Assembly: GCA_937926265.1 (NCBI GenBank)
Contig: CALAZS010000130.1
Location: 2,796 to 66,795, forward strand
DNA: 64,000 nt
From: an uncultured Gammaproteobacteria bacterium
GTDB lineage: Bacteria > Pseudomonadota > Gammaproteobacteria > Chromatiales > Chromatiaceae
Reading direction: 5' to 3'
Of this stretch, positions 1 to 64,000 are shown piece after piece. The notes beneath the pieces were generated by a model, which searched no databases, had not been told where the DNA came from, and saw only the letters and a program-made list of their open reading frames with translations. The position numbers and the translations under genes are program-made. Each line of letters opens with the position of its first letter. Positions within the stretch are counted from its first letter, which is position 1.

Positions 1-851
1 AACAGCGTCTGACCTTCCGAATTACCAAAAAATTCAAGTTGCGCTTTTACTGGCACACCGAATGTAAAACCACTGGTATCAAAGCCCGGCTCAAATTCAG
101 GCATTGGACGCGCATACTCATCACCAGCATCAAATGCTGCGGCAACATTAAAAACCTTGCTTGCATCGTCAATGCAGACCGTAAAAATTGACACACAGTC
201 GAGTGAACGACATGCCGGCACTACACCCGAATTACTCAGCAAACCACGTGAGGGTTTTAAACCTACCAGGTTATTGAAAGCAGCAGGTACTCTGCCAGAA
301 CCCGCGGTATCAGTACCCAGTGAAAAACTTACCTGGCCCAGGGCAACAGCAATGGCCGAACCTGAACTGGAACCACCTGAAATATAATCGGCATTGATAC
401 TGTTTTTACCCGGACCGTATGGTGATCTGGTGCCCACCAGCCCAGTCGCAAACTGATCCAGATTGGTCTTTCCAATCGGGATTGCTCCTGCCTGTATCAA
501 ACAAGCAACCACATAGGCATGACTGTCAGGCTGGTATGCATAGTCCGGGCAGGCCGCTGTGGTTGGCAGATCAGCAAGATCAATGTTGTCTTTTATAGCA
601 AATGGTATTCCATATAAGGGTTTTGACTGATCATCAAAATCACCTAAATCATCAAGATAGCAATCCAGTTGTTCAGGTGACAGGCGACTGATCCAGGCAT
701 TATGGTCAGGCTGTTCATCAATACGCTGCTGAACCAGTTCAATCACGTCTTTGGGTGTAAACTGTTCATCTCTATAGCCGTTGTGAAGCGTATTGATATC
801 CAGGCTGATATTTTTACTGATGTTATTATTCATTTTAGTATGCGTCGTCAT
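1..851 (-). CDS. Allophanate hydrolase (amidase-signature enzyme), N-terminal ~283 codons; 3' end lies beyond window start
   Basis: Absent from the ORF track because it runs off the edge. Reverse translation from ATG at 849-851 gives MTTHTKMNNNISKN...LYGIPFAIKDNIDL...GGSSSGSAIAVALG...GTDTAGSGRVPAAFNN (amidase Gly/Ser-rich signature). Starts 21 nt after the carboxylase stop. Confidence 0.85.
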   Translation of the reverse strand, partial: MTTHTKMNNNISKNISLDINTLHNGYRDEQFTPKDVIELVQQRIDEQPDHNAWISRLSPEQLDCYLDDLGDFDDQSKPLYGIPFAIKDNIDLADLPTTAACPDYAYQPDSHAYVVACLIQAGAIPIGKTNLDQFATGLVGTRSPYGPGKNSINADYISGGSSSGSAIAVALGQVSFSLGTDTAGSGRVPAAFNNLVGLKPSRGLLSNSGVVPACRSLDCVSIFTVCIDDASKVFNVAAAFDAGDEYARPMPEFEPGFDTSGFTFGVPVKAQLEFFGNSEGQTL

Positions 852-872
852 GGTCTTGTTCCTGCTCCACTC

Positions 873-3800
873 TTATGACTGTTCAAGTCTTAAAACAATC
901 AAAGCCTGACCAGCTGATATGGAAGCTCCCTGCTGACACAAAATTTCTTCCACGACCCCTATCTCATCTGACTCAATTGGAATTTCCATTTTCATTGCTT
1001 CCAGCACCAGCAGTTCCTGGCCAGGCTCAACCCTCTCACCGGGCTTAACCATTAGCTTCCAGACACTGCCTGTTACCGGTGATGCAATGGCAATGCAGCC
1101 AGCAGGAATTTCAAATGGCGCATCACTGCTGGCTACTTCATCCGGTATTTCCTGATCAAAAGAAGCCTGCCCGGTTTCTTCCCAACGTTGTCTTTCGGCT
1201 TCAAAGGCTGATTGTTGAGTTGACTTAAACGCTTCAATTGACGCTGCATTGTCAGCTAAAAATGCCAGGTACTCTTTTAACTTCAGCGTTGTATTTTCTA
1301 TCTTCAGGCTTGCACGGCCCAGAGGGAAATCGCGTCGCCATTGCTGCAGCTCCTCCCGGGAAACTTCGTAAAAATGTATCTGGTCAAAAAAGCGCAACAA
1401 CCATTGACGTCCATCAATAAAGTCTGCGGTTTGCCGGTAGCGATTCCACATCTGTATTGTACGACCAACAAACTGGTAACCTCCCGGCCCCTCCATTCCA
1501 TAGACACACATATAGGCACCACCGATGCCCACGGCGTTCTCAGGTGTCCAGGTTCGTGCAGGGTTATATTTTGTGGTCACCAGGCGATGACGCGGATCTA
1601 CCGGTGTAGCAACCGGCGCTCCAAGATATACATCACCAAGCCCCATAACAAGGTAACTTGCGTTAAAAACAATTTGCTTTACATCCTCAATTGATTCGAG
1701 ACCGTTGATTCTTCGAATAAACTCGATATTACTCGGGCACCAGGGCGCATCCGGCCGGACTGACTGCATATACTTTTCGATTGCCAGCCTGGTTGATGGG
1801 TCGTCCCATGACAATGGTAAATGGACAATACGGCTGGGCACCTCCATATCAGCAATAGCTGGTAATTCACTTTCAGCCTGCAGCAGCAAATCAAGTAATT
1901 GCATCTGACTGATTTGCTGATTATCAAAGTGCACCTGTAAAGAACGAATACCCGGAGTCAGGTCAATCAGGCCCTTAAGCTGCTTGGCATTAATCCATTG
2001 CATCAGGGCATGTACTCGGAATCTAAGATTTAAGTCCAGAACCTGTGGTCCATATTCTATTAAAAGATTTTCATCGCCTGACTGACGATAACAGACATCT
2101 ATTTGCTGTCCGCTTTTACCTGCTGTTTTTCTAAGTAATACAGGATCGGCTGTTTCGCCCGGCACCAGGCCGTTTATGTCAGGTAATTTATCTGTTTTGA
2201 ATTCATTAATTATTGCCTGCTGATGACATGCAAGACTGGCAGCCTCATCAACTGAAACACAATGAAAACGGATTTTATCTCCCGGCTTGAGCTGTCCCAT
2301 TTTCCAAAGATCAGCCTGAATTATCGTTGCCGGACAGACAAACCCTCCCAGGCTTGGGCCATCAGGTCCAAGAATGATTGGCATATCACCGGTAAAATCA
2401 ATGGCACCGATGGCATAGGCATTATCATGAATATTTGATGGATGCAGTCCTGCCTCCCCGCCATCCTCGCGAGCCCAGGCTGGTTTAGGTCCAATTAACC
2501 GAACACCGGTGCGGCTGGAATTATAGTGAACTTCATAATCTGTCGAGAACAGTGTTTTTATATCTTCCTCTGTAAAAAAATCAGGTGCGCCATGCGGGCC
2601 ATACATGACATTGATATCCCAGTGATCGGGATAACTTGGTATTAAGGTCTGAGGGAGTTTTTCATAATCTATGGCACCTTTATTCTGTTTATATAGCCTT
2701 AAAACATCGCCAACCCTTAATGCCCGGCCCGCGTGACCGCCAAACTTGCCCAGCGTAAATGTAGTTCGCGAACCCATATACTGTGGAACATCAAATCCAT
2801 CTTTAACCGCCAGGTAGGTTCGATTACCCTGACCTTCAATGGTCCGTAACTTTAAAATGCTGCCTGCTTTTACAGGTATAGCTTGCCAGTATTCAACTTC
2901 TTTGCCATCAAGTAATGCTTTCATCTTTGCGCCGGTAAGCGCAATGACAGTATCGGCATTAAATTGCAGGCTGGGGCCGGTTACTGTCATCTCAAGACCA
3001 GCAGCGTCATCATTGTTGCCGAGGATTCGATTGGCCAGACGAAATGCATATGTGTCCATCGGGCCGGATGGTGGCACACCAATATCCCAGTAACCAATAC
3101 GCCCGGGATAATCGACAATAAAGCTCTGAGTGCCCGGCGAAACAACGTCAATAGTTAACGGTGCGAAGTTAAATTTATCCAGGTACCTGGTAAAATGACG
3201 GGCTTTAACAAATACCTCATCCTGGATTATGCTGCCAAGGTACTCAAGGTTTGTTTCGATCCCGTATAAATGTGTGGCTTTTATGGCGTTGAAAAGCTTC
3301 CCCCGAACACTATCGCGATTATTGTCATGAGCAATCAGCTTGGCAATCATCGGATCATAAAAAGCAGGTACCTCACTCCCTTGTTCCACCCATGTATCTA
3401 CACGGACATTGTCTGGAAAACAAACATCGGAAAGCAAGCCTGGGCAAGGCTGAAATTTTTTGCCCGGATCCTCGGCATATATTCGGACCTGCATTGCGTG
3501 ACCATTTGGCTGGTGCTTATAATCAGCAAGAGAGGCATTATCATCGGCAGCAGTCCGAATCATCCACTCAACCAGGTCAACACCGGTAACCATCTCGGTA
3601 ACACCGTGCTCTACCTGTAACCGCGTATTAACCTCAAGAAAATAAAACTCATTGCTTAAAGAGTCATAAACATACTCCACCGTACCGGCTGAGCGATAGT
3701 TTACTGCCTTACCCAGATTAACGGCCGCCGTCATCAGGCGCTGACGTAATTCTTCTGATATGTCAGGTGCCGGGGTTTCTTCTATGACTTTCTGGTTTCG

Positions 3801-4496
3801 CCGCTGTACTGAACAGTCACGCTCCCCAAGCGCCACAACATGACCCTTACCATCACCGAATATCTGGACTTCAATGTGCCTTGCTTTTTCAACATACTTT
3901 TCCAGAAAGATACCGCCCTGGCTAAAATTACTTCGCGCAAGGCGTTCCACTGAATGAAACGCATCTGAAAGCTCTTGTTCTGACCAGCATAGTTGCATAC
4001 CTATACCACCGCCACCAGCAGTGCTTTTCAGCATTACAGGATAACCAATGGCCAAAGCTTCTCGCCTGGCATGATCTAAATCATCAAGCAACCCGGTACC
4101 GGGTAATAAAGGTACATTGTTATCTTTAGCTAATGACCTGGCAGTATGCTTCAGACCAAAGTCTCGCATTTGCCTGGGTGTGGGACCTATGAAAGCTATG
4201 TTGTGCTGTTCGCAGGTTTCCGCAAACTCTGCGTTCTCACTTAAGAACCCATAACCGGGATGAACAGCCTCTGCTCCAAAGTCCTTAGCTACCTGCAATA
4301 TTTTTTGAGTATCAAGATAACTTTCGGAAGCGGGACCTGGGCCAATACATACAGCCTCATCTGCTTCAGAAACATGCAGCGAGGCCTCGTCGGCCTCTGA
4401 ATAAACAGCCAGGGACTTAATCCCCATCGACTTCAAGGTTCGAATTATGCGGCAGGCAATTGTACCGCGGTTGGCAATTAATACTTTTTTAAACAT
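873..4496 (-). CDS. Urea/guanidine carboxylase (biotin carboxylase + KipI/KipA-type carboxyltransferase + biotinyl domain)
   Basis: 1207-aa ORF. N-terminal ATP-grasp biotin carboxylase ([27 protein letters not shown]), large central carboxyltransferase region, C-terminal biotinylation motif LEAMKME. The guanidine-II riboswitch candidate directly upstream favours guanidine as substrate. Confidence 0.9.
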
Positions 4497-4507
4497 AGGA
4501 TAATGCC

Positions 4508-4527
4508 GTAATACTTAGTCGTATTAC
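4508..4527 (-). promoter_or_regulatory. GTAATAC-N6-GTATTAC perfect inverted repeat between riboswitch and carboxylase start codon (RNA hairpin and/or operator)
   Basis: Read directly: 7-bp arms at 4508-4514 and 4521-4527. The same heptamer recurs at 11558-11564 and 11579-11585 in the operon leader. Confidence 0.4.
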
Positions 4528-4541
4528 CAGCTAGTATTAAT

Positions 4542-4588
4542 GGCAGGTCGTCCTACCGTTTTACCACATCGTCGGGTCGTCCCGGCGA
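4542..4588 (-). promoter_or_regulatory. Guanidine-II (mini-ykkC) riboswitch candidate
   Basis: Minus-strand RNA has two hairpins. P1 is UCG-C-CGGG[ACGA]CCCG-A-CGA (4588..4569) and P2 is GGUAGG[ACGA]CCUGCC (4557..4542). Both are GC-rich stems capped by ACGR tetraloops closed by GG/CC, with an 11-nt linker. The element lies 23 nt after the DUF1989 stop and 45 nt before the carboxylase ATG. Confidence 0.75.
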
Positions 4589-4610
4589 AGATCAAATTAT
4601 GTGATTTTTG

Positions 4611-5249
4611 TCAGTCCCAGATCAGTACTTCAACAGGTGTAGGGTTATAGGCATTACAGGGATTGTTCAATTGCGGGCAATTGGATATTAAAACGATAAC
4701 ATTCATTGCAGCCTTTAACTCAACATATTTACCGGGTGACGAAATACCATCTTCAAATGTCAAACCACCATCCGGTGTGACTGGCACATTCATAAAAAAA
4801 TTAATATTGTGGGTAATATCTCTTTTGCTCATTCCATACTGTTCATTTTCGGCTATAGCCAGCATCCAGCTATCCCGACAGGCATGCATACACTTTTTAT
4901 CCAATGCATAGCGAACCGTATTACTTTCCGTGGCACATGCCCCACCTATGGTATCGTGTCTCCCACAAGTATCCGCGACAATCTCCAACATAAGATTCAT
5001 TTCATTAGAGAGCAGTTTAGTGCCAGTAGTCAGGTAAACATTACCCTGTTCCCTTATGGTATCGATGGCACTGTAGCGCTCACCCGGATCGTCGGCGTTA
5101 TAAAACAAAGTATCAGCAGCCTGGTTACCTTCAAGATCCAGAATCCTCACCGTCTGACCTGCCTTGACAACCTGCATATAGTAATCGCCGGCAAGCACCA
5201 TCTTTCTATCGCAGGCATCTTCAGGTTTAAGGGTACTCTCTTTAATCAT
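4611..5249 (-). CDS. DUF1989 / urea-carboxylase-associated protein (carboxyguanidine deiminase CgdAB-like subunit)
   Basis: 212-aa ORF, paralogous to the upstream 248-aa ORF with an 8-nt overlap. It occupies the conserved position next to the carboxylase. Confidence 0.75.
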
Positions 5250-5988
5250 GGCAACATCCCTGCCCTAAATGGAAAATTTCATTGTTTTTAAAGCCCCGTT
5301 GATTTTCTGGTCTGAAATTCATACAGAAGTCATCGGGTTGAATTTCAGCTGCCTGGCGTATTTCATATTTAACAGGTTTTTGCGGATATTCAGTGGCCGG
5401 GTTTAAAGGATGCGGACAGGTGTGGAATAACACCAGCGTGTCCATTTCAAAACGCAGCTCTATGTAGTCCCCGGCTTTACTGTTGTTTTCGATATATTTC
5501 AAATTACCCTGTTCATCAACCGTGACGCCGCTGAAAAGATTAAGATTTGAAGCCATGTCTTTACGTCCTAGTCCATGCTTGGCCAATTCAACCAGGAAAC
5601 TGTTGTAACCATTCTGGTTCCAGTCGTTATGATAATCCTGGTAGGTTTTTTCACCCCATTTTTCTTTTACTGTTTTGCTGGTGGTATTACCACAAACGGT
5701 TTCATGCCAACCGACAGTATCTTCAACAATCGAGCAAAATACCCTGCCCATATCTGAATAAAGACAATTCCCCTTGGTTAGCTTGAAGGTATGCTGGCAT
5801 TTCAGGGTATCTGGTGCGTTGTACTTTTCCAGTAAGTTGGTCGGGTTATAGAACAACATACCAACGTTGGCTCCACCTGTTTCATCAATCAGTCTTAAGC
5901 AGGTTCCCTTGCGCATAAGCAAAGACCAGTGGCAACCACCAGCCAGCTGATCTTCATATAAAACTGTTCCGGGCTCTATTGTTTTCAT
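5242..5988 (-). CDS. DUF1989 / urea-carboxylase-associated protein (carboxyguanidine deiminase CgdAB-like subunit)
   Basis: 248-aa ORF, the larger paralog of the pair that typically precedes urea/guanidine carboxylase genes. Confidence 0.75.
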
Positions 5989-6000
5989 ATTTACCCCTTT

Positions 6001-6480
6001 CTATAGCCTTTCTTTATCTTGGATTTCAGGCAGAGGATGTAACGGCGGAATGATAGCTGCTGACATTAGCAACTTACCACTGATAACACCCCTGCAGGTT
6101 TTCATTTTATTAGCGATTAATTTTAATTTTTCTCCCGGCCCCTGAACCAGAATCACCGCCATGGTCTTTTTTTGTTCCAGGTTAACATTCAATACACTAA
6201 TGACTTCATCTATAAATTCATGCATTAAATCTGACAACTTTCTCTGTAACCCTGGTACAGAATAGTCATATATCAGGTTAATTGTACCGGCCATAATTTC
6301 TTCACCTACATCCTGCCTATGTTCAACCAGTTGCTGATGAATCATGTCCGCCATTGCCCGGGAGCGGCTTTCATAACCCTTTTCATCAACCATCTGATCA
6401 AACTCAAGCGCCAGATTCTCGGGTAACGACACACTGATACGACTGACTCTGCGCTGGCTTTTCGGGTTGACCTGCTTCAT
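6001..6480 (-). CDS. NikR-fold (ribbon-helix-helix + ACT-like) transcriptional regulator lacking the canonical Ni ligands
   Basis: 159-aa ORF. The N-terminal RHH (RISVSLPENLALEFDQMVDEKGYESRSRAMADMI) matches the NikR/CopG pattern. The C-terminal domain aligns by eye to the NikR metal-binding domain, but HxH...C is replaced by NVN...T. Confidence 0.65.
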   Translation of the reverse strand: MKQVNPKSQRRVSRISVSLPENLALEFDQMVDEKGYESRSRAMADMIHQQLVEHRQDVGEEIMAGTINLIYDYSVPGLQRKLSDLMHEFIDEVISVLNVNLEQKKTMAVILVQGPGEKLKLIANKMKTCRGVISGKLLMSAAIIPPLHPLPEIQDKERL

Positions 6481-6496
6481 ACCTGCTTCATATATG

Positions 6497-7858
6497 TTAA
6501 AACAAGTGACTGTAACGATCTATTTCCCAGCTTGATATCGTCTGGTGATACTCATTCCATTCCTGGCGTTTATAGCGAATAAACTCATCCCTGAGTGGTT
6601 TGCCAAGCACTTCTGTAACAAGGGGGTCGGCTTCGAACGCATCCACTGCCTCCAGCAGGTTTTTGGGTAAAAACTCTATGCCCCGCTCGGCCCTTTGTTC
6701 CTCGGTTAGTTCGTAAAGGTTATCTTCCTGTGGATTACCCGGATCAATCGATTCTTTAATACCTTCAAGTCCCGCTGCCAATGCCAGCGTTGCAGCAAGA
6801 TAAGGATTAACAGCGCCATCAGCATTACGTGACTCACAACGCCCACCACCCATCGGTACGCGAATCGAATTTGTTCGGTTATTAGAGCCGAAAGAATTGA
6901 ACACCGGTGCCCAGGTAAAATAAGGCATGTCACCCTGGCGTACCAAGCGCTTGTAACTGTTGACGGTAGGAGCAAAGGCCGCACAGAGTGCCTTGCCATG
7001 CTTGATAATGCCGCCAATGAAGTTATAACCCAGCGGGGTTAATCCTAGTCCTTTTGGGTCTTCAGCAGGATCACAGGCAAAAAGGTTTTTACCACTGTTT
7101 ATGTCATATAACGACATATTGAAATGCGCCCCATTACCCGTCTTATCTGCAAAAGGCTTTGGCATAAATGTCGCGATCAGCCCCTCCTGCTTGGCATATT
7201 CTTTCGCCATGAGACGTAAAAATATATAACGGTCACAACTGGTAACTGCATCGGCATACATGAAATCAAATTCGTATTGCCCATTGGCATCTTCATGGTC
7301 GAACGAGTAAAGGTCCCAGCCCAGGGCATTTATTGTCGAGGCCATTTTATCTAGCCAACCAAACTGATCTAGAAAGCCGCGAGCATCGTAACAGGGCTTG
7401 GTTAACTTATCGTCCGGATTTGGAATACTTAATGAGCCATCTTCATTTTGCTTCAATACAAAAACTTCTGCTTCGATACCCAGGTTAAAACCAAAGCCCA
7501 TATCGGCTGCCTGTGATAAAACATTCTTCAAGGCAACACGGGTATTTAATGCATAAGGCTCGCCTTTAAAGGTATTGTCTGCCGGCATCCAGGCCACTTC
7601 AGGCTGCCATGGCAGCTGGATGATATGGTCAAGGTCGGGTAACGATGCAATCTCATCATCGTTAGGTGCCTGGCCAAGACCATCCAGTGCATAGCCGGTA
7701 TACAATTCAGAACCATGCGCCATATGTTCAAGATGTTCAATTGGTACAACTTTACCCTTTGGTACTCCATGAATATCAACATAGGCACCCAGACAATATT
7801 TGACGCCCAATGAAGTAAGCTTATCCTGAATCTCCTTTATTTCCTGCGAACTTTTCAT
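6497..7858 (-). CDS. Glutamine synthetase-like ATP-dependent ligase (GS family, PuuA/GmaS-like size)
   Basis: 453-aa ORF with GS catalytic-domain blocks ([48 protein letters not shown]). ATGA overlap with the upstream creatininase-like gene. Confidence 0.8.
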
Positions 7859-8637
7859 AATTCACTTTCCATGCTGATTGCTTCGGAATAACCAAAGGGT
7901 AATGGCGGGATTTCCTGCATACCTTTTTTGACAGTTTCACTTAAATCTTCAACCATCCATTCAAACAACTGTTGACCTTTATCAGCACTTGCAAGACTTG
8001 GTTTACCTGTTACACCATTTTTGCTGGTTCGGTTTACAGGATGGGAAAATACACAATTTTCAGTTCGGTCTTCATCATCACAATCCTGTATACGATCGGA
8101 ACGGACCATCTTAGGACTCAAGGCCATCATCAACGAGGTTTCAGCGTCATTGGCATGCCAGTCATCAGCATCATGAAAGTGGGCTTGTTTTACACGTTCA
8201 CTGATTGAGGCTGAATTGATCAGGGCGATCATGAAATCATCGTATTCGGCACGCAACATCTCTAAAGCACAACGCAGTGGCGCGAAGTTGGTGACATGCG
8301 TATTAATAATAAACAGACGCTTAAAACCAGATGCATAGACCCAATCGCCAATCTGTTTAACGATATCGATCAGAGTCTTTGGTTGTAAAGCAATCGTTCC
8401 TGGCCAGCGTTTCGAATGACCTATTGAGCAGCCAAAAGATTGAGTTGGCAATAAAGCCGCACCGGTTTTTTCAGCAACAGCTTCACACAAGTGCGATGCA
8501 ATATCGGCATCCATACCGCAACCCATATGTGGACCATGTTGTTCAGTTGCACCCACTGGAAGGATGGCTGTGTCCATACCGTTTGAAATCAATTCACCAA
8601 CCTCTTCCCAGGTCATGGTGTGCCATTTGTTCAGCAT
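7855..8637 (-). CDS. Creatininase-family amidohydrolase
   Basis: 260-aa ORF with family motifs [26 protein letters not shown] and HANDAETS. Its start codon abuts the TAG stop of the ABC ATPase gene. Confidence 0.8.
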
Positions 8638-9561
8638 CTAGAAAACGCTCTCTACCTCATTATCAACGCCCACCATTCGTACCATATTGAGATGATCACT
8701 GTTGACACCCTCCTCTTCTTCAGAAGGTGGATGAATCAATTCTTCAAGGCGTTTTTTGGTGGCTAGAAACTCAGCGGACAGAAGCTGCTCTGGAGATCTT
8801 GGCTGCGGCACGGGCACTTCAATAATCTCATTGACTTCTCCTGGATGGGCTTTTAATACCAGGATACGATCCGCCAGATAAATGGCTTCATCCAAATCAT
8901 GCGTAATAAAGAAAATCGTGATATCAATGTTTTGCCAGATTTCCATGAGATACTGCTGCATCTTGGCACGGGTTTGCGCATCCAGTGCGCCGTAAGGCTC
9001 ATCCATCAATAAGATACGCGGCTGATTGGCCAAAGCCCTGGCTATAGCGACACGTTGTTTCATACCACCCGACAACTCATGTGGGTAGCTATCTTCAAAT
9101 TTACCCAAGCCAACCAGGTCGATCCATTGACGCGCATCTTCCTCTGCCAGCACTTTACTGTGGCCTGATTGTTCTAAACCAAACATGACGTTTCGCTTAA
9201 CGGTCAGCCACGGAAACAAAGTATAACCCTGAAACACCATGCCACGATCAGGGCCAGGACCCTGTACCGGTTTGCCATCAAGTATAATTTCACCGGAAGT
9301 CGGCGTTTCCAAGCCAGCTAGAATCCGAATCAGTGTAGACTTACCACATCCGGAAGGGCCGATCACACAAACGAATTCTCGCTTGTGTACGGTAAAGTTT
9401 ATGTCTTTTAAAGCAGTGACCTTAGCCCCGGTTGGGGTTTCAAACTGCTTGTAAAGATTTTTAATCTCCAATGCTATTGGGCGTTGTTTTATCCGGGCAA
9501 AGCGATCTTTAACGTCTTCGTCTTGATCAAGGTAGCTGGGCAAATCGACTAAATGTTCCAT
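8638..9561 (-). CDS. ABC transporter ATP-binding protein (NitT/TauT family)
   Basis: 307-aa ORF with Walker [10 protein letters not shown], signature LSGGMKQR and Walker B LLMDEP. Confidence 0.9.
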
Positions 9562-9573
9562 AACAATATGTCC

Positions 9574-10539
9574 TTAAGCTTTTGCTTTTCTTTGCCATGG
9601 GAACAAGCGTTTACCCATCTGCGCAAGTATGAGATCGGTCGCCAATCCAATAATGCCAATAATCATGATCGCGGCAAAAACATTATCAAAGTTTTTATAG
9701 CGTGCCTGCTGAGTGATAAACCAGGTAATTCCTGAGCTGGTACCAATCAATTCGGCGACGATCAGATAGGTCCAGGCCCAGCCAAGCAAAATTCGCATAT
9801 CACGATAAAGATCGGGCAATACGCCTGGCACAACTACTCTGAATAACAAGGCTTTATTTTTTGCACCCAGTGTTTGAGCGGCTTCAAGTAATGATGGATC
9901 AAGCTTGCGCGTGGTATTGGAGATGACCAATACCTGTTGGAAAAAAGTACCAATGAAAATAATGGCGATTTTGGGGGCATGATGAATACCCAAAATTGCT
10001 ACTGCCAGCGCACCAAAAGCCGGTGCTGGCAGGTAACGAAAGAATTCAATAAACGGTTCAAACAACCGTGAGAAAAAATCATAGGTGCCAGCCAGAATCC
10101 CTAACGGCACACCAATTAATGAGGAAAGGAAAAATCCCCAGAAAATAACCTGAATACTGTCCCAAAGGCTTTCATGCAGCCATTTTTCAGTTCGTCTCTT
10201 TGGTGGTGTAGTAAAGGCGGTATAAAAAGCTTCAGCCACCTCATGTGGCGCAGGCAGATAGATAGGGTTTGCTGGATCGCCCTGGGGAAGCGTCTTACTG
10301 GCTTCTTTCGCCTTTAAAGACTCTTCATCAAACAGCTCACGATCTACAAGCATTCCTTCTTTGAAATAGGAAACTGCACCGGGTTCGGTTATTTCTACTT
10401 TAGGGTGCCACAACCAGGGCACATAACTGACCAGGCACCAGAGCAGAAGAGGTAATGCAAAGCTCATTACAGTAATCATGACACGAGACCTTGGCCTCAG
10501 TTCTTTTCGAACTGCAAACAGTTGTTTGAATGAACTCAT
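9574..10539 (-). CDS. ABC transporter permease (NitT/TauT family)
   Basis: 321-aa polytopic ORF with an EAA-type loop (LEAAQTLGAKNKALLFRVVVPGVLP). Confidence 0.85.
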   Translation of the reverse strand: MSSFKQLFAVRKELRPRSRVMITVMSFALPLLLWCLVSYVPWLWHPKVEITEPGAVSYFKEGMLVDRELFDEESLKAKEASKTLPQGDPANPIYLPAPHEVAEAFYTAFTTPPKRRTEKWLHESLWDSIQVIFWGFFLSSLIGVPLGILAGTYDFFSRLFEPFIEFFRYLPAPAFGALAVAILGIHHAPKIAIIFIGTFFQQVLVISNTTRKLDPSLLEAAQTLGAKNKALLFRVVVPGVLPDLYRDMRILLGWAWTYLIVAELIGTSSGITWFITQQARYKNFDNVFAAIMIIGIIGLATDLILAQMGKRLFPWQRKAKA

Positions 10540-10567
10540 GTACTTCTCCCGCTCCGGACTACCCGAA

Positions 10568-11545
10568 TTAAAGTTCGGCCATCAATGACATATCGATGTA
10601 AGCATCAACGTCTTCAGGAGATTCATATACTTTGTTGGCTACATTGAAGTCATCTGAGATTTTTGAAGAACCGTAGATTGAGGTGAAACCCTCTGCCTTA
10701 GGTGCAAACTTCATGGCCTCTTCAAGAGTCATGATATTGGTTCCGCTAATCAGTTTTTTGTATTCAGCAGGCTCCAAACCGACGCGAGCCGCCATAATTT
10801 CAACTGCATCAGCGTTAGTGGCCGGGTCTTTAAGGTAAGCAACAGACTTGTACCAGACTTTTAAAACTTTCTTCCAGTCATCACGTCTAGCCGCGAGGCT
10901 TTCAGGAGAAACAGCTAAAACGTCGTAGATCAAACCCGGTTCATCTTTACTGGTGTAGATCGCTTTTGAACCAGGAACGAGTGATAACGCCTGACCAGAG
11001 CTTGGCTGCCATGCAACAACCGCATCCACTTCACCAGAAGCCAAAACCTGAGGTGTTTCATTAGTCGGTACATTGACCAGTTCAACATCAGCCTCTGTAA
11101 GACCAGCACCTTCCAAGGCATTCAACAGCAGCAAATGACCTACAAAGCCAATTTCAACACCAATTTTCTTTCCTTTCAGGTCTTTAACTGAATCGATACC
11201 CGGCAGGGCAACGACCATGTCATTGCCATTACTGTAATCGTTAATCAGGATCATGACGCTTTTCGCACCGGTTGCACCGGTAACCAGGGCGTCACCATTG
11301 GTCATGCTGACCGCATCAAGTTTGCCTGCCGCATAAGCATCCATGGAAGCCACATAGTCAAACCACTCAAAAACAACATCTACACCTTCTTCTTTGAACC
11401 ATTGTTTTTCAATGGCAACTTCCCATGCAACCCACCCGGGCCAATCACTGTAGCCAATCTTCAATGGTTCGGCGGCTTTCGCAGTGGTACTAATGGCTAT
11501 TGCCACTAACAAGGTAGATATAATGCGCTTCATAAAACTTTTCAT
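10568..11545 (-). CDS. ABC transporter periplasmic substrate-binding protein (NMT1/TauA-like)
   Basis: Signal peptide [25 protein letters not shown] prefer the ATG at 11545, 5 nt after a GAGGAG Shine-Dalgarno, over the GTG at 11551 used in the ORF track. Confidence 0.8.
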
Positions 11546-11592
11546 GGACACTCCTCAGTATTACGATTTGATAAAAAAGTATTACCAGGAAT

Positions 11593-11608
11593 CGCAATTA
11601 CCAGGCCA
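11593..11608 (-). promoter_or_regulatory. Sigma54 (-24/-12) promoter candidate for the transporter-to-allophanate-hydrolase operon
   Basis: Minus strand reads TGGCCTGGTAATTGCG, which is TGGC-N7-TTGC with exact consensus spacing, about 50 nt upstream of the SBP start codon. Confidence 0.6.
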
Positions 11609-11762
11609 ACTTAAGTAAGCCACTGTTTTTATTCAATTTAACTTACTTTTGTTGTAGATAAGTTTTTGTAAACGCACCAAAAAGCTTCAATTCATTATCT
11701 TTATCGCGCTAAAAAAGTGCATTAAGTCACTCTTAAATTGAATACTCAGTTAAAATCACGTC

Positions 11763-13685
11763 ATGCTTCAATTCAATAATCTCAGTATCCGTCGCGGTAC
11801 CAGTCTGTTGTTTTCAGATGCGACGTTTAACATTTATCCGGGACACAAAATTGGTATAACCGGCGCCAATGGTTGTGGTAAATCCAGCCTGTTTGCAGTC
11901 ATCAGGAAAGAACTTGCAGCCGATGACGGCAGCTTTTCCATGCCTGCCAACTGGACAATTGCTCATGTAAAGCAGCAGACGCCACAGGATGAAAGATCTG
12001 CTATCGACTATGTGCTTGACGGCGATAGTGAATACCGTGAGCTTGAAGCACAGATAAAAAAAGCCGAACTAAACCATGATGGCAACCGCCTCGCGCACCT
12101 GCACGAGCAGTTTGACCATATTGGTGGATACCGTGCCCCTAGTCGGGCAGCACGTTTACTGCATGGTCTGGGCTTCAGCAATGAACAGGAAAACCTTGCG
12201 GTAAACAGTTTTTCCGGTGGCTGGCGCATGCGCCTTAACCTGGCCCAGGCCTTGATGTGTCGTTCGGATTTATTACTACTTGATGAGCCAACCAATCATT
12301 TGGATCTTGATGCCGTTATCTGGCTGGAACAATGGCTGGCTGAATACCAGGGCACACTGTTACTGATTTCACATGACCGCGATTTTCTCGATAAAGTCTG
12401 TGAACAGATTGGCCATATCGAACAAAACCAGATAAACCTCTATGCCGGCAACTATTCCGCTTTTGAAAAAATACGGGCCGCCAAGCTTGCCAATCAACAG
12501 GCCGAACATGAAAAACAGCAACGTGAAATAGCTCACATCCAACACTACATCGATCGCTTTCGCGCCAAGGCCACCAAGGCCAGGCAGGCACAAAGCCGAA
12601 TCAAGGCGTTACAGAAAATGGAATTAATTGCACCCGCCCATGTTGACTCGCCATTTCATTTTTCTTTTCTGAACGCGGATAAACAACCCAACCCGCTAAT
12701 CAAACTGGATGGCGTTAGCCTTGGCTATGAACTAAACAAACCAATTTTGGATAAGCTGACCATGGTATTAAGCCCGGGTGACCGTCTTGGGTTGCTGGGT
12801 GCCAACGGTGCCGGAAAAAGCACACTGATCAAATCCCTGGCAGAACAATTACAACCACTTAATGGCGATATCCACAAAGCCCAGGACTTAAAGATCGGTT
12901 ACTTTGCACAGCACCAGGTAGAACAGCTACACCCTGAACATACGCCATTGGAACATCTGCAACAATTGGACAGGCATGCAACTGAGCAGCAGTTAAGAAA
13001 CTTTCTCGGTGGCTTTGGTTTTTCCAATGATAAGGCACTGGAAAAAACCGCCCCCTTTTCCGGTGGAGAAAAGGCCCGTCTTGCGCTTGCCCTTATTGTT
13101 TATCAGCGGCCTAACCTGCTGTTACTGGATGAACCGACCAACCATCTCGATATCGAAATGCGCCAGGCTCTTGCTCAGTCATTACAGGATTTTGAAGGTG
13201 CCATGGTCATTGTTTCGCATGATCGTCACCTGTTAAGGGTCAGCTGTGACCAACTGTTAATTGTTGCCAATCATGAAATTGATGAATTTAAAGAAAGCCT
13301 GGATGACTACCCGAAATGGCTGGCCCGACAACAAGCCATGCAGAACCAGTTTGAATCAGACATAAAATCCTCCAGTGACAATTCGGCTGCTGCGAAAAAG
13401 GAACGAAAACGCAAACAAGCTGAGCAACGAAAAAAATTGCAGCCCCTGCAAAAAAAGTTAAAAAGCATAGAAGAAAACATTAAACAGCTCGGTTCTGAGC
13501 AGAAGCAGTTGGAAAAGCAGTTAACTGACAATTCACTGTATGAAAACGAAAACAAGGATCTTCTTCAGGAAATTCTTTTACAAAAACAAAAGATTGATAC
13601 TGAACTGGAAGATAGCGAATATCTTTGGCTGGAAGTTTCTGAAAAAATCGAAATGATTACTGAATCATTTGCTGAAGATGCATAA
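11763..13685 (+). CDS. ABC-F family ATPase (YheS/Uup-like translation factor type)
   Basis: 640 aa with two ABC cassettes (GANGCGKSS/LSGGWRMR and GANGAGKST/FSGGEKAR), no TM domain and a Lys/Glu-rich coiled-coil tail. Confidence 0.85.
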   Translation: MLQFNNLSIRRGTSLLFSDATFNIYPGHKIGITGANGCGKSSLFAVIRKELAADDGSFSMPANWTIAHVKQQTPQDERSAIDYVLDGDSEYRELEAQIKKAELNHDGNRLAHLHEQFDHIGGYRAPSRAARLLHGLGFSNEQENLAVNSFSGGWRMRLNLAQALMCRSDLLLLDEPTNHLDLDAVIWLEQWLAEYQGTLLLISHDRDFLDKVCEQIGHIEQNQINLYAGNYSAFEKIRAAKLANQQAEHEKQQREIAHIQHYIDRFRAKATKARQAQSRIKALQKMELIAPAHVDSPFHFSFLNADKQPNPLIKLDGVSLGYELNKPILDKLTMVLSPGDRLGLLGANGAGKSTLIKSLAEQLQPLNGDIHKAQDLKIGYFAQHQVEQLHPEHTPLEHLQQLDRHATEQQLRNFLGGFGFSNDKALEKTAPFSGGEKARLALALIVYQRPNLLLLDEPTNHLDIEMRQALAQSLQDFEGAMVIVSHDRHLLRVSCDQLLIVANHEIDEFKESLDDYPKWLARQQAMQNQFESDIKSSSDNSAAAKKERKRKQAEQRKKLQPLQKKLKSIEENIKQLGSEQKQLEKQLTDNSLYENENKDLLQEILLQKQKIDTELEDSEYLWLEVSEKIEMITESFAEDA

Positions 13686-13730
13686 CTGTTTTTTATAATT
13701 ATTTGCTTTGATTGAAGCCCTGGTGCTTAT

Positions 13731-14255
13731 TCATTTTTTTTGGTTTGTTTTGTACATTTCACGCAACAATGCAATATTGCGTTCCGGAATAACTTGCGGG
13801 TCAGGATAACTTTGCAGTGCCTTTTCAAGACTTTCCTCCCTGATCAGGTGAAACATGGGAAACGGTGAGCGGTTGGTAAGATTGGCCGGATCATCTTCGG
13901 CTTCACCTTCAAAACAGTAATCCGGATGAAAACTTGCCAACTGGATACTGCCCTCAAGACCTGTCTCTGCTATTACCTTTTCAAGCAGGCCCAGGAAATC
14001 AAGATATTCGTCGAACGTAACCAGGCCATTTTCAATAACAGCCAGGGTTGTTTCAATTTCTTTTGGGTCAGCCTGGTAAAGCTGATCAAGTTCATTTAAA
14101 ACAAAACGGAAAATCTCATCATCATCGGTCGCTTCAGTTGCAACGATACGCACCTGCTTATTTTCATAAGGGTACTTTGCAAACGGGCACAGGTTTAACC
14201 TTATAACCCAGTTCTCAAGCCAGTTATTCGTTTCTTCAATTGCGTTTAAAGTCAT
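13731..14255 (-). CDS. DUF1415 family protein
   Basis: 174-aa ORF whose N-terminal NWLENWVIRLNLCPFAKYP matches my recollection of DUF1415 proteins. Confidence 0.55.
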   Translation of the reverse strand: MTLNAIEETNNWLENWVIRLNLCPFAKYPYENKQVRIVATEATDDDEIFRFVLNELDQLYQADPKEIETTLAVIENGLVTFDEYLDFLGLLEKVIAETGLEGSIQLASFHPDYCFEGEAEDDPANLTNRSPFPMFHLIREESLEKALQSYPDPQVIPERNIALLREMYKTNQKK

Positions 14256-14317
14256 ACCAGTGAATTCATATTATTCAGGTCTTGCCATTTCATTTTTACC
14301 GGGTCATTCTCAGCCCT

Positions 14318-15157
14318 TCATTCAAGGACCATGAGCGGTTCTCCCTGCTTAAGAACACCTTCATTATCATGGATGACATTCTGACCGAAAAACACCTTGT
14401 TACCTTCACGCCGGTACTTGGCCAAGGTTAGCAACGGCTCTGCACCTTTCACTGCAGTTTCAGGATTTACCGTGGTAATCGCACAGCGTGAACAGGGTTT
14501 AACAACACGAAAATGGATATCGCCAATTTTGACAATACGCCATTTATCCTCTGCATATGCATCAACGTCATCGATCACCAGGTTAGGCCTAAAGCGCTTA
14601 ACCGTCATTTGCTGGGTTTTGTCCTTTGTATGATTCTGAATACTATTATGGATCCTATTATGAATTCGGGTATTCAGATCTTCTATTGATGCCTGGCTCA
14701 ATAGCAAAAATGGAAAGCCATCAGAAAAACCGGTCTGGTCATCCGCTTTGGCATATTCCTGGTCAACCTGGCGCTGCGCTTCTTCAGGCATTTTCACCAG
14801 CCTGACAGGCTCATCCAGACAGTCGCTGAACCATTGATCGGCCTTATCACTTACCAGGTCCGCATTAATGCTGTCCTGCCAGACATTTACTTTTAATTTT
14901 TGCCCGGTGGATTGATTCAAACTTATCTGCAGATCTGGTTTGTCCGGGAAACTTGCAATCAAATGATCCTGTTCAAGTTGAACAGAAAATAAAGCCATTT
15001 GCGGCTTTTGTCGTTGCGTGACAAACACGCCATCCGTATCAACCAGCATCCAGTGTCTGTCCCATTGAAAGCCGCGCTGGTCGATAACTGCATTTGGCAA
15101 ACGGATTCCCGGAAGGGATTTAACCGGGTAAATCCAGATTTCGCTGAGTACTGCCAT
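14318..15157 (-). CDS. MOSC domain-containing protein (YcbX-like)
   Basis: MAVLSEIWIYPVKSLPG N-terminal beta-barrel plus the MOSC Cys motif KPCSRCAITTVNPETA. Start moved to the ATG at 15157; the 33-codon upstream extension would overlap pilU. Confidence 0.8.
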   Translation of the reverse strand: MAVLSEIWIYPVKSLPGIRLPNAVIDQRGFQWDRHWMLVDTDGVFVTQRQKPQMALFSVQLEQDHLIASFPDKPDLQISLNQSTGQKLKVNVWQDSINADLVSDKADQWFSDCLDEPVRLVKMPEEAQRQVDQEYAKADDQTGFSDGFPFLLLSQASIEDLNTRIHNRIHNSIQNHTKDKTQQMTVKRFRPNLVIDDVDAYAEDKWRIVKIGDIHFRVVKPCSRCAITTVNPETAVKGAEPLLTLAKYRREGNKVFFGQNVIHDNEGVLKQGEPLMVLE

Positions 15158-15254
15158 GATGATTCCTATAAAAACTCGTTCAACTTCGAGTCGTTTTTCT
15201 CTAAACTGTTTGTGATAATGACCGATGATAGTAGGACAGCCACTCGGAGGAAAC

Positions 15255-16379
15255 ATGGATATCGCACCCTATCTTAAATTAATGGTTCAAAAAAATGGTT
15301 CAGACCTGTTTTTCAGCACAGGGGCCGCGCCTCATCTAAAAGCAGAAGGCCGAACCATGCCCATTGGTGATAAGCGCATGGAACCTGGCAAAGTGCGTGA
15401 ACTGGCCTACTCAATCATGACTGACGAACAGAAAAGCGAGTTTGAACGTACGCTTGAATGTAACCTGGCCATATCAGTTGGCGGTTTGGGGCGTTTTCGC
15501 GTCAATGTATTTCGCCAGCGCGGTGATGTGGCCATGGTACTGCGTTACATCAAGGGAAGTATTCCGAGTATTGAAGAACTTAGCCTGCCGGAAATTTTAA
15601 AAGACCTTATTCAGGAAAAGCGCGGCCTTCTCCTTGTGGTTGGATCAACCGGTTCAGGTAAATCGACTACCCTGGCTTCGATGATCGATCATAGAAACGA
15701 AACAACCCAGGGTCATATTTTGACCATTGAAGATCCCATTGAATTTTTGCACACGCACAAAAAATCCGTGGTCGACCAGCGAGAAGTCGGTCTTGATACC
15801 CTGACATTTGAAAACGCCCTGCATAATGCCCTGCGTGAAGCACCGGATGTCATTCTTATTGGTGAAATTCGTGATTCTAAAACCATGCAGCACGCCACGG
15901 CTTATGCTGAAACCGGTCATCTGTGCCTTGCTACACTGCACGCCAACAATGCTAACCAGGCGATTGACCGTATCATCAACTTTTTCCCGGATTCAGCGCA
16001 CAAACAGCTCTACAATGATTTGTCACTGAACCTGAAAGCGGTTGTTTCCCAACGACTGATCCCAACAATTGATGGAAAACGCGTGCCTGCGGTTGAAATT
16101 CTGTTGGCGACAAGCTTCATTTCGGAATTAATTCAGAAAGGTGATATTCATTCCATCAAGGAAGCGATGGAACAGGGTAAAGGCCAGGGCATGCAGACCT
16201 TTGATGGCGCTCTCTATGAACTATACAAAGATGGCAAGATTACCGTTGAAGAAGCGCTTAAAAATGCAGATTCCAGAAATAACCTGTCATTGAAAATTCG
16301 TCTTGGTGACCACGAAGAAAGCCCGGCAAAATCCGGCGGTGGCATCAATGAAATCCAGTTCGATGATGACGAGATATAG
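15255..16379 (+). CDS. pilU: Type IVa pilus retraction ATPase PilU (PilT/PilU family)
   Basis: MDIAPYLKLMVQKNGSDLFFSTGAAP..., Walker A GSTGSGKST and LATLHANNANQAIDRIINFFP. Strong by-eye similarity to Pseudomonas PilU. Start taken at the internal ATG 15255. Confidence 0.85.
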   Translation: MDIAPYLKLMVQKNGSDLFFSTGAAPHLKAEGRTMPIGDKRMEPGKVRELAYSIMTDEQKSEFERTLECNLAISVGGLGRFRVNVFRQRGDVAMVLRYIKGSIPSIEELSLPEILKDLIQEKRGLLLVVGSTGSGKSTTLASMIDHRNETTQGHILTIEDPIEFLHTHKKSVVDQREVGLDTLTFENALHNALREAPDVILIGEIRDSKTMQHATAYAETGHLCLATLHANNANQAIDRIINFFPDSAHKQLYNDLSLNLKAVVSQRLIPTIDGKRVPAVEILLATSFISELIQKGDIHSIKEAMEQGKGQGMQTFDGALYELYKDGKITVEEALKNADSRNNLSLKIRLGDHEESPAKSGGGINEIQFDDDEI

Positions 16380-16498
16380 TCTGCACTAATCGTTTTAGAC
16401 AAAGGTTTTTTAATGGGAATCTAAGTTCTGGATTACTTGTCCAGCGTCGAAATTTGGACTAATTCTTTGTGTGCAGCCAAATTTCTTCGGAGGACATT

Positions 16499-16732
16499 AT
16501 GAACCAACACCGCACGGATATTTTAATCCACATTGGTGAAAACCTGGATGACAACAATATCCACGAACTCGAAAAGCAGATCAGTTATGAACCCGGCATT
16601 TACAGCGCCTGTGTTAACGAAAAAGCCAGGCACCTGATGCTTGTCGACTATGACCCTGAAACTGTTCACGCTACCGACATCCTTTACCAGGTCAAACAAA
16701 ACGGCCTGCATGCCGAATTAATCGGTCTCTGA
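16499..16732 (+). CDS. Small hypothetical protein (HMA/ferredoxin-like fold guess, no CxxC)
   Basis: 77-aa ORF from the ATG preceded by a GGAGG SD, followed by a terminator hairpin. Confidence 0.5.
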   Translation: MNQHRTDILIHIGENLDDNNIHELEKQISYEPGIYSACVNEKARHLMLVDYDPETVHATDILYQVKQNGLHAELIGL

Positions 16733-16743
16733 TTTATTTCATT

Positions 16744-16765
16744 GCCGGGCTCCATGCCCGGCTTT
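16744..16765 (+). terminator. Intrinsic terminator candidate
   Basis: GCCGGGC-TCCAT-GCCCGGC hairpin followed by a short TTT run. Confidence 0.55.
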
Positions 16766-16862
16766 CTGTAAACTTCTCTCCACTTAAAACTTCTCATCAT
16801 TTTTTTCTATCAAATCATATTCGTATTACAATAAGTTATTTGTTTCATAGTACCTGTAACCC

Positions 16863-17141
16863 ATGAGCAATAATTTCAGGCCCTGCTGGATCTACAAAAG
16901 CAGTAAAAAAGATGAAATGTATCTTTACCTGGCCAGGGAAGATGATTTTGAAGTGGTGCCGGAAGAGCTTATGAAACGTTTTGGACAGGCCCGGTTTGTG
17001 ATGCAGCTTGAACTCTCACCTGAAAAAAAACTCGCACGTGAGAACACGCAAACCGTCATCAACAACCTGCTTGAAAAGGGCTTCCATCTTCAGATGCCGC
17101 CCGTATTAACACCCGAGCTATACCACGGTAACGCAGACTAA
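16863..17141 (+). CDS. YcgL domain-containing protein
   Basis: 92 aa. [16 protein letters not shown]...FEVVPEEL...[12 protein letters not shown] matches the YcgL (DUF709) pattern. Confidence 0.7.
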
Positions 17142-17158
17142 CCTCAAATGGACCGACC

Positions 17159-17833
17159 ATGAATGCAATGCGCTTTCTATTTTTCAGTTTAATTGTTCTT
17201 TTTATTCTGTTTATTCTTGCCATGCCTGAACCCGAAGTCGGTAAAGACATCAAGGCCCAGAAAAATATCGACTTACCCTGGAATATAAAAATTAACGAAG
17301 ACAAAAGCACCGAGGTTTTTAAACTTAAGCCGGGTATTTCAACCTTGACGGATGCCATTGAGCGGTTTCAGGAACCAGAAGAAATTGCTGTTTATGTCGG
17401 CAGGCAGAAACACTCCCTGGAAGCCTATATGGGTAACGTCAGCCTCGGCCCTTTGCAGGCAAAAATGGTTTTAACCCTGGCTGCGACCGAAGAAGAACTG
17501 CAAGGTATGATTGAACGTAATGTCGGCAGATCACTATCCGGAAGTGAAGACAAGAAACTTAAACTGTCGCCTGAAGACATACAACAATCCCTTGATCGCA
17601 TTGTTACCAGTATCACCTTCATTCCCAAGTACTCTGGACTGGATGCTGAGTTTTTCAAAGAACGCCTTGGTGAACCCCATGCCTGGACCCGTTTGGGAGA
17701 ACAGGCAGTCCAGTATTACTATCCGGAGAAGGGACTTAGCATCATAATTGATGCTGATGGCAAGGAGGTCTTTGAATACAACCACCCGAATGATTTTATC
17801 CTGCCCGAAGACGTGAGCTTGACCCAGGAATAA
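17159..17833 (+). CDS. Hypothetical protein with N-terminal TM/signal anchor
   Basis: 224-aa ORF with a hydrophobic N-terminus (FLFFSLIVLFILFILA). No recognisable family. Confidence 0.55.
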   Translation: MNAMRFLFFSLIVLFILFILAMPEPEVGKDIKAQKNIDLPWNIKINEDKSTEVFKLKPGISTLTDAIERFQEPEEIAVYVGRQKHSLEAYMGNVSLGPLQAKMVLTLAATEEELQGMIERNVGRSLSGSEDKKLKLSPEDIQQSLDRIVTSITFIPKYSGLDAEFFKERLGEPHAWTRLGEQAVQYYYPEKGLSIIIDADGKEVFEYNHPNDFILPEDVSLTQE

Positions 17834-17917
17834 TGGAGAGGCGGAGAGGAAATTATCTCCTCAGAAATCCAATTTAATAAAAGCAATTGAATAAATTTTG
17901 AGGGATAACAACCGCTT

Positions 17918-17941
17918 CGACAAATATTGTAATATTTGTCG
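17918..17941. repeat. Perfect 11+11 bp palindrome CGACAAATATT-GT-AATATTTGTCG
   Basis: Read directly in the convergent intergenic region between 17833(+) and 18024(-). Confidence 0.8.
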
Positions 17942-17955
17942 ATCCTGAAAAGTTT

Positions 17956-17979
17956 CGGCAACCCGGTTACGAGTTGCCG
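17956..17979. terminator. Hairpin CGGCAAC-N10-GTTGCCG between convergent genes (weak terminator candidate)
   Basis: 7-bp GC-rich stem with no clear U-tract on either side. Confidence 0.3.
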
Positions 17980-18023
17980 CCAGAATCTATTAAGTCCTGT
18001 TTATTCAGGTCTTGTTACGCTTC

Positions 18024-18335
18024 TTAGGCTGCGTTGGTTTTGAGAATTTCTTTAATTGAGCATGCAGCCGCAAAAACTTTTGGATTATCTTCGAGTGCTT
18101 CGCAGCGAATTACTTCGATTTCAGCCGATAACGGCGGAGTAATGTTTTTACCCGGCAATATGGAAACATTACCAATACTTCCGGAAGGTATTTTGGTTTC
18201 AACCCACATCAGCAACCCGGTAGCACTCAGGTCTTTGACGATTGCCGGTACAGGATCAACTCCTTCCAGTTCAATACGTGCCGCGCAGTCGACGGCCATG
18301 CGAATGTAATCGCGCTTCTCTAAAAATTCCAACAT
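18024..18335 (-). CDS. PilZ domain-containing protein (c-di-GMP receptor type)
   Basis: 103 aa with an RxxxR-like KRDYIRM and DxSxxG (DLSATG) motifs at the expected spacing. Confidence 0.75.
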   Translation of the reverse strand: MLEFLEKRDYIRMAVDCAARIELEGVDPVPAIVKDLSATGLLMWVETKIPSGSIGNVSILPGKNITPPLSAEIEVIRCEALEDNPKVFAAACSIKEILKTNAA

Positions 18336-18354
18336 ATAGCTAGACTCCTCAAAC

Positions 18355-18383
18355 GAATTTAAGCTGAATTTAAACTGAATTTA
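18355..18383. repeat. Three direct GAATTTA repeats with 11-bp phasing upstream of the PilZ gene
   Basis: GAATTTA at 18355, 18366 and 18377. The last copy is part of the palindrome CTGAAT-TT-ATTCAG, followed by GAATAA-N8-TTATTC. Confidence 0.6.
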
Positions 18384-18555
18384 TTCAGCCGAATAAAAAC
18401 AGCGTTATTCGTTAAAAAGTTAAGGGTCTCTCGCTCATTTTTGGTGTCACCCAAGTCAGATTGTGGCAAAAAAAATTTGTTTGTCGAGCTTTTTTTATAA
18501 AAAAACGATTTTTTTTCTTACTAAAATTTCTACTATAATCATTTTGATAGCGTAA

Positions 18556-18894
18556 ATGGTTAAAGTAATCATGCAAGAACATGACCGAAACATACTGGAT
18601 GCAGAACCACCCTTTCTGATTTTATTTGCCGATCAGAAATGGAAGGTGGCTATTGAACTGGTAAAACATCCGCAGGGAATTGCCTTTATCGAGCCATTTC
18701 ATGAAGATGATCCTGAAAGCGCAACCTTGATACCGGGCTCTCCATGGCATGTAGGAGAAAATGTCTGGGAATTTGATTACGCAACCCAGGTGATGACACT
18801 GGACCACCCCAATTATCATAAACATCCAGCATGGCAGCTTTGGCTTTATTGGCGAAAACACCAGGCAGAGAAGACAGAATTGGCCAAACACTAG
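18556..18894 (+). CDS. Hypothetical protein
   Basis: 112-aa ORF (an alternative start MQEHD lies at 18571) followed by a good terminator. No family recognised. Confidence 0.5.
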   Translation: MVKVIMQEHDRNILDAEPPFLILFADQKWKVAIELVKHPQGIAFIEPFHEDDPESATLIPGSPWHVGENVWEFDYATQVMTLDHPNYHKHPAWQLWLYWRKHQAEKTELAKH

Positions 18895-18906
18895 TGTTTT
18901 TTAGGG

Positions 18907-18933
18907 TATCAGAAAAAATTTCTGGTATTTTTT
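18907..18933 (+). terminator. Intrinsic terminator
   Basis: UAUCAGAAA-AAA-UUUCUGGUA stem (one G-U pair) followed by U6. Confidence 0.65.
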
Positions 18934-19014
18934 AACAAAATTCGCGTTAGAATAGGCATCTTAAATTATTAGTAGTTATGGTAATTCTAAATTACCCATT
19001 GTCAGGAGGGGACA

Positions 19015-19662
19015 ATGAGTCATTATTTTCGCATATTCAGTATCTCAATAATCTTCCTATTTCTCATCAATGGCATCCTGATGCAGTCTGTTGCCGACCC
19101 AGCCTCTCCTGTACTGTTCACCGAAGAAGAACAGAAGTTCCATCAGGATAAAATGCAAAACATGACTGATGAGGAAAAACAGAAATACCGCTCTGAGCAG
19201 TATCAAATCCTCAGGAGCAAAGCTGCCGCTATTGGTTACGCCATGCCGGCCACTCCTCCCTGGTCTGAATCAACAACAGCTGAATCAGGCTCGAAAGGGG
19301 CAATAGCCCCAACTCCGGCAGACCGCATGCACCAGAAACAACTGGATAAGTACCGCCTTGAGGCAGCCGAAAAACGTGCCGCAATGCACAAACGCCTGGA
19401 ACAGCAGCGTGAAACCATCAAAAAGCGCATTGCCACCCTGGTTGACCGCCAGGCAGTAAAACCATCGGCACAACAACCTATACCACCGGCTGCACCATAC
19501 AGCCCTCAGCCAGTTGCACCTGTTCAGCCTTATCAACAGCCTCAACCAGGCCCTGCTTATCCTCAGGCACGTGGCTATGCACCCGCGCCCCCAAGCACCC
19601 TCGGGCGTAATTACCCTGGCTTTTACCGCGTACCACCACCGCCTTACGCTTATCCTTACTAA
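19015..19662 (+). CDS. Secreted hypothetical protein with Pro/Gln-rich C-terminus
   Basis: 215 aa with a signal-like N-terminus (IFSISIIFLFLINGILMQSVA) and a low-complexity PQP/PPPPYAYPY tail. Confidence 0.55.
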   Translation: MSHYFRIFSISIIFLFLINGILMQSVADPASPVLFTEEEQKFHQDKMQNMTDEEKQKYRSEQYQILRSKAAAIGYAMPATPPWSESTTAESGSKGAIAPTPADRMHQKQLDKYRLEAAEKRAAMHKRLEQQRETIKKRIATLVDRQAVKPSAQQPIPPAAPYSPQPVAPVQPYQQPQPGPAYPQARGYAPAPPSTLGRNYPGFYRVPPPPYAYPY

Positions 19663-19680
19663 CCTTCTTACAGACCAGGG

Positions 19681-20340
19681 TTAACTGTTAACCTGTTTTT
19701 CCAGCAGGCTTTGAGCCTGCTGTTTGGTCAAAAATTTCCATGGAACAGGGATCAAACCAGGAACCTTCCTGCAGTACTCCCTGTATCTTTGGCCATAAAT
19801 ACAGATTAATTTCTTTTCTTCCAGGTACGAACCAATTACCAGGTACAAGCTAACCAATCCGGTACTTGTCAGCTGGTAAATATCCATATCCCTGCTCCAG
19901 ATAAATAGCAGCCCAAGAAAATACCACGGATGGCGTACATAATGATGAAACCAGCTGATAGTGAACTGTTCCTGATCCAGTAAAGCCTTTTCTTTCTGCT
20001 TAACCTGGGCAATTCCCAGGAAGTGGCCGCCATCATAGATAGAAGCGGTTGCCGCAAAGCCCAGCAAGGCAATCAAAGTCAGCCCCCAGGACACCCACTG
20101 AAAAGGCCCCTGCCAGTCAATTATTAATTCAGACCGCCAGATGAATGTCAGCACGAGCGGAACTATCAATAAGACGATAGCTATCAGATTGTAGCCAAGT
20201 CGATACCAGTGAAAATATTCGGGAAACTGCTTCGAAAACCATTTTTTTATCGTTAACGAGGCGAGCAGTGTATGCACGAAAAAATAAGCCAGCCAACTGC
20301 AAAGCAGCAGCAACAGCTTATTGAAGTCAGGTTCTGCCAT
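19681..20340 (-). CDS. Membrane methyltransferase-family protein (ICMT/PEMT-like)
   Basis: 219-aa polytopic ORF. C-terminal RHPWYFLG...EEKKL...YGQRYREYCRKVPGLIP resembles the isoprenylcysteine/phospholipid methyltransferase motif. Confidence 0.55.
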   Translation of the reverse strand: MAEPDFNKLLLLLCSWLAYFFVHTLLASLTIKKWFSKQFPEYFHWYRLGYNLIAIVLLIVPLVLTFIWRSELIIDWQGPFQWVSWGLTLIALLGFAATASIYDGGHFLGIAQVKQKEKALLDQEQFTISWFHHYVRHPWYFLGLLFIWSRDMDIYQLTSTGLVSLYLVIGSYLEEKKLICIYGQRYREYCRKVPGLIPVPWKFLTKQQAQSLLEKQVNS

Positions 20341-20359
20341 GAAGAAATTCTAGAGCCAC

Positions 20360-20953
20360 TCAGTTAGCTGTTGCCTGCATCAGGTTATTGATCCTTTTTA
20401 CATAAAAACGGGTTTCTCCCGGAGCGAAAGATTTGATCTGTTGCCATTCCTTGACTTTGCCATGCTTTTTGCTGGCCTTTTTATACGCTTTTAACATGGT
20501 TCCAAGGCCGGCATTATAGGATGCAAATGAGAGTGACAAACGTTCCGTGGTGGGTAGGGTCTTTTTCTGTTTCCACTTCCTGTACATCATGCGGTCATAG
20601 AAAATGCCCGCGGCAATATTCCATCTTGGTTCATCTGTTGCAGGAAGATAGGGATTTTTCTTGAGAATCTCTTTATAGGTTGCCGGCATAATCTGCATGA
20701 TACCTTTGGCCCCGACCCGACTTTTAGCCTTGGGATTGAGATTTGATTCGGCTATACCCTGGGCTTTAAACCAGTGCCAGTCAACATGCGGACCGAAATA
20801 GTGCTTGGAATATTTTTTGAAATAAACATCGTATTCATTCGTCCACTGTTCATGTTTTACATGCTTGTCTGCCTTGAGCACATAAGCATAAATCGCAGCG
20901 GGTAATGAAATCAGTAAAAGAAAAAACAGCGCCCTGAAATACAGCGGCATCAA
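20360..20953 (-). CDS. Lytic transglycosylase (SLT domain)
   Basis: 197 aa with catalytic block GIAESNLNP...GAKGIMQIMPATY. Confidence 0.8.
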   Translation of the reverse strand: MMPLYFRALFFLLLISLPAAIYAYVLKADKHVKHEQWTNEYDVYFKKYSKHYFGPHVDWHWFKAQGIAESNLNPKAKSRVGAKGIMQIMPATYKEILKKNPYLPATDEPRWNIAAGIFYDRMMYRKWKQKKTLPTTERLSLSFASYNAGLGTMLKAYKKASKKHGKVKEWQQIKSFAPGETRFYVKRINNLMQATAN

Positions 20954-21180
20954 TTAAGACCCAGACCGATTACCAGTCCAAGTGCCGTCCCTATTCCAAT
21001 AAAGATACCCATCATCATCAGGCCCACAGCCACATTGCCTTCTGCCAGTTTATCCTGGATGGAAAAACTGACAATGTGACCAAAGACGCGGCATCCCATC
21101 CACATGAAGAAAATCGTCATCACCCCGCCAATAAATGCGTAAATGAAATTCAGGACAATAGGATCGAGCATATCGGTCAT
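20950..21180 (-). CDS. DUF350 small membrane protein
   Basis: 76 aa with two or three TM helices. 4-nt overlap with the downstream SLT gene. Confidence 0.6.
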   Translation of the reverse strand: MTDMLDPIVLNFIYAFIGGVMTIFFMWMGCRVFGHIVSFSIQDKLAEGNVAVGLMMMGIFIGIGTALGLVIGLGLN

Positions 21181-21276
21181 TAGAACACCTTTGTTATTGT
21201 ATTTTCATAAACAGTAATAATAGACAATCTGGCATTTTATTTCACATGACTTATTTCATAAGCCTGTCTGATTCCG

Positions 21277-22092
21277 CTATTTCATCCCACGGTGCTGCTT
21301 AATCTTTTCATAGGCCTGCTTGATTTCATGGGTTTTTTGCGAGGCAACTTTCATCATTTCCTCGGGCAAGCCTTTTGCAACCAGCTTATCCGGATGATGC
21401 TGGCTGATTAACCGACGATAGGCTTTTTTAACGGCACGATCATCAGTTTTTGCATCCACATTTAAAATTGCATAAGCATCCTGCAGGCTCATTCCCTGGG
21501 AACCGCCAGCTCCACCGGCACGTCCAGTACCTCCGGCATAATGTCTTTCTGCTTTTATTCGTTGCTCTATCTGGCGAAAAACAAATTCAGAAACCCCCAG
21601 CATCTTGCAAATGTGTTTCAACAGGTCTGACTCAGCCGGATGCAAAGAGCCGTCTGCGTAAGCTGCCTGCAACTGGATTTCGATAAACATTTGAATCAGG
21701 GTACTGCGACGATGACATTCCTGCCGGAACTGCTGCAATACCTCGTCAAGGGGAAAACTCTCCTCCTTGCCTTCTCCAAACAGACGCTTTGCCGTGGCGA
21801 CCATTTCATCATTTAGCCCCATTTCGCGCATGACTGCCTCGGCCAGCCTGATTTCCTCCTGGCTGACTCTGCCATCAGCTTTTGCCACAGCCCCCATGAC
21901 ACTGAAGGTCGCCGTGAAAAAGGCCATCTGTACTCTTTGCTGGTCACCAGGTCCAAGCTCATCATCCGGTAATCCACTTAAACCTTTATCAAAGTTGTGA
22001 CCAAGCGCAGCACCTAAAAGGGCACCAAGCGGCCCACCGACCATGAAGCCAAAGGCTCCTCCTACAAGTTTTCCCCACCAGCTCATAAACAA
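21277..22092 (-). CDS. djlA: Co-chaperone DjlA
   Basis: N-terminal TM (WWGKLVGGAFGFMVGGPLGALLGA), TerB-like middle region and C-terminal J domain (DAYAILNVDAKTDDRAVKKAYRRLISQHHPDK). Confidence 0.85.
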   Translation of the reverse strand: MFMSWWGKLVGGAFGFMVGGPLGALLGAALGHNFDKGLSGLPDDELGPGDQQRVQMAFFTATFSVMGAVAKADGRVSQEEIRLAEAVMREMGLNDEMVATAKRLFGEGKEESFPLDEVLQQFRQECHRRSTLIQMFIEIQLQAAYADGSLHPAESDLLKHICKMLGVSEFVFRQIEQRIKAERHYAGGTGRAGGAGGSQGMSLQDAYAILNVDAKTDDRAVKKAYRRLISQHHPDKLVAKGLPEEMMKVASQKTHEIKQAYEKIKQHRGMK

Positions 22093-22101
22093 AGCTCCAG
22101 C

Positions 22102-22815
22102 TTATTTACCATGTAAATATTCCTTATCTCTAAATGTACTGACCCACTCAGGTCGATAGCATACCAGCAGGGTCATAAACCAGCCGTTTAAAACCGCCTC
22201 CGGAAAAAGCATTAACGGGAAATAGGCCAGGTAGGTATCCCAAAGCTCATTGAAATCTGCATAGCCGACAACACTCATCAATACTGCAGAACTTATCGTT
22301 GCCAACACCACTGAAACACCACCCACCAAAAATGCATTCAGGTAAACGTAGACAAAAAAGTGTTTAGGGAACCAGTGCCTGATAAGGATCAAAAACACGT
22401 AGGTAACACTGACCGGCAAGACGACGGCCGTCAGAAAATTTACCGGAAACCCGGTCCAGGAAGACAAACCTGCCAATGCTGTTCCAAGCAGTATGAAAAA
22501 ACCACCTATTATTGCCAGCGACCAGCTGAACATAAGCGTCAGTGTTGTCATGAACAACAAATGAAACTCTACACCATGAAAGACCTCGGTACGCATACTC
22601 CACAAGATCATCAGCACCACGCAGGCACCGAGAAAACCGTTCAACTGGCTTCTGTCAGTTAAACGCCGCCACGGCGCTTTGCTTACAGCGATTATAGATA
22701 CCAGGAAGGCTATCAGGCCCAATATCAGCAATACACTGTCACTAAAGTTTTCACCCTGAATTTCCACGAAACCAATTCCTGTCAGATATGCTTGAAATTC
22801 ATCGATTGAACCCAA
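22102..22815 (-). CDS. Polytopic inner-membrane protein (possibly ECF/CbiM-like permease family)
   Basis: 237-aa ORF with 6-7 hydrophobic segments. The TTG start is uncertain and the family assignment is only a recollection. Confidence 0.4.
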   Translation of the reverse strand: MGSIDEFQAYLTGIGFVEIQGENFSDSVLLILGLIAFLVSIIAVSKAPWRRLTDRSQLNGFLGACVVLMILWSMRTEVFHGVEFHLLFMTTLTLMFSWSLAIIGGFFILLGTALAGLSSWTGFPVNFLTAVVLPVSVTYVFLILIRHWFPKHFFVYVYLNAFLVGGVSVVLATISSAVLMSVVGYADFNELWDTYLAYFPLMLFPEAVLNGWFMTLLVCYRPEWVSTFRDKEYLHGK

Positions 22816-22955
22816 CTCTCCAAATTAACCCATTAAAAAAAACGAAATAGGTTCTGGTAATAATAAATTTTTTATTTTATTGTAAAGTTATTCGGTATGA
22901 CGCCGATAGAAGTAATGAGACCAAACTGGATTCATTGTTTAACCAGGAGGCTTCA

Positions 22956-23147
22956 ATGAAAAATGTCTACGATATGGTAACCGGTGAGTTCATCGTTGAT
23001 GAACCGAGCCACTCATCAGAATTATATTCTGAGTATGGCTATCGTGAAGATACTCTTCTTCAACTACAGCTTGTAGAGGCTGAAACAGTTGATAAAGATG
23101 CTTCTATGCCTGCCGATCTCGCCTATCGTATCTTTTTCAATGACTAA
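22956..23147 (+). CDS. Small acidic hypothetical protein
   Basis: 63 aa from the ATG preceded by an AGGAGG SD. The TTG extension in the ORF track was rejected. Confidence 0.45.
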   Translation: MKNVYDMVTGEFIVDEPSHSSELYSEYGYREDTLLQLQLVEAETVDKDASMPADLAYRIFFND

Positions 23148-23207
23148 GCGTTAACAAACAGCTACGTCATTCTCAACTTGATTGAGCTCCGGCAACCAGC
23201 CAATGCA

Positions 23208-23579
23208 TCAGTCAGTGTCGCTATCCCCCGGAAAAAAATATATTTTGCCGTTTTCCACTGAAACATCATGCTTTTTCAATGATTTTCCCAGGCATGGCCC
23301 TCTCAGGCATTCTCCTGTTTCTATTTTAAATAACGCCCCATGCAGGGCGCATTGAATAAACGCATTTTCAAAATCGAGATATTGATCAGGTTTCCACTCC
23401 ATTGGTGCACCAGTGTGAGGACAGCTGTTCTTGTAAACAAATAATTCTGCATTTTTTTTCACCAGAAAGTGACTCGGGTAAAAAGTCTCACCGGTTTTAA
23501 TACCTTTACTTGTAGTTTCCTGATCGGTGTTTTCAGATAATTCTTCCAGGTCACAGATATAAAACTTGTTTTCTGTCAT
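23208..23579 (-). CDS. Small Rieske [2Fe-2S] protein
   Basis: 123 aa with CPHTGAPM ... CALHGALF (CxH/CxxH Rieske ligands). ATGA overlap with the upstream kinase gene. Confidence 0.8.
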   Translation of the reverse strand: MTENKFYICDLEELSENTDQETTSKGIKTGETFYPSHFLVKKNAELFVYKNSCPHTGAPMEWKPDQYLDFENAFIQCALHGALFKIETGECLRGPCLGKSLKKHDVSVENGKIYFFPGDSDTD

Positions 23580-24448
23580 GGTTTAAACTTCTCCCCTATG
23601 GAAGTGAAGCCTTCAACGCCACATTTAAAGCCGGCAACCCGACAGGCAAACTCAAGTGTATCCCTGACATTCTGATCATTCAGGCTGGCATGCAGTACAC
23701 CGGCATTAAATACATCCCCGGCACCAAGCGTATCGACAACCTGCTCAGGTTGAAAGGCCGGCTGTTGATAAAGCTGGTTGTTTTTACTCATCGCCCAGCC
23801 ACCGGCTTTACCCCAGGCACAATACAGGTCAGCACTGATGCCTTTATCCCTTAGGGTTTCAAAAAAGGCTTTTACCGATTCATGCGACTCATGAACATAG
23901 GCACGCGAAAACATGATGATTTGTGGATAGCTAAATACATCTTCCAGACCCTCCCGGTGTTTTTCAACTTCAATCGAAAACCGGGTAAATCCACTTGATA
24001 CCAGGTGTTCACACATTTTTTTCAACTCGACCACATTCCTTCCTTCGAAGTGGATCCAGTCAAATGCCTGGTAATCTATGTTGAGAAAGTGCTCGCTGGA
24101 ATATTCCTCCAGGTTGCGGTAGTGAACAATGGTGCGACTGCCATTCTGGGCATTAAGCGTGATATAGGAAACCGGCAACTCGGCATTGGTGGCTGTTATC
24201 GCCAGCTTATGATCGATATGGCTGCTATCCAGTTCTTTTAAAACAAACTTGCTTGAATGGTCATCGGCCAACATACCGGCCCAGGCACAAGCATGACCCA
24301 GTTGGGATAAAACATTGAGAGAATTTGTAACGTTACCGCCCCGAACCATTTTCCTGGAGATGGCCCTGACCTCGTCATCTTCATCTGGATAATTGGCCAC
24401 AGTATTGACAATATCCAGCGTTGCTATGCCAACACCCAGTATTTTCAT
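23576..24448 (-). CDS. PfkB-family sugar kinase, ketohexokinase-like
   Basis: 290 aa. Blocks WIHFEGRN, SIEVEKHREGLEDVF, VVDTLGAGDVFNAGV and ACRVAGFKCGVEGF resemble animal ketohexokinase by eye. Confidence 0.75.
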   Translation of the reverse strand: MKILGVGIATLDIVNTVANYPDEDDEVRAISRKMVRGGNVTNSLNVLSQLGHACAWAGMLADDHSSKFVLKELDSSHIDHKLAITATNAELPVSYITLNAQNGSRTIVHYRNLEEYSSEHFLNIDYQAFDWIHFEGRNVVELKKMCEHLVSSGFTRFSIEVEKHREGLEDVFSYPQIIMFSRAYVHESHESVKAFFETLRDKGISADLYCAWGKAGGWAMSKNNQLYQQPAFQPEQVVDTLGAGDVFNAGVLHASLNDQNVRDTLEFACRVAGFKCGVEGFTSIGEKFKP

Positions 24449-24463
24449 GCCAGAATATCCAGG

Positions 24464-25471
24464 CTAATTGCGAATAATTTGACCACTACTTCCTGGCTTT
24501 GCGGGGGCCCCGGTACTGGCTGGGCGTTCCATTTCAACTGGCCTGGATAAGGTTTCGGTCGAATCACCAGAACCAAACAGGTTGCCAAGTAATTCACCCG
24601 GGCCGGCAACAATGGAGATTGCTTCGAGTACAACAAATAAAATTGCCGCACCGCTTAACATTGACAGTATTTTCTGTTTTTTCTGCAGCCGACCGGCAGA
24701 ATTGATGTCCAGAACCGGTACCGATTTTTCAAACTCCTCTTCCTGCTGAATACTTTCAGCCAGCATTTCAGAAACCGATTCATGCTGCTTTTCAGCCTCT
24801 TCTTTGAACTTCTTCAGTTCTTCTTCCTGTTTTTCAAGCTGACGACGCATTTCATCAATGCTGGTATGTGCATCTTCAAGTTCGTCTTCAAGTAACTGAC
24901 AGGTTTGTTGAGAGGACTGCAATTCCGATTGCCTGTCTTCCAGGGAGCGGGACAGGTTGTCATGTTCCTGTCGTAACATTTCCAGCTCAAGCACACTTTC
25001 ACTGTCACCACCGGCGCTTCTATGACTTTCGTGTCTTTTGGCCTGGCTGTCGAGCTGTTCCTGGAGTTCCTGAAGCTGATGCCTTGAGTGTTCCTTGTAA
25101 TCGGCCAGCTCGTTTTGCAATGCTTCGTATTGCTCTGGCCTTACTTCCGGTTCATTGGCCTCAACAATTTTTTTGTATTGCTCAAGCTCGGCCTCAAGAC
25201 CCGCCACCTGGTTACTGGCCGCATCTCGCGAACGTTCCAACTCCCTTGCTTCAGACCTCAAGTTACTCAGGCGTTCCATAAGCAATGAAGACTCACCTTC
25301 ACGCTTGGCCTTTTTACGCAGGTTTTCTGTCAGCTCATCATTGTCTTTCTGTAATGCTTCGCATTTATTGGAGAGTTGGCGCACCTGGTTTTGGGAAATC
25401 GCCAGGTCTCTTTGTAAAGTGGCCATGGCGGCCTGCTGTTCGGCATCAGCAATTTTGGCTTTATCTATCAC
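24464..25471 (-). CDS. Tail-anchored coiled-coil membrane protein
   Basis: 335 aa, with about 270 aa of heptad-rich E/Q/L/K sequence followed by one TM helix (ILSMLSGAAILFVVLEAISIVAG) near the C-terminus. Confidence 0.6.
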   Translation of the reverse strand: MIDKAKIADAEQQAAMATLQRDLAISQNQVRQLSNKCEALQKDNDELTENLRKKAKREGESSLLMERLSNLRSEARELERSRDAASNQVAGLEAELEQYKKIVEANEPEVRPEQYEALQNELADYKEHSRHQLQELQEQLDSQAKRHESHRSAGGDSESVLELEMLRQEHDNLSRSLEDRQSELQSSQQTCQLLEDELEDAHTSIDEMRRQLEKQEEELKKFKEEAEKQHESVSEMLAESIQQEEEFEKSVPVLDINSAGRLQKKQKILSMLSGAAILFVVLEAISIVAGPGELLGNLFGSGDSTETLSRPVEMERPASTGAPAKPGSSGQIIRN

Positions 25472-25520
25472 GGAATATTGACTCGATTATTGATTCGATT
25501 GGGGATCGTCTATTAAAACG

Positions 25521-27380
25521 CTAGGATTCTGTAAGTTCTGAAATACGGCCTTTTAACTCGGAAATTTCCAGACGTAGTTCACTATTTTCCTGGTTGGCCA
25601 GTGATAACTGGTTCCTGGCTTCTTCAAGGTCATTGCGCAAATCATCACGATCCTGTGAAATGCTGGCATTCAGTGCTTCCAGTTCACTAACCCGGTTCGA
25701 TGCTGATTCACCGGAAGTCTCCTGCATTTGTTTTTCCAGGTCTTCATAATCAGACTCGGCCTGGTCTTTCTCCAGTTGTAATACCGTTAACTCCTCTTTT
25801 AACCTGGCAATATCTGCATCGCGAACCTGGAGATGTTTTTTATGATCGGCGGTTAATGTATCAAACTGCTGTTTGAGTTTATCGTAACCTTCCTCTTCGC
25901 TTTCGAGCTGGCCGGTTAAGGTAATAACTTCCCTTTCGAGTTGCACGATTTCCTTTTTCAGTGCCTCGGTATCACCACTGGAAGAATCGCCTCCGGAACC
26001 ACCGCCTGAATCTGCACTGGTAGGCCTGGCAGCGAGTGCCTCTTCAAGTTCTGAGATTTTGCTGCCGGCCGCTTCCAGCTGCTGGCTTTTTTCCTGCAGC
26101 TGAGCTTCAAGGCTTTGAATTTTTTCGTTAAGGACCTTGAGTTCGCCCGAATCTACTGATGCAGCTGTTGTAGAGGCCGAAGCTGAAGCCTGGGGCGATA
26201 TCTCGGGTGATGACTCGGCAGGTGCAGCTGTTTCCTGCACTGGTTCAGAATTTGGTTCAGAACCTGATTCAGGTTTGTTTTCAGATTCATTTCCCGATTC
26301 ATTTTCAGCCTCATCCGTGGGCATATCGAGGATGCCATCAGGCAGCTTGTCGTATCCACCATCCAGAATGCTGACATGGAACCCCCGCTCTATGAACAGA
26401 AAGCCGGAGGCAATACCCCTGCGACCCGACTGGCTGACAATGACATAATGATGTTCATCGGAAAGACTGGGGATCTGAAAACGCAGGGTCTGGTATGGCA
26501 TATTGATCGCACCCTCGAGGTGGGCCTGCTCGTATTTTTCAGGTGACCTGACGTCAAGCCAGATACCTCCCTGCTCGATAATTGCGGTAGCTTCGTTGTA
26601 ATTGACGGTTTCTGATAATGGATGTTGCACCAACTGGATAAAGTCATCCTTGGCCAGTTTTAGCACTATGCCATCAGAAAGCATCTTGATACTTGAACTT
26701 CTCGGGCTATCCGATAAAAGCGCATCTTCACCAAAAGAGGCCCCGGGACCAAGCTTGGCCACCTCTACCTGCTCGCCGGAAACTTCGTTGTATTTCAAAA
26801 CCAGTGCCTTGCCACGGTGTAACAGGTAATAAAAATCACCTTCGTCACCCTCTGTGATAATCATGTCACCGGTTTTAACTTCCTGTTCCTGCATGCGCAT
26901 CATGACACCCTGCAGATTGGCGGCCGGGATGTTCTGCATGACACGTGACTGCAGCAGCTGACTCATCCAGTCATCATCGCTATCTTCAAACGAAACCTCT
27001 TCAACCTGTTGACCTGATGATTCATGTTCAGCCAGGGCTTCGCTTAAAATACGGCTATCGATTTTGACTATTGTAAGATTCGTCAATGCCTTGGCGGTAA
27101 ACTTTCGCGGCAACTGATGAGCTAATGGGAAACGTGCGGTCGCAGAACCTTCTTCAGCCAGATCAACCTGGGCGGATCCGTTGAAAAGACCAACCTGCCC
27201 TGACAGAAGGTAGACATTAACGTGATCGACATCACCTTCGGAAAAAAGGGTATTGCCCTTGGCAACAGACTCAACATTAACCGAGCCCAGCAACTTCAAT
27301 AAGTTATCCTGTTCCAGCGTATTAAGTGGAATGAGTTTTTTAAGCTGTGCAAATTCCTTGTTTTCAGCAGTTACGGCCAT
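25521..27380 (-). CDS. Tandem cyclic-nucleotide-binding domain / rhodanese-homology / coiled-coil protein
   Basis: 619 aa. Two cNMP-binding domains (second with FGEDALLSDSPRSSSIK), a rhodanese-like domain whose catalytic Cys position is Ser (VIVSQSGRRG), an acidic Ser/Glu/Pro linker and a ~190-aa C-terminal coiled coil. Confidence 0.7.
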   Translation of the reverse strand: MAVTAENKEFAQLKKLIPLNTLEQDNLLKLLGSVNVESVAKGNTLFSEGDVDHVNVYLLSGQVGLFNGSAQVDLAEEGSATARFPLAHQLPRKFTAKALTNLTIVKIDSRILSEALAEHESSGQQVEEVSFEDSDDDWMSQLLQSRVMQNIPAANLQGVMMRMQEQEVKTGDMIITEGDEGDFYYLLHRGKALVLKYNEVSGEQVEVAKLGPGASFGEDALLSDSPRSSSIKMLSDGIVLKLAKDDFIQLVQHPLSETVNYNEATAIIEQGGIWLDVRSPEKYEQAHLEGAINMPYQTLRFQIPSLSDEHHYVIVSQSGRRGIASGFLFIERGFHVSILDGGYDKLPDGILDMPTDEAENESGNESENKPESGSEPNSEPVQETAAPAESSPEISPQASASASTTAASVDSGELKVLNEKIQSLEAQLQEKSQQLEAAGSKISELEEALAARPTSADSGGGSGGDSSSGDTEALKKEIVQLEREVITLTGQLESEEEGYDKLKQQFDTLTADHKKHLQVRDADIARLKEELTVLQLEKDQAESDYEDLEKQMQETSGESASNRVSELEALNASISQDRDDLRNDLEEARNQLSLANQENSELRLEISELKGRISELTES

Positions 27381-27468
27381 CGTGAAGCGTCTCTTCTGGA
27401 AATATTATTTTTAATATTGTCTTGGGCATTTAATCATACAACTAAATAATAGGTGAAAGAAAAAATTA

Positions 27469-27484
27469 TGCTTCGGTGCTGCCA
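27469..27484 (-). promoter_or_regulatory. Weak sigma54 promoter candidate upstream of the cNMP/coiled-coil operon
   Basis: Minus strand TGGCAGCACCGAAGCA has correct GG-N10-GC spacing and a good -24, but the -12 reads AAGC instead of TTGC. About 90 nt upstream of the ATG at 27380. Confidence 0.3.
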
Positions 27485-27693
27485 GATTCATAGCTTTTTC
27501 CATGCCAACCGGTGATTTTTTTCATTTAACCTTGTTTTTATGCTTTTTTTTATAAAAAACAACTTTGCATTTTAAATTTATATGCTATGTTTCGCTTGCA
27601 ATTGCCAGTCAAATATCGCTTTTACTCAGTAATACATGCTTTATTTGATAATAATTATAAATGCTAATGTAACCAACCCTAGGAGCCCGACAT

Positions 27694-28080
27694 ATGGCCG
27701 TTAAGAAAAAAGCCTCAAAAAAAGCTGTTGCTAAAAAAGCTGCGGCTGCACCAAAGCTAAAATCGATTCCAAGCAGACAGACAAAGACTCAGATCATCCA
27801 GGAAATTTCAGACAGCACCGAACTGAGTAAAAAAGATGTTGCCGCAGTATTTTCCAGCCTTGCTGAACTGATCCAGCGTCACATGCAAAAACGTGGATCA
27901 GGAGAATTCCAGATTCCTGATACAGGCGTGAAGATCCGCAGAGTTAAAAAACCGGCGCGTAAAGCACGTATGGGCCGTAACCCTGCGACAGGTGAAGAAA
28001 TTAAAATTGCTGCCAAGCCAGCTCACACTGTCGTCAAAGTAATGGCACTAAAAGCCTTGAAAGAAACTATAAACAACTGA
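27694..28080 (+). CDS. HU-family DNA-binding protein with Lys/Ala-rich N-terminal extension
   Basis: 128 aa. MAVKKKASKKAVAKKAAAAPKLK tail followed by an HU fold (…RMGRNPATGEEIKIAAKP…). Confidence 0.8.
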   Translation: MAVKKKASKKAVAKKAAAAPKLKSIPSRQTKTQIIQEISDSTELSKKDVAAVFSSLAELIQRHMQKRGSGEFQIPDTGVKIRRVKKPARKARMGRNPATGEEIKIAAKPAHTVVKVMALKALKETINN

Positions 28081-28102
28081 TTTTTCGAGTTAACCCCGAT
28101 TC

Positions 28103-28130
28103 AAAAGGCACTGCTGGCAGTGCCTTTTTT
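28103..28130. terminator. Bidirectional intrinsic terminator
   Basis: AAAA-GGCACTG-CTGG-CAGTGCC-TTTTTT between convergent genes. Confidence 0.7.
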
Positions 28131-28196
28131 CATTTATCAAAAATTTATTGCATTCGCTTTTCGCACAGGTCTTTGACCGGACCTGTGTTTGGTTTT

Positions 28197-30656
28197 CTAG
28201 CTTTCTCTTTCCAGCCTGTCCTGTAATAGCCGGCGATCTCTTTCCTGTTCTAAACGCTCAGCAATTTCCGGATACTTTTCTTCAAGACTGGCAACATCTG
28301 AACTTACCAGTCGAATCGTGACAACAGTCGTTTTCGCTTTTACAGTCGCGGTTCGTACCGCATCCTGAAGCAACGCCACTTCACCAAAAAAATCGCCTTC
28401 ATGTAACTCCTGCAGAAACACTTCTGAACCACGACTCTGCTTTGAAACAGTGACTGTGCCTTTTTTGATCAGATACAGCGCATCACCTTTATCACCTTCA
28501 CCAATGATGATGTCATCCGCCAGAAAGGTTATGAGCTTCGCATGATCCGACAAGACCTTTAACGCAGCCTGACTTAAACCACTGAACAGCGGTATATTTG
28601 CCAGGGCCCGATCAAAATCAGGCGGTAATTGGTCCCCGTTATGATAAACCGACATCAGTATTTCACTGATAACAGAAGAAATTTTGTTAAATGCCTTTAT
28701 GCCAATTTCACCATGATGAAATTCTTCTTCTGCTCCGACCTTGGCAGAAATCAATGCCGCCCGGGTAAACATTTCCTTTTCAATGGAAACAAACATATCC
28801 TGGTAATCATCCCGCAATTGCTGAAGGTCTGCTTTCCTTCTTGCCAGTCGTTTTTCATGCAGTTCAACCATTGGCAATTTCTCTTCATCAGAAAAACCTG
28901 TTTCTTTTTTAATTTTTTCCAACGCAAAATATGACATCACGATACCGGCGATTTTTCTTTGAATACGCTGCTTGAGTCTCAGCGACTGGTAATGTGATAA
29001 AAGTGGAATCGCCCAGTTCTTTTCCCGGGTAAACTCAATAATGCCCAGCTCCATCTTTTTAAACAGTGACGTACCCTTGCGGGTGGTTCGATCATCAACT
29101 TCACCATCGCTTGAGTGAAAGTTTTCACGATCTATCTGCAGGTTGTTTTTGATATCAAGCAGCGTGTACTGGTCAATGATACCGATGCCGTACAGCTCAT
29201 TCAGGGCACTCAGTTCAGCTTTCAGTGATATCAGGTAAACACGTTTTTGAACCTGTTCTTCAGAGATGCTGGGGATGGCATTTTCAAATGTCAGCCTGAT
29301 TTGTTTATCCAGTGTCTCACCCAGCTGGCTGGATAAAATTCCCAGTTCACGGTATTGCCTCAGGGTTTCACTGGAGACTTTTTCTACACGCTGTAATTCA
29401 TGTTCGAATTCAGATAGTTCATCATCAGTCAGCACATCCATTTTTAAGCGATGCATTAACGGACGAATGCTCCAGGCATTAACAATCAGGGTAAACAGCA
29501 CCACCCCCAGAGTCAGGTTTATTAACAACTCTCTGCCAGGCATCGTTTCAGGAATTGATAAAACAATCGCTATCGCCAGACCACCCTTCAGGCCTCCCCA
29601 CCACATGATATGTCTTTCGGCCATTGAGACCGCGGGCAACCTGAATAACTTGGTTGTTACCGGCACCAGCGAATAGACACCTGCGGCCCTGGCCAGAAGC
29701 ACGATGACAACGGTGATCATAATCAGGTTGACATCGTTAACCAGGGACTCCAGGTCAATCGACAAGCCTAACATCAGGAACAACAGTGAATTGGCAACCA
29801 GGCCAAAAAACTCCCAGGTTTCCAGCAGTATGGGTTTTACATTCACCGGTATGCGCGTCATACCGTAAATGCTTAATGCCAGGGCCGAGCTGACGGTAGC
29901 GATCACCCCTGAAACATGCAGAAGATGTTCGCCGACAATAAAACTGGCATAAGCCGTAACAACCGACATAGCCAGGATTGCACTGACATTACTTTTCAGG
30001 CGAAACAGCATCTCACTGACAACAAGACCAATAAGCATTCCGACCACGGCGCCACCTAAAAACACAAATACAAACTCGGCAACCGACATGGTTGTTGAAA
30101 CAAACCCGAGCTCTGTACCTTCAACAACCATCGCCAGCAAAATCCCGAAAACCACGATGGCAGTGGCATCGTTAAAAAGCGATTCGCCCTCAACCAGCAC
30201 GTTAAGCCGCAAAGGCGCACCCAGTTCCTTGAACAGGGCCACAACGGCAACCGGATCGGTAGCCGAAATCAATGCTCCGAAAAGCAGTGCCGTGGTCAAC
30301 TCCAGGTCCAGCAAAAACCACAGCGCATAACCAACCAGGGTGGTTGATATCAAGAGTGCAGGTACCGCCAGGGTTAGCACTGGCGCAATGTCCTTAACCA
30401 GTTGACGTGCGTCAAGACTGAGACCTGATTCAAAAATCAATGCCGGCAGGAAAATAAAAAACACCAGCTCAGGGGTTAACCTGAAATCATCCAGAATATG
30501 AAGTGCGGGCCAGGCAAGCTGTAACTCTGAAAGGCCAATGCCAATAACAACCAGCAGGACGGTATATGGAATAGCAACACGTCGAAACAGCCCGGCAGCA
30601 AGAATCGCAACTGTCAGCAGTACCATCGCAATCAGCAAGGTTTCCGAGACCGGCAT
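28197..30656 (-). CDS. CPA1-type Na+(K+)/H+ antiporter fused to a C-terminal cyclic-nucleotide-binding domain
   Basis: 819 aa. ~400-aa polytopic exchanger domain, long helical linker and a C-terminal cNMP domain (GDALYLIKKGTVTV...FFGEVALLQDAVRTATVKA). Confidence 0.8.
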   Translation of the reverse strand: MPVSETLLIAMVLLTVAILAAGLFRRVAIPYTVLLVVIGIGLSELQLAWPALHILDDFRLTPELVFFIFLPALIFESGLSLDARQLVKDIAPVLTLAVPALLISTTLVGYALWFLLDLELTTALLFGALISATDPVAVVALFKELGAPLRLNVLVEGESLFNDATAIVVFGILLAMVVEGTELGFVSTTMSVAEFVFVFLGGAVVGMLIGLVVSEMLFRLKSNVSAILAMSVVTAYASFIVGEHLLHVSGVIATVSSALALSIYGMTRIPVNVKPILLETWEFFGLVANSLLFLMLGLSIDLESLVNDVNLIMITVVIVLLARAAGVYSLVPVTTKLFRLPAVSMAERHIMWWGGLKGGLAIAIVLSIPETMPGRELLINLTLGVVLFTLIVNAWSIRPLMHRLKMDVLTDDELSEFEHELQRVEKVSSETLRQYRELGILSSQLGETLDKQIRLTFENAIPSISEEQVQKRVYLISLKAELSALNELYGIGIIDQYTLLDIKNNLQIDRENFHSSDGEVDDRTTRKGTSLFKKMELGIIEFTREKNWAIPLLSHYQSLRLKQRIQRKIAGIVMSYFALEKIKKETGFSDEEKLPMVELHEKRLARRKADLQQLRDDYQDMFVSIEKEMFTRAALISAKVGAEEEFHHGEIGIKAFNKISSVISEILMSVYHNGDQLPPDFDRALANIPLFSGLSQAALKVLSDHAKLITFLADDIIIGEGDKGDALYLIKKGTVTVSKQSRGSEVFLQELHEGDFFGEVALLQDAVRTATVKAKTTVVTIRLVSSDVASLEEKYPEIAERLEQERDRRLLQDRLERES

Positions 30657-30741
30657 TTAAACTTTATCCCTTGTTTTTGGTCTATCCCATTAATTGGTAT
30701 AGCATATTTCTTTCAAGTTTATTTCAATCACAGGTTCCAGT

Positions 30742-31266
30742 TTGTCCTCACCAAAGCAATTTGAAAACAAAATTGGCAAATCCATGACCATGATTTCATG
30801 GCTCATGGTGCTGGGATTGCTGACCTTGGTGTTTGCTCGTTTTCTAGAATCTGAACAAAATCCAAACCAGTCACCGCAAGCCTTTATTGCAGAAAATGAC
30901 AAAAAGGTAGTTGTGCTAAAAATGAACCGCTCCGGTCACTATGTCGCTTCCGGTAAAATTAACCAGGTCCCGGTGGAATTCCTGCTCGACACTGGTGCCA
31001 CCGATGTCGCCATTTCAGAGCAGCTTGCGCGTAAACTCAACCTGGAAATAACCGGCAGGACCATGAGTCAGACAGCAAATGGCGTTGTGCCGAGTTACCG
31101 CACCATGCTCGACAGTGTCACAATTGGCAATATTACGCTCAATAATATCCGCGCAAGTATTTTCTCCGGCCTGCCAGGCGGGGAAGTGTTACTTGGCATG
31201 AGTTTTTTGAAACAACTTGAGATGGTTCAGAAAGGCAAGACGCTGACCCTGATAAAACGCAGTTAA
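30742..31266 (+). CDS. Retropepsin-like clan AA aspartic protease (TIGR02281-type, membrane anchored)
   Basis: 174 aa with an N-terminal TM and active-site block LLDTGATDVAIS. The TTG start is uncertain (alternative ATG at 30784). Confidence 0.7.
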   Translation: MSSPKQFENKIGKSMTMISWLMVLGLLTLVFARFLESEQNPNQSPQAFIAENDKKVVVLKMNRSGHYVASGKINQVPVEFLLDTGATDVAISEQLARKLNLEITGRTMSQTANGVVPSYRTMLDSVTIGNITLNNIRASIFSGLPGGEVLLGMSFLKQLEMVQKGKTLTLIKRS

Positions 31267-31294
31267 AAAAATCCCCGCATTCGCGGGGATTTTA
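31264..31294. terminator. Bidirectional intrinsic terminator
   Basis: A7-ATCCCCGC-ATTC-GCGGGGAT-TTT between convergent genes. Confidence 0.7.
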
Positions 31295-31306
31295 TTGTAG
31301 TTACGT

Positions 31307-31954
31307 TTATCGGTAACGCACTGGCATTCTTTGTCTTTGCATTTTCTGCCGGAAGTATTGTCGATAATACATCAGGGCACTGCTGCCATTGGCCGAAACA
31401 TCATAGACTTTCCAACCATTTTTATCCTTGTACATACGAAAATCGAGTCTTGCAGGGTAGCCAGCCGGGTTACCGATGGCAATACTCAACTGAACCTGGC
31501 CTTTACCCATAATTTTGGGGGCAAGGTACTTGACTGACTGGTTACTGAAAGATGTCAGCTTCTGTGCCATGGTTGAAAGAAACTGGGTTTTCAACTCGTT
31601 CTCGACGGCCTTGCGCTGTGGCTCAGACATACGCGAATAGTAAGAACCTGAAGCCCACTTCGCCATGTAAGGGAAGTTGAAATACGGGGCAATTTCGCGG
31701 TCAAGAAAAATGGCAATCTGCTGACCGGAAGGCGCCTGGTTCTGTTTGAAAAATGATACCAGCCTGGTGAGACCTTCTTTTAATACCGCACCAGCCTGTT
31801 CAACATCTGTGGGTGGCTTTGGTTTAACTGGAGCTGGCATTGGTCTGTGCTGGTAGCCATAACCGGGCATCGGCATCTGATAGGGTTGGGCTAATAGTGG
31901 CAGGGAGATTAAACCGCATAGCAATGCAGGTATTAACCGGGTTATCTTCATCAT
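31307..31954 (-). CDS. MlaC/Ttg2D-family periplasmic lipid-binding protein (orphan)
   Basis: 215 aa with a signal peptide. C-terminal ...MYKDKNGWKVYDVSANGSSALMYYRQYF resembles the MlaC family. Confidence 0.6.
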   Translation of the reverse strand: MMKITRLIPALLCGLISLPLLAQPYQMPMPGYGYQHRPMPAPVKPKPPTDVEQAGAVLKEGLTRLVSFFKQNQAPSGQQIAIFLDREIAPYFNFPYMAKWASGSYYSRMSEPQRKAVENELKTQFLSTMAQKLTSFSNQSVKYLAPKIMGKGQVQLSIAIGNPAGYPARLDFRMYKDKNGWKVYDVSANGSSALMYYRQYFRQKMQRQRMPVRYR

Positions 31955-32147
31955 GTTATCCTCAATCGGGTGGTGGTGTCAGTTATTATTGTGATGACTA
32001 GACTGCACCTGTCAGACCAGAAAATCAAGCCACCGGTTTTAGATTTTTCTATGCAAGCTGGACGTAATTTTCTTCATTTGCTCCTATACTTAAGTTATAC
32101 ACTCAAGTAGTTATTAACGGATAAAAAATTAAAAGAAGGTGATCGTT

Positions 32148-32939
32148 ATGTCGAATAACCTGTCAATCTCTCAAGACGACAGACACGTAGTGCGAATTTC
32201 ATTCAATCGTCCCGAACAATCCAACGTAATCGATGAGGCCACGGCCAATGAACTGCGTGACAATCTAAGGCAGTTGGCCAAGGACTCAAGCATCAGGGCC
32301 ATCGTGCTTACCGGTGAGGGTGATCACTTTTGCAAAAGTGTCGATCCTGCCTGGATTCAGTCCTACCAGAACAACAACGTTGACCAGGACAACGACCCCG
32401 GCTCAAAGATTTTCACCATTCTTACCGAACTGGATAATTTTCCCACACCGGTTATTGCCAGCATTAAAGGTGACGCGCTTGGGGTTGGTGCTGCCATGGC
32501 CGCTTGCAGTGACATAGTTGTCTGCGAAAAACAAAGCCGCTTCGCTATCAATGAAGTACGTGCCGGCCTGGCTCCTATTGCTTCAGCGCCCTACATCATG
32601 TCCTGTATCGGTGCCCACAATACCCGGCGCTGGCTGCTTAGCGGTGATTACATGTCATCCGAGCAGGCCGTTTCCATGGGGCTGGCTCATATTAACGTGG
32701 ATTCAGATGAACTGGATGCAACCGTTGAAAACCAGGTTGAGACAGTACTCAAGGGCGTTACATCCGCCCAGAAAGAAACCAAGCAGTTCATCAAGGATAT
32801 TTGTATTCATGGTCACCATGAATCCGCTGCATTTCAACGTTCATCCGGCGTCATGTTTAAACGCTGCCTGAATTCCAAGGCTGCAAAAAAAGGTATCAAC
32901 GATTGGATTGAAAATCAGGAGCCCCCCTGGGAAGACTGA
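32148..32939 (+). CDS. Enoyl-CoA hydratase/isomerase (crotonase) family protein
   Basis: 263 aa from the ATG after an AAGGTG SD. Crotonase-type blocks IRAIVLTGEGDHFCKSVD and PVIASIKGDALGVGAAMA. Confidence 0.75.
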   Translation: MSNNLSISQDDRHVVRISFNRPEQSNVIDEATANELRDNLRQLAKDSSIRAIVLTGEGDHFCKSVDPAWIQSYQNNNVDQDNDPGSKIFTILTELDNFPTPVIASIKGDALGVGAAMAACSDIVVCEKQSRFAINEVRAGLAPIASAPYIMSCIGAHNTRRWLLSGDYMSSEQAVSMGLAHINVDSDELDATVENQVETVLKGVTSAQKETKQFIKDICIHGHHESAAFQRSSGVMFKRCLNSKAAKKGINDWIENQEPPWED

Positions 32940-32946
32940 TTCAGAC

Positions 32947-33001
32947 CTGTTTCCAGCGCCAAAATGGAAACAGAAATCTGGAAACTTGAAACAGGTAACA
33001 G
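32947..33001. repeat. Cluster of CTGTTTC/GAAACAG-type repeats (one inverted pair plus three direct copies)
   Basis: CTGTTTCCA (32947-55) pairs with TGGAAACAG (32965-73). These are followed by TGGAAAC (32979-85), TGAAACAGG (32987-95) and GTAACAG (32995-33001). Confidence 0.6.
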
Positions 33002-33104
33002 CCAGATTATCCGGTTTGCCCGGCTAACGGGCTCGCACCTGTCATAAAGTCTTAATATTTATGCTGCACACTGTTTTCGAAATAGAAAAACAAATTGTGT
33101 GACT

Positions 33105-36100
33105 ATGTCTACGCTTCTGGCTTCAGCCTCAGATTTTTCCAGTCTTGAGCAGGCTCTTGACTGGTTTATCAATCAACCCCCATCTTCTATAGACAGCCAC
33201 TCTCAACGGGCACTAGAGCAACTTTTATTTGTTGCCGGTGAACGCGGCATGCTCGGCTTTGTCGAAACCATTCAAAACAAACTCAACATTAATCTGGGAA
33301 AGGTTAAATTACCTCCAATCATATCTTCCCAGGTTGCTGCACCCGGGTTTTCCACGGCCGAGAATGGTCAGGTATTTAACATTCCCAGTGATCTGGGCGA
33401 ATACCAGCAGGAAAGACTGCGTTTAATGGCCAAAGTAATCAGCCACAAGCTGTTTGGCAGAAAGATTATCGTCAATGTTGGTATTGGCTATATCGGCACA
33501 GCCAACATTACTGCAGCTGCGAGTGCCCTTGATGAAAAACATAATCCGCTTTACTGCGTAATCGGCTACCAGCGACCGTCCAGCCACTCAAGCTGGAAAG
33601 TCAATTTCATGAACCAGGGATTGCCGACCATCACAACGGCAGACAACTCTCTGGCAGAAAAAATAGACAGCGCCCATCGCCGCGGCAATTTAACTGCCAC
33701 CTACCTGCAGGAACAGTCACTATCCGTAGCGGACATAATTTTCGTCGAAACCGAACTTCACGTTCGTAAGTACTCACCCAGAGCTATAGAGCGATCCGAA
33801 GCAGATCCTGAAGCAACCTTGAAACTTATCAGGCAAATAGCCTCTGTCATGCCAGCGCATGCTTTGCTGGTTATTGAAAGTACCGTTTATCCCGGCTTTA
33901 CTCTGCATGATGCACTGCCCCTTGTTAATCAAACCCTGATGCAGAGAGGCCTGATCAAGCAGGGCCAGGATAGTAACCTCGCTTATGGCTTTCACCGGGT
34001 AAAACCTGGCACTGGCTTCATGTCATCGTTTTATAAAATTCCTAGGGACGCCGGCGGTGTCACTGAGCAGGCAGCTAAAACACTTAAGTCTTATTACGAT
34101 GCCACCGGTATCCGCTACCAGATGCATCATGACATCACTACATCTGAATTGATGAAGGACATTGAAAACGCTTCGAAGTTTGGCCTGCTTGACCTGATGA
34201 GCGCCTTTATGAAATCAGCAGAAGCTACCGGCATCAACGGTTTCAGGGTAATCCGTGCAATCGCTGAGGCCAGACCCGATGAGCATGGCCGTTACATCCG
34301 GGAAATTGCCGGTTTACAGGTTGGCGGTTATTGCGTACCGAAAGAACTTGGTCTGCTGATCAATGGTTTAAGACGACACTATGATGTTTCCGAGCTTCAG
34401 ATCCGGCAGATGTTTTATTCACGGATTGTCGCTGCTGCCATCAGTGACTATCGTGCAGAAGATGCTGTCTATCATGTGACCGTAGAATTAAGTCATGCTG
34501 GCAAATCAATATCTGAAAGCCAGCTTTACTGGGCCGGTGTTTCATACAAGGAGGGCGTCGGTGACACGCGCATGGCCGGCACCGAAAGAGGACTCAGGTA
34601 CGCCGCCCATCTCGGGGCTGACAACCGAGTAACCGACCCACTGGTAGTCAACTGGCCTGAACTTCAACATCAAAGGCTGGGTGATCCTGAATGCTGGGGG
34701 CATGGCCTGGCCAACCAGGAACAACTGCGTGATATCCAGGTTCACACCCACATCAATTTGCTTGAAAACCTTTCACCTGATGATGATGCCGTAATACTTG
34801 CAGTAAGACACCCGTCTTATCTTGGTGCCGGCAAACCCGAATCAGCCCGCACCGACAATGAAGGCCATGTTCATCCTGGCATTGATGCTATTACTCTGTC
34901 AGTCAAAATGCGCGGGCAAAAAAACAAACTCATCCTGGATACTTTTGATTTCCTTTCAGACTCAGACATAAAAAAATTTCTGGCACTCGGCTGGCAGGTA
35001 CGCGCCTTTGGCAAAGGTCATATAAGCAAACTCAAAAAAGAAATAACCACTGAAGAAGCCGCCCTATGGCAGCAGGAACTTGAGAGTCGCCTTGCGCCGC
35101 CGGCAACAGCAGTAAACGAAAAAGATGAAAAACCATGTGTTTCATTGCCAGACCTGGCCAACCGTCTCAATGAAGAAATACTCAAAGAATCGGTCAACCA
35201 GCTTTTCAGCCGTTTCAGGCAAACCGGTGAACTGCTTATAGCCCTTTCAGACAATCAATCACTGATGTCCCGGCCCGAGTCACCTGCAGAGGTTGTTAAC
35301 CAGCTGCAACTGATACGCTATTTAAAACACGCCGGTCTGGATGGACTTAACCAGGACCTCGACCGGCTTGCCCATGAATTAATGCAAGCAGATGCAAGTC
35401 TCACTGTTGCAGAACATCTGCGCCTACTGCGACATCGTCCTGACCTGGCGATTTCCAACAAATCGGTTGAACATCCACTTTTTGATCAAAGCCTGGCACC
35501 TGATACCCGCCTGTTGCCTGCCACGGTTTTTGTGACTGCAAACAATGGCAAACTGGAAAAGCGCGAAGACCCTGAAGGCTTACCTTATCGCCTGAGCACC
35601 AAGTGGGTACCTGACCTTGCCAACCTGATACAGGATAAACATGCCTTCCCGGTTGAGTGGTCAAAGTTTTCTATCGAGGTACCAATCAACCTGCGCAAGG
35701 TTTCAGACCAGCCTGTAGAGTTCGATCTGTATGAAGATTTTCTATACCTGCCGCTGGATTTTCGTGACTGGCTGGTAAACGATATCTGGAACCGGGGTTA
35801 TGTGCTGACTACACTCGAAGGTGAGCCCCAGAACCGTGTCAGTTACCTGATGGACGTCAACCTGGACCCGAAGACAGTTGCCAGGGGACGTGGCGGCGTG
35901 CTTTTCTGGCAGGACAGTCGCGAACCGGTATTGCTGACCACGCCCGAAGGCCATGAAATTCCGCTTGAATTAAAAGCCATTGGTGACTACCTCGGCGGAT
36001 CAGCAGAAAGTCTCAATGTTAATTACAACCGCACGATTATCAGCGGCCGGGTTGAAGGCGGCGGCACAGCCAAAACCAACCTGGGCCAGGTACCCGGTCA

Positions 36101-37622
36101 TATGTTCTCAGCAGATGATATTAACTGGCAGGAACGATTGAAAACCTGTGGCCCCTACCTGCAGGGATTAACGCCGCGTTCTGTTTTCCGGGTGCGCTGG
36201 AGCTACCCCGAGAAACCGGGTGATACCTTCCAGATGATCGGCAGGGCTTCACCATCAACCATGCGGCTTGGTCATGTGTTTGCAGGTACCGATGCATTTG
36301 ATGTTTCACCCGAACAGACAGCTTACACACTAGGCTGGAACAACGCTGAAGTGCTTGGACATGATATCGCTGCAGTACACATTGCACTGAACCTCGATAA
36401 CGTCATGTCCAACAACTATTACACCGATACCGGCAGTAATATTGATTTGTTCTGTGAACGTGACCCCAAAGGCAGTTTCCGTGACTATGCCGGCTATGGA
36501 CTGCTGATGGTTATTTACACCTACAACCAGATGAAGGCTTTCCAGGAAAGGCAAACTGCGCTCCCACAACCCTGTATTGACTACCTGCAGTTCTGGTTTG
36601 ATGGATTCCTTGAACGCTTTTTCTCACTTGAGCAGGGTAGAAAAGTACCAAATAAAAACTTTTTTGAACGTTTTTACAACGTAAAAGATAATTTTTTAAC
36701 AACTGACGCACCAAACCAGGTCGAGCTGCTCATCGATGAGTGGCTTGATACGCTCTGGTTAAATTATGTGCCCTATCATGTGTTAAGAAACCGCATGACT
36801 CGTGGCTTCAACCCCGGAATAGAAACCGCATTTACAACCGGGCGTGAAGAACGCATGTTTGATGTTCAGGACAAGGAAAAGGCCCGTAGCTTTTTGAAAA
36901 ACCAGCTTGAAGTTATCGATCTTGCCAATGCCATTGGCAGATCAATTGAGCGTCCTTTGAATTTTGATTTTGACCGGGCAATGTCTGAATTAAATCAAAA
37001 GCTTGCCCAACTGGATTCCCCTAACACCATAAATGCTCTTGAGACTCAGGAACAGCCGGATTACCAGGATATCTATGAACTCAGCTTTTACGGCCCATTG
37101 CAGGAGGATGTGTTCACCATTCTCGATCACAATGATCAAAACCGGCTCGTCATAGCCAAGGCCAGACCCACTGTTTTCATTGATAAAATGGACGCCAATA
37201 TCAATCAGCGAATGCGCTTAAGTGGTCTGCGCCTGGTTAAAATGTTTGAAAACTCAGTTACTGGCGAGGTACCTGACATTATCAGGTCTTACCTGGCAGT
37301 ATGGAAAGGCCCGGAAAGCCATGCTCCGGGAGAGTACGATATTCAAAAGCAGGAAAACACCACGGCCTTACTTAAGCTTATCCAGAAAGACTTCCGGATT
37401 GCCCGCATGCTAAACCAGAAGCACCTGGAAAAATTCTCTGATATTGAATGGTTAAGTGTTGAAGCCGGTTCGCAAGATATGCAATCTGGAGAAGAACTGA
37501 CTGGCGATGTTCTGTCAGGAGATATTTTGGCAGGATATATTCTGGATCAGAAGCAGGTTAAGTTCAGACTGACTGAGAATGGAGAGCTGCATCAAACCAG
37601 CAGCAGTAATTTACCTGAATAG
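33105..37622 (+). CDS. Giant multidomain protein: nucleotide-sugar (UDP-glucose/GDP-mannose) dehydrogenase-like N-terminal half + ~850-aa unassigned C-terminal region
   Basis: Rossmann GIGYIG, LVIESTVYPGFT, catalytic-Cys block GGYCVPKE and C-terminal UDP-binding-type block GVSYKEGVGDTRMAG...VTDP. The rest has no family I recognise. ATG at 33105 preferred over GTG at 33099. Confidence 0.7.
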   Translation: MSTLLASASDFSSLEQALDWFINQPPSSIDSHSQRALEQLLFVAGERGMLGFVETIQNKLNINLGKVKLPPIISSQVAAPGFSTAENGQVFNIPSDLGEYQQERLRLMAKVISHKLFGRKIIVNVGIGYIGTANITAAASALDEKHNPLYCVIGYQRPSSHSSWKVNFMNQGLPTITTADNSLAEKIDSAHRRGNLTATYLQEQSLSVADIIFVETELHVRKYSPRAIERSEADPEATLKLIRQIASVMPAHALLVIESTVYPGFTLHDALPLVNQTLMQRGLIKQGQDSNLAYGFHRVKPGTGFMSSFYKIPRDAGGVTEQAAKTLKSYYDATGIRYQMHHDITTSELMKDIENASKFGLLDLMSAFMKSAEATGINGFRVIRAIAEARPDEHGRYIREIAGLQVGGYCVPKELGLLINGLRRHYDVSELQIRQMFYSRIVAAAISDYRAEDAVYHVTVELSHAGKSISESQLYWAGVSYKEGVGDTRMAGTERGLRYAAHLGADNRVTDPLVVNWPELQHQRLGDPECWGHGLANQEQLRDIQVHTHINLLENLSPDDDAVILAVRHPSYLGAGKPESARTDNEGHVHPGIDAITLSVKMRGQKNKLILDTFDFLSDSDIKKFLALGWQVRAFGKGHISKLKKEITTEEAALWQQELESRLAPPATAVNEKDEKPCVSLPDLANRLNEEILKESVNQLFSRFRQTGELLIALSDNQSLMSRPESPAEVVNQLQLIRYLKHAGLDGLNQDLDRLAHELMQADASLTVAEHLRLLRHRPDLAISNKSVEHPLFDQSLAPDTRLLPATVFVTANNGKLEKREDPEGLPYRLSTKWVPDLANLIQDKHAFPVEWSKFSIEVPINLRKVSDQPVEFDLYEDFLYLPLDFRDWLVNDIWNRGYVLTTLEGEPQNRVSYLMDVNLDPKTVARGRGGVLFWQDSREPVLLTTPEGHEIPLELKAIGDYLGGSAESLNVNYNRTIISGRVEGGGTAKTNLGQVPGHMFSADDINWQERLKTCGPYLQGLTPRSVFRVRWSYPEKPGDTFQMIGRASPSTMRLGHVFAGTDAFDVSPEQTAYTLGWNNAEVLGHDIAAVHIALNLDNVMSNNYYTDTGSNIDLFCERDPKGSFRDYAGYGLLMVIYTYNQMKAFQERQTALPQPCIDYLQFWFDGFLERFFSLEQGRKVPNKNFFERFYNVKDNFLTTDAPNQVELLIDEWLDTLWLNYVPYHVLRNRMTRGFNPGIETAFTTGREERMFDVQDKEKARSFLKNQLEVIDLANAIGRSIERPLNFDFDRAMSELNQKLAQLDSPNTINALETQEQPDYQDIYELSFYGPLQEDVFTILDHNDQNRLVIAKARPTVFIDKMDANINQRMRLSGLRLVKMFENSVTGEVPDIIRSYLAVWKGPESHAPGEYDIQKQENTTALLKLIQKDFRIARMLNQKHLEKFSDIEWLSVEAGSQDMQSGEELTGDVLSGDILAGYILDQKQVKFRLTENGELHQTSSSNLPE

Positions 37623-37659
37623 CTGCTTAATCCGGTCAACATTGATAGACTCTTCATCA

Positions 37660-38088
37660 ATGGACACTGACAAATCTCTTTTGCTGCAACGTACCTTCAT
37701 GGCTATTGCAGCCCTTAGTGGTGCTACTGCGGTTGCATTGGGTGCCTACGCAAGCCACGGTCTTAAAAATGTTCTAACAACAGATTCTCTGGCGGTTATT
37801 CAGACCGCAATGGACTACCAGTTTATTCACACGCTGGCACTGCTCTTCGTAAGTCTTGTACCATTTAAAAGGACTCCGGCAAACAGTCGCCTGCTGATGT
37901 TGTCCGGAAGTTTGTTTGTTGCGGGTATCCTTTTATTCAGCGTTAACCTTTACGCTATTCAGATCCTGCATTTCACCGCCCTGAGCAAACTGACACCAGT
38001 CGGCGGTGTTATGTTCATAATCGGTTGGCTAATCCTTTTCATTCTCGCGTTTAAGAAATCCAATGCAGAAAAAAATACTGATCATTGA
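37660..38088 (+). CDS. DUF423 (YgdD-like) small membrane protein
   Basis: 142 aa from the internal ATG with four hydrophobic helices (GATAVALGAYASHGLK motif). The upstream ORF extension overlaps the giant gene and was rejected. Confidence 0.7.
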   Translation: MDTDKSLLLQRTFMAIAALSGATAVALGAYASHGLKNVLTTDSLAVIQTAMDYQFIHTLALLFVSLVPFKRTPANSRLLMLSGSLFVAGILLFSVNLYAIQILHFTALSKLTPVGGVMFIIGWLILFILAFKKSNAEKNTDH

Positions 38089-39466
38089 AGATGATGTAAA
38101 TCTGGGTCAGATGCTGCTGATGCACTTCGAGGATGAAGGCTTCAGGACCCAACATGTTCCTTCCTGCGAGAAAGCCCGGGAAACAATCAAGCATTCCCAT
38201 TTCGACCTGGTGCTACTTGATCAGCAATTACCTGACGGTAACGGCATTGATTTACTTGATGACCTGGTATTACAGAACCCGGATCGACCGGTGATAATGA
38301 TGACCGGACACCATGACCTTGAGCTGGCCATCACCGCCATTAAAAAAGGTGCTGCGGACTTCATTCACAAGCCCGTGGCTACAGCTGACCTTCAACTTGC
38401 GGTCAGCAAGGCACTCAAAAACTACCAGGATGCAACATCTGCAATTTATGAAACAGACCGTGAAGACAGCCTTAATTTATCCCGGGAACTGATTGGCAAA
38501 AGCAGTGCCATGCTGGCTATCAGCAAGGAAATTGCACTGAGTGCGCAAAGCCATGCGAGTGTTTTAGTCACAGGTGAATCCGGCACCGGCAAAGAACTGA
38601 TCGCCAAGCTGATTCACCAGCATAGCAGCCGGGCAGATAATCCGTTTATTGCCGTAAACTGTGCGGCAATAGTTGATAACCTGCTTGAAAGTGAGCTGTT
38701 TGGACATGAAAAAGGTGCTTTTACCGGTGCCTCTGAAAGAAAGCCCGGTAAATTTGAACTGGCTGAGAACGGTACCCTGTTTCTTGATGAGATTGGTGAA
38801 CTGGCAATGCCGCTCCAGGCCAAGCTTCTGCGTGCCCTTCAGGAGCAAACCATTGAACCGGTAGGCTCTACACGTTCATTGAAAATCAATGCCAGGGTGA
38901 TAGCCGCCACCAACCGCGACCTGTTTAGTTTGTCGCGTGATAAACAGTTTCGTGAAGACCTTATCTACCGTTTGAATGTTATCAACATCCAGCTTCCGCC
39001 TCTTAGAAAACGCAAGGAGGACATTCCCCTGCTGGCGAAAGCTTTTATTGAAAAGTACGCCCAGGAAAATGCCTGTTCCATGCCAGTCATCAACCAGGAC
39101 TTCATTGCGCATTTGCAATCGTATGACTGGCCGGGAAATGTGCGTGAACTAAACAATGCAATCACCCATGCAATGCTGCACTGCCGAGGTGGCCAGCTCA
39201 ATATCGAGCTTCTTAACCTGGGCGCTGATCTGGAATCCAATCTTGATAACGACCTGGCATCAAGACAGATTTCTGACAGGCAAACTAACCTGGTTTCGGA
39301 AAATCATGATGAAGAATTACTGACGCTGGATGAACTTGAGGCACGTCACATACAGAAAGTACTGAACCATACCGGTGGCCATAAATCGAACACCTGCAGG
39401 ATACTGGGAATATCCCGCCCCGCCCTTGATCGCAAAATCGAAAAATACCAGCTAATCGTCACATAG
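38063..39466 (+). CDS. Sigma54-dependent response regulator (REC-AAA+-HTH, NtrC family), no adjacent kinase
   Basis: 467 aa. REC (ILIIEDD...LLDQQLPDG), Walker A GESGTGKE, intact GAFTGA and a C-terminal Fis-type HTH ([16 protein letters not shown]). Confidence 0.85.
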
Positions 39467-39480
39467 ACCTGCGTTAAGCC

Positions 39481-39541
39481 TGTAACTAAAAATTACATGC
39501 CCGCTTTTACCTGTAATGAAACATTACAACGTTTCGTTACA
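39481..39541. promoter_or_regulatory. Three TGTAAY-N5/7-RTTACA dyads (enhancer/UAS candidates)
   Basis: TGTAACTAAAAATTACA (39481-97), TGTAATGAAACATTACA (39512-28) and TTACAACGTTTCGTTACA (39524-41), lying 50-110 bp upstream of the sigma54 promoter. Confidence 0.45.
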
Positions 39542-39591
39542 ATTATTTATCCAGCCAAAATAATCTCTATATTATTCAATAAGTTATGTTT

Positions 39592-39607
39592 TGGCACGGT
39601 TCTCGCT
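39592..39607 (+). promoter_or_regulatory. Sigma54 (-24/-12) promoter upstream of the ECF sigma gene
   Basis: TGGCACGGTTCTCGCT has a perfect TGGCACG -24 and a -12 of TCGC at exact spacing. A GAGGAG SD and the ATG follow 20-30 nt downstream. Confidence 0.65.
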
Positions 39608-39638
39608 CTAGATATTTTAACAATAATGAGGAGCAATC

Positions 39639-40160
39639 ATGTCAAGCATCACACTTAGCGGTTTTTTTGAACTCAAATCCCGAAAAAACAAAGAGGAACT
39701 CTTTAGCGAGTATGTTCATCAATATGCTGATGACCTTTACCGCTATGCCTACTGGTTATGCAACAGCAAAGTGGTTGCAGAAGATCTGGTTCAGGAGACA
39801 ATGCTGCGCGCCTGGAAATCCATCCACAAACTTCAGGACAGTAAAGCTGTTAAAAGCTGGCTGTTTACCATTTTAAGGCGTGAAAACGCTCGACGTTTTG
39901 AAAGAAAACAGTTTGACTATTGTGATTTTCCAACGGAAGAAGTGTCCTGTCAGCGCTGTGATTACGACACATCGACCGAAGCGCATGTTCTCAGAAACGC
40001 GCTTAAACAACTGCCAGTTGAGTACCGTGAACCTTTATTACTGCAAATCGAGTTTGGATACAGTCAGAGAGAAATTGCGCAGCATCTGGACATCAGCCTG
40101 GCTGGAGCTGGTACACGTCTATTCCGGGCCCGTCAAAAACTCAAGAAATTGGTAGAGTGA
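39639..40160 (+). CDS. ECF-type sigma-70 family RNA polymerase sigma factor
   Basis: 173 aa. Region 2 (DDLYRYAYWLCNSKVVAEDLVQETMLRAWK) and region 4 (GYSQREIAQHLDISLAGAGTRLFRARQKL). No anti-sigma gene follows. Confidence 0.85.
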   Translation: MSSITLSGFFELKSRKNKEELFSEYVHQYADDLYRYAYWLCNSKVVAEDLVQETMLRAWKSIHKLQDSKAVKSWLFTILRRENARRFERKQFDYCDFPTEEVSCQRCDYDTSTEAHVLRNALKQLPVEYREPLLLQIEFGYSQREIAQHLDISLAGAGTRLFRARQKLKKLVE

Positions 40161-40164
40161 CTGC

Positions 40165-41616
40165 TTATTTTGTCCAGAAGGCTGGTGACAAAATTACCAG
40201 CAGCGTAAAGATTTCCAAACGACCAAGCAGCATGGAAAAACACAATATCCACTTCGCCGGATCATTAAGGTCAGCGTAATGAGCACCCACACCTCCAAGC
40301 CCAGGGCCCAAATTGTTAATGGTTGCCGCCACTGCAGAATATGCCGTCATTAAATCGAGTCCTGTCATTGCAAGTGCCAGGTACATCATGATGAAACTGG
40401 CCACGTAAAGCGCAAAAAAACCCCAGATCGCATCAACCACTCTATAGGGCACCGTGTTGCCGCCAATCCGGATCGGTATCTGCGCCGAAGGATGTATCAG
40501 CCGCAGAATTTCACGCATTCCCTGTTTAATCAACAGCAGAAAACGAATCACCTTGATACCGCCACCCGTGGAACCGGCACAGCCGCCGACAAAACTGGTA
40601 AACAACAGCAAAATGGCTACAAAGCCGGGCCAGTTGTAAAACTCGGCAGTGGTAAACCCGGTCGTAGTACCGATAGAAACCGATTGAAACAGCGCATTGA
40701 AAAATGCCGAACCCCAGTCATCGTAAGTGCTGGTAAAAAACAGGTAAAGTGTGACGATAGCTGTGACAGTCATTAACAGACTGATGTAAAAAATAAACTC
40801 GGAATCCTTGAAATAACTTTTAAATGATTGACTGCGCCAGGCAATGAAATGCAGTGCAAAGTTCACACCGGAGATCAGCATGAATACCACGGCAATCATT
40901 TCTATCCAGGTACTGTTGTAATAACCGATACTGGCATCATGGGTGGAAAAGCCACCTATGGAAACGGTCGAAAACGCATGGCCAATGGCATCAAACAACT
41001 CCATACCTGCAATCCAGTAAGCCAGCGTGCAGGCAATGGTTAAACTGAGGTAGATATACCAGAGCGCTTTTGCGGTTTCGGCAATACGTGGCGTCAGCTT
41101 GGAATCCTTGACCGGCCCTGGCGTTTCAGCCCGGTAAAGCTGCATGCCACCAACACCCAGCAGCGGCAGTACGGCAACCGCGAGCACCACGATACCCATG
41201 CCGCCCAACCACTGCAGCTGTTGGCGGTAATAGAGGATTGACCTGGGCAGTTCATCAATCGACGTAATCACGGTAGCGCCGGTGGTGGTTAAACCTGAAA
41301 TGGCTTCGAACATTGAGTCCGTTAGGGAAAGCTGTGGTTGCAGCGACAACATAAACGGCAAAGCGCCAATGGTGCTTAGTACGAACCAGAACATTACGAC
41401 AACAATAAAGCCATCGCGCATGCGCATATCGCGTTTGTAACTTCTAACCGGTATCCAGCTCAGAAAACCGATACCCAGCGTAATAAAAAATGCTGTCACA
41501 AAAGCCAGGTGGGCGCCGTCGGCATACCAGAGAGAAACCAATACCGGTGGTAACAGCGTTGAGCTGAATACCATCAGTAATAACCCCAGAATTCTTTGTA
41601 TGGCAAAAAGGCGCAT
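40165..41616 (-). CDS. trkH: Trk-type K+ uptake membrane subunit TrkH
   Basis: 483-aa polytopic ORF with repeated GLTTTGA/GTTTGFT/GGCAGSTGGGIK selectivity-filter-like motifs, immediately downstream of trkA. Confidence 0.9.
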   Translation of the reverse strand: MRLFAIQRILGLLLMVFSSTLLPPVLVSLWYADGAHLAFVTAFFITLGIGFLSWIPVRSYKRDMRMRDGFIVVVMFWFVLSTIGALPFMLSLQPQLSLTDSMFEAISGLTTTGATVITSIDELPRSILYYRQQLQWLGGMGIVVLAVAVLPLLGVGGMQLYRAETPGPVKDSKLTPRIAETAKALWYIYLSLTIACTLAYWIAGMELFDAIGHAFSTVSIGGFSTHDASIGYYNSTWIEMIAVVFMLISGVNFALHFIAWRSQSFKSYFKDSEFIFYISLLMTVTAIVTLYLFFTSTYDDWGSAFFNALFQSVSIGTTTGFTTAEFYNWPGFVAILLLFTSFVGGCAGSTGGGIKVIRFLLLIKQGMREILRLIHPSAQIPIRIGGNTVPYRVVDAIWGFFALYVASFIMMYLALAMTGLDLMTAYSAVAATINNLGPGLGGVGAHYADLNDPAKWILCFSMLLGRLEIFTLLVILSPAFWTK

Positions 41617-41623
41617 TTTGACT

Positions 41624-43000
41624 TTAAAGGAACGTAATGCCTACCTGGAAGAGTTTTTCAACATCATGAATTTTATTTTTATCCATGAGGAACATGACCA
41701 CGTGGTCATCACTCTGAATAACCGTGTCATGGTGGGCTATGACCACTTCTTCACCACGCACCAGCGCAGCAATACTGGCCCCCTGCGGTAACTTGATATC
41801 TTCGATTTTCCTGCCAACCACCTTGGATGAGGTTTCATCACCATGGGCAATCGCTTCTATTGCTTCGGCCACGCCGCGACGCAAAGAGTGTACATTTACC
41901 ACGTCCCCCCTCCGCACATAGGTCAGCAGGGTACCGATTGTCGCCTGTTGCGGTGATACAGCGATATCAATCTCGCCAGCCTGCACCAGGTCAACATAAG
42001 CAGGGCGGTTTATAAGTGCCATCACCTTTCTTGCGCCAAGGCGCTTGGCAAGCATGGCGGAAAGCACATTGGCCTCGTCGTCATTAGTCACGGCGCAGAA
42101 AATATCGGTGTCTTCAATACTTTCTTCCAGCAGTAATTCTTCATCTGAGGAATCGCCATGCAAGACAATTGTCTGGCTGAGTTTTTCAGAAACCCGCATT
42201 GAAATTGCCTTGTTTTTTTCAATAATCTTGACCCTGTATTTACTCTCAAGAGCCGATGCAAGGCGTCGACCAATATTGCCACCTCCGGCAAAAATGAGGC
42301 GCTTATAAGGTTTTTCTGCGCGCCGCAGTTCACGCATCACTGCCGATATATTTTCTGCTGCGGCGATAAAAAACACCTCGTCATCCGGTTCTATCACGGT
42401 AATGCCGTCAGGGTGAATCGAGCGGTCTTTACGGTAGATCGCGGCCACCCGGGCTTCGGCATTTCCTAAATGTTCATTGAGTTCCTTCAACTGATGACCG
42501 ACCAGTGGACCACCGTAGTATGCCCTTACGGCCACGAGACGCACACGGCCACCGGCGAAATCCATTACCTGCAATGCCCCCGGGTGTTGGATAAGGCGCA
42601 GAATGTATTCTGTCACCAGCTGCTCAGGACTGATCATCATGTCGATTGGCAGTGCATTCGGTGCGAACAGCTCCGGGTAACTGAGGTAATCCTGTGATCT
42701 GACGCGGGCGATTTTGGCGGGGGTTCTAAACAGTGTATAAGCAACCTGGCAGGCCACCATGTTGACTTCGTCGCTGTTGGTAACTGCCAGAATCATATCG
42801 GCATCTTCGGCACCGGCTTTTCTGAGCACGTCCGGATGTGACGCCAGCCCCTGAATAGTTCCAATGTCGAGACGATCACGTAAATCCCTTAACAGATCAG
42901 CATTTACATCAACGACCGTAATATCGTTATGCTCTTCCTTGACCAGGTTGATTGCCACCGAGCGTCCGACCTGTCCGGCACCGAGGATAATGATCTTCAT
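41624..43000 (-). CDS. trkA: Trk system NAD-binding subunit TrkA
   Basis: 458 aa with two RCK/KTN halves ([16 protein letters not shown] and [14 protein letters not shown]). Confidence 0.9.
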
Positions 43001-43028
43001 CTGTCAGTTCCTAAAATGCCTAACATGC

Positions 43029-44390
43029 CTATCGGCGGTCCTTGATTTCAATACCTACAGAACGCAGTTTTCTGTAAAGATGTGTTCTTTCCATGCCGGC
43101 TTCTTCCGCCATCTGGCTGACATTACCATCATGTTTTTGCAACTGATACTCCAGGTAAGCCCTTTCGAATTCCTCCCTGGCCTGCCTGATCGGCTGGTCA
43201 AATGAAACAGCGCCGCCACTGAGCTTTAATTCCGGTTCTTTGGCGCTGCCCAGTGCAGACTCCACCTCTTCCTGGCTGACCTCTTCGGCATTGTTCAAAA
43301 TCAGCAAACGCTGCACGACGTTTTTCAATTCAAGCACATTTCCAGGCCAGGAATAGTTTCTAAGAAAATTCTGCGCGGCCATGGAAAATTTTCGATAAGG
43401 CAGTTTTTCTTTCTGCACAAAGTATTCAGTAAAAAATGTCAGCAGTTCAGGTACATCTTCATGATGTTCACGTAAGGCGGGAATCTGCAAAGGTACAACA
43501 TTAAGATGAAAGAAAAGGTCTTCACGGAAACGCCCCTGCTGCACAGCTAACTCGAGGTTCTGGTGCGTGGCTGCGATAATACGTACATCCAGTTCTACAG
43601 GTTCCTTGCCTCCGACACGCATAAAATTACCTGTATCCAGTACTCCCAGCAGCTGCGCCTGGGCTTCAAGGTCCATATCAGCCACTTCATCAAGAAACAG
43701 GGTGCCGCCACTGGCCTGCTCCAGCCGGCCATAATAGACACGGTCGTCATCTTCACTGCCAAATAATTCCCTGGCTGAATTGCCGGTGGCTATTGATGAA
43801 ACACTCACGTCAACAAAAGGACTGGCTTTACGTTTACTTTGCTTATGCAGATAGCGGGCAAAAGTTTCGCGGCCTGTACCCGCTTCCCCGGTTATCAACA
43901 CCCAGGTATCATGCTGGGCCAGTCTTTTAATCTGTTCGCGTAAATGCTGGATGGTAACGCTGTGACCGATGGGCTCAATCACATGATCAACCATGCGCTT
44001 AAGTCCCTGGTTTTCCACCTGGAGTTTTTCGGCTTCAAGGGCTCTTTCAACCGTTAACAGCAGCTTGGCAAGTGACAGGGGTTTTTCAAGAAAGTCATAG
44101 GCCCCCAGGCGGGTTGCCTCAACAGCCGTTTCAACAGTGCCATGACCTGACATCATGATCACCGGGCAAGGCAGTCCATCTCCTTCTGCCCATTCCTTTA
44201 AAAGCGAGATGCCATCAAGATCAGGCATCCAGATATCAAGCAGGATAATATGCGGTCTTTTTTCACGTAACAGCTTTCTGGCAGCAACACCGTTTTCTGC
44301 CATTGAAACAGTATGGCCTTCATCTTCCAGAATGTCCTTTACCAGTTCCCTGATATCCGGCTCATCATCGACCACCAGAATGTAACTCAT
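43029..44390 (-). CDS. ntrX: NtrX-type response regulator (REC-AAA+-HTH) with degenerate AAA+ motifs
   Basis: 453 aa downstream of the NtrY-like kinase. Walker A reads GEAGTGRE (Arg for Lys), and the GAFTGA position reads ELFGSEDDDRVYYGRLEQA. Confidence 0.8.
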   Translation of the reverse strand: MSYILVVDDEPDIRELVKDILEDEGHTVSMAENGVAARKLLREKRPHIILLDIWMPDLDGISLLKEWAEGDGLPCPVIMMSGHGTVETAVEATRLGAYDFLEKPLSLAKLLLTVERALEAEKLQVENQGLKRMVDHVIEPIGHSVTIQHLREQIKRLAQHDTWVLITGEAGTGRETFARYLHKQSKRKASPFVDVSVSSIATGNSARELFGSEDDDRVYYGRLEQASGGTLFLDEVADMDLEAQAQLLGVLDTGNFMRVGGKEPVELDVRIIAATHQNLELAVQQGRFREDLFFHLNVVPLQIPALREHHEDVPELLTFFTEYFVQKEKLPYRKFSMAAQNFLRNYSWPGNVLELKNVVQRLLILNNAEEVSQEEVESALGSAKEPELKLSGGAVSFDQPIRQAREEFERAYLEYQLQKHDGNVSQMAEEAGMERTHLYRKLRSVGIEIKDRR

Positions 44391-44452
44391 TAATACCTAC
44401 TCCAGTATTTATTTAGGTTTTGCCAGGCACTTAACCAGTCATTACTCATAAC

Positions 44453-46627
44453 TCATTCAGTTAAGGGCAATCTTACCAACAAGTGGGCGCCACCTTCAGC
44501 GCGATTGGATGCTGCAATCATACCACCATGTTCTTCAATAATTTTCTTCACAACAGCCAGTCCCAGTCCTGTCCCCTTGGTTTTGGTTGTGACATATGGT
44601 TCGAATACCTTTGACAATGTTTCCTCATCGAAACCGTGGCCATTATCCATGACCTCAAGAACCACAGCTGCCGTATCATCATGACCCTGTAACTCGGTTC
44701 GTATGATTATCTCTGCATTGCTTTTATCGTGCACGGCTTCCAATGCATTTTTCACCAGGTTATGAATGACCTGCCTCAATCTTACCGGGTCTGCTTCAAC
44801 CTTTTCGTCAGTCGCATTTAGTGAAAGCGTGATTGCGTCATGCTGACCGGAAGCCTCGTAAAGAGACATTACCTCTGCGACCAGGCTGTCAAACTCCAGC
44901 GGCTGAGTTTCCAGCCTGGATGGTTTGGCGTAATCCGAGAATGCATTGACCATGGACTTCATCGCATCAACCTGCTGCACGATGGTCTGCGTAGCTTTAT
45001 CCAGTACGCGCGAATCCTCTTCGGCCATCTTACCCAAATATTTATGACGCAACCTTTCAGCTGAAAGCTGGATTGGTGTAAGCGGGTTTTTGATTTCATG
45101 GGCAAGACGTCTTGCCACTTCACCCCAGGCAGCATTTCTCTGTGCCTGGATAAAATAGGTCACATCATCAAAAACCACGACTTTGCCTTTTTCAAATCCA
45201 ACCGTATCCAGAAGCGGACTGATACGGGTTAACAAAATCAAACGCCCGCTATCAGTTTCCAGTGCGATTTCTTCCCGCCAGTCACCTTTTTGCTGGGTTA
45301 ACACCAGCTCGATATTTTCTAGCCATTGTTTCATCACTTCTGACAGGCAAGCCAGCTGTTCAGTTGACTGCTGCAGGTGATCATCAAATGAAACATTAAA
45401 AATCGTTTCAGCCGCACGATTGGCTGTCTGCAGTCTTTGCTGGGAATCAAACACCATCACCCCGGAAGAAAGATGCCCCAGTACAGTTTCCAGGTAGGTC
45501 TTCTGTTCTTCAACCATACGCTGGCTTTGCGCTGCCTGATCACGGGCCTGGGCAATACGACGCATCATGGTATTAAAAGAGGCAACCAGGAAACTCAGTT
45601 CATCATGGGAATCCTGCAGCGGCAGTTGTTTTTCATAATCACCTGCAGCAACTGCGCGCGTACCAGCAGCAATATCTGAAATGGGTGCTACCAGTTTCCT
45701 GGCCGAATAAAATGCCGCCCAGACTGCCGCAAACACCGAAAAGGCCAGCACCAGTAATAGCGTCATGGAAAAGTTAAACTTCAGAGACTGGCGTAAAAAC
45801 GATAACTCCTTGTAGCGCACCAGTGCCGACTGAACTGAATCAGTCAGGTCGGAAATTTCTTCTGAAAGAGCATAAACCGCCTGCATCAGCAATGGCCTGA
45901 ATGCATGACGCAAGACAACCAGAACATGCAAAGACTCAGGCTCACCATAAGGCACGATACTGATTACACGGCCACTGTCCCTGGCCTGCTGAAGTACTGA
46001 AATATCGAGCTGTTCGGGCACCAGCTTTTCTGTGTTGATATTGGAGGAAGTGATGATTCTGCCTGATAAATCCATCAATACCAGTTCGATAGCGCCAGAC
46101 TGTTCAAGCAGATCAACAAGTCCAATGGTCATTGCCGCTTCGGAATCATCCTTTATCTGATTTAACATGTACTCTGTGACTCGCAGATACTGCTTCTTGT
46201 TCAGATCCAGCGATGATTTTCCAAGTTCAAGGCTGTCATCGAGTGCATTATCAATTTTTACGTCAAACCAGGAATCAATCCCCTGGTGCAGAAACTGCAG
46301 CGAATAGTAATAAACCACGCCAACCGGCGGCAGTGACAGGCTGATAAACATCAGCACCATCCTGATCGTTAATCGCGAGCCCGGCTCCCGCCTGCGATAG
46401 CTGCCAATCAGTTTCAGCAGGTTGATCATGATCAACACCAAAAGGATGATCAGTCCGGCAATATTGAATATGAGCAAGGGGATGAAATAGCGGCTCATAT
46501 CATCGGTATTTTGAACCGCGTTACTCATAAAATGCAGTGAAATGAGTAACGGAGTAATCACTACCAACAGCAGCAAAAACCCGGATGAACCAATTTTCTT
46601 CAGGGTTTTAAAAGCCATTGGCTCCAC
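44453..46627 (-). CDS. ntrY: NtrY-type sensor histidine kinase (TM-HAMP-PAS-HisKA-HATPase)
   Basis: 724 aa with N-terminal TM helices, H-box HEIKNPLTPI and G-boxes DNGHGF / GTGLGLAV. Confidence 0.85.
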   Translation of the reverse strand: MEPMAFKTLKKIGSSGFLLLLVVITPLLISLHFMSNAVQNTDDMSRYFIPLLIFNIAGLIILLVLIMINLLKLIGSYRRREPGSRLTIRMVLMFISLSLPPVGVVYYYSLQFLHQGIDSWFDVKIDNALDDSLELGKSSLDLNKKQYLRVTEYMLNQIKDDSEAAMTIGLVDLLEQSGAIELVLMDLSGRIITSSNINTEKLVPEQLDISVLQQARDSGRVISIVPYGEPESLHVLVVLRHAFRPLLMQAVYALSEEISDLTDSVQSALVRYKELSFLRQSLKFNFSMTLLLVLAFSVFAAVWAAFYSARKLVAPISDIAAGTRAVAAGDYEKQLPLQDSHDELSFLVASFNTMMRRIAQARDQAAQSQRMVEEQKTYLETVLGHLSSGVMVFDSQQRLQTANRAAETIFNVSFDDHLQQSTEQLACLSEVMKQWLENIELVLTQQKGDWREEIALETDSGRLILLTRISPLLDTVGFEKGKVVVFDDVTYFIQAQRNAAWGEVARRLAHEIKNPLTPIQLSAERLRHKYLGKMAEEDSRVLDKATQTIVQQVDAMKSMVNAFSDYAKPSRLETQPLEFDSLVAEVMSLYEASGQHDAITLSLNATDEKVEADPVRLRQVIHNLVKNALEAVHDKSNAEIIIRTELQGHDDTAAVVLEVMDNGHGFDEETLSKVFEPYVTTKTKGTGLGLAVVKKIIEEHGGMIAASNRAEGGAHLLVRLPLTE

Positions 46628-47172
46628 TCACTTGAGAGTTTCCAGTCCGGTGACATGTAAGCTTTGGGACGCAGTGGAACCGGCAGTGCCTCAATATCGA
46701 GTATCGTTTTTATTTCCATCTCGTAGGTTTCGCCTTTTTCAAGTTGGCTGGCTTTGACAACTGGATATTCATCAATGACGCCAAGTGAGGAGAGCGCTGC
46801 CTGTCGGGAAATAAACTGTGATTTTTCAGCTCCGGCCCGGGTTATTACTTCGTAGGTTGAAGACAGGGGCAAATAACGGATCTGCTTCTGGAAATGCTGG
46901 TCAACGATATCCTTTTCCCATATCCACGCACCTTGCCTTCTAACCTGCACATGCACATCAACCAGCAGGGGAACGCCGTTTTCCAGTGCTTCCAGCGCCA
47001 CTTCGCTGAACTGATAATCAATATTAGCGCTGATGACAAACACATCACCGATCAGCCTGGATGAAGCATCGCGGATAATAAATTCACTTGCAAAAGCGGA
47101 AAAATGCAACAACCAGCTGCCAACAGCGGCGACCAGCATGATTGCAAAAGTTTTTTTACGACTGTTTCTCAT
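46600..47172 (-). CDS. DUF4390 domain-containing protein
   Basis: 190 aa with a signal/anchor, in the conserved position between rsmB and ntrY. Confidence 0.65.
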   Translation of the reverse strand: MRNSRKKTFAIMLVAAVGSWLLHFSAFASEFIIRDASSRLIGDVFVISANIDYQFSEVALEALENGVPLLVDVHVQVRRQGAWIWEKDIVDQHFQKQIRYLPLSSTYEVITRAGAEKSQFISRQAALSSLGVIDEYPVVKASQLEKGETYEMEIKTILDIEALPVPLRPKAYMSPDWKLSSEWSQWLLKP

Positions 47173-48502
47173 CCTTTTTCTTTATTAAAGCGTAATAAAA
47201 ACCGTCCATGTTGTTAACACCTGGTATTGTCTGTATACCATGCGATTTTCGAACATATTCGACCTTTGGTTCTAAAGACAATTCAAGCACATCATCGCGC
47301 TGAAGGAACCATTCAACCTGCTTTTCATTCTCTGCTGATAACAGCGAACAGGTTGCATACAGCAAACGGCCACCCGGCTTAACCAGCGTCCAGATTTGTT
47401 CCAGAATACTGCGCTGCTGGGATACCAGTCCGACTATGTCCTGCTTTTTTCTTAAAATTCTTATGTCCGGATGACGGCGAATCACACCAGTTGCCGAACA
47501 GGGCACATCAAGTAATACTGCATCATACTGGGTTTCTGACCACAAGCCATCCGGGTTTGCCGCATCTCCGCAAAAAACTTTTGCCTTGAGTTTAAGGCGA
47601 TCAAGATTGGAGCGAATTTTTTCAATGCGTGACGCATCGATATCAATAGCGGTTAGATCCAGATCGTGGTTAAGGTCTGAATATCGCTCAAGCAGGTGAC
47701 AGGTTTTCCCTCCGGGTGCTGCACATGCATCCAGCACTTTTGTTTCTGCACCGGGATTTAACAGTTCCGCCGCAAGCTGCGCACCAGCATCCTGAACCGA
47801 CACACAACCATCAAAAAAACCCGGCAGCTTTTCTACTGGCACGGGCTTATCAACCAAAACAGCGGTTTCAACCCCGACTATGCCGCTGGCCGCCAGATTT
47901 TCCTGCCTGAGCTTATCCAGATACTCCTGGACATCCTGTTTTTGAGAGTTAACCCGCAAAACCAGGGGCGGCGACGCTAACAGCGCTTCACAAATGGCCG
48001 GTGTTTTGTCGTTCCAGTCAGTTTGCAGTTGCTGATATAGCCAGCCCGGTAATGCATATGAAGCAGCTTTATTCTGCCTGGCCAGGTCCAACAGGCTGGC
48101 CTGCTCCCTCTGAAAACGTCGCAATACCCCGTTTACCATGCCGGACATCGCGGGCTTGCCTAATTTCCTAGAAGCCTTAACGCTTTCATCAACAACAGCA
48201 TGAGGCTTGGTGCGCATGTATGCGATCTGGTAAAAGCCCGCAATCAGCAATGCCCGGATATCGGTGTCGCGTTTACGCAGGTTTTTTTTCATCATCTTTT
48301 CAAGCACAGCGTCGAACAGATGGTAATAACGGCATGAGCCGTAACAAATTTCTGACAACAGTGATTGGTCGGATGGATTAACCCTGTCCTGGTATTTAGG
48401 AAGCACCCTGGAAAGCGATGCACCAAGAATAACTTCAGTTATCGCTTTAGCTGCTGCAAGCCTGACAGGCTGTACCGGTGAGCTAGTCTGGCTTTCAGCC
48501 AA
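47156..48502 (-). CDS. rsmB: 16S rRNA (cytosine967-C5)-methyltransferase RsmB
   Basis: 448 aa. NusB-like N-terminus plus a SAM MTase (VLDACAAPGGKT, DAVLLDVPCSATGVIRRHPD, LLYATCS). fmt-rsmB synteny. Confidence 0.9.
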   Translation of the reverse strand: MAESQTSSPVQPVRLAAAKAITEVILGASLSRVLPKYQDRVNPSDQSLLSEICYGSCRYYHLFDAVLEKMMKKNLRKRDTDIRALLIAGFYQIAYMRTKPHAVVDESVKASRKLGKPAMSGMVNGVLRRFQREQASLLDLARQNKAASYALPGWLYQQLQTDWNDKTPAICEALLASPPLVLRVNSQKQDVQEYLDKLRQENLAASGIVGVETAVLVDKPVPVEKLPGFFDGCVSVQDAGAQLAAELLNPGAETKVLDACAAPGGKTCHLLERYSDLNHDLDLTAIDIDASRIEKIRSNLDRLKLKAKVFCGDAANPDGLWSETQYDAVLLDVPCSATGVIRRHPDIRILRKKQDIVGLVSQQRSILEQIWTLVKPGGRLLYATCSLLSAENEKQVEWFLQRDDVLELSLEPKVEYVRKSHGIQTIPGVNNMDGFYYALIKKKDEKQS

Positions 48503-49454
48503 ATTGCTTTCCTTTCAGATCATTGGCATTAAGATAGTCACGTGCTGACATGACACGTTTTCCCTGGGGCTGAAGTTGCGTAATTCTCAACATGCCCTCA
48601 CCTGTGGCAACATCAATCCCTTCTGCTGAGGTTTCTACTACGCTGCCAGGTGCGATGCCAGAATCACTTGAATAAGCTTCTGTATTTGAATCAAGTAATT
48701 TTGTCTCCCAGATGCGGATGGTTTTATCCACCAGGCGAGTATAGGAAACCGGCCAGGGATTAAAGGCCCTGACATCGCGACTAATTTTCTCTGCCGGCTG
48801 ATGCCAGTCAATTTCAGCCTCTTTTTTATCCAGTTTGTGTGCATAGACTGCCAGGCTGTCATCCTGTATTTCGGGAGATAATTGATCCTGTTGCAACAAC
48901 CCCAGGGTTTTCATCAGTGCATCGGCGCCTAGTGGCGCCAGCCTGTCATGCAGTTGCCCGCCCGTTTCGTCTGCACCAATATCAATTTTTTCAATGAAAA
49001 GCATTGGCCCGGTATCCAGTCCGGCCTCCATCTGCATAATAGTCACGCCGGATTCAGCGTCACCGGCCTGAATGGCACGCTGAATAGGCGCAGCACCACG
49101 CCATCTCGGCAGAATGGAGGCATGAATATTGAGACAACCAAGCCGGGGAGCATCAAGAACACGCTGAGGAAGAATCAGGCCATAAGCAACAACCACCATA
49201 ATATCCGCCTGCAGGCTTTCAAGCTGTTGCAGATCTTCTTCCTGTTTGAAATTCAGCGGCTGATAGACAGGAATAGCCGCTTTCATTGCGACTTCCTTGA
49301 CCGGACTTGGTTTTAGCTCCCTGCCACGGCCAGCCGGACGATCAGGCTGGGTGTAAACTGCAATAACCTGATGATCTGATTCCAGCAAGGCTTTTAAAGG
49401 AAATACTGAAAAATCCGGTGTACCGGCAAAAATAATTTTTAGAGGCGGTGCCAT
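48495..49454 (-). CDS. fmt: Methionyl-tRNA formyltransferase
   Basis: 319 aa with LKIIFAGTPDFSV and NIHASILPRWRGAAPIQRAI. Confidence 0.95.
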   Translation of the reverse strand: MAPPLKIIFAGTPDFSVFPLKALLESDHQVIAVYTQPDRPAGRGRELKPSPVKEVAMKAAIPVYQPLNFKQEEDLQQLESLQADIMVVVAYGLILPQRVLDAPRLGCLNIHASILPRWRGAAPIQRAIQAGDAESGVTIMQMEAGLDTGPMLFIEKIDIGADETGGQLHDRLAPLGADALMKTLGLLQQDQLSPEIQDDSLAVYAHKLDKKEAEIDWHQPAEKISRDVRAFNPWPVSYTRLVDKTIRIWETKLLDSNTEAYSSDSGIAPGSVVETSAEGIDVATGEGMLRITQLQPQGKRVMSARDYLNANDLKGKQFG

Positions 49455-49969
49455 TACATCGCCTGCCGGGCTTGTTGTTTAGATTCTTTTTCGAGTTTCT
49501 TTTTGATGCGATTGCGTTTCAGGGGTGACAGGTAATCAACAAAAAGCTTGCCATCCAGGTGATCAATTTCGTGCTGGATACAGACCGCAAGAAGCCCGTC
49601 GGCATCCATTTCGAAGACCTCACCTTTCTCATTCAGGGCTTTAACCCGAATTTTCTCGGCACGCTGTACCGTTTCGTAGAAGCCCGGTACCGACAGACAG
49701 CCTTCGTCCATGGTTTCTTCACCCACGGTCTCTATAATCTCGGGATTGATGAAACACAGGGGCTGATCATGATCCTCGGATACATCCACGACAATCACAC
49801 GCCTGGGAACGTTGACCTGGATGGACGCCAGACCAATGCCGGGAGCTGCATACATGGTCTCAAACATGTCTTTGACCAGCTGTTGAATCTCAGCATCAAC
49901 TTCAGTGACCGGCTTGGCTTCATTTCTGAGACGTGGGTCCGGATAATGTAAAATTTCAAGTATCGCCAT
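49454..49969 (-). CDS. def: Peptide deformylase
   Basis: 171 aa with [17 protein letters not shown] and HEIDHLDG motifs. Confidence 0.95.
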
Positions 49970-50104
49970 ATCTAAATTGCATTGTTATAGTACACTTTAA
50001 AAAAAATTCGCTATCATAATGATTATATTACAGGAATTTACAGTAATCTGTGATAGCCTGTTCAAAAAACCGGACATCATAATCACAATTTGAAAGGGAT
50101 CAAT

Positions 50105-51142
50105 ATGTACAAGCTGCGTCAACTGCTTCTATCGAGCCTGGCCGGGCTTATCATTTCAACAGCTGTTATGGCGGAATCCGTTGAACTCAACAGCAATCAT
50201 CCACAAGAATATACCGTCGTCAAAGGCGATACACTCTGGGACATTTCCGCAATGTTTCTGCGTGATCCATGGCGCTGGTCAGACATCTGGTATGTCAACG
50301 ATCAAATTGCCAACCCTCACTTGATTTATCCTGGTGATGTGCTGGTTCTGACCTATGTGAACGGCAAACCAATGCTGACCAAAAAAGGTTGCCCTCCGAA
50401 CAAACTCTGCCCCGAGGTCAAATCCTTACCGCTCGAAGATGCCATTCCGATGATACCTATCGATGCTATTCGTCCATTCCTGACGCGTCCAAGTGTACTC
50501 AATGATGGTGAATATGAAACACTGCCTTATGTAGTGGCTTTCGCAGATGAGCATATTATCGGTGGTGCCGGACAAAACATTTATGTCAGATCCATTGAGG
50601 ATGACAGTGAAATAACCTTCGATATTATCCGTAAAGGCGGTGAATACCGGGATCACGAAACCAATGAACTGCTCGGTATTGAGGCCATTTACGTCGGCAA
50701 CTCGAAGTTAAGACGTCTGGGTGACCCTGCCACCCTGCACATCACCAGTTCAGAACAGCACACCACTAAAGGTGATCGCCTGGTTCCTTCTTCTTTCGAC
50801 AGTCCGTTCAGGGATTTGTATCCAAAAGTTCCGGAAGCCGATATCAATGGTGCGATTATTTCTGTCATGAATGGCGTTACCCAGATCGGACAGTACAATA
50901 TCGTTGTACTTGACCGTGGCGCCTCAAACGGCCTGCAGGTCGGTGACGTATTAAGCATTTTACACCGCGGTCCTGATATTCGTGACACAGTTTCAGACAA
51001 CCCCCGCGAGATGGTAAAACTGCCTGATGAAGAAGCCGGACAACTTGTTATTTTCAGAACATTTGACCGCGTAAGTTTCGGTATTGTTATGTTTGCGACG
51101 CGCGCCATCCACATTCATGACAAAGTTGTTAATCCTGAATAA
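50105..51142 (+). CDS. LysM peptidoglycan-binding domain protein
   Basis: Signal peptide plus LysM (YTVVKGDTLWDISAMFL...NPHLIYPGDVL). Start at the ATG after an AAAGGGA SD. Confidence 0.8.
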   Translation: MYKLRQLLLSSLAGLIISTAVMAESVELNSNHPQEYTVVKGDTLWDISAMFLRDPWRWSDIWYVNDQIANPHLIYPGDVLVLTYVNGKPMLTKKGCPPNKLCPEVKSLPLEDAIPMIPIDAIRPFLTRPSVLNDGEYETLPYVVAFADEHIIGGAGQNIYVRSIEDDSEITFDIIRKGGEYRDHETNELLGIEAIYVGNSKLRRLGDPATLHITSSEQHTTKGDRLVPSSFDSPFRDLYPKVPEADINGAIISVMNGVTQIGQYNIVVLDRGASNGLQVGDVLSILHRGPDIRDTVSDNPREMVKLPDEEAGQLVIFRTFDRVSFGIVMFATRAIHIHDKVVNPE

Positions 51143-51188
51143 CAGTTAATATTATTTCTCACTTCTTTCTGTCAGGGAGGACAGGGCA

Positions 51189-52283
51189 GTGAAATGCACT
51201 CAAAAAGACTGGCTAAAACTCGTCAGGGCACCCGGAATTGGTGCCCGGCGACTTTCCCCGCTAATCAAGCAATCCAATAATGTTGCAGAGTTACTGCAAA
51301 ATTCACCGGACAAGCTTGCAACTCAGCTCGAAATTGCACTAAATACAGAAAGCGAACTGCTTGAACGCGATTTGCAATGGCTCGAGCAGGACAATCATGA
51401 AATTATCACCATTGGTGACAGCAACTACCCGCAACTGCTTTTCCAGATAGAAGACCCACCCATCGTTCTTTTTTGCCAGGGTAATACGGCGTTGCTTGAT
51501 CTGCCTCAGCTGGCCATTGTTGGTAGTAGAAATCCCAGCCGCCAGGGTAACGAAAATGCCCATGCTTTTGCCAGGTACCTGGCTGAATCGGGACTTACAA
51601 TCACCAGCGGCATGGCACTTGGCATTGATACCAGCGCACATCAGGGTGCCTTGTCTGTCTCTGGTAACACCATCGCTGTCATTGCCACCGGCCCGGATCG
51701 TGTCTATCCGGCAAGCAATCACAAGCTTGCCCATGAAATCAGTGAAAATGGTCTGATCATTTCAGAATTTCCGCCCGGAACTGAAGCCAGGCCTGGACAT
51801 TTTCCCAAACGTAACCGGCTGATCAGCGCTATTTCACTCGGTACGCTGGTGGTCGAAGCTACCATTAAAAGCGGTTCATTGATTACAGCCAGGCTTGCGC
51901 TCGAGCAGGGCCGGGAAGTCTTTGCGATACCCGGATCAATTCACAGCCCGCAAAGCCGGGGCTGTCATCATCTGATTAAGCAGGGAGCCAAGCTTGTCGA
52001 AAATGCCCAGGATATCATTGATGAACTCTCTGCCATGTTCTCCAGCCTGCAGAATTATGTTCAACCTCAGGAAGCTGATTCATTAATTTCTCCGCCGGCT
52101 TTGGATGCTGACTATCTGCAACTGCTTGAAATTATTGGCTGGGAACCGGTTTTAGTGGAACAGATTATTGCATTAAGCCCGTTTACTGCAGAGGAAGTTT
52201 CATCCATGCTACTGTTGCTTGAGCTGCAAGGTCATGTATTATCCGCACCCGGAGGCTTCTATTGCCGGGCCAGGCCAACCTGA
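51189..52283 (+). CDS. dprA: DNA-processing protein DprA
   Basis: 364 aa with AIVGSRNPS, GMALGIDTSAHQGAL and FPKRNRLISAISLGTLVVEA. GTG start after a GGGAGG SD. Confidence 0.9.
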   Translation: MKCTQKDWLKLVRAPGIGARRLSPLIKQSNNVAELLQNSPDKLATQLEIALNTESELLERDLQWLEQDNHEIITIGDSNYPQLLFQIEDPPIVLFCQGNTALLDLPQLAIVGSRNPSRQGNENAHAFARYLAESGLTITSGMALGIDTSAHQGALSVSGNTIAVIATGPDRVYPASNHKLAHEISENGLIISEFPPGTEARPGHFPKRNRLISAISLGTLVVEATIKSGSLITARLALEQGREVFAIPGSIHSPQSRGCHHLIKQGAKLVENAQDIIDELSAMFSSLQNYVQPQEADSLISPPALDADYLQLLEIIGWEPVLVEQIIALSPFTAEEVSSMLLLLELQGHVLSAPGGFYCRARPT

Positions 52284-52400
52284 TTCCCTGATCAGCCTGA
52301 TCCCCTGATTTGATATCAAGTCTTGTTAAAACTTTGTCATCGCTGTTATTGTCAACAGCATACTGAATGCAAACACACTCTGCGACTAACTGGAGCAACC

Positions 52401-52877
52401 GTGAACGAAAACGTTATTGACGTCCTCATATATATTTATGAGAACTACATGGGCAGCGAGGAAGAGGTTCCCCATGACCAGATCATGCTTGAAGAAGAGC
52501 TTTCCAAGGCTGGCTTTCCAAATTCGGAAATCAAGAAAGCATTCGACTGGCTGGATGATCTGGCTCGTCACCAGATAATCATGAACCAGAATGAGGCCAG
52601 TAGCCCATCAATGCGTTTGTTAACAACCAAGGAGCAACAGCGCCTTGATCTTGAAACCCGCGGCCTGTTATTAACTCTTGAGCACAATGGCCTGCTGGAC
52701 AAAACCAGTCGGGAACTGGTAATTGAGCGCGCCATGGCGCTTGATGAAGATCAACTTTCCAGTGATGACATAAAATGGATCATTCTTCTTGTGCTGATGA
52801 ATCAGCCTGGCAAGGAATCTGCCTTTGCCCAGATTGAAGAAATGATCTACAACCAACCAACTGAACACCTGCATTAA
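52401..52877 (+). CDS. smg: Smg (DUF494) protein
   Basis: 158 aa from the GTG after a TGGAG SD (VNENVIDVLIYIYENYM...), in the dprA-smg-topA position. The upstream ORF-track extension was rejected. Confidence 0.8.
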   Translation: MNENVIDVLIYIYENYMGSEEEVPHDQIMLEEELSKAGFPNSEIKKAFDWLDDLARHQIIMNQNEASSPSMRLLTTKEQQRLDLETRGLLLTLEHNGLLDKTSRELVIERAMALDEDQLSSDDIKWIILLVLMNQPGKESAFAQIEEMIYNQPTEHLH

Positions 52878-52883
52878 TCTCTT

Positions 52884-55184
52884 ATGAATCTGGTTATTGT
52901 GGAATCGCCCGCAAAGGCGAAAACCATCGAAAAATATCTTGGTAAGGATTTCCAGGTACTGGCATCTTATGGCCACGTACGCGACCTGGTGCCCAAAGAA
53001 GGTGCGGTCGATACCGCAAACCAGTTTGCGATGAAATACCAGACCATCGAGCGCAATGAAAAACATGTTAAAAGCATTGTCAGCAAGCTGAAAAATGCTG
53101 ACAACCTGATGCTCGCAACTGACCCGGACCGCGAAGGTGAAGCGATTTCCTGGCACCTGCTGGAATTACTGCAATCCAGGAAAAAACTCAAAAACAAGGG
53201 AATCTATAGAGTCGTTTTCAACGAAATCACCAAGAAAGCGGTTCAGCATGCCGTTGATAACCCGCGTGAAATCTCCATGGACCTGGTCAATGCCCAACAG
53301 GCCCGTCGCGCGCTTGATTACCTGGTTGGTTTTAACCTGTCTCCACTTTTATGGAAAAAAATCCGCCGTGGACTGTCTGCAGGGCGCGTACAAAGTCCTG
53401 CGCTGCGTATGATTGTTGAGCGCGAAGAGGAAATCGAAGCATTTGTTCCAAGAGAGTACTGGAGCGTAGAAGCCGTTTCCAGCAAGGACAACCAGAAATT
53501 CTCTGCCAAACTGAACACCTTTGCGGGTGAAAAAGTCGAACAGTTCAGCATCACGGATGAAACGCGTGCTGCTGAAGTGGAAAAAGCCCTTTTGGCCGCC
53601 GCCAATGGTCTTCTTGATGTCAACAAGGTAACCCGCAAACAGCGCAAGCGTAATCCCTCGCCACCGTTTACCACGTCGACACTGCAACAGGAAGCGGCTC
53701 GAAAACTGGGTTTTACTGCACAACGAACCATGCGCATTGCCCAGCAATTATATGAAGGCATTGATATAGGGGACGGTACAGTCGGTCTGATTACCTATAT
53801 GCGTACTGACTCGGTCAACCTGTCGGACGATGCCCTCGGCGAATTACGTGAATTTATCGCAAAAAAATATGGCAAGGACCAGTTGCCAGACGCTGTTCGC
53901 AGTTTCAAAACCAAATCAAAAAATGCCCAGGAAGCTCACGAAGCGATTCGCCCTACTTCGGCCAAGCGCGAGCCGGTCAAGGTGGCACAATTTCTTAGCA
54001 AGGATCAGCAAAAACTGTATGACCTGATCTGGAAAAGAACCGTTGCCTGCCAAATGATCCACGCCACCATGCACACCGTATCTGTTGATCTGGGTGCAGG
54101 TGAAGGCAATGTTTTCCGGGCCAATGGCTCAACCATCGCCAACCCGGGCTTTATCCAGGTTTACCAGGAAGGTAAAGACGATGTAAAACCGGATGATGAC
54201 AAAGACGAAAAACTGCTGCCGGAACTGGTCGAAGGTGAAAAAGTTGACTTAATTTCAATCACACCCAATCAGCATTTCACCGAGCCTCCACCCAGGTTCA
54301 GTGAAGCCAGCCTGGTCAAGGCGCTTGAAGAATACGGTATCGGCCGACCTTCAACATACGCATCGATTATTTCAACGCTGCAGGATCGTGAATACGTTGA
54401 ACTTGAGCAAAAACGTTTTTACCCGACTGATGTTGGCCGAATCGTAAAAAAGTTTCTGACCAATTATTTCAACCAGTACGTTGATTACGATTTCACTGCA
54501 CGTCTGGAAGACGAACTTGATGCCGTCTCCAGGGGCGAGGAAGAATGGGTGCCGCTACTGGAAAAATTCTGGCAGCCATTCAAAGACCAGATTGATCATA
54601 CCCAGGAAAATGTTCAACGTTCTGATGTCACCCAGGAAAAAATTGATGAATCCTGCCCTAAATGCAGTGGCCAGCTTTCAATAAGGCTGGGAAGAAATGG
54701 CCGCTTTATAGGTTGCACCAATTACCCTGAATGCGATTACACCCGTAACCTGAATGATGACCAGGGTAGCAACGAGCCACAGGAAGTTGGTCGTGACTGC
54801 CCCAAATGCAGCAAGCCACTGATTTACAAACAGGGGCGTTATGGAAAATTCATCGGCTGTTCCGGTTACCCCGATTGCAAACATATCGAACCACTGGAAA
54901 AACCAACCGATACCGGCGTTGCCTGCCCCAAGTGTAATGACGGCAGCCTGATGAAACGTAAATCCAGGCGCGGCAAAATTTTCTATTCGTGTTCGACCTA
55001 TCCAAAGTGCGATTACGCCATTTGGAACGAACCGGTATCTGAACCCTGCCCACAATGCGGATGGCCTGTTTTGACGATTAAAACAACCAAACGTCGGGGA
55101 ACTGAAAAGGTATGTCCACAACAGGACTGCTCTTTTGCAGAACCTTACGAGGCACCTGAATACGAGAAAGAGGACACCGAATAA
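52884..55184 (+). CDS. topA: DNA topoisomerase I
   Basis: 766 aa. Toprim start MNLVIVESPAKAKTIEKYLG, active-site region GLITYMRTDS and four C-terminal CxxC...C zinc ribbons. Confidence 0.95.
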   Translation: MNLVIVESPAKAKTIEKYLGKDFQVLASYGHVRDLVPKEGAVDTANQFAMKYQTIERNEKHVKSIVSKLKNADNLMLATDPDREGEAISWHLLELLQSRKKLKNKGIYRVVFNEITKKAVQHAVDNPREISMDLVNAQQARRALDYLVGFNLSPLLWKKIRRGLSAGRVQSPALRMIVEREEEIEAFVPREYWSVEAVSSKDNQKFSAKLNTFAGEKVEQFSITDETRAAEVEKALLAAANGLLDVNKVTRKQRKRNPSPPFTTSTLQQEAARKLGFTAQRTMRIAQQLYEGIDIGDGTVGLITYMRTDSVNLSDDALGELREFIAKKYGKDQLPDAVRSFKTKSKNAQEAHEAIRPTSAKREPVKVAQFLSKDQQKLYDLIWKRTVACQMIHATMHTVSVDLGAGEGNVFRANGSTIANPGFIQVYQEGKDDVKPDDDKDEKLLPELVEGEKVDLISITPNQHFTEPPPRFSEASLVKALEEYGIGRPSTYASIISTLQDREYVELEQKRFYPTDVGRIVKKFLTNYFNQYVDYDFTARLEDELDAVSRGEEEWVPLLEKFWQPFKDQIDHTQENVQRSDVTQEKIDESCPKCSGQLSIRLGRNGRFIGCTNYPECDYTRNLNDDQGSNEPQEVGRDCPKCSKPLIYKQGRYGKFIGCSGYPDCKHIEPLEKPTDTGVACPKCNDGSLMKRKSRRGKIFYSCSTYPKCDYAIWNEPVSEPCPQCGWPVLTIKTTKRRGTEKVCPQQDCSFAEPYEAPEYEKEDTE

Positions 55185-55192
55185 ATTCAGCT

Positions 55193-55747
55193 ATGCTGTC
55201 TGCTTTCCAAGCCCGTGTTGCTGCAAAAGCCATTGAAGCCGGCAATGTCATCGCCTATCCAACTGAGGCGGTATTCGGCCTGGGTTGTGATCCTTTAAAT
55301 TTTCAGGCTGTTTCACGTTTACTTGAAATAAAACAGCGTCCGGTTGAAAAAGGACTGATACTGATCGCATCAGATTTTTCGCAGTTACGCCCTTATGTAA
55401 AATCTGTTGATCCTGAGGTCATTCAGCCTGCACTTGAAAGCTGGCCCGGGCCTAACACCTGGATTTTCCCAGCCCGTGAAAACACTCCTTACTGGTTGAC
55501 TGGAAAATTCACTGGTATTGCTGTCAGGATCACGGCTCATCCAGTTGTCAGGCAGCTTTGTGATGCTGTTAACATGCCGCTGGTTTCGACCAGTGCCAAT
55601 CATAGTGGTCAACAGCCTGCGCGGTCTTTGCTTGAATGTCGACTACGCTGTCCCGAGGCTGATCTTTTCATTAATGGACAGGTAAACAGGCAGGCTAAAC
55701 CTTCAACAATTAGGGATTTGCTATCTGGCTCTGTTATTAGAAGCTAA
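55193..55747 (+). CDS. tsaC: L-threonylcarbamoyladenylate synthase TsaC (YrdC type)
   Basis: 184 aa with VIAYPTEAVFGLGCDP and LVSTSANHSGQ. Confidence 0.9.
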   Translation: MLSAFQARVAAKAIEAGNVIAYPTEAVFGLGCDPLNFQAVSRLLEIKQRPVEKGLILIASDFSQLRPYVKSVDPEVIQPALESWPGPNTWIFPARENTPYWLTGKFTGIAVRITAHPVVRQLCDAVNMPLVSTSANHSGQQPARSLLECRLRCPEADLFINGQVNRQAKPSTIRDLLSGSVIRS

Positions 55748-55774
55748 AAGCGTCGTTTTTTACACTTGACCCAT

Positions 55775-55887
55775 AAGCAATTAGTCGATAACTGCTTTTA
55801 AGAGATGTCCACAGCAGGGATGCTGTGGTCAAGCTTACATGGATGTATTAACAGCGATCTCTTAAAAGTAGTTACTACTGATTGCTT
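55775..55887. repeat. ~113-nt extended imperfect inverted repeat (long hairpin) of unknown function
   Basis: The outer arm AAGCAATTAGTCGATAACTG-CTTTTAAGAGAT pairs with ATCTCTTAAAAG-TAGTTACTACTGATTGCTT (12 perfect bp plus ~18 more with one bulge). An internal hairpin CCACAGCA-GGGA-TGCTGTGG sits at 55809-55828. Confidence 0.6.
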
Positions 55888-55934
55888 TTCAGATAATCTT
55901 ATGAACTAACAAAGTAAATCATGTATTTTTTTGA

Positions 55935-56960
<1,026 letters not shown>

Positions 56961-57041
56961 TAACACTGTGTTTTCAATCAGGCGATCATTGTCTATTCTT
57001 AATGGATGTATTCAGACATCATGATTTTTAAATAAGGATAG

Positions 57042-57980
57042 ATGATGGCTCCACACACTGATGAAGACATCATTGAGCTTATAGAAGACGCGGAAACACT
57101 TCCGCAGTCACCTGTGCAGCCCTGGCGTATCTTAATTGTTGATGATGATGAGGATGTTCACCAGGTAACCCGTTTTGCCGTTAATAGCAATATTGAAATC
57201 CTCAACCGCAAAATAGAATTTCTTTCGGCTTATTCTGCAGCCGAAGCGGAATCTGTTCTGACGCGTGAAAATGATATCAGCCTGATATTGCTTGACTGTG
57301 TAATGGAAACTGAAACTGCCGGGCTCGACCTGGTGGGACGTATTCGAAACAACCTTCAGCTCAAAGATATCAGAATAGTGCTGAGGACCGGTCAGCCAGG
57401 CTATGCGCCGGAATCCAAAGTGATTTCAGAATACGACATTAATGACTATCACACCAAGTCCGACCTAACCAGTCAACGTCTTATTACAACGATAACAGCT
57501 GCCCTGAGAAGCTATCAGCAGCTGCGCTTTGTTTACGATAGCGGCATACTTTTTCAGAAAATAATTGCTGCTTCCAATGACCTTATGTCAAAGCATGAGC
57601 CGGATTCATTTTACCGGGCCATTGTTACCCACATGCGCAGTTTTTTTTCCGAAGGTATAGACTGCCTCGTGGCTGTTAAAGAAGAAAACAATGAAGGAAA
57701 ATTTGAACCGGGGGTAAAAGCCGTTTCCAGCAGTTATGAAGAACTGCTAAACAGTGATGTTAAAACCATTACTGACAGTGATATGAATATGATGTTAAAC
57801 CTGGCATTTGAAAACTGGCAAAATGTTTTTATCAAAAATTTTGGCGCAATTTATGTCGATGCCGGTCATCGTAAAATCGCTATTTATCTGCATGCTCCCG
57901 GTGAAATAACATTGTATGAGCAAAACCTGCTTTTTCTTCTGTCCCACAACATCAGTCTGTGCGCGAAAAACCTGGACTGA
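57042..57980 (+). CDS. Orphan response regulator: REC domain + ~170-aa uncharacterised (DUF3369/GAF-like?) domain, no output enzyme
   Basis: 312 aa with REC (ILIVDDDEDVH...LLDCVM...RTGQPG) and the EYDINDYHTKSDLT segment I associate with REC-DUF3369-HD-GYP regulators. No HD-GYP is present here. Confidence 0.6.
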   Translation: MMAPHTDEDIIELIEDAETLPQSPVQPWRILIVDDDEDVHQVTRFAVNSNIEILNRKIEFLSAYSAAEAESVLTRENDISLILLDCVMETETAGLDLVGRIRNNLQLKDIRIVLRTGQPGYAPESKVISEYDINDYHTKSDLTSQRLITTITAALRSYQQLRFVYDSGILFQKIIAASNDLMSKHEPDSFYRAIVTHMRSFFSEGIDCLVAVKEENNEGKFEPGVKAVSSSYEELLNSDVKTITDSDMNMMLNLAFENWQNVFIKNFGAIYVDAGHRKIAIYLHAPGEITLYEQNLLFLLSHNISLCAKNLD

Positions 57981-57992
57981 ACGGCAAATAAC

Positions 57993-58364
57993 ATGATTCT
58001 CAGTAAAAAACTTCATGAAATCATGCCTGATGACTACAAGGAAAAAATCATCGACTATGACCAGCAAAAAGACCTGGCCACTCTGTTTAATATCGAAATT
58101 GCCAGGTATTTTGCGGATAACGACCTAAAACACTCGATCAGCGAAATTAAAATGGACTACCTGAGTTTTCCGGCAGGTTTTCGTTGGCCAATACTCAGTA
58201 ACGACACTTCGTTCGCACTGGTTTACCTGGAAAGTTTTGACAACCCGCAGGCTCTAAAAAACCAGACACTTGAAATCCTGGTGAAACTTTACAATTACAG
58301 CCTGATGCGATTGAACAGTATCTTAATCGAACTGGAATCACTCGAGGAAAACTACAAACGCTGA
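57993..58364 (+). CDS. Hypothetical protein
   Basis: 123-aa ORF 12 nt downstream of the response regulator. No family recognised. Confidence 0.5.
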   Translation: MILSKKLHEIMPDDYKEKIIDYDQQKDLATLFNIEIARYFADNDLKHSISEIKMDYLSFPAGFRWPILSNDTSFALVYLESFDNPQALKNQTLEILVKLYNYSLMRLNSILIELESLEENYKR

Positions 58365-58367
58365 CCC

Positions 58368-58396
58368 AAAAAAAGGCCCATCCAAAAAGATGGGCC
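58368..58396 (-). terminator. Intrinsic terminator oriented for minus-strand transcripts
   Basis: GGCCCATC-N6-GATGGGCC hairpin. The U7 tract is present only on the minus-strand side (plus-strand A7 at 58368-58374). Confidence 0.55.
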
Positions 58397-58434
58397 CAAT
58401 CGAATGCGCCAAACCAAGCGCGGGAGGAGGAAAC

Positions 58435-58497
58435 ATGGATTTATCACTTTATCTGTGTGGTTTAACGGCAAATTTCAGGCTTTCTTTAATCGTTTAG
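58435..58497 (+). CDS. Candidate 20-aa small hydrophobic peptide (MDLSLYLCGLTANFRLSLIV)
   Basis: ATG preceded by GGGAGGAGG with a 4-nt spacer, and followed 22 nt later by a strong terminator. Below the ORF-track length cutoff. Confidence 0.3.
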   Translation: MDLSLYLCGLTANFRLSLIV

Positions 58498-58518
58498 GTC
58501 ATTAACCTTCCCCTAAAA

Positions 58519-58547
58519 CAAAAAAAGCGGCTAATGCCGCTTTTTTT
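58519..58547. terminator. Bidirectional intrinsic terminator
   Basis: A8-GCGGC-TAAT-GCCGC-T7, lying 3' of the minus-strand MlaC-like gene and 3' of the small plus-strand ORF. Confidence 0.7.
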
Positions 58548-58570
58548 AATATTGAAATTAAACGATTTTA

Positions 58571-59233
58571 TTAATTTGAAGCAACCTGGCTAACTTCTTC
58601 ATCCATTGCAGACTGTTTTGATATTTGAGCTTTCTGGTCGTTGTTAGCACGTAAATGGCTCAGCAGACCATCCATACCGGAAGTACGAATCAGGCGGTTA
58701 AAGCTACTGCGATAATTGGTTACCAGGCTCATGCCTTCAATTTTGACATCATAGACTTTCCAGCCTTCACCTTTGTCACGCATGCGATAGTCAACTGCGA
58801 CAGGCGGGCCTTCACGAATGACTTTGGTTCTGATAAGTACATCTCCAGGCTTGTTACCCTGGCTGGATGCAAGATAGGTCATGGTCCAGTCATTCAGTTC
58901 ATTAAAGGCTGTCGCATAAGTACGAACCAGCATACGCTTGAATTCATATTTAAATTCTGCTTTTTGCGTGTCAGTGGCTTTACGCCAGTTTTTACCCAAC
59001 ACCAGAGCAGAAACACGGTCGAGGTCAACATGAGGTATAAGCACTTCATCGACCATTTTATAGACATAGGAAGGATCTGATTCCAGCAGTTGCCTGTCAC
59101 GCTTGAGAATCGTTTTTATTTCATTGGAAGTGTTTTCAATAACCTGTTGAGGCTCTGAAAGATTTGAGGCATGCGCAGACACCAAAAACATAAAAAGTCC
59201 CAGAAACACTGCTGTTAAGCCGAGTTTTTTCAT
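58571..59233 (-). CDS. MlaC-family periplasmic phospholipid-binding protein (orphan)
   Basis: 220 aa with a signal peptide, LIPHVDLDRVSALVLGKNWRKATDTQKAEF and GEGWKVYDVKIEGMSLVTNYRSSF. Confidence 0.75.
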   Translation of the reverse strand: MKKLGLTAVFLGLFMFLVSAHASNLSEPQQVIENTSNEIKTILKRDRQLLESDPSYVYKMVDEVLIPHVDLDRVSALVLGKNWRKATDTQKAEFKYEFKRMLVRTYATAFNELNDWTMTYLASSQGNKPGDVLIRTKVIREGPPVAVDYRMRDKGEGWKVYDVKIEGMSLVTNYRSSFNRLIRTSGMDGLLSHLRANNDQKAQISKQSAMDEEVSQVASN

Positions 59234-59360
59234 TTTCTATCCCTTAATATCCTCAATTATCTGCCAAGTATCTTTCATCTGATTGCAGATTCATCAAAAT
59301 TCTGCGTATTCTAACTTTTTAGTTGCAAATGAAAATAATGAAATTCCCTTATATTTCAGG

Positions 59361-59738
59361 CTAATCCGCTTCATTTTTGTCCAAATTGTGACTGTGTTCA
59401 CAAACCCAGTCCTTGATCCAGTGGGTTGCCCTGATCCCTGCAAACCTGGCCTGCTCCTCCCCGTTTTCAAACAGAATGACGGTGGGAAAACCTCTTAACT
59501 TGTAACGGCCAGCCAGTTTCATATTTTCACCCTCATCTACTTCGACCTTTGCCAGCAAAACTTTACCTTCAAATTCATTAATTGCCCGACCAAGATGGGG
59601 AGTCAAACCATGGCAAGGCGCACACCAGTCTGCCCAGAAATCTACCAGTATGGTTTGTGTTAATGACGCATCAATGACCGTTTCTTTAAAGTCACCCAAA
59701 TCGGCATCAAAAACAAATTCAGTCTTCGTCGGTATCAT
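59361..59738 (-). CDS. Thioredoxin-family protein
   Basis: 125 aa with the active site WADWCAPCH. Confidence 0.85.
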   Translation of the reverse strand: MIPTKTEFVFDADLGDFKETVIDASLTQTILVDFWADWCAPCHGLTPHLGRAINEFEGKVLLAKVEVDEGENMKLAGRYKLRGFPTVILFENGEEQARFAGIRATHWIKDWVCEHSHNLDKNEAD

Positions 59739-59897
59739 AATCTTTGAAATTCTCTGCTGGACAAAAGACGCCTATGTTAGCAAAAACTTCTCATATCTCA
59801 GAAATACTGTTTAATTTTCAGGTTTGTCGTTTGCCTGTTATGAAACTAAACAGTACGATTAACGGTTTACGAAGTAAAAATATCCTGCAGAATCTCA

Positions 59898-60830
59898 ATG
59901 TCCAAAAACTCAATAACCATAGCCACTCGAAAATCCCCCCTTGCCATGTGGCAGGCCGAACATGTTAAAGCCCGGCTGGAGCTTGCCCATCCCGGTATTG
60001 ATGTAATACTGATGGGTATGAGCACCCAGGGCGACAAGATTCTCGATACCCCCCTGGCTAAAATCGGCGGTAAAGGCCTGTTTGTAAAGGAACTGGAACA
60101 GGGCATGCTGGAAGGCAGGGCAGATATCGCGGTACATTCCATGAAGGACGTTCCTGTTGCCTTTCCAGACGGTCTTCATCTTCCTATTATCATGGAACGT
60201 GAAGATCCGCGTGATGCATTTGTTTCCAACAAGTTTGAAAGTATTGATGCTTTACCTGAAGGTGCTGTCGTCGGTACTTCAAGCCTGCGCAGGCAATGCC
60301 AATTGAGCAATAAACGCCCTGACCTGGTAATTCGCCCCCTGCGCGGTAACGTCAATACCCGGCTGGCGAAACTCGATAACGACGATTATGACGCTATCAT
60401 TCTGGCAAGTGCCGGCCTGATTCGTCTGGGGTTTGAATCACGTATACGTAATTTCATCCCGGTTGAGTTCAGCCTGCCTGCGATTGGACAGGGTGCCATT
60501 GGCATTGAATGCAGAATTGATGATGAGACAGTCAACGCCCTGCTAAAGCCACTTCATGATGAAGCCACGGAGATATGCGTTCTGGCTGAGCGTGCTATGA
60601 ACAACCGGCTTGAAGGTGGTTGCCAGGTGCCAATCGGCGGACACGCAATACTGGATGGTGATTCGCTATTTCTACGAGGACTGGTTGGCAGTGTTGATGG
60701 CAAGGAGATTATCCACGCCGACCTGACGGGTAAAAGTTCAGATTCAGAAGCAATAGGCACCCAGGTTGCTGAAACCCTGCTTAGCAAGGGTGCCGATAAA
60801 ATCCTCAAGGCGCTGTACGAGGACAATTAA
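59898..60830 (+). CDS. hemC: Hydroxymethylbilane synthase (porphobilinogen deaminase)
   Basis: 310 aa with [27 protein letters not shown] and GGCQVPIG. Confidence 0.95.
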
Positions 60831-60832
60831 GC

Positions 60833-61594
60833 TTGGCAGAAACAGGCCGCACACCTGGCATACTGGTTACCCGGCCAGAACCACAGGCTCAAAGCACTCT
60901 CCAGGCATTTTCCCGGCTGGGGTGGCAGGTTTACCATTTTCCGACTATTCAGATTGAAAAAATCAACGGCTTTGCATCTGAAAAAACCAGTGAACGTTTG
61001 ATTGCTTCGGACTGGCTTATTTTTATCAGTCAGCCTGCAGTGCGCTACTTTTTTCAAGATTTCTCTGCAGAAGATGTCTCACACCTTAAAATAGCGGCTG
61101 TCGGCCAGGCAACTAAAAACGCTTTAGTTGCAAAAAATATCCGGGTTGATGCCTGTCCAGAATCAGCCACAAATTCGGAAGCACTGCTGGAACTGCCGGC
61201 ATTCAACCAGGTTAACAAACAAAACATTATTATTGTTCGAGGTGTTGGTGGCCGGGAATTACTTCATCAGACCCTTACCAATCGAGGGGCCAATATCTCC
61301 TATCTTGAAGTCTACGAAAGATTACCCGCTTCACCTGACAAAACCCTGATTACACAGCACTGGACTAATGATATCGACATCGTTGTCTGTACATCCAACC
61401 AGCTACTGGAAAACTATCTGGCGCTGGCTGAACCACTTCTCGGCAGTAAAATTTTCAATAAACCTGTGCTGGTAATCAGTTCCCGCATGCAGGCATTCGC
61501 CAAGCAAGCCGGTTTTTCAAAAATCTGGTTGGCAGAGGGTCCCGGTAATGATCAAATGATCAAAACAATAAAAACTCATCTGCAACTGGACTAA
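60833..61594 (+). CDS. hemD: Uroporphyrinogen-III synthase
   Basis: 253-aa ORF (TTG start) immediately after hemC, with an ILVTRPEPQA N-terminus. Confidence 0.8.
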   Translation: MAETGRTPGILVTRPEPQAQSTLQAFSRLGWQVYHFPTIQIEKINGFASEKTSERLIASDWLIFISQPAVRYFFQDFSAEDVSHLKIAAVGQATKNALVAKNIRVDACPESATNSEALLELPAFNQVNKQNIIIVRGVGGRELLHQTLTNRGANISYLEVYERLPASPDKTLITQHWTNDIDIVVCTSNQLLENYLALAEPLLGSKIFNKPVLVISSRMQAFAKQAGFSKIWLAEGPGNDQMIKTIKTHLQLD

Positions 61595-61629
61595 TATATA
61601 TCCTATACCGCCCCTAAAATTAATTATCG

Positions 61630-62787
61630 ATGGAAGACAAGAAAAACAACCAAGAAGAAGATATCAGCGAAGGTCAGATTATTGATGTAGAGCCTGAAGT
61701 CGAAACGCCCCAGGCAAAAGCTGAACCTGAAAAACCGAAACGCGAGTCTAAACTGCCTGGCAATATTCCTGTTCCGTTAATTCTTGCCGTCCTCGCCATT
61801 GTTGCTGTCTCAATCTCCTGGATTGCCGGGTACCGTTACTGGCAGAACATTTTGACAGACCTGTCTGTGATGCAGGACAGAATCAGTGCCACCCTGGCCG
61901 AACAGCAACAACTTAACAGTGAAATCAAAAAAGCCAAGCTGGCACTTCAACAGCAAAAACAGGCTATCGAGGAACAGGCCAGTAATGCCCAAAAGCAGTC
62001 CGAAGAGCTAAAGAACGAGCGTCAGGCCATCAACCGAAAAGCTGACGCCATGCAACTGGCTGTTGACCAGGTCAATTTAAAGATCGGCCGTAACCAGGGT
62101 CAGTGGCAGGTAGCTGAGGCTGAATACCTGATGCGTATTGCCAATCACAGGCTGTCACTGAGCAAAGACGTGCAAACTGCCGTTGCTGCCTTAAAGCAGG
62201 CTGACCAGAAATTACTTGAAAGTGGTAATCCGGCTTTTTACCAGGTTCGCGAAAAAGTCGCCGCTGAAATAAGCCTGCTGGAATCATTACAGCTGCCTGA
62301 CATAAGTGGTATGGCGGCGACACTGCAAAGCCTTGCTAACAACGTTAACCAGTTAAAAATTGCCGGTCTGCCAGAGTCAAAACAGGCGGGCCAGGCTTCT
62401 GATAACCCAGAGCGTTCCGAACGCAATCTCGATACCCTGATTGAAGACAGCTGGCAGGGCTTTAAGGAACTTATGGTTATCCGCAGGCACGATCAACCTG
62501 TTTCTGCAATGCTGCCGCCTTCGCAGCAGTACTTCCTTTATCAAAACCTGCAACTGCAAGTTGAAAGCGCCAGGATTGCATTGCTCAGGCAGGAAAATAT
62601 TCTATTCAGAAGCAGTCTTGAAACCGCCAATGAATGGCTTGGCAGTTTCTTTGACCCGAAAGATGCTGCAACACAAAGCATGCAGCAAACACTTCAGGAA
62701 ATACAGGCCACCAACCTGAACCCGGTATTGCCTGATATCAGTGGTTCCTTGGGCTTATTGATGCAGCTTAAGGCTGGAAACTCATGA
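61630..62787 (+). CDS. hemX: HemX-type membrane protein (annotated uroporphyrin-III C-methyltransferase family)
   Basis: 385 aa with an acidic N-terminus, one TM and a long coiled coil, in the hemD-hemX-hemY position. Confidence 0.75.
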   Translation: MEDKKNNQEEDISEGQIIDVEPEVETPQAKAEPEKPKRESKLPGNIPVPLILAVLAIVAVSISWIAGYRYWQNILTDLSVMQDRISATLAEQQQLNSEIKKAKLALQQQKQAIEEQASNAQKQSEELKNERQAINRKADAMQLAVDQVNLKIGRNQGQWQVAEAEYLMRIANHRLSLSKDVQTAVAALKQADQKLLESGNPAFYQVREKVAAEISLLESLQLPDISGMAATLQSLANNVNQLKIAGLPESKQAGQASDNPERSERNLDTLIEDSWQGFKELMVIRRHDQPVSAMLPPSQQYFLYQNLQLQVESARIALLRQENILFRSSLETANEWLGSFFDPKDAATQSMQQTLQEIQATNLNPVLPDISGSLGLLMQLKAGNS

Positions 62788-64000
62788 TTCGCTGGCTTAT
62801 CGCTGGCCTGGTCGCCATTTTACTTGGCTCTCTGATTGCTGTTGCCGTTCTCAAAGATAATGGATACATCATGATCGGCTATGATGTCTGGACTATAGAA
62901 GGCAGCCTGGCACTGTTTATACTGCTCGACCTGATTGCCTTCGCACTGATTTATTTTGTCATTCGATTTTTCATTCGCCTGTGGCAGACCCCGAACCAGA
63001 TCAAAACCTGGCATCATCACCGTCAACTAAGACTTGCACAACGCGCTTTAACACGTGGTCTGCTGGAAATGGCTGAAGGCGACTGGAAAGGCGCTGAAAA
63101 ACGCCTGGTGAAATACGCGGTAAGAGCAGAAACACCTTTATTGAATTACCTTGCCGCTGCCAGGGCCGCCCAGCTTCAGGGGGCACATGAACGCCGGGAC
63201 CATTACCTGCAATTGGCGCATGAAAGCATGCCGTCTGCTGATATAGCCGTCAGTCTTACCCAGGCAGAACTGCAACTGGCACACCAGCAACTTGAACAGG
63301 CGCTTGCCACGTTACAGCATCTTAAGAACATTGCCCCCAAGCACGTCTATGTTCTTAAGCTGTTAAGCGAACTTTACCAGCAACTGGGTGACTGGCATCA
63401 AATCAGGGAACTGTTACCAGACCTGAAAAAGCGCAAAGCCTGCAGCATCCCTGAACTCAAGGCACTTGAGAAACGTGTTAACCAGTATTCTTTGCAACAG
63501 GCTGCAGGCAAGGACCTGGTTTCACTTGAATCAGCCTGGAAACAAATCCCACGCGCCAGCCGAAACGAAAGCAGCCTGGTTATTGATTACGCGCGCCACC
63601 TGATTAGCCTGAATGAACCAGACAAAGCGATCAAAGCTATCGACACCTGCATGACAAAAACGAAGAATGCTAACTGGGACGATGGAATACTCGAAATGTT
63701 CGGCAACATCAAAGGGCTTGATCCTGCAAAACAGCTGACAATAGCCGAACACTGGCTTGAAATGAAACCTGAGCACCACCCGCTGCTACTTATGCTCGGC
63801 AGGCTTAGCCTGAAAGCTGAACTCTGGGGCAAGGCAAGAAGCTATCTTGAAAGCAGCCTTGCCATTTCACCGACTGCCTCTACATACCAGGAGCTTGGCA
63901 ACCTGCTTGAGCAAATGGGCGAGAAGGACCAGGCCAGGGAATACTACAGGCTTGGGCTAAACACCGGGCTGGAAGCTGAACCTATAGCTTTACCGGACAA
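62784..64000 (+). CDS. hemY: HemY (TPR membrane protein), N-terminal ~405 codons; continues beyond window end
   Basis: Not in the ORF track (runs off the edge). ATGA overlap with hemX. Translation MIRWLIAGLVAILLGSLIAVAVLKDNGYIMIGY... has two TM helices followed by TPR-like repeats. Confidence 0.8.
   Translation, partial: MIRWLIAGLVAILLGSLIAVAVLKDNGYIMIGYDVWTIEGSLALFILLDLIAFALIYFVIRFFIRLWQTPNQIKTWHHHRQLRLAQRALTRGLLEMAEGDWKGAEKRLVKYAVRAETPLLNYLAAARAAQLQGAHERRDHYLQLAHESMPSADIAVSLTQAELQLAHQQLEQALATLQHLKNIAPKHVYVLKLLSELYQQLGDWHQIRELLPDLKKRKACSIPELKALEKRVNQYSLQQAAGKDLVSLESAWKQIPRASRNESSLVIDYARHLISLNEPDKAIKAIDTCMTKTKNANWDDGILEMFGNIKGLDPAKQLTIAEHWLEMKPEHHPLLLMLGRLSLKAELWGKARSYLESSLAISPTASTYQELGNLLEQMGEKDQAREYYRLGLNTGLEAEPIALPD

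What the first reader, a model, noticed from the sequence alone, without database searches (positions are those of the whole stretch)
1..11608. Ten-gene sigma54-type operon embeds the guanidine carboxylase pathway behind extra genes not part of the described pathway
- **Packing:** all ten genes are on the minus strand. Intergenic gaps are 12-28 nt or overlaps (ATGA at 7855-7858, TAG/ATG abutting at 8637/8638, an 8-nt overlap at 5242-5249). The only larger gap is the 114-nt one that holds the riboswitch.
- **Comparison with the described route:** published guanidine assimilation needs guanidine carboxylase, the heteromeric DUF1989 carboxyguanidine deiminase (CgdAB) and allophanate hydrolase, often with a NitT/TauT ABC importer.
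- **Extra genes here:** a creatininase-family hydrolase, a GS-like ligase and a NikR-fold regulator are inserted between the importer and CgdAB.
- **Proposed logic (inference):** sigma54/nitrogen control acts at the front and a guanidine sensor acts only in front of the ATP-consuming carboxylase. This fits a feed-forward design in which an imported precursor, such as a substituted guanidine or a cyclic amidine like creatinine, is processed to free guanidine, which then licenses the carboxylase. I do not know of a described pathway with this composition.
Basis: partly seen in the sequence, partly recalled or inferred. Interest (0 to 1): 0.7.

Follow-up and report, generated by a model that had tools for sequence, protein, structure and literature searches.

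The report
Extended guanidine-assimilation operon with new parts
This is a real ten-gene nitrogen-starvation operon for using guanidine. In dozens of bacterial species it also carries an uncharacterised enzyme pair and a nickel-regulator look-alike that sits where other bacteria have a guanidine riboswitch.

Summary
Window 1-11608 (minus strand) carries ten tightly packed genes:
- a NitT/TauT-type ABC importer (three genes);
- a creatininase-family hydrolase (Crn);
- a GS-like ligase (GSl);
- a NikR-fold regulator;
- two DUF1989 subunits (CgdAB);
- a guanidine-II riboswitch;
- guanidine/urea carboxylase (Gca);
- allophanate hydrolase, cut by the window edge.

The extra genes are not an accident.
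- **Co-occurrence:** in 80 species-level loci from at least five phyla, GSl lies next to Crn in 75 of 76 informative cases. The pair usually sits with this importer and CgdAB-Gca.
- **GSl:** it belongs to the GmaS clade, but its amine pocket always carries Ser and Asp where GmaS has Gln175 and Asn188.
- **Crn:** it lacks the residues that bind creatinine in creatininase.
- **NikR-like protein:** it lacks the nickel site, yet a NikR-type 28-bp operator (GTAWTAC-N14-GTAWTAC) lies between a conserved sigma54 promoter and the first gene. The operator occurs only in genomes that have this regulator.
- **Genomes without the regulator:** five have a guanidine-I riboswitch at that position.

The operon is therefore an undescribed, widespread variant of the guanidine carboxylase system. 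The substrate of Crn/GSl is not shown; I propose gamma-glutamylation of guanidine or a close derivative, followed by hydrolysis.

The parts
1..851 (-). Allophanate hydrolase, N-terminal 283 codons; the gene runs off the window start.
   Evidence: Translation. NCBIfam NF006043 and TIGR02713 match over the part present. Full-length AH follows gca in related loci.
873..4496 (-). Biotin-dependent guanidine/urea carboxylase (Gca), 1207 aa.
   Evidence: Pfam biotin carboxylase, CT_A_B, CT_C_D and biotinyl domains. TIGR02712 1925 bits against a cut-off of 1304.
4508..4540 (.). Three GTAWTAC-like 7-mers at 13-nt spacing. Two of them form a 7-bp hairpin in the mRNA between the riboswitch and the gca start codon. 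Role unexplained.
   Evidence: Not found before gca in other loci.
4544..4588 (-). Guanidine-II (mini-ykkC) riboswitch aptamer in the cgdB-gca gap.
   Evidence: Rfam RF01068 29.7 bits, E = 4e-4, gathering score 32. Two ACGA-loop hairpins in the MFE and centroid folds, z = -2.8. The same motif with stem covariation precedes gca in 12 loci.
4611..5249 (-). DUF1989 subunit of carboxyguanidine deiminase (UAAP2 type; called CgdB here).
   Evidence: PF09347. TIGR03424 340 bits against a cut-off of 285.
5242..5988 (-). DUF1989 subunit of carboxyguanidine deiminase (UAAP1 type; called CgdA here).
   Evidence: PF09347. TIGR03425 329 bits against a cut-off of 206.
6001..6480 (-). NikR-fold (ribbon-helix-helix + NikR_C) regulator without the nickel site. 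Predicted repressor of the operon.
   Evidence: Pfam. P. horikoshii NikR (2bj1) E = 4e-31, with His89->Asn, His91->Asn and Cys97->Thr. The operator co-occurs with the gene.
6497..7858 (-). GS-like ATP-dependent gamma-glutamyl ligase of the GmaS clade with a changed amine pocket (Ser/Asp in place of Gln175/Asn188).
   Evidence: PDB 9qur glutamate--methylamine ligase E = 3e-120 and 7cql E = 4e-99. Residue mapping over 60 orthologues.
7855..8637 (-). Creatininase-family metal amidohydrolase (Crn). It is not a creatininase orthologue. Its stop overlaps the GSl start (ATGA).
   Evidence: PF02633. TIGR04448 136 bits against a cut-off of 235. Alignment to 3a6h/1j2t. 70-87% identical homologues across many taxa.
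8638..9561 (-). ABC transporter ATPase (NitT/TauT type).
9574..10539 (-). ABC transporter permease.
10568..11545 (-). Periplasmic substrate-binding protein (NMT1/SsuA-like). Related to, but not a member of, the canonical 'urea carboxylase region' SBP family.
   Evidence: Pfam NMT1. TIGR03427 151 bits against a cut-off of 334.
11558..11585 (.). 28-bp dyad operator GTAATAC-N14-GTAATAC (read on the minus strand), between the -12 element and the ribosome-binding site. Predicted binding site of the NikR-like regulator.
   Evidence: Present upstream of the SBP gene in 24 of 29 loci with the regulator gene and 0 of 13 without it. Same 7-N14-7 geometry as published NikR operators (PMC7055735, PMC545781).
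11593..11607 (-). Sigma54-type -24/-12 promoter element, TGGCCT-GGTAA-TTGC.
   Evidence: Sequence. Matching element upstream of the SBP gene in 30 of 58 loci against about 4 expected. NtrC-like GCAC-N7-GTGC palindromes upstream of it in 8 of 29 loci against 0.4 expected, but none exact in the window.

Best explanation
The region is one nitrogen-scavenging operon for guanidine-type compounds. It is a widespread but undescribed extended form of the guanidine carboxylase system.

**Shown by sequence and comparison**
- Transcription starts at a sigma54 promoter.
- A 28-bp NikR-type operator overlaps the start region.
- The NikR-fold protein encoded inside the operon has lost the nickel site.
- Across genomes, this regulator-plus-operator occupies the positions where genomes without the regulator gene carry guanidine riboswitches.
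- An internal guanidine-II riboswitch additionally gates the carboxylase gene.
- CgdAB, Gca and allophanate hydrolase carry out the published route: guanidine -> carboxyguanidine -> allophanate -> NH3 + CO2.

**Inferred**
- The regulator is a repressor that is released by guanidine or a closely related pathway metabolite.
- The importer brings in guanidine or a close N-substituted guanidine.
- GSl uses ATP and glutamate to gamma-glutamylate that compound. N-acylation makes the very stable guanidinium group hydrolysable, just as N-carboxylation by Gca does.
- The tightly coupled Crn then cleaves the acyl-guanidine. Its family namesake hydrolyses the cyclic acyl-guanidine creatinine.
- The products (glutamine plus urea, or gamma-glutamylurea plus NH3, or for substituted substrates free guanidine) feed the Cgd-Gca-AH steps and glutamine/glutamate metabolism.
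For: **Conservation**
- The order SBP-perm-ATPase-Crn-GSl-(NikR)-CgdA-CgdB-Gca recurs in Gamma-, Beta- and Alphaproteobacteria, Verrucomicrobiota, Binatia and Planctomycetota.
- GSl is adjacent to Crn in 75 of 76 informative loci.
- The importer lies within 8 kb in 47 of 50 loci.
- Cgd/Gca lie within 10 kb in 27 of 41 loci with full flanks.

**GSl**
- Glutamate, Mg, ATP and catalytic residues of RhGmaS (Asp177, Glu186, Arg312) are kept.
- Gln175->Ser, Asn188->Asp and His237->Asn occur in 60 of 60 orthologues. Both solved GmaS enzymes keep Gln, Asn and His (residue roles from PMC7948447).
- The GS ammonia residues (Asp50', the Glu of the flap) are absent.
- More distant relatives share the Ser/Asp signature. 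One of them (42% identical) again has Crn next to it.

**Crn**
- The metal and catalytic His/Glu/Asp positions are kept, but Trp154, Trp174 and Glu122 of creatininase are replaced.
- Invariant acidic clusters are present.

**Gamma-glutamyl hydrolase-type gene.** A class-I GATase/C26 gene follows GSl in some loci.

**Regulation**
- A guanidine-I riboswitch lies directly upstream of the SBP-...-Crn-GSl unit in 8 loci and upstream of cgdA in 6. A guanidine-II riboswitch precedes gca in 12 loci.
- The operator GTAWTAC-N14-GTAWTAC lies upstream of the SBP gene in 24 of 29 loci with the NikR-like gene and 0 of 13 without. Guanidine-I lies there in 0 of 29 and 5 of 13.
- The operator is also found before cgdA and before an accessory Rieske oxygenase gene.
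- At spacing 14 there are 37 operator-type hits. My rough estimate of the chance expectation is about 1. No other spacing except 5 gave more than 3, and spacing 5 (11 hits) is mostly one conserved coding sequence.
- The Ni-ligand Cys is absent in all 30 orthologues.
- The sigma54 element is conserved.
Against: - No biochemical or expression data exist for Crn, GSl or the regulator. The substrate assignment is chemical reasoning only.
- Guanidine (pKa about 13.6) is a poor nucleophile for a GS-type ligase.
- Creatininase-type attack at the acyl carbon of gamma-glutamylguanidine would simply regenerate glutamate and guanidine, a futile cycle.
- If the pair already breaks down guanidine, the need for CgdAB-Gca in the same operon is unexplained.
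- Gln175 and Asn188 also contact ATP in RhGmaS, so the substitutions need not concern the amine.
- The SBP is not the canonical guanidine-operon type. Some loci carry a second transporter next to cgdAB (L041, L085). Both points favour a substrate other than guanidine.
- The loci were collected by similarity to Crn, so the share of all gca operons that carry the module is unknown.
- In the window the NtrC-like sites are imperfect. The gca riboswitch has an unusual 47-nt spacer without an obvious Shine-Dalgarno sequence.
Confidence: 0.5

Rival explanations
1. The importer takes up a precursor structurally distinct from guanidine, such as a cyclic amidine or another acyl/alkyl guanidino compound. 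Crn and GSl convert it to free guanidine, and only then does guanidine license the carboxylase through the guanidine-II riboswitch.
For: - Published precedent: MgdH/MgdL embedded in a gca operon convert methylguanidine to guanidine (PMC12508155).
- The SBP is not the canonical uca type: 151 bits against a cut-off of 334.
- A second transporter sits next to cgdAB or next to oxygenase sets in L041, L071 and L085.
- The module can be separated from cgdAB-gca. In 14 of 41 loci with full flanks, cgd/gca are absent within 10 kb.
- Variable oxygenase and hydrolase sets under guanidine riboswitch control sit beside the module.
Against: - An ATP-consuming gamma-glutamyl ligase has no obvious place in releasing guanidine from a precursor.
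- The unit is itself under guanidine-I control in at least 8 loci. This is compatible with product induction but gives no support for a distinct precursor.
- Crn lacks the creatinine-binding residues.
- No candidate precursor is indicated by any gene in the window.
Confidence: 0.2
2. Alkylamine capture. Alkylguanidines such as methylguanidine are split, by Crn or by the Cgd-Gca-AH steps, to urea/allophanate plus an alkylamine. GSl acts like GmaS and traps that amine as a gamma-glutamyl amide.
For: - The closest solved relatives of GSl are glutamate--methylamine ligases.
- Many carriers are methylotrophs: Methylobacillus, Methylotenera, Methylophaga, Hyphomicrobium, Methylobacterium/Methylorubrum.
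- Guanidine-II riboswitches bind methylguanidine as well as guanidine (PMC12508155).
- MgdH/MgdL homologues lie beside the module in L003 and L034.
Against: - The amine pocket differs from both solved GmaS enzymes at invariant positions.
- Many carriers are sulfur-oxidising autotrophs. No N-methylglutamate pathway genes turned up among the recurrent families in the loci.
- Crn is an amide hydrolase family, not a ureohydrolase.
- The strict Crn-GSl coupling is not explained.
Confidence: 0.12
3. The NikR-like protein is a genuine metal (nickel) sensor. It represses the nickel-independent, ATP-costly carboxylase route when nickel is available for urease or Ni-guanidinase (nickel-sparing logic). 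The Crn/GSl genes are simply co-regulated nitrogen-scavenging enzymes.
For: - It passes the NCBIfam NikR model NF003381: 110.6 bits against a cut-off of 105.
- Operator geometry and half-sites are close to known NikR sites (PMC545781, PMC7055735).
- About half of the orthologues keep His89 and His91.
- Ni-dependent guanidine hydrolase is a known alternative route (cited in PMC12186494).
Against: - Only 1 of the 4 high-affinity Ni ligands is kept in the window protein.
- The Cys ligand is absent in 30 of 30 orthologues and His78 is variable.
- The regulator and operator alternate with guanidine-I riboswitches at the same positions. This points to a guanidine-related signal.
- No nickel transport or nickel enzyme genes were seen in the loci.
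Confidence: 0.1

Closest known systems
Guanidine carboxylase pathway operons (ABC importer, CgdAB, guanidine-II riboswitch, Gca, allophanate hydrolase) of Raoultella, Klebsiella, Erwinia and Pseudomonas syringae
   Same: - Same four catabolic proteins, passing the equivalog models.
- Same order cgdA-cgdB-[guanidine-II]-gca-AH.
- An ABC importer of the NitT/TauT type at the front (PMC12186494, PMC12508155).
   Different: - No guanidine-I riboswitch at the front. A sigma54 promoter plus a NikR-type operator sits there instead.
- Three extra genes (Crn, GSl, NikR-like) lie between the importer and cgdA.
- The SBP is outside the canonical TIGR03427 family.
Vreelandella boliviensis gca operon extended by MgdH/MgdL (methylguanidine demethylation)
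   Same: A guanidine carboxylase operon that carries additional enzymes widening the substrate range, with an internal guanidine-II riboswitch (PMC12508155). Homologues of MgdH/MgdL lie beside the present module in L003 and L034.
   Different: - The extra enzymes here belong to unrelated families: a creatininase-family hydrolase and a GS-like ligase instead of a 2-OG dioxygenase and a lyase.
- They lie upstream of cgdAB.
- They are far more widespread.
- They have no known activity.
Gamma-glutamylmethylamide synthetase (GmaS; PDB 7cql, 9qur) and other gamma-glutamylation pathways (PuuA/PuuD, IpuC/IpuF, TdnQ/TdnT)
   Same: - GS fold.
- All glutamate, Mg and catalytic residues of GmaS are kept.
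- The ligase is paired with a hydrolase. In some loci a class-I GATase/C26 gene follows, as with PuuD, IpuF and TdnT (the pathway analogies are from my own knowledge).
   Different: - Invariant Ser/Asp/Asn at GmaS positions 175, 188 and 237.
- The partner is a creatininase-family metal hydrolase.
- The genomic setting is guanidine catabolism, not the N-methylglutamate pathway.
NikR nickel-responsive repressors
   Same: - RHH plus NikR_C fold.
- 28-bp dyad operator with 7-N14-7 geometry. Half-sites are one base away from the delta-proteobacterial NikR consensus GTGTTAC/GTAACAC (PMC545781).
- The operator overlaps the promoter of a transporter operon.
   Different: - The square-planar Ni site (3 His + Cys; PMC7055735) is not conserved.
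- The target is a guanidine operon driven by sigma54.
- It alternates with guanidine riboswitches across genomes.
Creatinine amidohydrolase (P. putida, PDB 1j2t/3a6h)
   Same: - Same Pfam family.
- The Glu34/His36/Asp45/His120 metal positions and the His178 position are conserved.
- The namesake substrate is a cyclic acyl-guanidine.
   Different: - The match is only E = 1e-22, and the equivalog cut-off is missed.
- Trp154->Ala, Trp174->Ala, Glu122->Thr and Tyr121->Val (roles of these residues from my own knowledge of the creatininase structures).

Membership tests
Guanidine carboxylase pathway (Gca + CgdAB + allophanate hydrolase) | Biotin-dependent carboxylase with BC, CT and BCCP domains of the urea/guanidine carboxylase family | tested here: met
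   Pfam domains. TIGR02712 1925 bits against a cut-off of 1304.
Guanidine carboxylase pathway (Gca + CgdAB + allophanate hydrolase) | Two different DUF1989 subunits encoded side by side | tested here: met
   TIGR03425 (329 bits) and TIGR03424 (340 bits), both above their cut-offs.
Guanidine carboxylase pathway (Gca + CgdAB + allophanate hydrolase) | Allophanate hydrolase | tested here: met
   The N-terminal 283 aa match NF006043 and TIGR02713 over the part present. The gene is cut by the window edge.
Guanidine carboxylase pathway (Gca + CgdAB + allophanate hydrolase) | Preference of the carboxylase for guanidine over urea | not testable with these tools
   Only indirect evidence: a guanidine-II riboswitch directly upstream.
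Guanidine-II riboswitch (RF01068) | Two hairpins with ACGR tetraloops closed by G-C pairs, joined by a short linker | tested here: met
   GGGACGACCC and AGGACGACCU hairpins.
Guanidine-II riboswitch (RF01068) | Score at or above Rfam's gathering threshold | tested here: not met
   29.7 bits against 32. Orthologous sites in L016 (32.4) and L052 (41.4) pass.
Guanidine-II riboswitch (RF01068) | Second hairpin placed next to the Shine-Dalgarno sequence and start codon of the regulated gene | tested here: inconclusive
   10-25 nt to the ATG in other loci. In the window the distance is 47 nt, with an extra hairpin and no clear SD.
Creatininase (EC 3.5.2.10) | Equivalog-level sequence match | tested here: not met
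   TIGR04448 136 bits against a cut-off of 235. PDB creatininases match at only E = 1e-22.
Creatininase (EC 3.5.2.10) | Substrate-sandwiching Trp154 and Trp174, and Glu122 | tested here: not met
   Aligned residues are Ala143, Ala157 and Thr116. The residue roles come from my own knowledge.
Creatininase Pfam family PF02633 (metal amidohydrolases) | Family HMM match and conserved metal/catalytic positions | tested here: met
   PF02633 243 bits. Glu32, His34, Asp43, His114 and His161 are invariant among the 20 aligned sequences, the window protein and 19 homologues.
Gamma-glutamylmethylamide synthetase (GmaS) | GS fold with catalytic Asp177, Glu186 and Arg312 and the glutamate/Mg ligands | tested here: met
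   All conserved in 60 of 60 orthologues.
Gamma-glutamylmethylamide synthetase (GmaS) | Amine-pocket residues Gln175 and Asn188 (PMC7948447) | tested here: not met
   Ser and Asp in 60 of 60 orthologues. Gln and Asn in 7cql and 9qur.
Glutamine synthetase (ammonia-using) | Asp50' loop aspartate and the Glu-flap glutamate | tested here: not met
   Thr and Trp at the aligned positions (roles from PMC7948447).
NikR nickel-responsive regulator | RHH DNA-binding domain plus NikR_C domain | tested here: met
   PF01402 + PF08753. NF003381 110.6 bits against a cut-off of 105.
NikR nickel-responsive regulator | High-affinity square-planar Ni site: three His plus one Cys (PMC7055735) | tested here: not met
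   The window protein keeps 1 of 4 ligands. Cys is absent in 30 of 30 orthologues.
NikR nickel-responsive regulator | 28-bp dyad operator (7-N13/14-7) at the regulated promoter | tested here: met
   GTAWTAC-N14-GTAWTAC at 11558-11585 and in 24 of 29 loci with the gene.
Sigma54-dependent promoter | GG and GC elements ten bases apart (TGGCAC-N5-TTGCW) upstream of the first gene | tested here: met
   TGGCCT-N5-TTGC at 11593-11607. Conserved in 30 of 58 loci against about 4 expected.
Sigma54-dependent promoter | Upstream enhancer-binding-protein sites | tested here: inconclusive
   Exact NtrC-like palindromes in 8 of 29 loci against 0.4 expected, but only one-mismatch candidates in the window.

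The most novel reading that the evidence does not exclude
Two novel claims remain open.

1. The NikR-fold protein would be the first protein transcription factor that senses guanidine or a guanidine-pathway intermediate. It would have arisen from a nickel sensor by loss of the metal site and would be interchangeable with guanidine-I riboswitches.
2. Crn and GSl would form a previously unknown second way to break the guanidinium group: ATP-dependent gamma-glutamylation followed by metal-dependent hydrolysis. One nitrogen would pass directly into glutamine, alongside the carboxylase route.
Probability: 0.3. Interest if true: 0.85.

Novelty: new variant of a known kind. Interest (0 to 1): 0.68.

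Why it matters
- **Gaps in guanidine biology.** Guanidine metabolism was recognised only after the guanidine riboswitches were decoded. Natural sources, transport and side branches are still largely unknown.
- **A widespread module.** The Crn-GSl pair with its own importer is tied to guanidine catabolism in marine, freshwater and soil bacteria. Carriers include methylotrophs and sulfur-oxidising autotrophs. This implies either a missing step or an additional natural substrate, and gives two concrete enzymes to assay.
- **A regulator-for-riboswitch swap.** It offers a testable candidate for a protein guanidine sensor. It is also an example of a metal sensor re-used for a metabolite, which could serve biosensor design.
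- **Annotation.** These genes are currently named creatinine amidohydrolase, type III glutamine synthetase and nickel-responsive regulator. Those names are probably misleading.

Tried and rejected
- **Rfam whole-window scan:** the gathering scan found nothing. The riboswitch appeared only in a local E-value scan.
- **Literature:** searches for the gene combination (creatininase + guanidine/urea carboxylase + GS) found no description of the module. The original riboswitch papers (PMC5360189, PMC5315402, doi 10.1111/mmi.14702) are not held. I therefore cannot exclude that they list creatininase or GS genes among riboswitch-associated genes.
- **Protein guanidine sensor:** no paper naming one was found.
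- **Recovering the full 68-kb contig** to see the end of the AH gene: look-ups for Gca failed, and GSl gave only a 7-kb contig.
- **SBP against PDB:** only distant sulfonate and taurine binders, which was uninformative.
- **True creatininase:** rejected on residues and cut-offs.
- **Ordinary ammonia-using GS:** rejected because Asp50' and the Glu-flap glutamate are missing.
- **Genuine GmaS:** rejected as a membership claim because of the invariant pocket changes.
- **Nickel sensing by the regulator:** judged unlikely.
- **Internal promoters or terminators splitting the operon:** no excess over shuffles.
- **Not done:** structure prediction and fold search. They would have restated fold membership without addressing the substrate.

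Full report
**1. What is in the window**

ORF listing, Pfam and NCBIfam confirm ten co-directional minus-strand genes between 1 and 11551.
- A NitT/TauT-type ABC importer: SBP 10568-11545, permease 9574-10539, ATPase 8638-9561.
- A creatininase-family protein (Crn): 7855-8637.
- A glutamine-synthetase-like protein (GSl): 6497-7858.
- A ribbon-helix-helix/NikR_C protein: 6001-6480.
- Two DUF1989 proteins: 5242-5988 and 4611-5249.
- A 1207-aa biotin carboxylase: 873-4496, TIGR02712 1925 bits.
- The first 283 codons of allophanate hydrolase: 1-851, cut by the window edge.

There is a 4-nt overlap at 7855-7858, the genes abut at 8637/8638, and there is an 8-nt overlap at 5242-5249. The other gaps are 12-28 nt, and one gap is 114 nt.

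That 114-nt gap contains a guanidine-II (mini-ykkC) motif at 4544-4588. It has two ACGA-loop hairpins and scores 29.7 bits (E = 4e-4). This is just under Rfam's gathering score of 32, which is why the whole-window scan returned nothing.

A consensus scan shows no excess of sigma70 promoters or terminators inside the block.

The window comes from a 68-kb contig of an unnamed gammaproteobacterial metagenome assembly.

**2. The extra genes are conserved with the pathway**

Crn has thousands of homologues; the 120 best are 69-100% identical. Three contexts fetched by exact protein look-up already showed the same order.

A scan of one genome per species returned 80 loci. Mapping the window's proteins onto them gave these results.
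- The order SBP-perm-ATPase-Crn-GSl-(NikR)-CgdA-CgdB-Gca recurs in Gamma-, Beta- and Alphaproteobacteria, Verrucomicrobiota, Binatia and Planctomycetota.
- GSl is adjacent to Crn in 75 of 76 informative loci: 69 as Crn>GSl and 6 as GSl>Crn.
- The importer is within 8 kb in 47 of 50 loci.
- Cgd/Gca are within 10 kb in 27 of 41 loci with full flanks.
- GSl is the most conserved protein of the set, at 67-90% identity.

The module can also stand apart from cgdAB-gca, or lie divergent to it (L028, L035, L044). L041 and L085 carry a second transporter next to cgdAB or to accessory genes.

One caveat applies. The loci were collected through Crn, so the share of all gca operons that carry the module was not measured.

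**3. What the three extra proteins are, and are not**

*GSl.*
- Its best solved relatives are glutamate--methylamine ligases: 9qur at E = 3e-120 and 7cql at E = 4e-99.
- I used the residue roles published for RhGmaS (PMC7948447). All glutamate, Mg, ATP-phosphate and catalytic residues (Asp177, Glu186, Arg312) are conserved in 60 of 60 Crn-linked orthologues.
- The ammonia-binding Asp50' and the Glu of the GS flap are absent, as in GmaS.
- Three positions differ invariantly: Gln175->Ser, Asn188->Asp and His237->Asn. Both solved GmaS enzymes keep Gln, Asn and His.
- A search of 1.8 billion representatives found the same signature in more distant clusters at 62%, 46%, 42% and 41% identity. The 42% one again has Crn directly upstream, in a different genomic background.
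- GSl is therefore an active gamma-glutamyl ligase of a distinct subfamily with a roomier, more acidic amine site.

*Crn.*
- It matches PF02633 but misses the equivalog cut-offs for creatininase, MftE and IolN.
- In the alignment to P. putida creatininase the metal and catalytic positions are kept: Glu34, His36, Asp45, His120 and His178.
- Tyr121, Glu122, Trp154 and Trp174 are Val, Thr, Ala and Ala.
- Several acidic clusters are invariant.

*NikR-like protein.*
- It matches P. horikoshii NikR at E = 4e-31.
- Of the four high-affinity nickel ligands (three His and one Cys; PMC7055735) the window protein keeps one. The Cys is missing in all 30 orthologues examined.

**4. Regulation**

*(a) Sigma54 promoter.* The element TGGCCT-N5-TTGC lies at 11593-11607. 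A matching element lies within 400 nt upstream of the SBP gene in 30 of 58 loci, against about 4 expected from the background rate. Exact NtrC-like palindromes (GCAC-N7-GTGC) lie 80-215 nt further upstream in 8 of 29 loci against 0.4 expected. The window has only imperfect candidates. The window also encodes two sigma54 activators elsewhere.

*(b) A conserved operator.*
- Aligning the leader regions revealed a 28-bp dyad, GTAWTAC-N14-GTAWTAC, between the -12 element and the ribosome-binding site. In the window it lies at 11558-11585.
- In a scan of all loci, spacing 14 gave 37 hits. No other spacing except 5 gave more than 3. Spacing 5 gave 11 hits, most of them one conserved coding sequence in the permease gene. 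My rough estimate of the chance expectation is about 1 per spacing.
- Most spacing-14 hits lie upstream of the SBP gene. Others lie upstream of cgdA (L029, L058, L069), of the regulator gene itself, or of an accessory Rieske oxygenase gene (L058).
- Among 42 informative species loci, the operator is present in 24 of 29 that have the NikR-like gene next to the unit and in 0 of 13 that lack it.
- The geometry equals that of known NikR operators. E. coli has GTATGA-N16-TCATAC, and delta-proteobacteria have GTGTTAC-N13/14-GTAACAC (PMC7055735, PMC545781).

*(c) Guanidine riboswitches.*
- An nhmmer search seeded from two Rfam-confirmed hits found guanidine-I riboswitches directly upstream of the SBP-...-Crn-GSl unit in 8 loci and upstream of cgdA in 6.
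- A guanidine-II motif precedes gca in 12 loci and cgdA in 4.
- In the informative set, guanidine-I upstream of the SBP gene occurs in 5 of 13 loci without the regulator and 0 of 29 with it.
- The protein-plus-operator and the riboswitch are therefore alternative devices at the same positions, often behind the same type of sigma54 promoter (L019, L032, L043, L046, L079).

My inference is that the NikR-fold protein is the operon's repressor and responds to guanidine or a closely related metabolite, not to nickel. None of this is experimentally shown.

**5. How it most likely works**

*Shown or strongly supported:* this is a nitrogen-limitation operon with layered control. The layers are a sigma54 promoter, a NikR-type operator and an internal guanidine-II riboswitch. 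The operon encodes the published guanidine carboxylase route plus a conserved importer-Crn-GSl module that belongs to the guanidine response.

*Inferred:* GSl gamma-glutamylates guanidine or a close N-substituted guanidine, and Crn cleaves the resulting acyl-guanidine.
- Acylation makes the very stable guanidinium group hydrolysable. This is the same logic as N-carboxylation by Gca followed by CgdAB.
- Creatinine, the substrate of the family namesake, is a cyclic acyl-guanidine.
- Both enzymes have acidic pockets that suit a cation.
- A class-I GATase/C26 gene follows GSl in some loci (L007 intact, L003/L004 split). This is the arrangement seen in other gamma-glutamylation pathways.

*Weak points:*
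- Guanidine is a poor nucleophile.
- A creatininase-like cleavage at the acyl carbon would be futile.
- It is unclear why both routes would be needed.
- The importer's SBP is not of the canonical type.

*Rivals:*
It has a precedent in MgdH/MgdL (PMC12508155), and variable oxygenase sets beside the module speak for a family of substituted guanidines.
- Alkylamine capture by a GmaS-like GSl. Many carriers are methylotrophs.
- True nickel sensing by the regulator.

**6. Comparison with what is known, and novelty**

The cgdA-cgdB-[guanidine-II]-gca-AH core and the importer at the front are the published layout (PMC12186494, PMC12508155).

The following appear to be new:
- the Crn-GSl pair;
- the NikR-like regulator with its operator;
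- the sigma54 front.

These are new as far as ten full-text searches can tell. The earliest riboswitch papers could not be read.

I class the finding as a new variant of a known kind. It is widespread and coherent, it gives a good candidate for a protein guanidine sensor, and it contains an enzyme pair of unknown chemistry.

**7. Verdict**

The extra genes do belong to the system. The 'precursor -> guanidine -> licence' logic is one open possibility, and the claim that guanidine is sensed only before the carboxylase does not hold across the family.
- Interest: 0.68.

Noticed in passing
window 4508-4540: Three GTAWTAC-like 7-mers at 13-nt spacing lie between the guanidine-II aptamer and the gca start. 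They share the half-site sequence of the NikR-type operator but have spacing 6, not 14. Two of them form a 7-bp RNA hairpin. The aptamer-to-ATG distance is 47 nt, against 10-25 nt in other loci, and no clear Shine-Dalgarno sequence is visible.
   Followed up: partly
window 14318-15256 (-): A MOSC_N + MOSC domain protein (mARC/YcbX-like) lies 2.7 kb beyond the operon's promoter. From my own knowledge, this family reduces N-hydroxylated amidines and guanidines. A link to the operon is not established.
   Followed up: no
window 38063-39466 (+) and 43029-46627 (-): Two sigma54-dependent response regulators are present. One is NtrX-like and has an NtrY-like histidine kinase next to it. The organism therefore uses sigma54 regulons. 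Neither regulator reaches an NtrC equivalog cut-off.
   Followed up: partly
L001 5020-8654; L010 4936-8610; L027 12139-14052; L031 4131-7017: A recurrent accessory set is preceded by its own guanidine-II or guanidine-I riboswitch. It comprises a membrane FA_desaturase-like di-iron protein, a metallo-beta-lactamase-fold protein, an AP_endonuc_2-like TIM-barrel protein and an EamA transporter. It sits beside the Crn-GSl module in sulfur oxidisers and Methylophilaceae.
   Followed up: partly
L058 6207-9953; L067 6078-10788; L071 16894-19744; L085 13807-16628: A different accessory set occurs in Verrucomicrobiota: a Rieske oxygenase, an FGE-sulfatase-domain protein, a TIM-barrel protein, an SDR and a polysaccharide-deacetylase-like protein. 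In L058 a NikR-type operator lies in front of the Rieske gene.
   Followed up: partly
L003 4380-6466; L034 4640-6738: Homologues of the methylguanidine hydroxylase/lyase pair MgdH/MgdL lie divergent to the module. In L034 a guanidine-II motif precedes them.
   Followed up: partly
L007 12150-12857; L003 12186-12885: A class-I glutamine amidotransferase/peptidase C26-like gene lies between GSl and the NikR-like gene. It is intact in L007 and split into two ORFs in L003/L004. This hints that a gamma-glutamyl amide or glutamine is an intermediate.
   Followed up: partly
L048 and L056 (Hyphomicrobium), about 5780-11813: A variant unit shows swapped order: a GSl at about 50% identity that still carries the Ser/Asp signature, then Crn. 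It has a more distant ABC transporter and a conserved 340-380 aa protein without a Pfam match. No cgdAB-gca lies within the flank.
   Followed up: no
proteins P0154, P0170, P0184: Very long proteins (4424, 2757 and 1356 aa) each contain three to six GS-like stretches.
   Followed up: no

Follow-up and report, generated by a model that had tools for sequence, protein, structure and literature searches.

The stretch of DNA analysed here (the window; 64 kb) carries on its minus strand an operon whose genes run in the order ABC importer, creatininase-family hydrolase, type III glutamine synthetase-like ligase, NikR-like regulator, cgdA, cgdB, guanidine carboxylase and allophanate hydrolase, with a two-hairpin element, the candidate guanidine-II riboswitch, between cgdB and the carboxylase gene (Table 1). 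The gap between these two genes measures 115 nt and is untranslated. The carboxylase is a full-length enzyme with biotin carboxylase, carboxyltransferase and biotin carrier parts, scoring 1925 bits against TIGR02712 (cut-off 1304), and its N-terminus, read from the ATG at 4496, is conserved among orthologues. Guanidine carboxylases are distinguished from urea carboxylases by an Asp at the position of Kluyveromyces (K.) lactis residue 1330, which is Asn in urea carboxylases, together with an Asp at 1584 (PMC11410670). In an alignment to K. lactis urea amidolyase (5i8i), GAIDFTGD of the window protein stands against GAINFTGD and GLGDVYLG against GLGDVFLG, both Asp residues being present. The preliminary description of this locus had named the enzyme a guanidine rather than a urea carboxylase, and that assignment is borne out by these two residues and by the neighbouring CgdA, CgdB and allophanate hydrolase. 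The 1207-aa 'urea carboxylase' and the two 'urea carboxylase-associated' proteins should be annotated as a guanidine carboxylase pathway. The second hairpin of the element (P2) lies 45 nt upstream of the ATG of a carboxylase that bears the guanidine signature.

Table 1. Positions of genes, RNA elements and candidate DNA sites in the window.
Feature	Position	Strand	Remarks
Allophanate hydrolase (amidase), start only	1..851	(-)	ATG 851; gene runs past the window; Amidase and AH_C in the gene tables of orthologous loci
Guanidine carboxylase, 1207 aa; putatively regulated gene	873..4496	(-)	Pfam, TIGR02712, Asp signature; ATG 4496
Perfect palindrome GTAATAC-N6-GTATTAC	4508..4527	.	RNA hairpin (-7.5 kcal/mol) or DNA protein-binding site possible
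P2 hairpin	4557-4542	(-)	GGUAGG[ACGA]CCUGCC, 6 pairs
Linker P1/P2	4568-4558	(-)	UGUGGUAAAAC, 11 nt
P1 hairpin	4588-4569	(-)	UCGCCGGG[ACGA]CCCGACGA, 7 pairs and one C.A mismatch
cgdB, DUF1989, 212 aa; directly upstream of the riboswitch	4611..5249	(-)	TIGR03424, 340 bits
cgdA, DUF1989, 248 aa	5242..5988	(-)	TIGR03425, 329 bits
NikR-family regulator; context gene	6001..6480	(-)	PF01402 ribbon-helix-helix and PF08753 C-terminal domain
Creatininase-family hydrolase and type III glutamine synthetase-like ligase	6497-8637	(-)	Ligase TIGR03105, 647 bits
Two GTAATAC heptamers, candidate operator	11558-11564 and 11579-11585	.	Immediately before the SD of the operon's first gene

Guanidine-II (mini-ykkC) riboswitches are defined by ACGR loops, two G-C pairs under each loop and a linker of 7-40 nt, and are translational ON switches (PMC5558903). 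Both hairpins of the window copy carry ACGA tetraloops (4580-4577 and 4551-4548, minus strand), each closed by GG/CC; GGACGACC is present in both, and all of the class-defining nucleotides are intact (16/16). The linker falls inside the class range. After the cgdB stop codon (4613-4611) there are 22 nt, and P1 begins at the 23rd. P1 is predicted to fold with -8.3 kcal/mol and P2 with -7.7 kcal/mol; both hairpins form in the centroid fold, and likewise when the aptamer is folded alone, and the folding z-score of the 133-nt region is -2.65. The two ACGA-loop hairpins with GG/CC closure and an 11-nt linker were already set out in the preliminary description, and our analysis confirms them, with every coordinate correct.

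With the Rfam covariance model in E-value mode, RF01068 (Guanidine-II) aligns end to end with 4544-4588 on the minus strand at 29.7 bits. The match has E=1.7e-4 in a 221-nt search and E=0.0094 across the 12-kb operon, where it was the sole match with E<=1 to any Rfam family. A scan of the whole window at the Rfam default threshold reported nothing; 29.7 bits is slightly below the gathering score of 32 bits for RF01068, which is an operational threshold and not a biological feature. The octamer GGACGRCC occurs three times on both strands of the 64 kb, against 2.05 expected; the loops of P1 and P2 account for two of the three copies and lie on the same strand at a distance of 29 nt. By our own estimate such a pair would arise by chance with a probability of ~0.002 per window.

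Orthologous loci were collected with CgdB as the anchor. The 174 loci comprise 80 from species-representative genomes, 80 from metagenomes and 14 around the closest homologues; none of the metagenome loci exceeded 87% identity, and the closest relatives came instead from look-ups of individual proteins. The motif count, which took in the first 170 loci and the window (171 sequences), asked for two [GA]GACGRC[CT] cores with the start of the carboxylase behind them. A two-hairpin element was found between cgdB and the carboxylase start in 108/171 sequences, amounting to 98 unique copies, in Vibrio, Neptuniibacter, Psychromonas, Colwellia, Alcanivorax, Marinobacterium, Thiodiazotropha and others. 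The two cores are spaced 26-48 nt apart from start to start (median 30). Among the 98 unique copies the P2 core lies a median of 22 nt from the AUG (interquartile range 17-24, range 13-53), whilst anything from 9 to 529 nt separates the cgdB stop from the first loop core in the 55 copies of the first set. Because the first of these distances is tight and the second variable, the element is tied to the start of the carboxylase and not to the end of cgdB.

Moreover, 13 of the 28 relatives scanned with Rfam score 34-44 bits at the orthologous position, above the gathering score. These include the closest relative (L171; 38.3 bits), whose CgdB is 91% identical and whose synteny is that of the window. 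Orthologous copies in other relatives, e.g. L001, L003 and L010, are sub-threshold like that of the window. The Rfam check set in the preliminary description therefore had a divided outcome: the expected family was matched, at a score short of the gathering level, and since relatives pass at the same position while other orthologous copies also fall below it, the sub-threshold score alone is no refutation. Rather, the RF01068 model misses true members at the cgdB-carboxylase position. For annotation, this means that the default threshold overlooks real guanidine-II copies at a well-defined place.

Covariation was scored for 95 aligned copies on two 6-pair stems and compared with 500 shuffles. 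Paired cells made up 91.1% of those observed, against 68.5% after shuffling and 25-52% when the partners were slid. The covariation score was 0.573, compared with 0.161 for the shuffles, of which none (0/500) reached the observed value, and at most 0.146 with partners slid. Compensatory changes involving both sides occur in 10 of the 12 pairs, and in either stem only the loop-closing G-C pair is invariant. The identification as guanidine-II made in the preliminary description is therefore upheld by the 16 conserved nucleotides, the fitting linker, the orthologous conservation and the covariation of the stems. Comparative sequence evidence gives good support for an element that is a guanidine-II riboswitch and occupies the position customary for it in operons of guanidine carboxylase.

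The outer of the two conserved closing pairs varies in a few copies. It is changed from G-C to A-U (AGACGACU) in P2 of L001, L081 and L082 and in P1 of L087, L089, L099, L108 and L126, and in P2 of L170 it is G.U (GGACGGCU). Counted over the alignment, A-U stands at this position in 6/95 P1 stems and 3/95 P2 stems, a compensated change at a position described as class-conserved. Insertions of 160-530 nt separate the cgdB stop from P1 in L002, L006, L022, L029, L048, L056, L058, L062 and L076, and some of these hold long GC-rich inverted repeats resembling REP-like elements. The distance from riboswitch to AUG is unaltered in the loci with such long insertions.

A guanidine-II switch between cgdB and gca has been studied by in-line probing, binding guanidine with a KD of 93 uM and methylguanidine equally well (PMC12508155), and the same layout of cgdB, class II switch and carboxylase is on record for three enterobacteria, Raoultella, Erwinia and Klebsiella (PMC12186494). 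The position inside the operon, which had been put forward as unusual, is thus the published standard and is shared by the 108 element-bearing sequences counted above. Like the cgdB-gca switches of Vreelandella boliviensis, Raoultella terrigena, Klebsiella michiganensis and Erwinia rhapontici, the window copy has two ACGR-loop hairpins, each with two G-C closing pairs, and a short linker. In those four organisms, as in the window, it sits between the gene for carboxyguanidine deiminase B and that for guanidine carboxylase, with allophanate hydrolase behind (PMC12508155, PMC12186494, PMC5558903). However, those four operons begin with a guanidine-I riboswitch and that of the window does not; the window copy also differs in its score slightly below the Rfam threshold, in having no downstream Shine-Dalgarno (SD) sequence and in the 20-nt palindrome between P2 and the AUG.

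A further comparison is offered by Amphritea atlantica (L174), whose CgdB is 87% identical to that of the window and whose operon is a canonical one with both guanidine-I and guanidine-II. The order of ABC importer, cgdA, cgdB, guanidine-II, carboxylase and hydrolase is as in the window. Unlike in the window, the importer genes of L174 are preceded by a guanidine-I riboswitch (90.6 bits) and its P2 is followed by an AGGUGA SD; the window, for its part, contains inserted genes of the creatininase-family, type III glutamine synthetase-like and NikR-like kinds. Taken together, the class II switch between cgdB and carboxylase was already published and this copy is an ordinary new example of it with a few odd local details. 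The preliminary description was right on the element and the enzyme and overrated the novelty of the position. For riboswitch biology this instance adds little, as both position and gene association are published.

The expression platform is somewhat atypical, lacking an SD and holding an inserted palindrome. The anti-SD duplex at the carboxylase start reaches only -1.7 kcal/mol, compared with -5.6 to -8.5 kcal/mol for the permease, ATPase, creatininase-family, cgdA, cgdB and hydrolase genes of the operon. An SD is likewise absent from 24/98 unique copies, including the whole clade closest to the window. The palindrome is missing from L161, L166/L171, L001/L172 and L170, where P2 is followed by the AUG after 22-24 nt, and only 7/98 copies have a distance of at least 40 nt from P2 core to AUG. 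Its 20-mer is unique in the window even when 3 mismatches are allowed, on which ground a dispersed repeat was rejected. We conclude that it is a lineage-specific 20-nt insertion whose link to the riboswitch is doubtful. Of the 'unusual expression platform' of the preliminary description, then, the missing SD stands, in the company of the other SD-less copies, and the extra hairpin reduces to an insertion that the closest relatives do not have. That about a quarter of the carboxylase-linked guanidine-II copies are SD-less means that textbook SD-unmasking is not the whole story for the class.

A search for the OFF state yielded no pairing with statistical support. In the most attractive one, the end of the linker and the 5′ arm of P2 would mask the start codon (AAACG-g-UAGGA with UCCUA-UGUUU); this helix falls 4.6 kcal/mol short of the P2 state in stability, and we retain it as no more than one candidate. 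Analogous complements to the start region are seen in L001, L004, L006, L058 and L170 (e.g. GGCG:CGCC and GGCGG:CCGCC). Over 98-99 copies, depending on the segment, cognate duplexes showed no gain in energy over non-cognate ones (p 0.10-0.52), nor did they in the SD-less group (p 0.69), and across all tests of aptamer parts against the start region no significant excess complementarity was detected (p 0.1-0.9). Pairing of the 5′ flank of P1 with the spacer or start region gave no excess over non-cognate pairs; pairing of the linker segment with the same region gave only a small excess, partly trivial from its overlap with the arms of the P2 stem. Folding with P1 and P2 forced was identical to free folding and left the accessibility of the start site unchanged, since the unconstrained minimum-energy structure already contains the two hairpins; the loop-loop complex is beyond the reach of secondary-structure prediction. 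We likewise dismissed an internal promoter or terminator, there being neither a minus-strand promoter-like site nor a terminator in the gap between cgdB and the carboxylase gene.

Rfam scans detected no guanidine-I riboswitch in the window operon or its leader, nor in L171, L170, L172 and L012, all of which include the 5′ end of the operon. Guanidine-I does stand before the importer genes in 10/14 loci of one Rfam-scanned set, in addition to L174. It is also present in six loci that have a window-type ABC transporter and no NikR-like gene, and in L017 and L042, where the transporter genes are divergent, it lies directly before cgdA. The gene order of the window recurs in L171, L170, L172/L173, L001, L007 and L161-L168, and NikR-like homologues occur in L001, L007, L012, L015, L017, L037 and L161-L173. 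Side by side, the operons with the NikR-like gene in line (window, L012, L170, L171 and L172) have no 5′ guanidine-I, and related operons without that gene (L032, L033, L046, L066, L072, L074 and L174) have guanidine-I before the transporter genes. From this distribution, the transcriptional guanidine-I riboswitch seems to have given way to a regulatory protein.

The NikR-like protein scores 110.6 bits against NF003381 (cut-off 105) and aligns to Pyrococcus (P.) horikoshii NikR at E=4e-31. At the nickel site, the window reads VLNVNLEQKKT where P. horikoshii NikR (2bj1) reads SLHVHMDEHNC and Helicobacter (H.) pylori NikR THIHMDEHNC. Asn, Asn and Thr of the window thus replace the His-x-His...Cys of NikR, positions that we take to be its high-affinity nickel ligands, and Thr stands for Cys in 21/21 operon-linked homologues. 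A role as a canonical nickel sensor is therefore unlikely for this regulator, judging by these residues. A near-palindromic pair of heptamers, exactly 21 nt apart from start to start, was found in six loci: the window, L171 (1656/1677), L170 (896/917), L172/L173 (889/910 in L172), L012 (483/504) and L017 (4706/4727). The consensus is GTAWTAC, the second copy in L012 being GTAATAT. In the five loci with the leader read, the pair is directly upstream of the SD of the first gene; for L017 we give positions only. A spacing of about two turns of the DNA helix would suit a tetrameric NikR, and we hypothesise that the pair is a candidate operator of the NikR-like protein.

The palindrome ahead of the carboxylase start consists of the same heptamer twice, 13 nt apart, and the 10-mer CTGGTAATAC of the palindrome region (4508-4530) is identical to a 10-mer of the leader (11579-11588). 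As this heptamer is found again in the leader of the operon, the palindrome may have nothing to do with the riboswitch. It may instead be a further copy of the candidate site for the NikR-like protein and not a riboswitch platform, with a spacing that differs from that of the leader pair. Sequence alone cannot tell a DNA site from an RNA hairpin at this place.

We consider it highly probable that the mRNA between cgdB and the guanidine carboxylase gene holds a functional guanidine-II riboswitch. That the RNA binds its ligand and switches ON in response, and what its OFF state looks like, we infer largely from what is established for the class. The operon would be transcribed as a single unit, since neither a minus-strand promoter-like site nor a terminator lies between cgdB and the carboxylase gene. 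By analogy with the class mechanism, free guanidinium would enter both ACGA loops, upon which P1 and P2 would dock loop to loop. Docking would free the 11-nt linker and the flanks of P2 from pairings that would otherwise impede the ribosome at the start region, which is A/U-rich and has no SD (UCCUAUGUUUAAAAAA). Translation of the carboxylase, an enzyme that consumes ATP, and probably also of the allophanate hydrolase encoded after it, would then take place only with the substrate present, the outcome being an ON switch at translation initiation. Such action on initiation, as described for the class, is the most likely one. The Pseudomonas aeruginosa model (Reiss and Strobel 2017) is a translational ON switch of the kind proposed here, in which the ribosome-binding region is proposed to be paired with the linker and the flanks of the hairpins until docking of the loops pulls them apart. 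However, that model masks an SD, whereas the window has none and we found no conserved masking helix. Against a functional switch one may set the score of 29.7 rather than 32 bits, the C.A mismatch in P1, the lack of an SD to unmask and the 45 nt between P2 and the AUG, a distance owed to the inserted 20-nt palindrome. The unchanged accessibility of the start site in the folding comparison, the lower stability of the candidate OFF helix and the lack of significant excess complementarity to the start region count on the same side.

In a different mode of action, the aptamer would bind guanidine but have its main effect on the transcript: by modulating RNase cleavage or Rho-dependent termination within the intergenic gap, it could change the mRNA level of carboxylase and hydrolase. 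No SD is available for masking, the untranslated gap is long, folding gives no ligand-independent masking of the start site, and translational and mRNA-level control are often linked in riboswitches (PMC12508155). We nevertheless regard control at the transcript level as unlikely: the aptamer is not followed by an intrinsic terminator, the class is described as a translational switch (PMC12186494, PMC5558903, PMC12508155), and the tight distance between P2 and AUG in the orthologous copies points to action at the start site.

That the aptamer is a decaying relic, its hairpins persisting without regulating the carboxylase after a protein regulator took over, strikes us as quite improbable. The class-defining nucleotides are intact at all 16 positions, the stems are fully paired save for the one mismatch, and the NikR-type relatives L171, L170 and L161 keep the aptamer, with scores of 38-40 bits in the two that were scanned with Rfam (L171 and L170). 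Decay would nonetheless account for the mismatch and the score below the gathering threshold, and for an insertion that moves P2 away from the AUG; guanidine-I has been lost, and a NikR-like regulator with a conserved candidate operator is present. Nor is there much to be said for two hairpins that arose by chance or as a generic structured repeat with no ligand sensing. Hairpins that are short and rich in GC occur frequently, and Rfam at its default threshold reported nothing, but the improbable octamer pair, the sole match with E<=1 in 12 kb and, above all, the orthologous conservation and compensatory changes across many genera already contradict this reading, which we hold to be hardly credible. 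A functional guanidine-II riboswitch acting on translation initiation thus remains our preferred reading.

Tentatively, and with more doubt than confidence, we propose that the window, L171, L170, L172/L173, L012 and L017 form a subtype of the guanidine carboxylase operon. In this subtype, guanidine-I would have been replaced by a NikR-family repressor without nickel ligands that binds two GTAWTAC sites 21 bp apart at the first gene, leaving guanidine-II as the last RNA sensor, with an SD-less platform. The palindrome would be a second site for the protein, and the added genes would feed a substituted guanidine into the pathway. If true, protein and RNA control would meet at one junction, with the palindrome between riboswitch and carboxylase start. 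A NikR-like regulator devoid of the nickel site, together with a conserved candidate operator in operons that have no guanidine-I, is the lead likeliest to yield novelty at this locus.

The creatininase-family hydrolase and the ligase lie between the importer and the regulator; the same observation extends to L170 (6024-6734) and L172 (6004-6714), and some relatives add a C26-type glutamine amidotransferase. By their families, the added genes suggest a gamma-glutamylation or hydrolysis route that may feed a nitrogen compound into the guanidine pathway. Full-text searches of a paper collection found no description of such a route. Lastly, the octamer CTGGTAAT has 15 copies in the window against 1.9 expected, a number that 0/100 shuffles reached. 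The sites include 11581, 11597, 19835, 28800 and 60324, and codon or peptide bias or a dispersed motif could underlie them.

Follow-up and report, generated by a model that had tools for sequence, protein, structure and literature searches.

A NikR-Family Regulator Without the Canonical Nickel Site and Its Predicted Operator at the Importer Promoter of a Guanidine Operon

Gene Organization of the Locus

The window, by which we mean the whole 64,000-nucleotide stretch of DNA that was analyzed, carries on its reverse strand a gene for a NikR-like regulator which is preceded by an importer and followed by a guanidine-degradation module (Table 1). The regulator gene begins 16 nt after the GS-like gene and ends 12 nt before the first of two DUF1989 genes. 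The DUF1989 pair (CgdAB), a biotin carboxylase gene and an allophanate hydrolase gene make up the remainder of the operon, with a guanidine-II riboswitch candidate before the carboxylase gene.

Table 1. Features of the regulator locus. Positions are those of the window; parts of the regulator protein are given as residues.
Feature	Position	Strand	Remarks
Sigma-54-type promoter (-24/-12)	11593..11608	-	TGGCCT-N5-TTGCG
Predicted operator	11558..11585	-	GTAATAC-N14-GTAATAC, 28 bp
NitT/TauT-type ABC importer	8638..11545	-	SBP 10568-11545, permease 9574-10539, ATPase 8638-9561
Creatininase-family gene	7855-8637	-	Optional member of importer/regulator module
GS-like type III ligase gene	6497-7858	-	Optional member of importer/regulator module
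NikR-like regulator gene	6001..6480	-	159 aa, RHH (ribbon-helix-helix) + NikR_C
Regulator, RHH domain	residues ~12-58		
Regulator, ferredoxin/ACT-like tetramerization domain	residues 62-142		
Regulator, clade-specific C-terminal tail	residues 143-151		IIPPLHPLP
Guanidine-degradation module	3..5988	-	
UAAP1/CgdA-like gene	5242-5988	-	Degradation module
UAAP2/CgdB-like gene	4611-5249	-	Degradation module
Guanidine-II (mini-ykkC) riboswitch candidate	4544..4588	-	Before carboxylase gene
Second perfect dyad	4508..4527	-	GTAATAC-N6-GTATTAC, 11 nt upstream of carboxylase start
Urea/guanidine carboxylase gene	873-4496	-	Degradation module
Allophanate hydrolase gene	3-851	-	Degradation module; runs off the window

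Eighty related loci from Gamma- and Alphaproteobacteria and Verrucomicrobiaceae were fetched and annotated by tblastn with the ten proteins of the window. In all 79 loci with upstream sequence the regulator gene came after the ABC importer, sometimes with creatininase- or GS-like genes in between, and its immediate upstream neighbor was the ABC ATPase gene in 24 loci and the GS-like gene in 55. An earlier note on this DNA had called the mid-operon position of the gene atypical for a regulator. That judgment does not stand, as the importer precedes the regulator at each of the 79 loci in the same way that nikE precedes nikR in Escherichia coli, where the regulator gene directly follows the importer genes nikABCDE (nikR lies 5 nt after nikE). 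The regulator gene is found mid-operon in the window because the importer and degradation modules are arranged head to tail.

On the downstream side, 59 loci have the first DUF1989 (CgdA-like) gene as the immediate neighbor. Seven loci (L043, L051, L061, L064, and L071-L073) have a divergent set of DUF1989-carboxylase genes, so that the importer operon ends with the regulator gene, and in several more there was no carboxylase gene within 10 kb of the regulator. The importer, rather than the carboxylase, is therefore the constant partner of the regulator. Distant subclades, with 43-52% identity and different residues at the former nickel positions, have the same gene set, and in some of them the regulator gene is divergent from the SBP gene.

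The genome to which the window belongs (3.15 Mb, 99.4% complete) encodes one NikR_C protein, the regulator itself, and no canonical NikR. Urease is present, and a search of this 99.4%-complete genome for a NiCoT-family nickel transporter gave none. The link to the guanidine pathway and not to nickel genes that had been suggested earlier is upheld by the context of the gene, a NitT/TauT-type importer in a guanidine operon.

Fold and Domain Structure of the Regulator

Pfam matched RHH_1 to residues 14-51 of the regulator (21.1 bits, against a cut-off of 20.5) and NikR_C (PF08753) to residues 64-139 (75.3 bits, E = 4.4e-21). The NCBIfam model NF003381 "NikR" was passed narrowly (110.6, cut-off 105), and as a consequence automatic annotation gives the relatives the name NikR. 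Scores for three other models were below their cut-offs: NF002169 (99.1 versus 111), NF002815 (70.5 versus 83), and TIGR02793 (62.6 versus 175).

The AlphaFold2 model, built on 100 relatives, has a mean pLDDT of 83.8 and consists of two RHH helices followed by a beta-alpha-beta-beta-alpha-beta domain. The top Foldseek matches to this model were all NikR structures (best 2bj3, E = 3e-12), and the C-terminal domain was superposed on NikR metal-binding domains with an rmsd of 0.8-1.4 Å and a target TM-score of 0.85-0.95; ACT-type domains such as IlvN rank after NikR in the list. Pfam, the AlphaFold2 model and Foldseek thus bear out the earlier claim of a ribbon-helix-helix N-terminus joined to a NikR-like C-terminal domain, the architecture that the regulator shares with E. 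coli NikR. Within the N-terminal domain, R14, S16, and S18 are conserved and align with the strand residues 3, 5, and 7 of E. coli NikR. The closest solved relative is Pyrococcus horikoshii NikR (2bj1, 2bj3, and 2bj7), which has the same fold and 40% identity to the regulator (phmmer E = 4.4e-31, ungapped over 129 residues).

The Former Nickel Site

The published high-affinity square-planar nickel site of E. coli NikR is formed by His87, His89, and Cys95 together with His76' (PMC7055735). We located the equivalent residues of the regulator in three alignments: an ungapped phmmer alignment to P. horikoshii NikR (2bj1), one to Helicobacter pylori NikR, and a BLASTP comparison with the E. coli NikR sequence read from NC_000913. 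The regulator residues H87, N98, N100, and T106 correspond to His76, His87, His89, and Cys95, respectively, meaning that one of the four His3Cys ligands, the His76 equivalent, is kept. Relative to P. horikoshii NikR, it is His89, His91, and Cys97 that are replaced by Asn, Asn, and Thr. The by-eye alignment of the earlier note, which had arrived at the same Asn/Asn/Thr substitutions, was correct, as was its statement that a single His is left in the sequence LMHEF, to which we can add that this His is the exact equivalent of His76. Unlike E. coli NikR, to which its identity is only 23%, the regulator has an additional PPxH tail, Asn/Asn/Thr in place of His87/His89/Cys95, and, in the BLASTP alignment, Arg41 in place of Glu30 of the K+ site. 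We also considered the possibility that the regulator is a canonical NikR that had been misaligned, and this is ruled out by the agreement of the three independent alignments. The earlier note had named a proper alignment and a structure prediction as the means of checking its proposal, and these have confirmed the NikR fold and, through the alignments, the loss of the square-planar site.

The substitutions are not peculiar to the window. A word-index search returned 1,491 relatives of the regulator, and in an alignment of the best 120 of these (60-95% identity) with the regulator itself, N98 was present in 96, N100 in 106, and T106 in 115 of the 121 sequences. Judged from this alignment, the three substitutions are typical of the subfamily. 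The regulator very probably does not sense nickel at the canonical site.

A Clade With Its Own Conserved Residues

To collect the wider clade, 1.84 billion cluster representatives were searched exhaustively without a profile and the matches were aligned; relatives are encoded in at least 346 species genomes, as counted in a scan of one genome per species. Its hallmark is the sequence LVQG where canonical NikR has V(R/K)G. In a FastTree phylogeny, none of the 59 representatives with a full His3Cys site falls within the smallest clade that takes in all 48 LVQG representatives, a node of modest support (0.63). The Cys of the nickel site is absent from every clade member. Three His are still present in the basal members (HHHY, HHHT), and other members have combinations such as R/H/Q/R, H/H/F/I, and R/R/L/L at the four ligand positions. 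The variants N/N/T, H/Q/R, H/F/I, and R/L/L occur at the former nickel positions across the clade, and the operator (see below) and gene context are unchanged across them.

A different set of residues is conserved clade-wide and departs from canonical NikR: S16 in the RHH strand, E92, Q113, and L119, along with a C-terminal extension that contains P145, P146, and usually H148 (the PPxH tail). Since conservation is seen at E92, Q113, and the PPxH tail and variation at the former nickel positions, the old nickel pocket is probably not the sensor. The same pattern weakens the idea, put forward in the earlier note, that the scaffold had been repurposed with the pocket kept in use, as the conserved residues lie elsewhere.

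A four-copy prediction of the regulator gave an ipSAE of 0.77, compared with 0.00 for the best of three controls, although this result may be memory on the part of the predictor since NikR tetramers have already been solved. The ipSAE mark was calibrated on solved proteins, being reached by 20 of 30 that were solved as pairs and by 1 of 23 that were solved as single chains. The runs had at least 80% of contacts in common, with a partner pLDDT of at least 73. Among the confident predicted interface residues are 87, 98, and 100 of the former nickel site. A second predicted patch, comprising residues 90-92, 113-115, and 144-149, would join E92, Q113, and the tail from neighboring subunits.

A Predicted Operator at a Sigma-54-Type Promoter

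Upstream of the SBP gene in the window, two GTAATAC heptamers form a dyad that starts 8 nt after the GC of the -12 element and ends 1 nt before the Shine-Dalgarno sequence (11551-11556) of the SBP gene, leaving 12 nt from the operator to the ATG at 11545. Further upstream of the promoter there are TGGTGCG-type half-sites that resemble those of NtrC.

The same arrangement recurs in the related loci. The heptamer GTAATAC/GTATTAC was found within 260 nt upstream of the SBP gene in 60 of 61 importer leaders, compared with 2 expected from shuffled sequences, and the spacer of the dyad GTAWTAC-N14-GTAWTAC is always exactly 14 nt. A typical 20-kb locus contains only two copies of the heptamer, and these are the two half-sites of the dyad. 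All 60 sites agree at positions 2, 3, and 5-7 of the half-site and have either A or T as the central base, and the flanks lengthen the palindrome to GTATTACGA...TCGTAATAC. Of the 61 importer leaders, 57 have a sequence that agrees with TGGCAC-N5-TTGC in at least 9 of 11 positions and whose distance to the operator is fixed; in 56 of these 57 the dyad begins 5-8 nt beyond the C of the -12 TTGC.

This operator has the form of known NikR sites. The E. coli nik operator (GTATGA-N16-TCATAC), which reads GTATGAC-gaatacttaaaatc-GTCATAC in NC_000913, has the same 28-bp 7-N14-7 form and differs by one base per half-site. The predicted delta-proteobacterial NikR box, GTGTTAC-N13/14-GTAACAC (PMC545781), has the same heptamer-spacer-heptamer layout and is likewise one position per half-site away from GTATTAC-N14-GTAATAC; however, it belongs to NikRs that bear the nickel site and precedes nikMNQO nickel transporter genes (PMC545781). 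The predicted target is an importer promoter, as in E. coli nik, but the importer is of the NitT/TauT type in a guanidine operon and not of the nickel/peptide type, and the promoter is of the sigma-54 type. Similarly, P. horikoshii NikR represses a nickel importer, whereas the predicted target of the window regulator is the importer of a guanidine operon.

No perfect N14 dyad other than the operator at 11558-11585 occurs in the 3.15-Mb genome. We found no further targets in this genome, the three N14 sites with one mismatch being no commoner than one-mismatch sites of other spacings, and no operator was present at its nickel or urease genes. In a scan at the level of the class, the perfect pattern occurred in 39 of 401 genomes and a reversed control in a comparable number (roughly 30). 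As the bare pattern is thus also met by chance in about one genome in ten, the argument for the operator is based on its position and its co-occurrence with the regulator. The dyad was also found beside the regulator gene in distant subclades, in perfect form at locus L118 and with one mismatch each at L117 and L119. In the divergent arrangements at L118 and L119 the dyad is upstream of the sigma-54 element and not downstream of it, and the importer promoter may be acted upon in a different way at these two loci.

Two regions, 11552-11620 and 4497-4540, had been singled out in the earlier note, and both do hold the motif: the operator is in the first and a second perfect dyad is in the second. 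This second dyad has an N6 spacing unlike that of the N14 operator and would form a 10-bp hairpin as RNA, suggesting a possible role at the RNA level. It occurs in the window only, and no second operator was found before the carboxylase gene in the other loci.

Riboswitches of the Locus

The riboswitch candidate before the carboxylase gene of the window scored 29.7 bits against RF01068 (gathering score 32), with a local E of 1.6e-4, and has both ACGA hairpins, GGGACGACCC and AGGACGACCU. The guanidine-II pattern was seen in about 40 related loci, mostly in the gap between the CgdB and carboxylase genes and in some cases in that between the regulator and CgdA genes, and the Rfam gathering score was exceeded at three of the related loci (L013, L019, and L027). 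In Parvibaculum indicum (L080), Rfam identified a guanidine-I aptamer in the stretch that separates the regulator gene from the DUF1989 genes. Positions 1-14000 of the window had no match to guanidine-I (RF00442) at E values up to 1, and Rfam found no RF00442 before the SBP gene in seven related loci. In the window and the related loci, riboswitches were found before the degradation genes only and never before the importer. Of the 60 leaders with a recognizable dyad, 51 have 2-36 nt between the operator and the ATG, a space into which a riboswitch would not fit.

A guanidine-I riboswitch precedes the importer and cgdAB genes of Raoultella, Erwinia, and Klebsiella, and a guanidine-II riboswitch precedes their carboxylase gene; in related bacteria the importer module is induced by guanidine (PMC12186494). 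The window resembles these systems in having a control element at the head of the importer module and a guanidine-II candidate before the carboxylase gene. The difference is that guanidine-I is an RNA and a proven guanidine-ON switch, whereas in the window a sigma-54 promoter and a NikR-type operator are found in the same place.

Discussion

The position, geometry, and co-occurrence described above lead us to conclude that the regulator is very probably a dedicated repressor acting through the predicted 28-bp operator. The fuller reading, that it is a NikR-family repressor of guanidine import which has no canonical nickel site and for which a guanidine-type molecule is the most likely effector, is the one that we favor with moderate confidence. 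In the mechanism that we infer, which takes in repression, the tetramer on DNA, and both the identity and the sign of the effector, a homotetramer would use its two ribbon-helix-helix dimers to read the two GTAWTAC half-sites, 21 bp apart from center to center, and once bound to DNA would block initiation at the NtrC/sigma-54 promoter of the importer operon. With its start 5-8 bp downstream of the -12 element, the operator would cover the melting region and the transcription start, and should extend from about -5 to +24 relative to the expected start. As the regulator is encoded in the transcript that it would repress, the operon would be negatively autoregulated. Nitrogen limitation would turn the promoter on and the repressor would modulate it, placing the import module under nitrogen limitation (through sigma-54) and the repressor, and the carboxylase module under guanidine riboswitches.

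That the effector is a guanidine-type small molecule we rate, taken by itself, at nearly an even chance. A ligand of this type is favored by the context of the pathway, by the ACT-like fold and the conserved interface patch, and by the replacement of guanidine-I. On the other hand, the guanidine-II riboswitch in the same transcript would already do part of the work of a guanidine sensor at the promoter. Based on the conserved residues and the predicted tetramer, the effector may be bound where E92, Q113, and the PPxH tail would form a clade-specific interface between subunits, and not in the old nickel pocket; as the former nickel positions are not conserved clade-wide, any ligand common to the clade would not be bound there.

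The sign of the effector is a separate question. Release of the repressor by the substrate is a plausible, if tentative, answer that falls somewhat short of an even chance, and it fits a fused operon in which the carboxylase gene is on the shared transcript and the riboswitch is an ON switch. Co-repression we regard as rather less likely; it would keep the allosteric polarity of NikR and guard against an overload of a toxic solute, and is the best fit where the two modules are separate. It is unlikely that there is no ligand at all, and very unlikely that other signals are used.

The strongest of the alternatives is that the regulator is a ligand-independent autorepressor, in which side-chain contacts replace the nickel site (Asn/Asn/Thr/His in the window protein, Arg/Glu networks in sister subclades) and hold the tetramer in its DNA-binding state, so that negative feedback sets the level of a sigma-54-driven operon. 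This could account for the variation of the former nickel positions between subclades against a constant operator and context, and in several subclades Arg replaces the equivalents of His76 and Cys95 and position 73 is Glu, as would suit a salt-bridge-like substitute for the metal. The regulator gene is also co-transcribed with its target, and guanidine sensing is already performed by the riboswitch. We nevertheless consider an autorepressor of this kind improbable, as E92, Q113, and the PPxH tail, which are conserved throughout the clade and lie at one predicted interface, point to a functional site that has been retained, ACT-like folds (as indicated by the IlvN match) commonly bind small molecules, and the importer module is guanidine-induced in related bacteria (PMC12186494).

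A second alternative is a metal sensor with a new site, composed for example of H73, H87, C129, and H148. One version of it would be a nickel-sparing switch: with nickel available for urease or guanidinase, it would repress the carboxylase route, which is costly in ATP and independent of nickel. The genome does have urease and has no canonical NikR, most of the close subfamily keeps H87, C129, and H148, and there is a proposed precedent in NikR repressing nickel-independent isozymes (PMC545781). However, the nickel-site Cys is gone clade-wide and two of the three His are gone in the window protein, in which H73 is moreover a Tyr; H87, C129, and H148 are not conserved in the wider clade despite the same operator and context; and the only operator of the genome is at the importer, with none at nickel or urease genes. 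These points make a metal sensor highly improbable. It is least likely of all, and in our view very unlikely, that the dyad is a leader RNA element or the site of another factor and that the NikR-like protein has a different role, since, although the dyad would be partly transcribed and the second dyad at 4508-4527 folds as an RNA hairpin, the first half-site spans about -5 to +2 around the expected start and so would not be fully in the RNA, there are no compensatory changes among the variants, the geometry and sequence match known NikR operators, and the dyad accompanies the regulator gene also where the arrangement is divergent and in distant subclades.

Returning to the reading of the regulator as a repressor of guanidine import, we found no description of the clade and no experiment on any of its members in the searchable literature. 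Public records name the relatives "nickel-responsive regulator NikR", a name that is probably wrong as to function, and the present reading would, if it holds, correct this systematic misannotation. According to a 2024 review, NikR proteins sense nickel only (PMC11672702), and a 2025 review describes riboswitches as the sole known guanidine receptors besides transporters and enzymes, with guanidine-binding transcription factors still to be found (PMC12186494). A widespread clade of NikR proteins that have no nickel site and are tied to guanidine import would, if true, bear on both statements. The regulator is a candidate for a switch in guanidine use that is a protein and not an RNA. That the clade represents the first protein transcription factor to sense guanidine or a guanidino compound, through a new E92/Q113/PPxH interface site and with a sigma-54 gate, is a possibility that we advance tentatively and consider more doubtful than probable. 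If it holds, a NikR scaffold with a decayed metal site would take the place of the guanidine-I riboswitch of other bacteria. The protein and its operator form a compact pair in which the 28-bp site is precisely defined, and the system would represent a metalloregulator scaffold that has moved to nitrogen metabolism with its DNA-reading head almost unchanged.

Operator geometry and a second dyad

In two related genomes (loci L118 and L119), the regulator gene and the first gene of the importer operon, that for the SBP, are transcribed divergently. The operator dyad there immediately precedes the regulator gene and is separated by ~25-30 nt from the −24 element of the SBP gene's sigma-54 promoter, on its upstream side. 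This geometry is unlike that of 60 co-linear loci, where the dyad is downstream of the −12 element. In the window, a further perfect dyad built from the operator heptamers lies between the guanidine-II aptamer candidate and the carboxylase start; the whole genome has just four perfect dyads, this one included, when any spacing from 4 to 19 is allowed. It is predicted to fold as an RNA hairpin with additional flanking pairs, and no counterpart of this N6 dyad was found in the other loci compared.

Where the regulator gene begins, a four-codon frame (MKQV, stop) begins in the upstream copy of an 11-nt tandem duplication, and its TGA overlaps the real ATG of the gene (GTATGA). This arrangement could represent either a short coupling uORF or a duplication that arose recently.

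Features in the window, the own genome and related loci (L-numbers)
Feature	Location	Strand	Remark
11-nt tandem duplication ATGAAGCAGGT	window 6470-6491	(-)	start of regulator gene
Perfect dyad GTAATAC-N6-GTATTAC	window 4508-4527	(-)	built from operator heptamers
Dyad and SBP sigma-54 promoter region	L118:4020-4093; L119:6900-6973		divergent arrangement
Guanidine-I aptamer	L080:10569-10691		Parvibaculum indicum; 84.7 bits
Mini-ykkC-like hairpin pair	L080, about 10774		Parvibaculum indicum; 3' of guanidine-I aptamer
~2 kb with additional genes	L011:7921-10000; L021:8013-10000		GS-like/NikR-like interval
Creatininase-like and GS-like genes with further genes after them	L117:1-7000		sister subclade (P0126)
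Urease alpha	C46:55405-55755		own genome

Nickel supply

The own genome encodes urease alpha, and neither a NiCoT transporter nor a canonical NikR was found in it; nickel for the urease must thus be supplied by other means.

Riboswitches and additional genes in relatives

In L080, the NikR-like gene is separated from the DUF1989 genes by 560 nt that hold a guanidine-I aptamer and then mini-ykkC-like hairpins; these may be two guanidine riboswitch classes arranged in tandem. L011 and L021 carry additional genes between the GS-like and NikR-like genes; the same contig, when read as L004, shows a gene of the fatty-acid-desaturase family and an unannotated 320-aa gene there, with a mini-ykkC-like element upstream of them. 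In L117, further genes (FGE-sulfatase-like, AP-endonuclease-2-fold, Rieske oxygenase, short-chain dehydrogenase, polysaccharide-deacetylase and GerE regulator) come after the creatininase-like and GS-like genes and ahead of the NikR-like gene and carboxylase module. This gene set suggests a pathway that starts from a guanidino compound of greater complexity.

Follow-up and report, generated by a model that had tools for sequence, protein, structure and literature searches.

The 64,000-nucleotide stretch of DNA analyzed here (the window) carries, in the middle of a guanidine operon, adjacent genes for a creatininase-fold metallohydrolase and a glutamine synthetase (GS)-fold glutamate ligase, and it is well supported that this pair forms a dedicated, uncharacterized, guanidine-regulated ligase/hydrolase module, co-expressed with a guanidine importer and standing alongside the carboxylase pathway. 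It took the decoding of the guanidine riboswitches for guanidine to be recognized as a metabolite and nitrogen source of bacteria, and two routes for its breakdown are known, one through guanidine carboxylase, CgdAB and allophanate hydrolase, and the other through a nickel guanidinase. The pair described here suggests that guanidine metabolism includes a step or route not yet described.

Organization of the guanidine operon

The operon is encoded on the minus strand, and the pair is flanked on one side by an ABC importer and on the other by a NikR-like gene, CgdAB, a guanidine-II riboswitch, guanidine carboxylase and allophanate hydrolase. A sigma-54-type promoter-like element (TGGC-N7-TTGC, positions 11594-11608, read from the minus-strand sequence) stands ~45 nt upstream of the start of the importer's substrate-binding protein (SBP), which is of the NMT1/SsuA type (10568-11551; PF09084/PF13379) and is followed by the permease (9574-10539; PF00528) and the ATPase (8638-9561; PF00005). 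Next come the Crn-like hydrolase of 260 aa (7855-8637; PF02633 Creatininase, 243 bits) and the ligase, GS3, of 453 aa (6497-7858; PF00120 Gln-synt_C, 299 bits), then the NikR-fold regulator (6001-6480; PF08753 and RHH_1) and the carboxyguanidine deiminase subunits, both DUF1989 proteins, of the CgdA type (5242-5988; TIGR03425, 329 bits) and the CgdB type (4611-5249; TIGR03424, 340 bits). A guanidine-II (mini-ykkC) riboswitch aptamer (4544-4588; RF01068) precedes the gene for the biotin-dependent guanidine/urea carboxylase (873-4496; TIGR02712, 1925 bits), and the N-terminal part of allophanate hydrolase (ORF at 3-851) lies at the window edge, past which the gene continues to give a full frame of 619 aa on the contig. 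The TIGR03425, TIGR03424 and TIGR02712 matches are all above their cut-offs and, together with the aptamer, bear out the guanidine operon context named in a preliminary description of this DNA: carboxylase, CgdA/CgdB, allophanate hydrolase and a guanidine riboswitch lie in one transcription unit.

The window aptamer, at 29.7 bits (E = 0.006), scores slightly below the RF01068 gathering score of 32; Rfam at gathering thresholds gave no match in the window, nor in loci L001-L003, and an E-value scan revealed the aptamer. At the same position, an aptamer above the gathering score is found in L012, L014, L022 and L028. The SBP of the window reaches 151 bits against NCBIfam TIGR03427 (cut-off 334) and 148 bits against SsuA_fam, and the TIGR03427 score sets it apart from the canonical carboxylase-associated SBP, which is present in the relatives L022 and L029 (550-574 bits).

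The genes around the pair are tightly packed. The TAG stop of the ATPase (8640-8638) immediately abuts the ATG of the hydrolase (8637-8635), and the plus-strand letters at 7855-7858 are tcat, that is ATGA on the minus strand, where the TGA stop of the hydrolase overlaps the ATG of the ligase. The sequence thus confirms the two minus-strand ORFs and the overlap reported in the preliminary description, which had gone on to read the overlap as a sign of stoichiometric co-expression. This second step holds less well: the spacing between hydrolase stop and ligase start varies from -11 to +40 nt across 22 further loci that have both genes in full, none of which (0/22) has the ATGA overlap, so that stoichiometric translational coupling is at most a local feature. 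The overlap is lineage-specific, and tight operonic packing is conserved generally. In a wetland metatranscriptome, six read-size contigs, 95-100% identical to the window, map to the ligase gene, the ATPase/hydrolase junction and the start of the carboxylase gene, although DNA carry-over is possible for these; one of them crosses the ATPase/hydrolase junction at 8637/8638.

Active sites of the ligase and the hydrolase

Judged from conserved residues and family profiles, the ligase is very probably a GmaS-type gamma-glutamyl ligase that depends on ATP and glutamate and has a rebuilt amine site (a more acidic loop at the place of the GS Asp50' loop), and the hydrolase an active binuclear-metal amidohydrolase that has lost the ability to bind creatinine.

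The ATP/glutamate blocks attributed to the ligase from its sequence (28 protein letters) are present in the translation, and in the PDB it matches the GmaS structures 9qur and 7cql best (405 and 335 bits; 42-44% identity). It passes TIGR03105, "type III glutamate--ammonia ligase" (647 bits against a cut-off of 470), a family that is not substrate-specific, as the PDB entry of the experimentally defined GmaS 7cql bears the same name; a tmm-linked paralog also passes it (517 bits). The GlnA equivalog TIGR00653 is not reached (292 bits against 429). At the GS Asp50' position, the window ligase and all operon-linked relatives readable there have Thr, and where GS has its flap Glu (Glu327 in Salmonella, Glu304 in B. 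subtilis), the ligase has Trp, like GmaS; the GlnA of the same genome, encoded by a normal glnA (C30), has Asp and Glu at these positions. In GS, Asp50' comes from the neighboring subunit, and it binds and deprotonates ammonium (PMC7948447). A bona fide glutamine synthetase was accordingly rejected on the Asp50' to Thr and flap Glu to Trp replacements and on the TIGR00653 score.

With GmaS (9qur, 7cql; EC 6.3.4.12), the ligase shares the GS fold, the catalytic Asp177, Glu186 and Arg312, the flap Trp300 in place of Glu, the lack of Asp50' and a Lys30' from the neighboring subunit, and it keeps five of the seven residues of the methylamine pocket (Tyr147, Gln175, Asp177, Glu179, Glu186, Asn188, Lys30'). 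It differs from GmaS in the remaining two, Gln175 being replaced by Ser and Asn188 by Asp throughout the clade, and also in having Thr for Ala48', in a rebuilt loop at residues 43-56 and in standing without linkage to mgsABC/mgd. The pocket T48'/S175/F176/D188/F189 recurs in 11 operon-linked ligases, which are 52-100% identical, with the exception of Leu176 in L029 and of residue 48 in the truncated L015 copy, where it is unreadable. The canonical GmaS pocket, A/Q/(I,N)/N/(Y,W), is found in 9qur, in 7cql and in the gmaS genes beside mgsABC-mgd in genomes G194 and G330, each of which carries both the canonical cluster gene and the operon ligase. In a FastTree phylogeny, the ligase clade is separate from canonical GmaS (split support 1.0); the two are distinguished by 18 of 410 alignment columns, nine of which fall within the amine pocket or the stretch of residues 43-56 (P = 1e-8), and the clade-specific changes E45, D53 and D188 add acidic side chains.

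The N-methylglutamate pathway (NMG synthase mgsABC, mgd) was not found in the organism's own genome (99.4% complete), where the sole GXGXG domain lies in a 1552-aa gltB frame. A GmaS ortholog serving methylamine use was rejected by the tree, the altered pocket and the absent pathway. Profile and phylogenetic placement together with inspection of the ammonium site, as the preliminary description had suggested, put the ligase beside GmaS with the GS ammonium site lost; on alignment and tree, it occupies a guanidine-operon clade of its own within the GmaS-like superclade. An identical pocket signature is borne, however, by a paralog in L023 that adjoins a trimethylamine monooxygenase, a TMAO demethylase and a class-I amidotransferase, so that the pocket marks "not methylamine/ammonia" rather than "guanidine." Among the long GS-like representatives scanned, there was no GS-creatininase fusion; one representative (P0295) is fused to a GATase1 domain.

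These features bear on an improbable alternative, in which a GlnT/GmaS-type ligase would trap the ammonia released by CgdAB and allophanate hydrolase (or methylamine from methylguanidine) as glutamine or gamma-glutamylmethylamide, the hydrolase being an unrelated amidase. Guanidine breakdown yields three ammonia per molecule (PMC12186494), and GmaS enzymes also accept, at lower affinity, ammonium and several small amines (PMC7948447); the TIGR03105 family name and the conserved catalytic residues are in keeping with such a role. Yet the ligase would have to perform it without the Asp50' and flap Glu of the GS ammonium site, in a genome that already has a normal glnA and lacks the N-methylglutamate pathway with which to use gamma-glutamylmethylamide, and a canonical gmaS is present besides in G194 and G330. 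The clustering of clade-specific changes at the amine site argues for a different nucleophile, and the adjacency of hydrolase and ligase through rearrangements (see below) would be left unexplained.

In the hydrolase, the sequence blocks EQHGPH, NTHVTN and DAETS, which the preliminary description had read as metal-ligand blocks, are all in the translation, and alignment to the creatininase of P. putida (PDB 1j2t/3a6h; EC 3.5.2.10), with which the hydrolase shares the PF02633 fold, matches all five metal ligands (E34, H36, D45, H120, E183) and the catalytic H178. All complete operon-linked copies keep these residues, save that of L002, which has Tyr at the Asp45 position. The hydrolase departs from creatininase at the Ser78 loop, Tyr121, Glu122, Trp154 and Trp174, which we take from the P. 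putida structures to be the creatinine/creatine contacts: in the window, the four-residue Ser78 loop is deleted and the other positions are changed (Y121V, E122T, W154A, W174A), Val121 and Thr122 being invariant across the hydrolase clade and residue 174 being Ala or Gly. Neither the creatininase equivalog TIGR04448 (136 bits against a cut-off of 235) nor the mycofactocin peptidase family MftE, TIGR03964 (124 bits against 172), is reached, and there are no mycofactocin genes among the operon ORFs. A standard creatininase was rejected on the lost creatinine-binding residues and the TIGR04448 score. A second creatininase paralog, with homologs in L014 and L024, adjoins the operon in the same genome and keeps most of the creatinine-binding residues. 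The combination that the preliminary description had set against its own proposal, a bona fide glutamine synthetase beside a standard creatininase, is thus contradicted by residues and cut-offs for both proteins.

Co-occurrence with the carboxylase pathway and riboswitch control

Hydrolase and CgdB presence was counted in a sample of 401 genomes of the class, where the hydrolase occurs in 13 and CgdB in 31, with all 13 hydrolase carriers within the 31 (Fisher P = 2e-16). The ligase is present in all 12 of the other (non-window) hydrolase genomes and adjoins the hydrolase in 10 of them, in one of which both genes are frameshifted; it is split over two contigs in G091 and lies on a different contig from the hydrolase in G121. 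In the latter genome, the ligase comes after the importer, and no hydrolase gene stands between the two. The hydrolase contig of G121 (C66), which carries a 41% paralog and then an N-terminal ligase fragment, was tested as a continuation of the truncated ligase contig (C144) and does not continue it.

In two genomes from other classes, the pair lies inside a cgdAB-GC-AH locus. CgdB is also present in 15 of 15 carrier genomes, the window's own included, and no genome with the pair but without the carboxylase pathway was found among the carrier genomes sampled; cgdB is on a separate contig in L018/G176, and L002 has the importer, the pair and the NikR-like gene with no cgd genes nearby. The adjacency of the pair survives a swapped gene order (L015) and either type of SBP. 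The pair is common, and one culturable carrier is Halothiobacillus diazotrophicus (locus L001). Near relatives of the pair number in the hundreds in the protein collection, mostly from environmental assemblies and from sulfur-oxidizing, marine and sediment Gammaproteobacteria, and databases annotate such homologs generically as "glutamine synthetase" and "creatinine amidohydrolase." These annotations and the Pfam family names are what would speak for a genuine creatininase and a genuine glutamine synthetase placed in the operon by chance, a reading we regard as exceedingly improbable given the loss of creatinine-binding and GS ammonium-site residues, scores below both the creatininase equivalog and GlnA cut-offs, and the non-random association with CgdB.

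Two distant relatives of the window locus place the pair behind guanidine-I riboswitches. The L022 genes SBP-permease-ATPase-Crn-GS3 directly follow a guanidine-I riboswitch of 93.6 bits; L021 has two such riboswitches, one (87.1 bits) before this five-gene set and another (81.3 bits) before cgdAB-GC-AH. Both loci have the pair without a NikR-like gene, so the function of the pair is independent of that regulator. In the window operon leader, Rfam scans found no guanidine-I riboswitch, and most loci with the NikR-like gene show no guanidine-I match; in the NikR-fold protein of the window, three of the four nickel ligands are replaced (H89, H91 and C97 by N, N and T, in alignment to P. horikoshii NikR, 2bj1). 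The absence of guanidine-I matches from the window leader and from most of these loci, and the position of this protein after the ligase, would suit a very improbable scheme in which the pair makes or destroys a small ligand sensed by the nickel-blind regulator, which would here replace the guanidine-I riboswitch. Such a scheme is at odds with L021 and L022, which keep the pair under guanidine-I riboswitches and have no such regulator, and it would be unusual for signal generation to fall to a dodecameric ligase that is very strongly constrained by purifying selection.

The pair is under strong selection and tied to guanidine sensing. As its members are neither GS nor creatininase, travel with each other and with the carboxylase genes over deep evolutionary distances, stand behind a guanidine-I switch in distant relatives and are undescribed in the literature searched, the earlier suggestion of a step outside the known guanidine pathway is soundly based. 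Full-text searches of the library of papers available returned none describing the pair or gamma-glutamylguanidine.

Constant co-occurrence with the carboxylase pathway is what a feeder step predicts, and it is possible, if rather unlikely, that the pair serves in salvage: the importer would also take up an acylated or cyclic guanidine (e.g., guanylurea, acylguanidine, or a glycocyamidine/creatinine-like ring), the hydrolase would free guanidine for the carboxylase, and the ligase would gamma-glutamylate the amine or ammonia co-product. Creatininase chemistry is the hydrolysis of a cyclic acylguanidine C-N bond, and the catalytic apparatus for cleaving such bonds is intact in the hydrolase. 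Loci of this kind also gather further accessory enzymes, among them a FA_desaturase-type oxygenase, an MBL hydrolase, a TIM barrel protein and an EamA transporter, with a guanidine-II switch preceding FA_desaturase-MBL-EamA in L009, and the neighboring creatininase paralog could likewise fit salvage by virtue of its retained creatinine-binding residues. Salvage leaves no compelling role for the ligase, however, although no other protein of the operon is as conserved (mean identity 77%, as against 56-72% for the others), the pair is kept even where the canonical guanidine SBP stands directly behind a guanidine-I switch, and the sequence names no candidate substrate.

A precedent for salvage is provided by the guanidine-I/II-controlled carboxylase operon of Vreelandella boliviensis, in which MgdH/MgdL, a 2-oxoglutarate dioxygenase and a lyase, demethylate methylguanidine and so turn a substituted guanidine into guanidine (PMC12508155). 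The two operons are alike in joining an ABC importer, cgdAB, a guanidine-II switch, gca and atzF with two inserted enzymes that are co-regulated with guanidine use (PMC12508155). They are unlike in that the inserted enzymes of the window are a glutamate ligase and a metallohydrolase, and in that the window has a NikR-like gene instead of a guanidine-I leader.

Possible reactions of the pair

In line with the activation and hydrolysis route put forward in the preliminary description, our preferred reading, which remains tentative and whose chances we put clearly below even, has the ligase attach a gamma-glutamyl group to guanidine, or to a very closely related guanidine-type compound, and the hydrolase split the activated adduct. 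The ligase would join glutamate to guanidine to give gamma-glutamylguanidine, and the acylation would lower the basicity of guanidine and open the guanidino carbon to attack, a logic shared with the carboxylation that guanidine carboxylase carries out. The hydrolase, which would descend from an enzyme that hydrolyzes cyclic acylguanidines, could then convert the adduct either to glutamine and urea or, by deimination, to gamma-glutamylurea and ammonia. One guanidine nitrogen would enter glutamine directly, and the urea or ureido remainder could be taken up by the carboxylase/allophanate hydrolase arm or by urease. Urease is present in 7 of 15 carrier genomes and, as an alternative urea sink, is neither required nor excluded.

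It is conceivable, though doubtful, that the importer-hydrolase-ligase cassette constitutes a third route of guanidine assimilation, one that would run through a GmaS-derived ligase and a creatininase-derived metallohydrolase, would need neither biotin nor nickel and would share one ATP between activation and assimilation. A self-sufficient route should often replace the carboxylase pathway, and with CgdB kept in every carrier sampled an accessory role fits at least as well.

Several points weigh against the preferred reading, with guanidine as the nucleophile. The guanidinium ion, with a pKa of about 13.6, is a poor nucleophile; attack on the acyl carbon, in the manner of creatininase, would regenerate glutamate and guanidine in a futile cycle, and to attack the guanidino carbon instead would be a departure from the known chemistry of the family. 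Guanidine-I control is no proof of guanidine as the substrate, since MgdH/MgdL of V. boliviensis, which act on methylguanidine, are also guanidine-I-controlled (PMC12508155). The L023 paralog has the same pocket in a trimethylamine monooxygenase/TMAO demethylase setting, and the arrangement in G121, where no hydrolase intervenes between importer and ligase, also sits poorly with this reading.

The joining of a GS-like ligase and a hydrolase in one operon is familiar from PuuA/PuuD (putrescine), IpuC/IpuF (isopropylamine) and TdnQ/TdnT (aniline), in which ATP-dependent glutamylation activates the amine, and the hydrolases are gamma-glutamyl amidases of the class-I glutamine-amidotransferase fold. 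The window likewise pairs a GS-like ligase with a hydrolase in one operon, but its hydrolase is a creatininase-fold metalloenzyme rather than a GATase1-fold protein, the pairing of ligase with GATase1 being found only in relatives (L023 and the P0295 fusion), and there is no oxidizing step between ligase and hydrolase.

Once defined, the reaction of the pair would reveal either a new enzymatic way to break the very stable guanidinium ion or natural guanidine derivatives that feed these organisms, and it would correct the widespread automatic labels under which both proteins are now filed.

The importer, hydrolase and ligase as one guanidine-regulated unit

By ORF and profile analysis, the operon of the window comprises ten closely packed genes on the minus strand. 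In order of transcription, these encode an NMT1/SsuA-type substrate-binding protein (SBP, 10568-11551), an ABC permease (9574-10539), an ABC ATPase (8638-9561), a creatininase-fold hydrolase (Crn-like, 7855-8637), a glutamine synthetase (GS)-fold ligase (GS3, 6497-7858), a NikR-fold protein (6001-6480), two DUF1989 carboxyguanidine deiminase subunits (5242-5988 and 4611-5249), a biotin carboxylase (873-4496; TIGR02712, 1925 bits) and an allophanate hydrolase that extends past the window edge. A guanidine-II aptamer (29.7 bits, E = 0.006) precedes the carboxylase on the same strand (4544-4588), and a TGGC-N7-TTGC element with sigma-54 spacing (11594-11608, minus strand) lies ~45 nt upstream of the SBP start; an Rfam scan of the leader upstream of the SBP gene found no guanidine-I riboswitch.

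The preliminary description read the ATGA overlap of the hydrolase and ligase ORFs as a sign of stoichiometric co-expression. The overlap is present at 7855-7858 and is confined to the lineage of the window; spacing in other loci ranges from -11 to +40 nt, and therefore co-expression within an operon is general while obligatory translational coupling is not. GS3 is the operon's most conserved protein (mean identity 77% vs 56-72% for the others). Six read-size contigs of a wetland metatranscriptome, 95-100% identical and located in the ligase gene, at the ATPase/hydrolase junction and at the start of the carboxylase gene, provide weak evidence that the operon is transcribed in nature.

The same gene order occurs in Halothiobacillus diazotrophicus (L001), Aurantivibrio (L003) and many metagenome-assembled Gammaproteobacteria. 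Among 401 genomes drawn evenly from the class, the hydrolase was found in 13 (13 genera) and the carboxyguanidine deiminase subunit CgdB in 31, with CgdB present in all 13 hydrolase genomes (Fisher P = 2e-16). All 12 other carriers also have the ligase, which adjoins the hydrolase in 10; in genome G121 it lies on a separate contig, where it follows the importer with no hydrolase in between, and in G091 it is divided between two contigs. Two further carriers, which belong to other classes, came from a phylum-level sample, and in each the pair lies inside a cgdAB-carboxylase-hydrolase locus. In G176, one of the 10 adjacent carriers, frameshifts break both genes of the pair. This cassette (C6:627581-632927, catalogued as both L018 and L027) has its ligase in four pieces and its hydrolase and ATPase in two each, and sits directly downstream of urease genes that are likewise frameshifted, probably as a result of long-read assembly errors rather than pseudogene formation.

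Most telling for the guanidine linkage are two divergent loci, L021 and L022, whose hydrolases are 42-45% and whose ligases are 53-55% identical. L021 has two guanidine-I riboswitches, one (87 bits) ahead of SBP-permease-ATPase-Crn-GS3 and the other (81 bits) ahead of cgdAB-carboxylase-hydrolase. L022 has one (94 bits) in front of those five genes, which are transcribed divergently from cgdAB-(guanidine-II)-carboxylase. The importer, hydrolase and ligase constitute one guanidine-regulated unit. Its SBP is the canonical carboxylase-associated type in L022 and L029 (TIGR03427, 550-574 bits) and SsuA-like in the window (151 bits), and the pair is therefore not bound to one transporter type. The pair is reversed in order yet still adjacent in Hyphomicrobium, and a single locus, L002, carries the importer, the pair and a NikR-like gene but lacks cgd genes in the vicinity.

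A full-length alignment of the NikR-fold protein with Pyrococcus NikR (2bj1) shows that it keeps only one of four high-affinity nickel ligands, with H89, H91 and C97 replaced by N, N and T. Its gene is absent from L021 and L022, where guanidine-I riboswitches occur, so the protein may replace the riboswitch as sensor. That the pair itself serves a signalling role for this protein seems very improbable.

Catalytic machinery and amine site of the ligase

The preliminary description likened the ligase to GS-family paralogs that usually gamma-glutamylate amines, and the motifs it quoted for both proteins were all recovered in the translations. The best solved relatives of the ligase are the gamma-glutamylmethylamide synthetase (GmaS) structures 9qur (405 bits) and 7cql (335 bits), while true glutamine synthetases score at most 237 bits. 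Using residue roles defined for Rhodovulum GmaS (PMC7948447), the alignment shows that catalytic Asp177, Glu186 and Arg312 are retained, as are Lys30' and Tyr147 (primes denote the neighbouring subunit). At the ammonium site the GS residues are absent, with Thr for Asp50' and Trp for the flap Glu; the genome's real GlnA, on another contig (C30), has Asp and Glu there. With these replacements and a score of 292 against the GlnA equivalog cut-off of 429, the ligase lacks the GS-defining features, and a glutamine synthetase identity was ruled out.

The methylamine pocket is also altered, with Ser for Gln175 and Asp for Asn188, and positions 48', 176 and 189 hold Thr, Phe and Phe. The 11 operon-linked sequences (52-100% identical) share this signature with only two departures, Leu176 in L029 and an unreadable residue 48 in the truncated Hyphomicrobium copy (L015). 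The pocket of 9qur and 7cql is Ala/Gln/(Ile,Asn)/Asn/(Tyr,Trp), as it is in two gammaproteobacterial gmaS genes that adjoin mgsA-mgsB-mgsC and sarcosine-oxidase-like dehydrogenase genes. Maximum-likelihood phylogeny places the operon ligases in a clade of their own, inside a wider Ser175/Asp188 group that is split from canonical GmaS with full support. Given the altered pocket, the separate clade, the missing N-methylglutamate pathway and the coexistence of canonical gmaS clusters with the operon ligase in genomes G194 and G330, canonical GmaS was likewise rejected; judged by its residues and phylogeny, the ligase belongs with neither GS nor true GmaS. N-methylglutamate synthase is absent from the window's own genome (99.4% complete), whose sole GXGXG domain lies within gltB.

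The operon clade is invariant at 154 of 410 ungapped alignment columns, and 18 of these hold a residue absent from all six canonical GmaS sequences compared. Two of the 18 belong to the first shell of the pocket, which has seven residues (P = 0.03), and seven more lie within residues 43-56 (P = 3e-7), the counterpart of the GS Asp50' loop, which closes the ammonium site. Pocket and loop combined have 9 of 21 positions clade-specific (P = 1e-8), and thus divergence from GmaS concentrates at the nucleophile site; acidic side chains are gained at Glu45, Asp53 and Asp188. This is direct sequence evidence for a changed amine substrate, for which the substitutions name no candidate. The ligase has GmaS-type catalytic machinery and a rebuilt nucleophile site. 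Simple capture of ammonia or methylamine by the ligase appears improbable.

The Ser175/Asp188 pocket also occurs in a non-guanidine context, and so the pocket does not identify guanidine as the substrate. A 48%-identical paralog with this pocket, a third type of ligase (L023; G194:C10, 1569-10324), stands at the end of a cluster encoding a TMAO demethylase, a two-component system, a trimethylamine monooxygenase (tmm) and a class-I glutamine amidotransferase, in a genome that also has a canonical gmaS-mgsABC cluster (L030). Among the GS-like representatives, P0295 (670 aa) fuses a class-I amidotransferase domain to the ligase domain, and the giant proteins P0242 and P0258 (4424 and 2757 aa) contain six and three GS-like stretches.

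The hydrolase and its creatininase-type paralogs

Aligned with Pseudomonas putida creatininase, complete operon-linked hydrolases (42-100% identical) keep Glu34, His36, Asp45, His120, Glu183 and His178, except at the Asp45 position of L002. All have lost the four-residue loop bearing Ser78, and all carry Val-Thr for Tyr121-Glu122 and Ala or Gly for Trp174. The hydrolase falls below the equivalog cut-offs for creatininase (136 vs 235) and MftE (124 vs 172), and a creatininase identity was ruled out on its score and these losses. Judged by these residues, the hydrolase has an intact binuclear centre and a rebuilt substrate site, and is very probably an active metalloenzyme other than creatininase. 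That the pair is an ordinary GS with a creatininase is scarcely credible. The L002 hydrolase (9195-9974) has Tyr at the metal-bridging position (GMYAD for GMDAD); this could be a sequencing variant, or the site could have decayed or been altered.

Outside the window (C130:86-1786, 1.0-2.7 kb left of position 1), genes for another creatininase-family protein and an EamA/DMT transporter lie convergent with the allophanate hydrolase gene. This second creatininase-family protein is 28% identical to the operon copy and, as it retains Ser78, Tyr121, Glu122, Trp154 and Asp155, is probably a genuine creatininase; homologs occur in L014 and L024. The latter locus (G121:C66, 82-2161) has a 41%-identical Crn paralog, then a GS3-like gene (49% identical) reduced to its first ~100 residues, followed on the opposite strand by the creatininase-type paralog, and appears to be a second copy of the pair that has decayed.

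Possible chemistry of the pair

Compared with guanidinium, acylguanidines have far lower basicity and greater electrophilicity. As the leading reading, we tentatively propose that the ligase would join the gamma-carboxyl of glutamate to guanidine, an activation that follows the logic of the biotin enzyme's carboxylation, and that the hydrolase, from a family already acting on an acylguanidine, would then attack the guanidino carbon to release glutamine and urea, or deiminate the adduct. Three points tell against this scheme: the pair consistently occurs together with the carboxylase pathway, creatininase chemistry of the canonical kind would run a futile cycle on the adduct, and the tmm-linked paralog has the same pocket.

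In the main rival explanation, which we consider rather unlikely, an acylated or cyclic guanidine would be the substrate from which the hydrolase frees guanidine, and the ligase would handle a co-product. Its precedent is MgdH/MgdL, accessory enzymes for substituted guanidines housed in guanidine-I-controlled operons (PMC12508155), and the loci themselves gather an FA_desaturase-type oxygenase, an MBL hydrolase, a TIM barrel, an EamA transporter and the creatininase paralog. EamA homologs adjoin the operon in six other loci (L005, L007, L009, L010, L014 and L019). In L009 (3227-5960), genes for an FA_desaturase-family membrane oxygenase, an MBL-fold hydrolase and an EamA transporter follow a guanidine-II riboswitch (33.5 bits) and lie immediately upstream of the importer-Crn-GS3 operon; in L003, FA_desaturase and xylose-isomerase-like TIM barrel genes lie between GS3 and the NikR-like gene. 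Such genes may form a second accessory module, one that handles guanidine derivatives.

The two folds are already known, as is the general concept of catabolism that depends on glutamylation. The searchable literature yielded no description of a guanidine-controlled pair made up of a GmaS-derived ligase and a creatininase-fold hydrolase. New here are the co-occurrence statistic, the finding that single genomes hold both canonical gmaS and the operon ligase, the assignment of clade-specific substitutions to the amine site, and the recurrence of the same pocket in a non-guanidine context.
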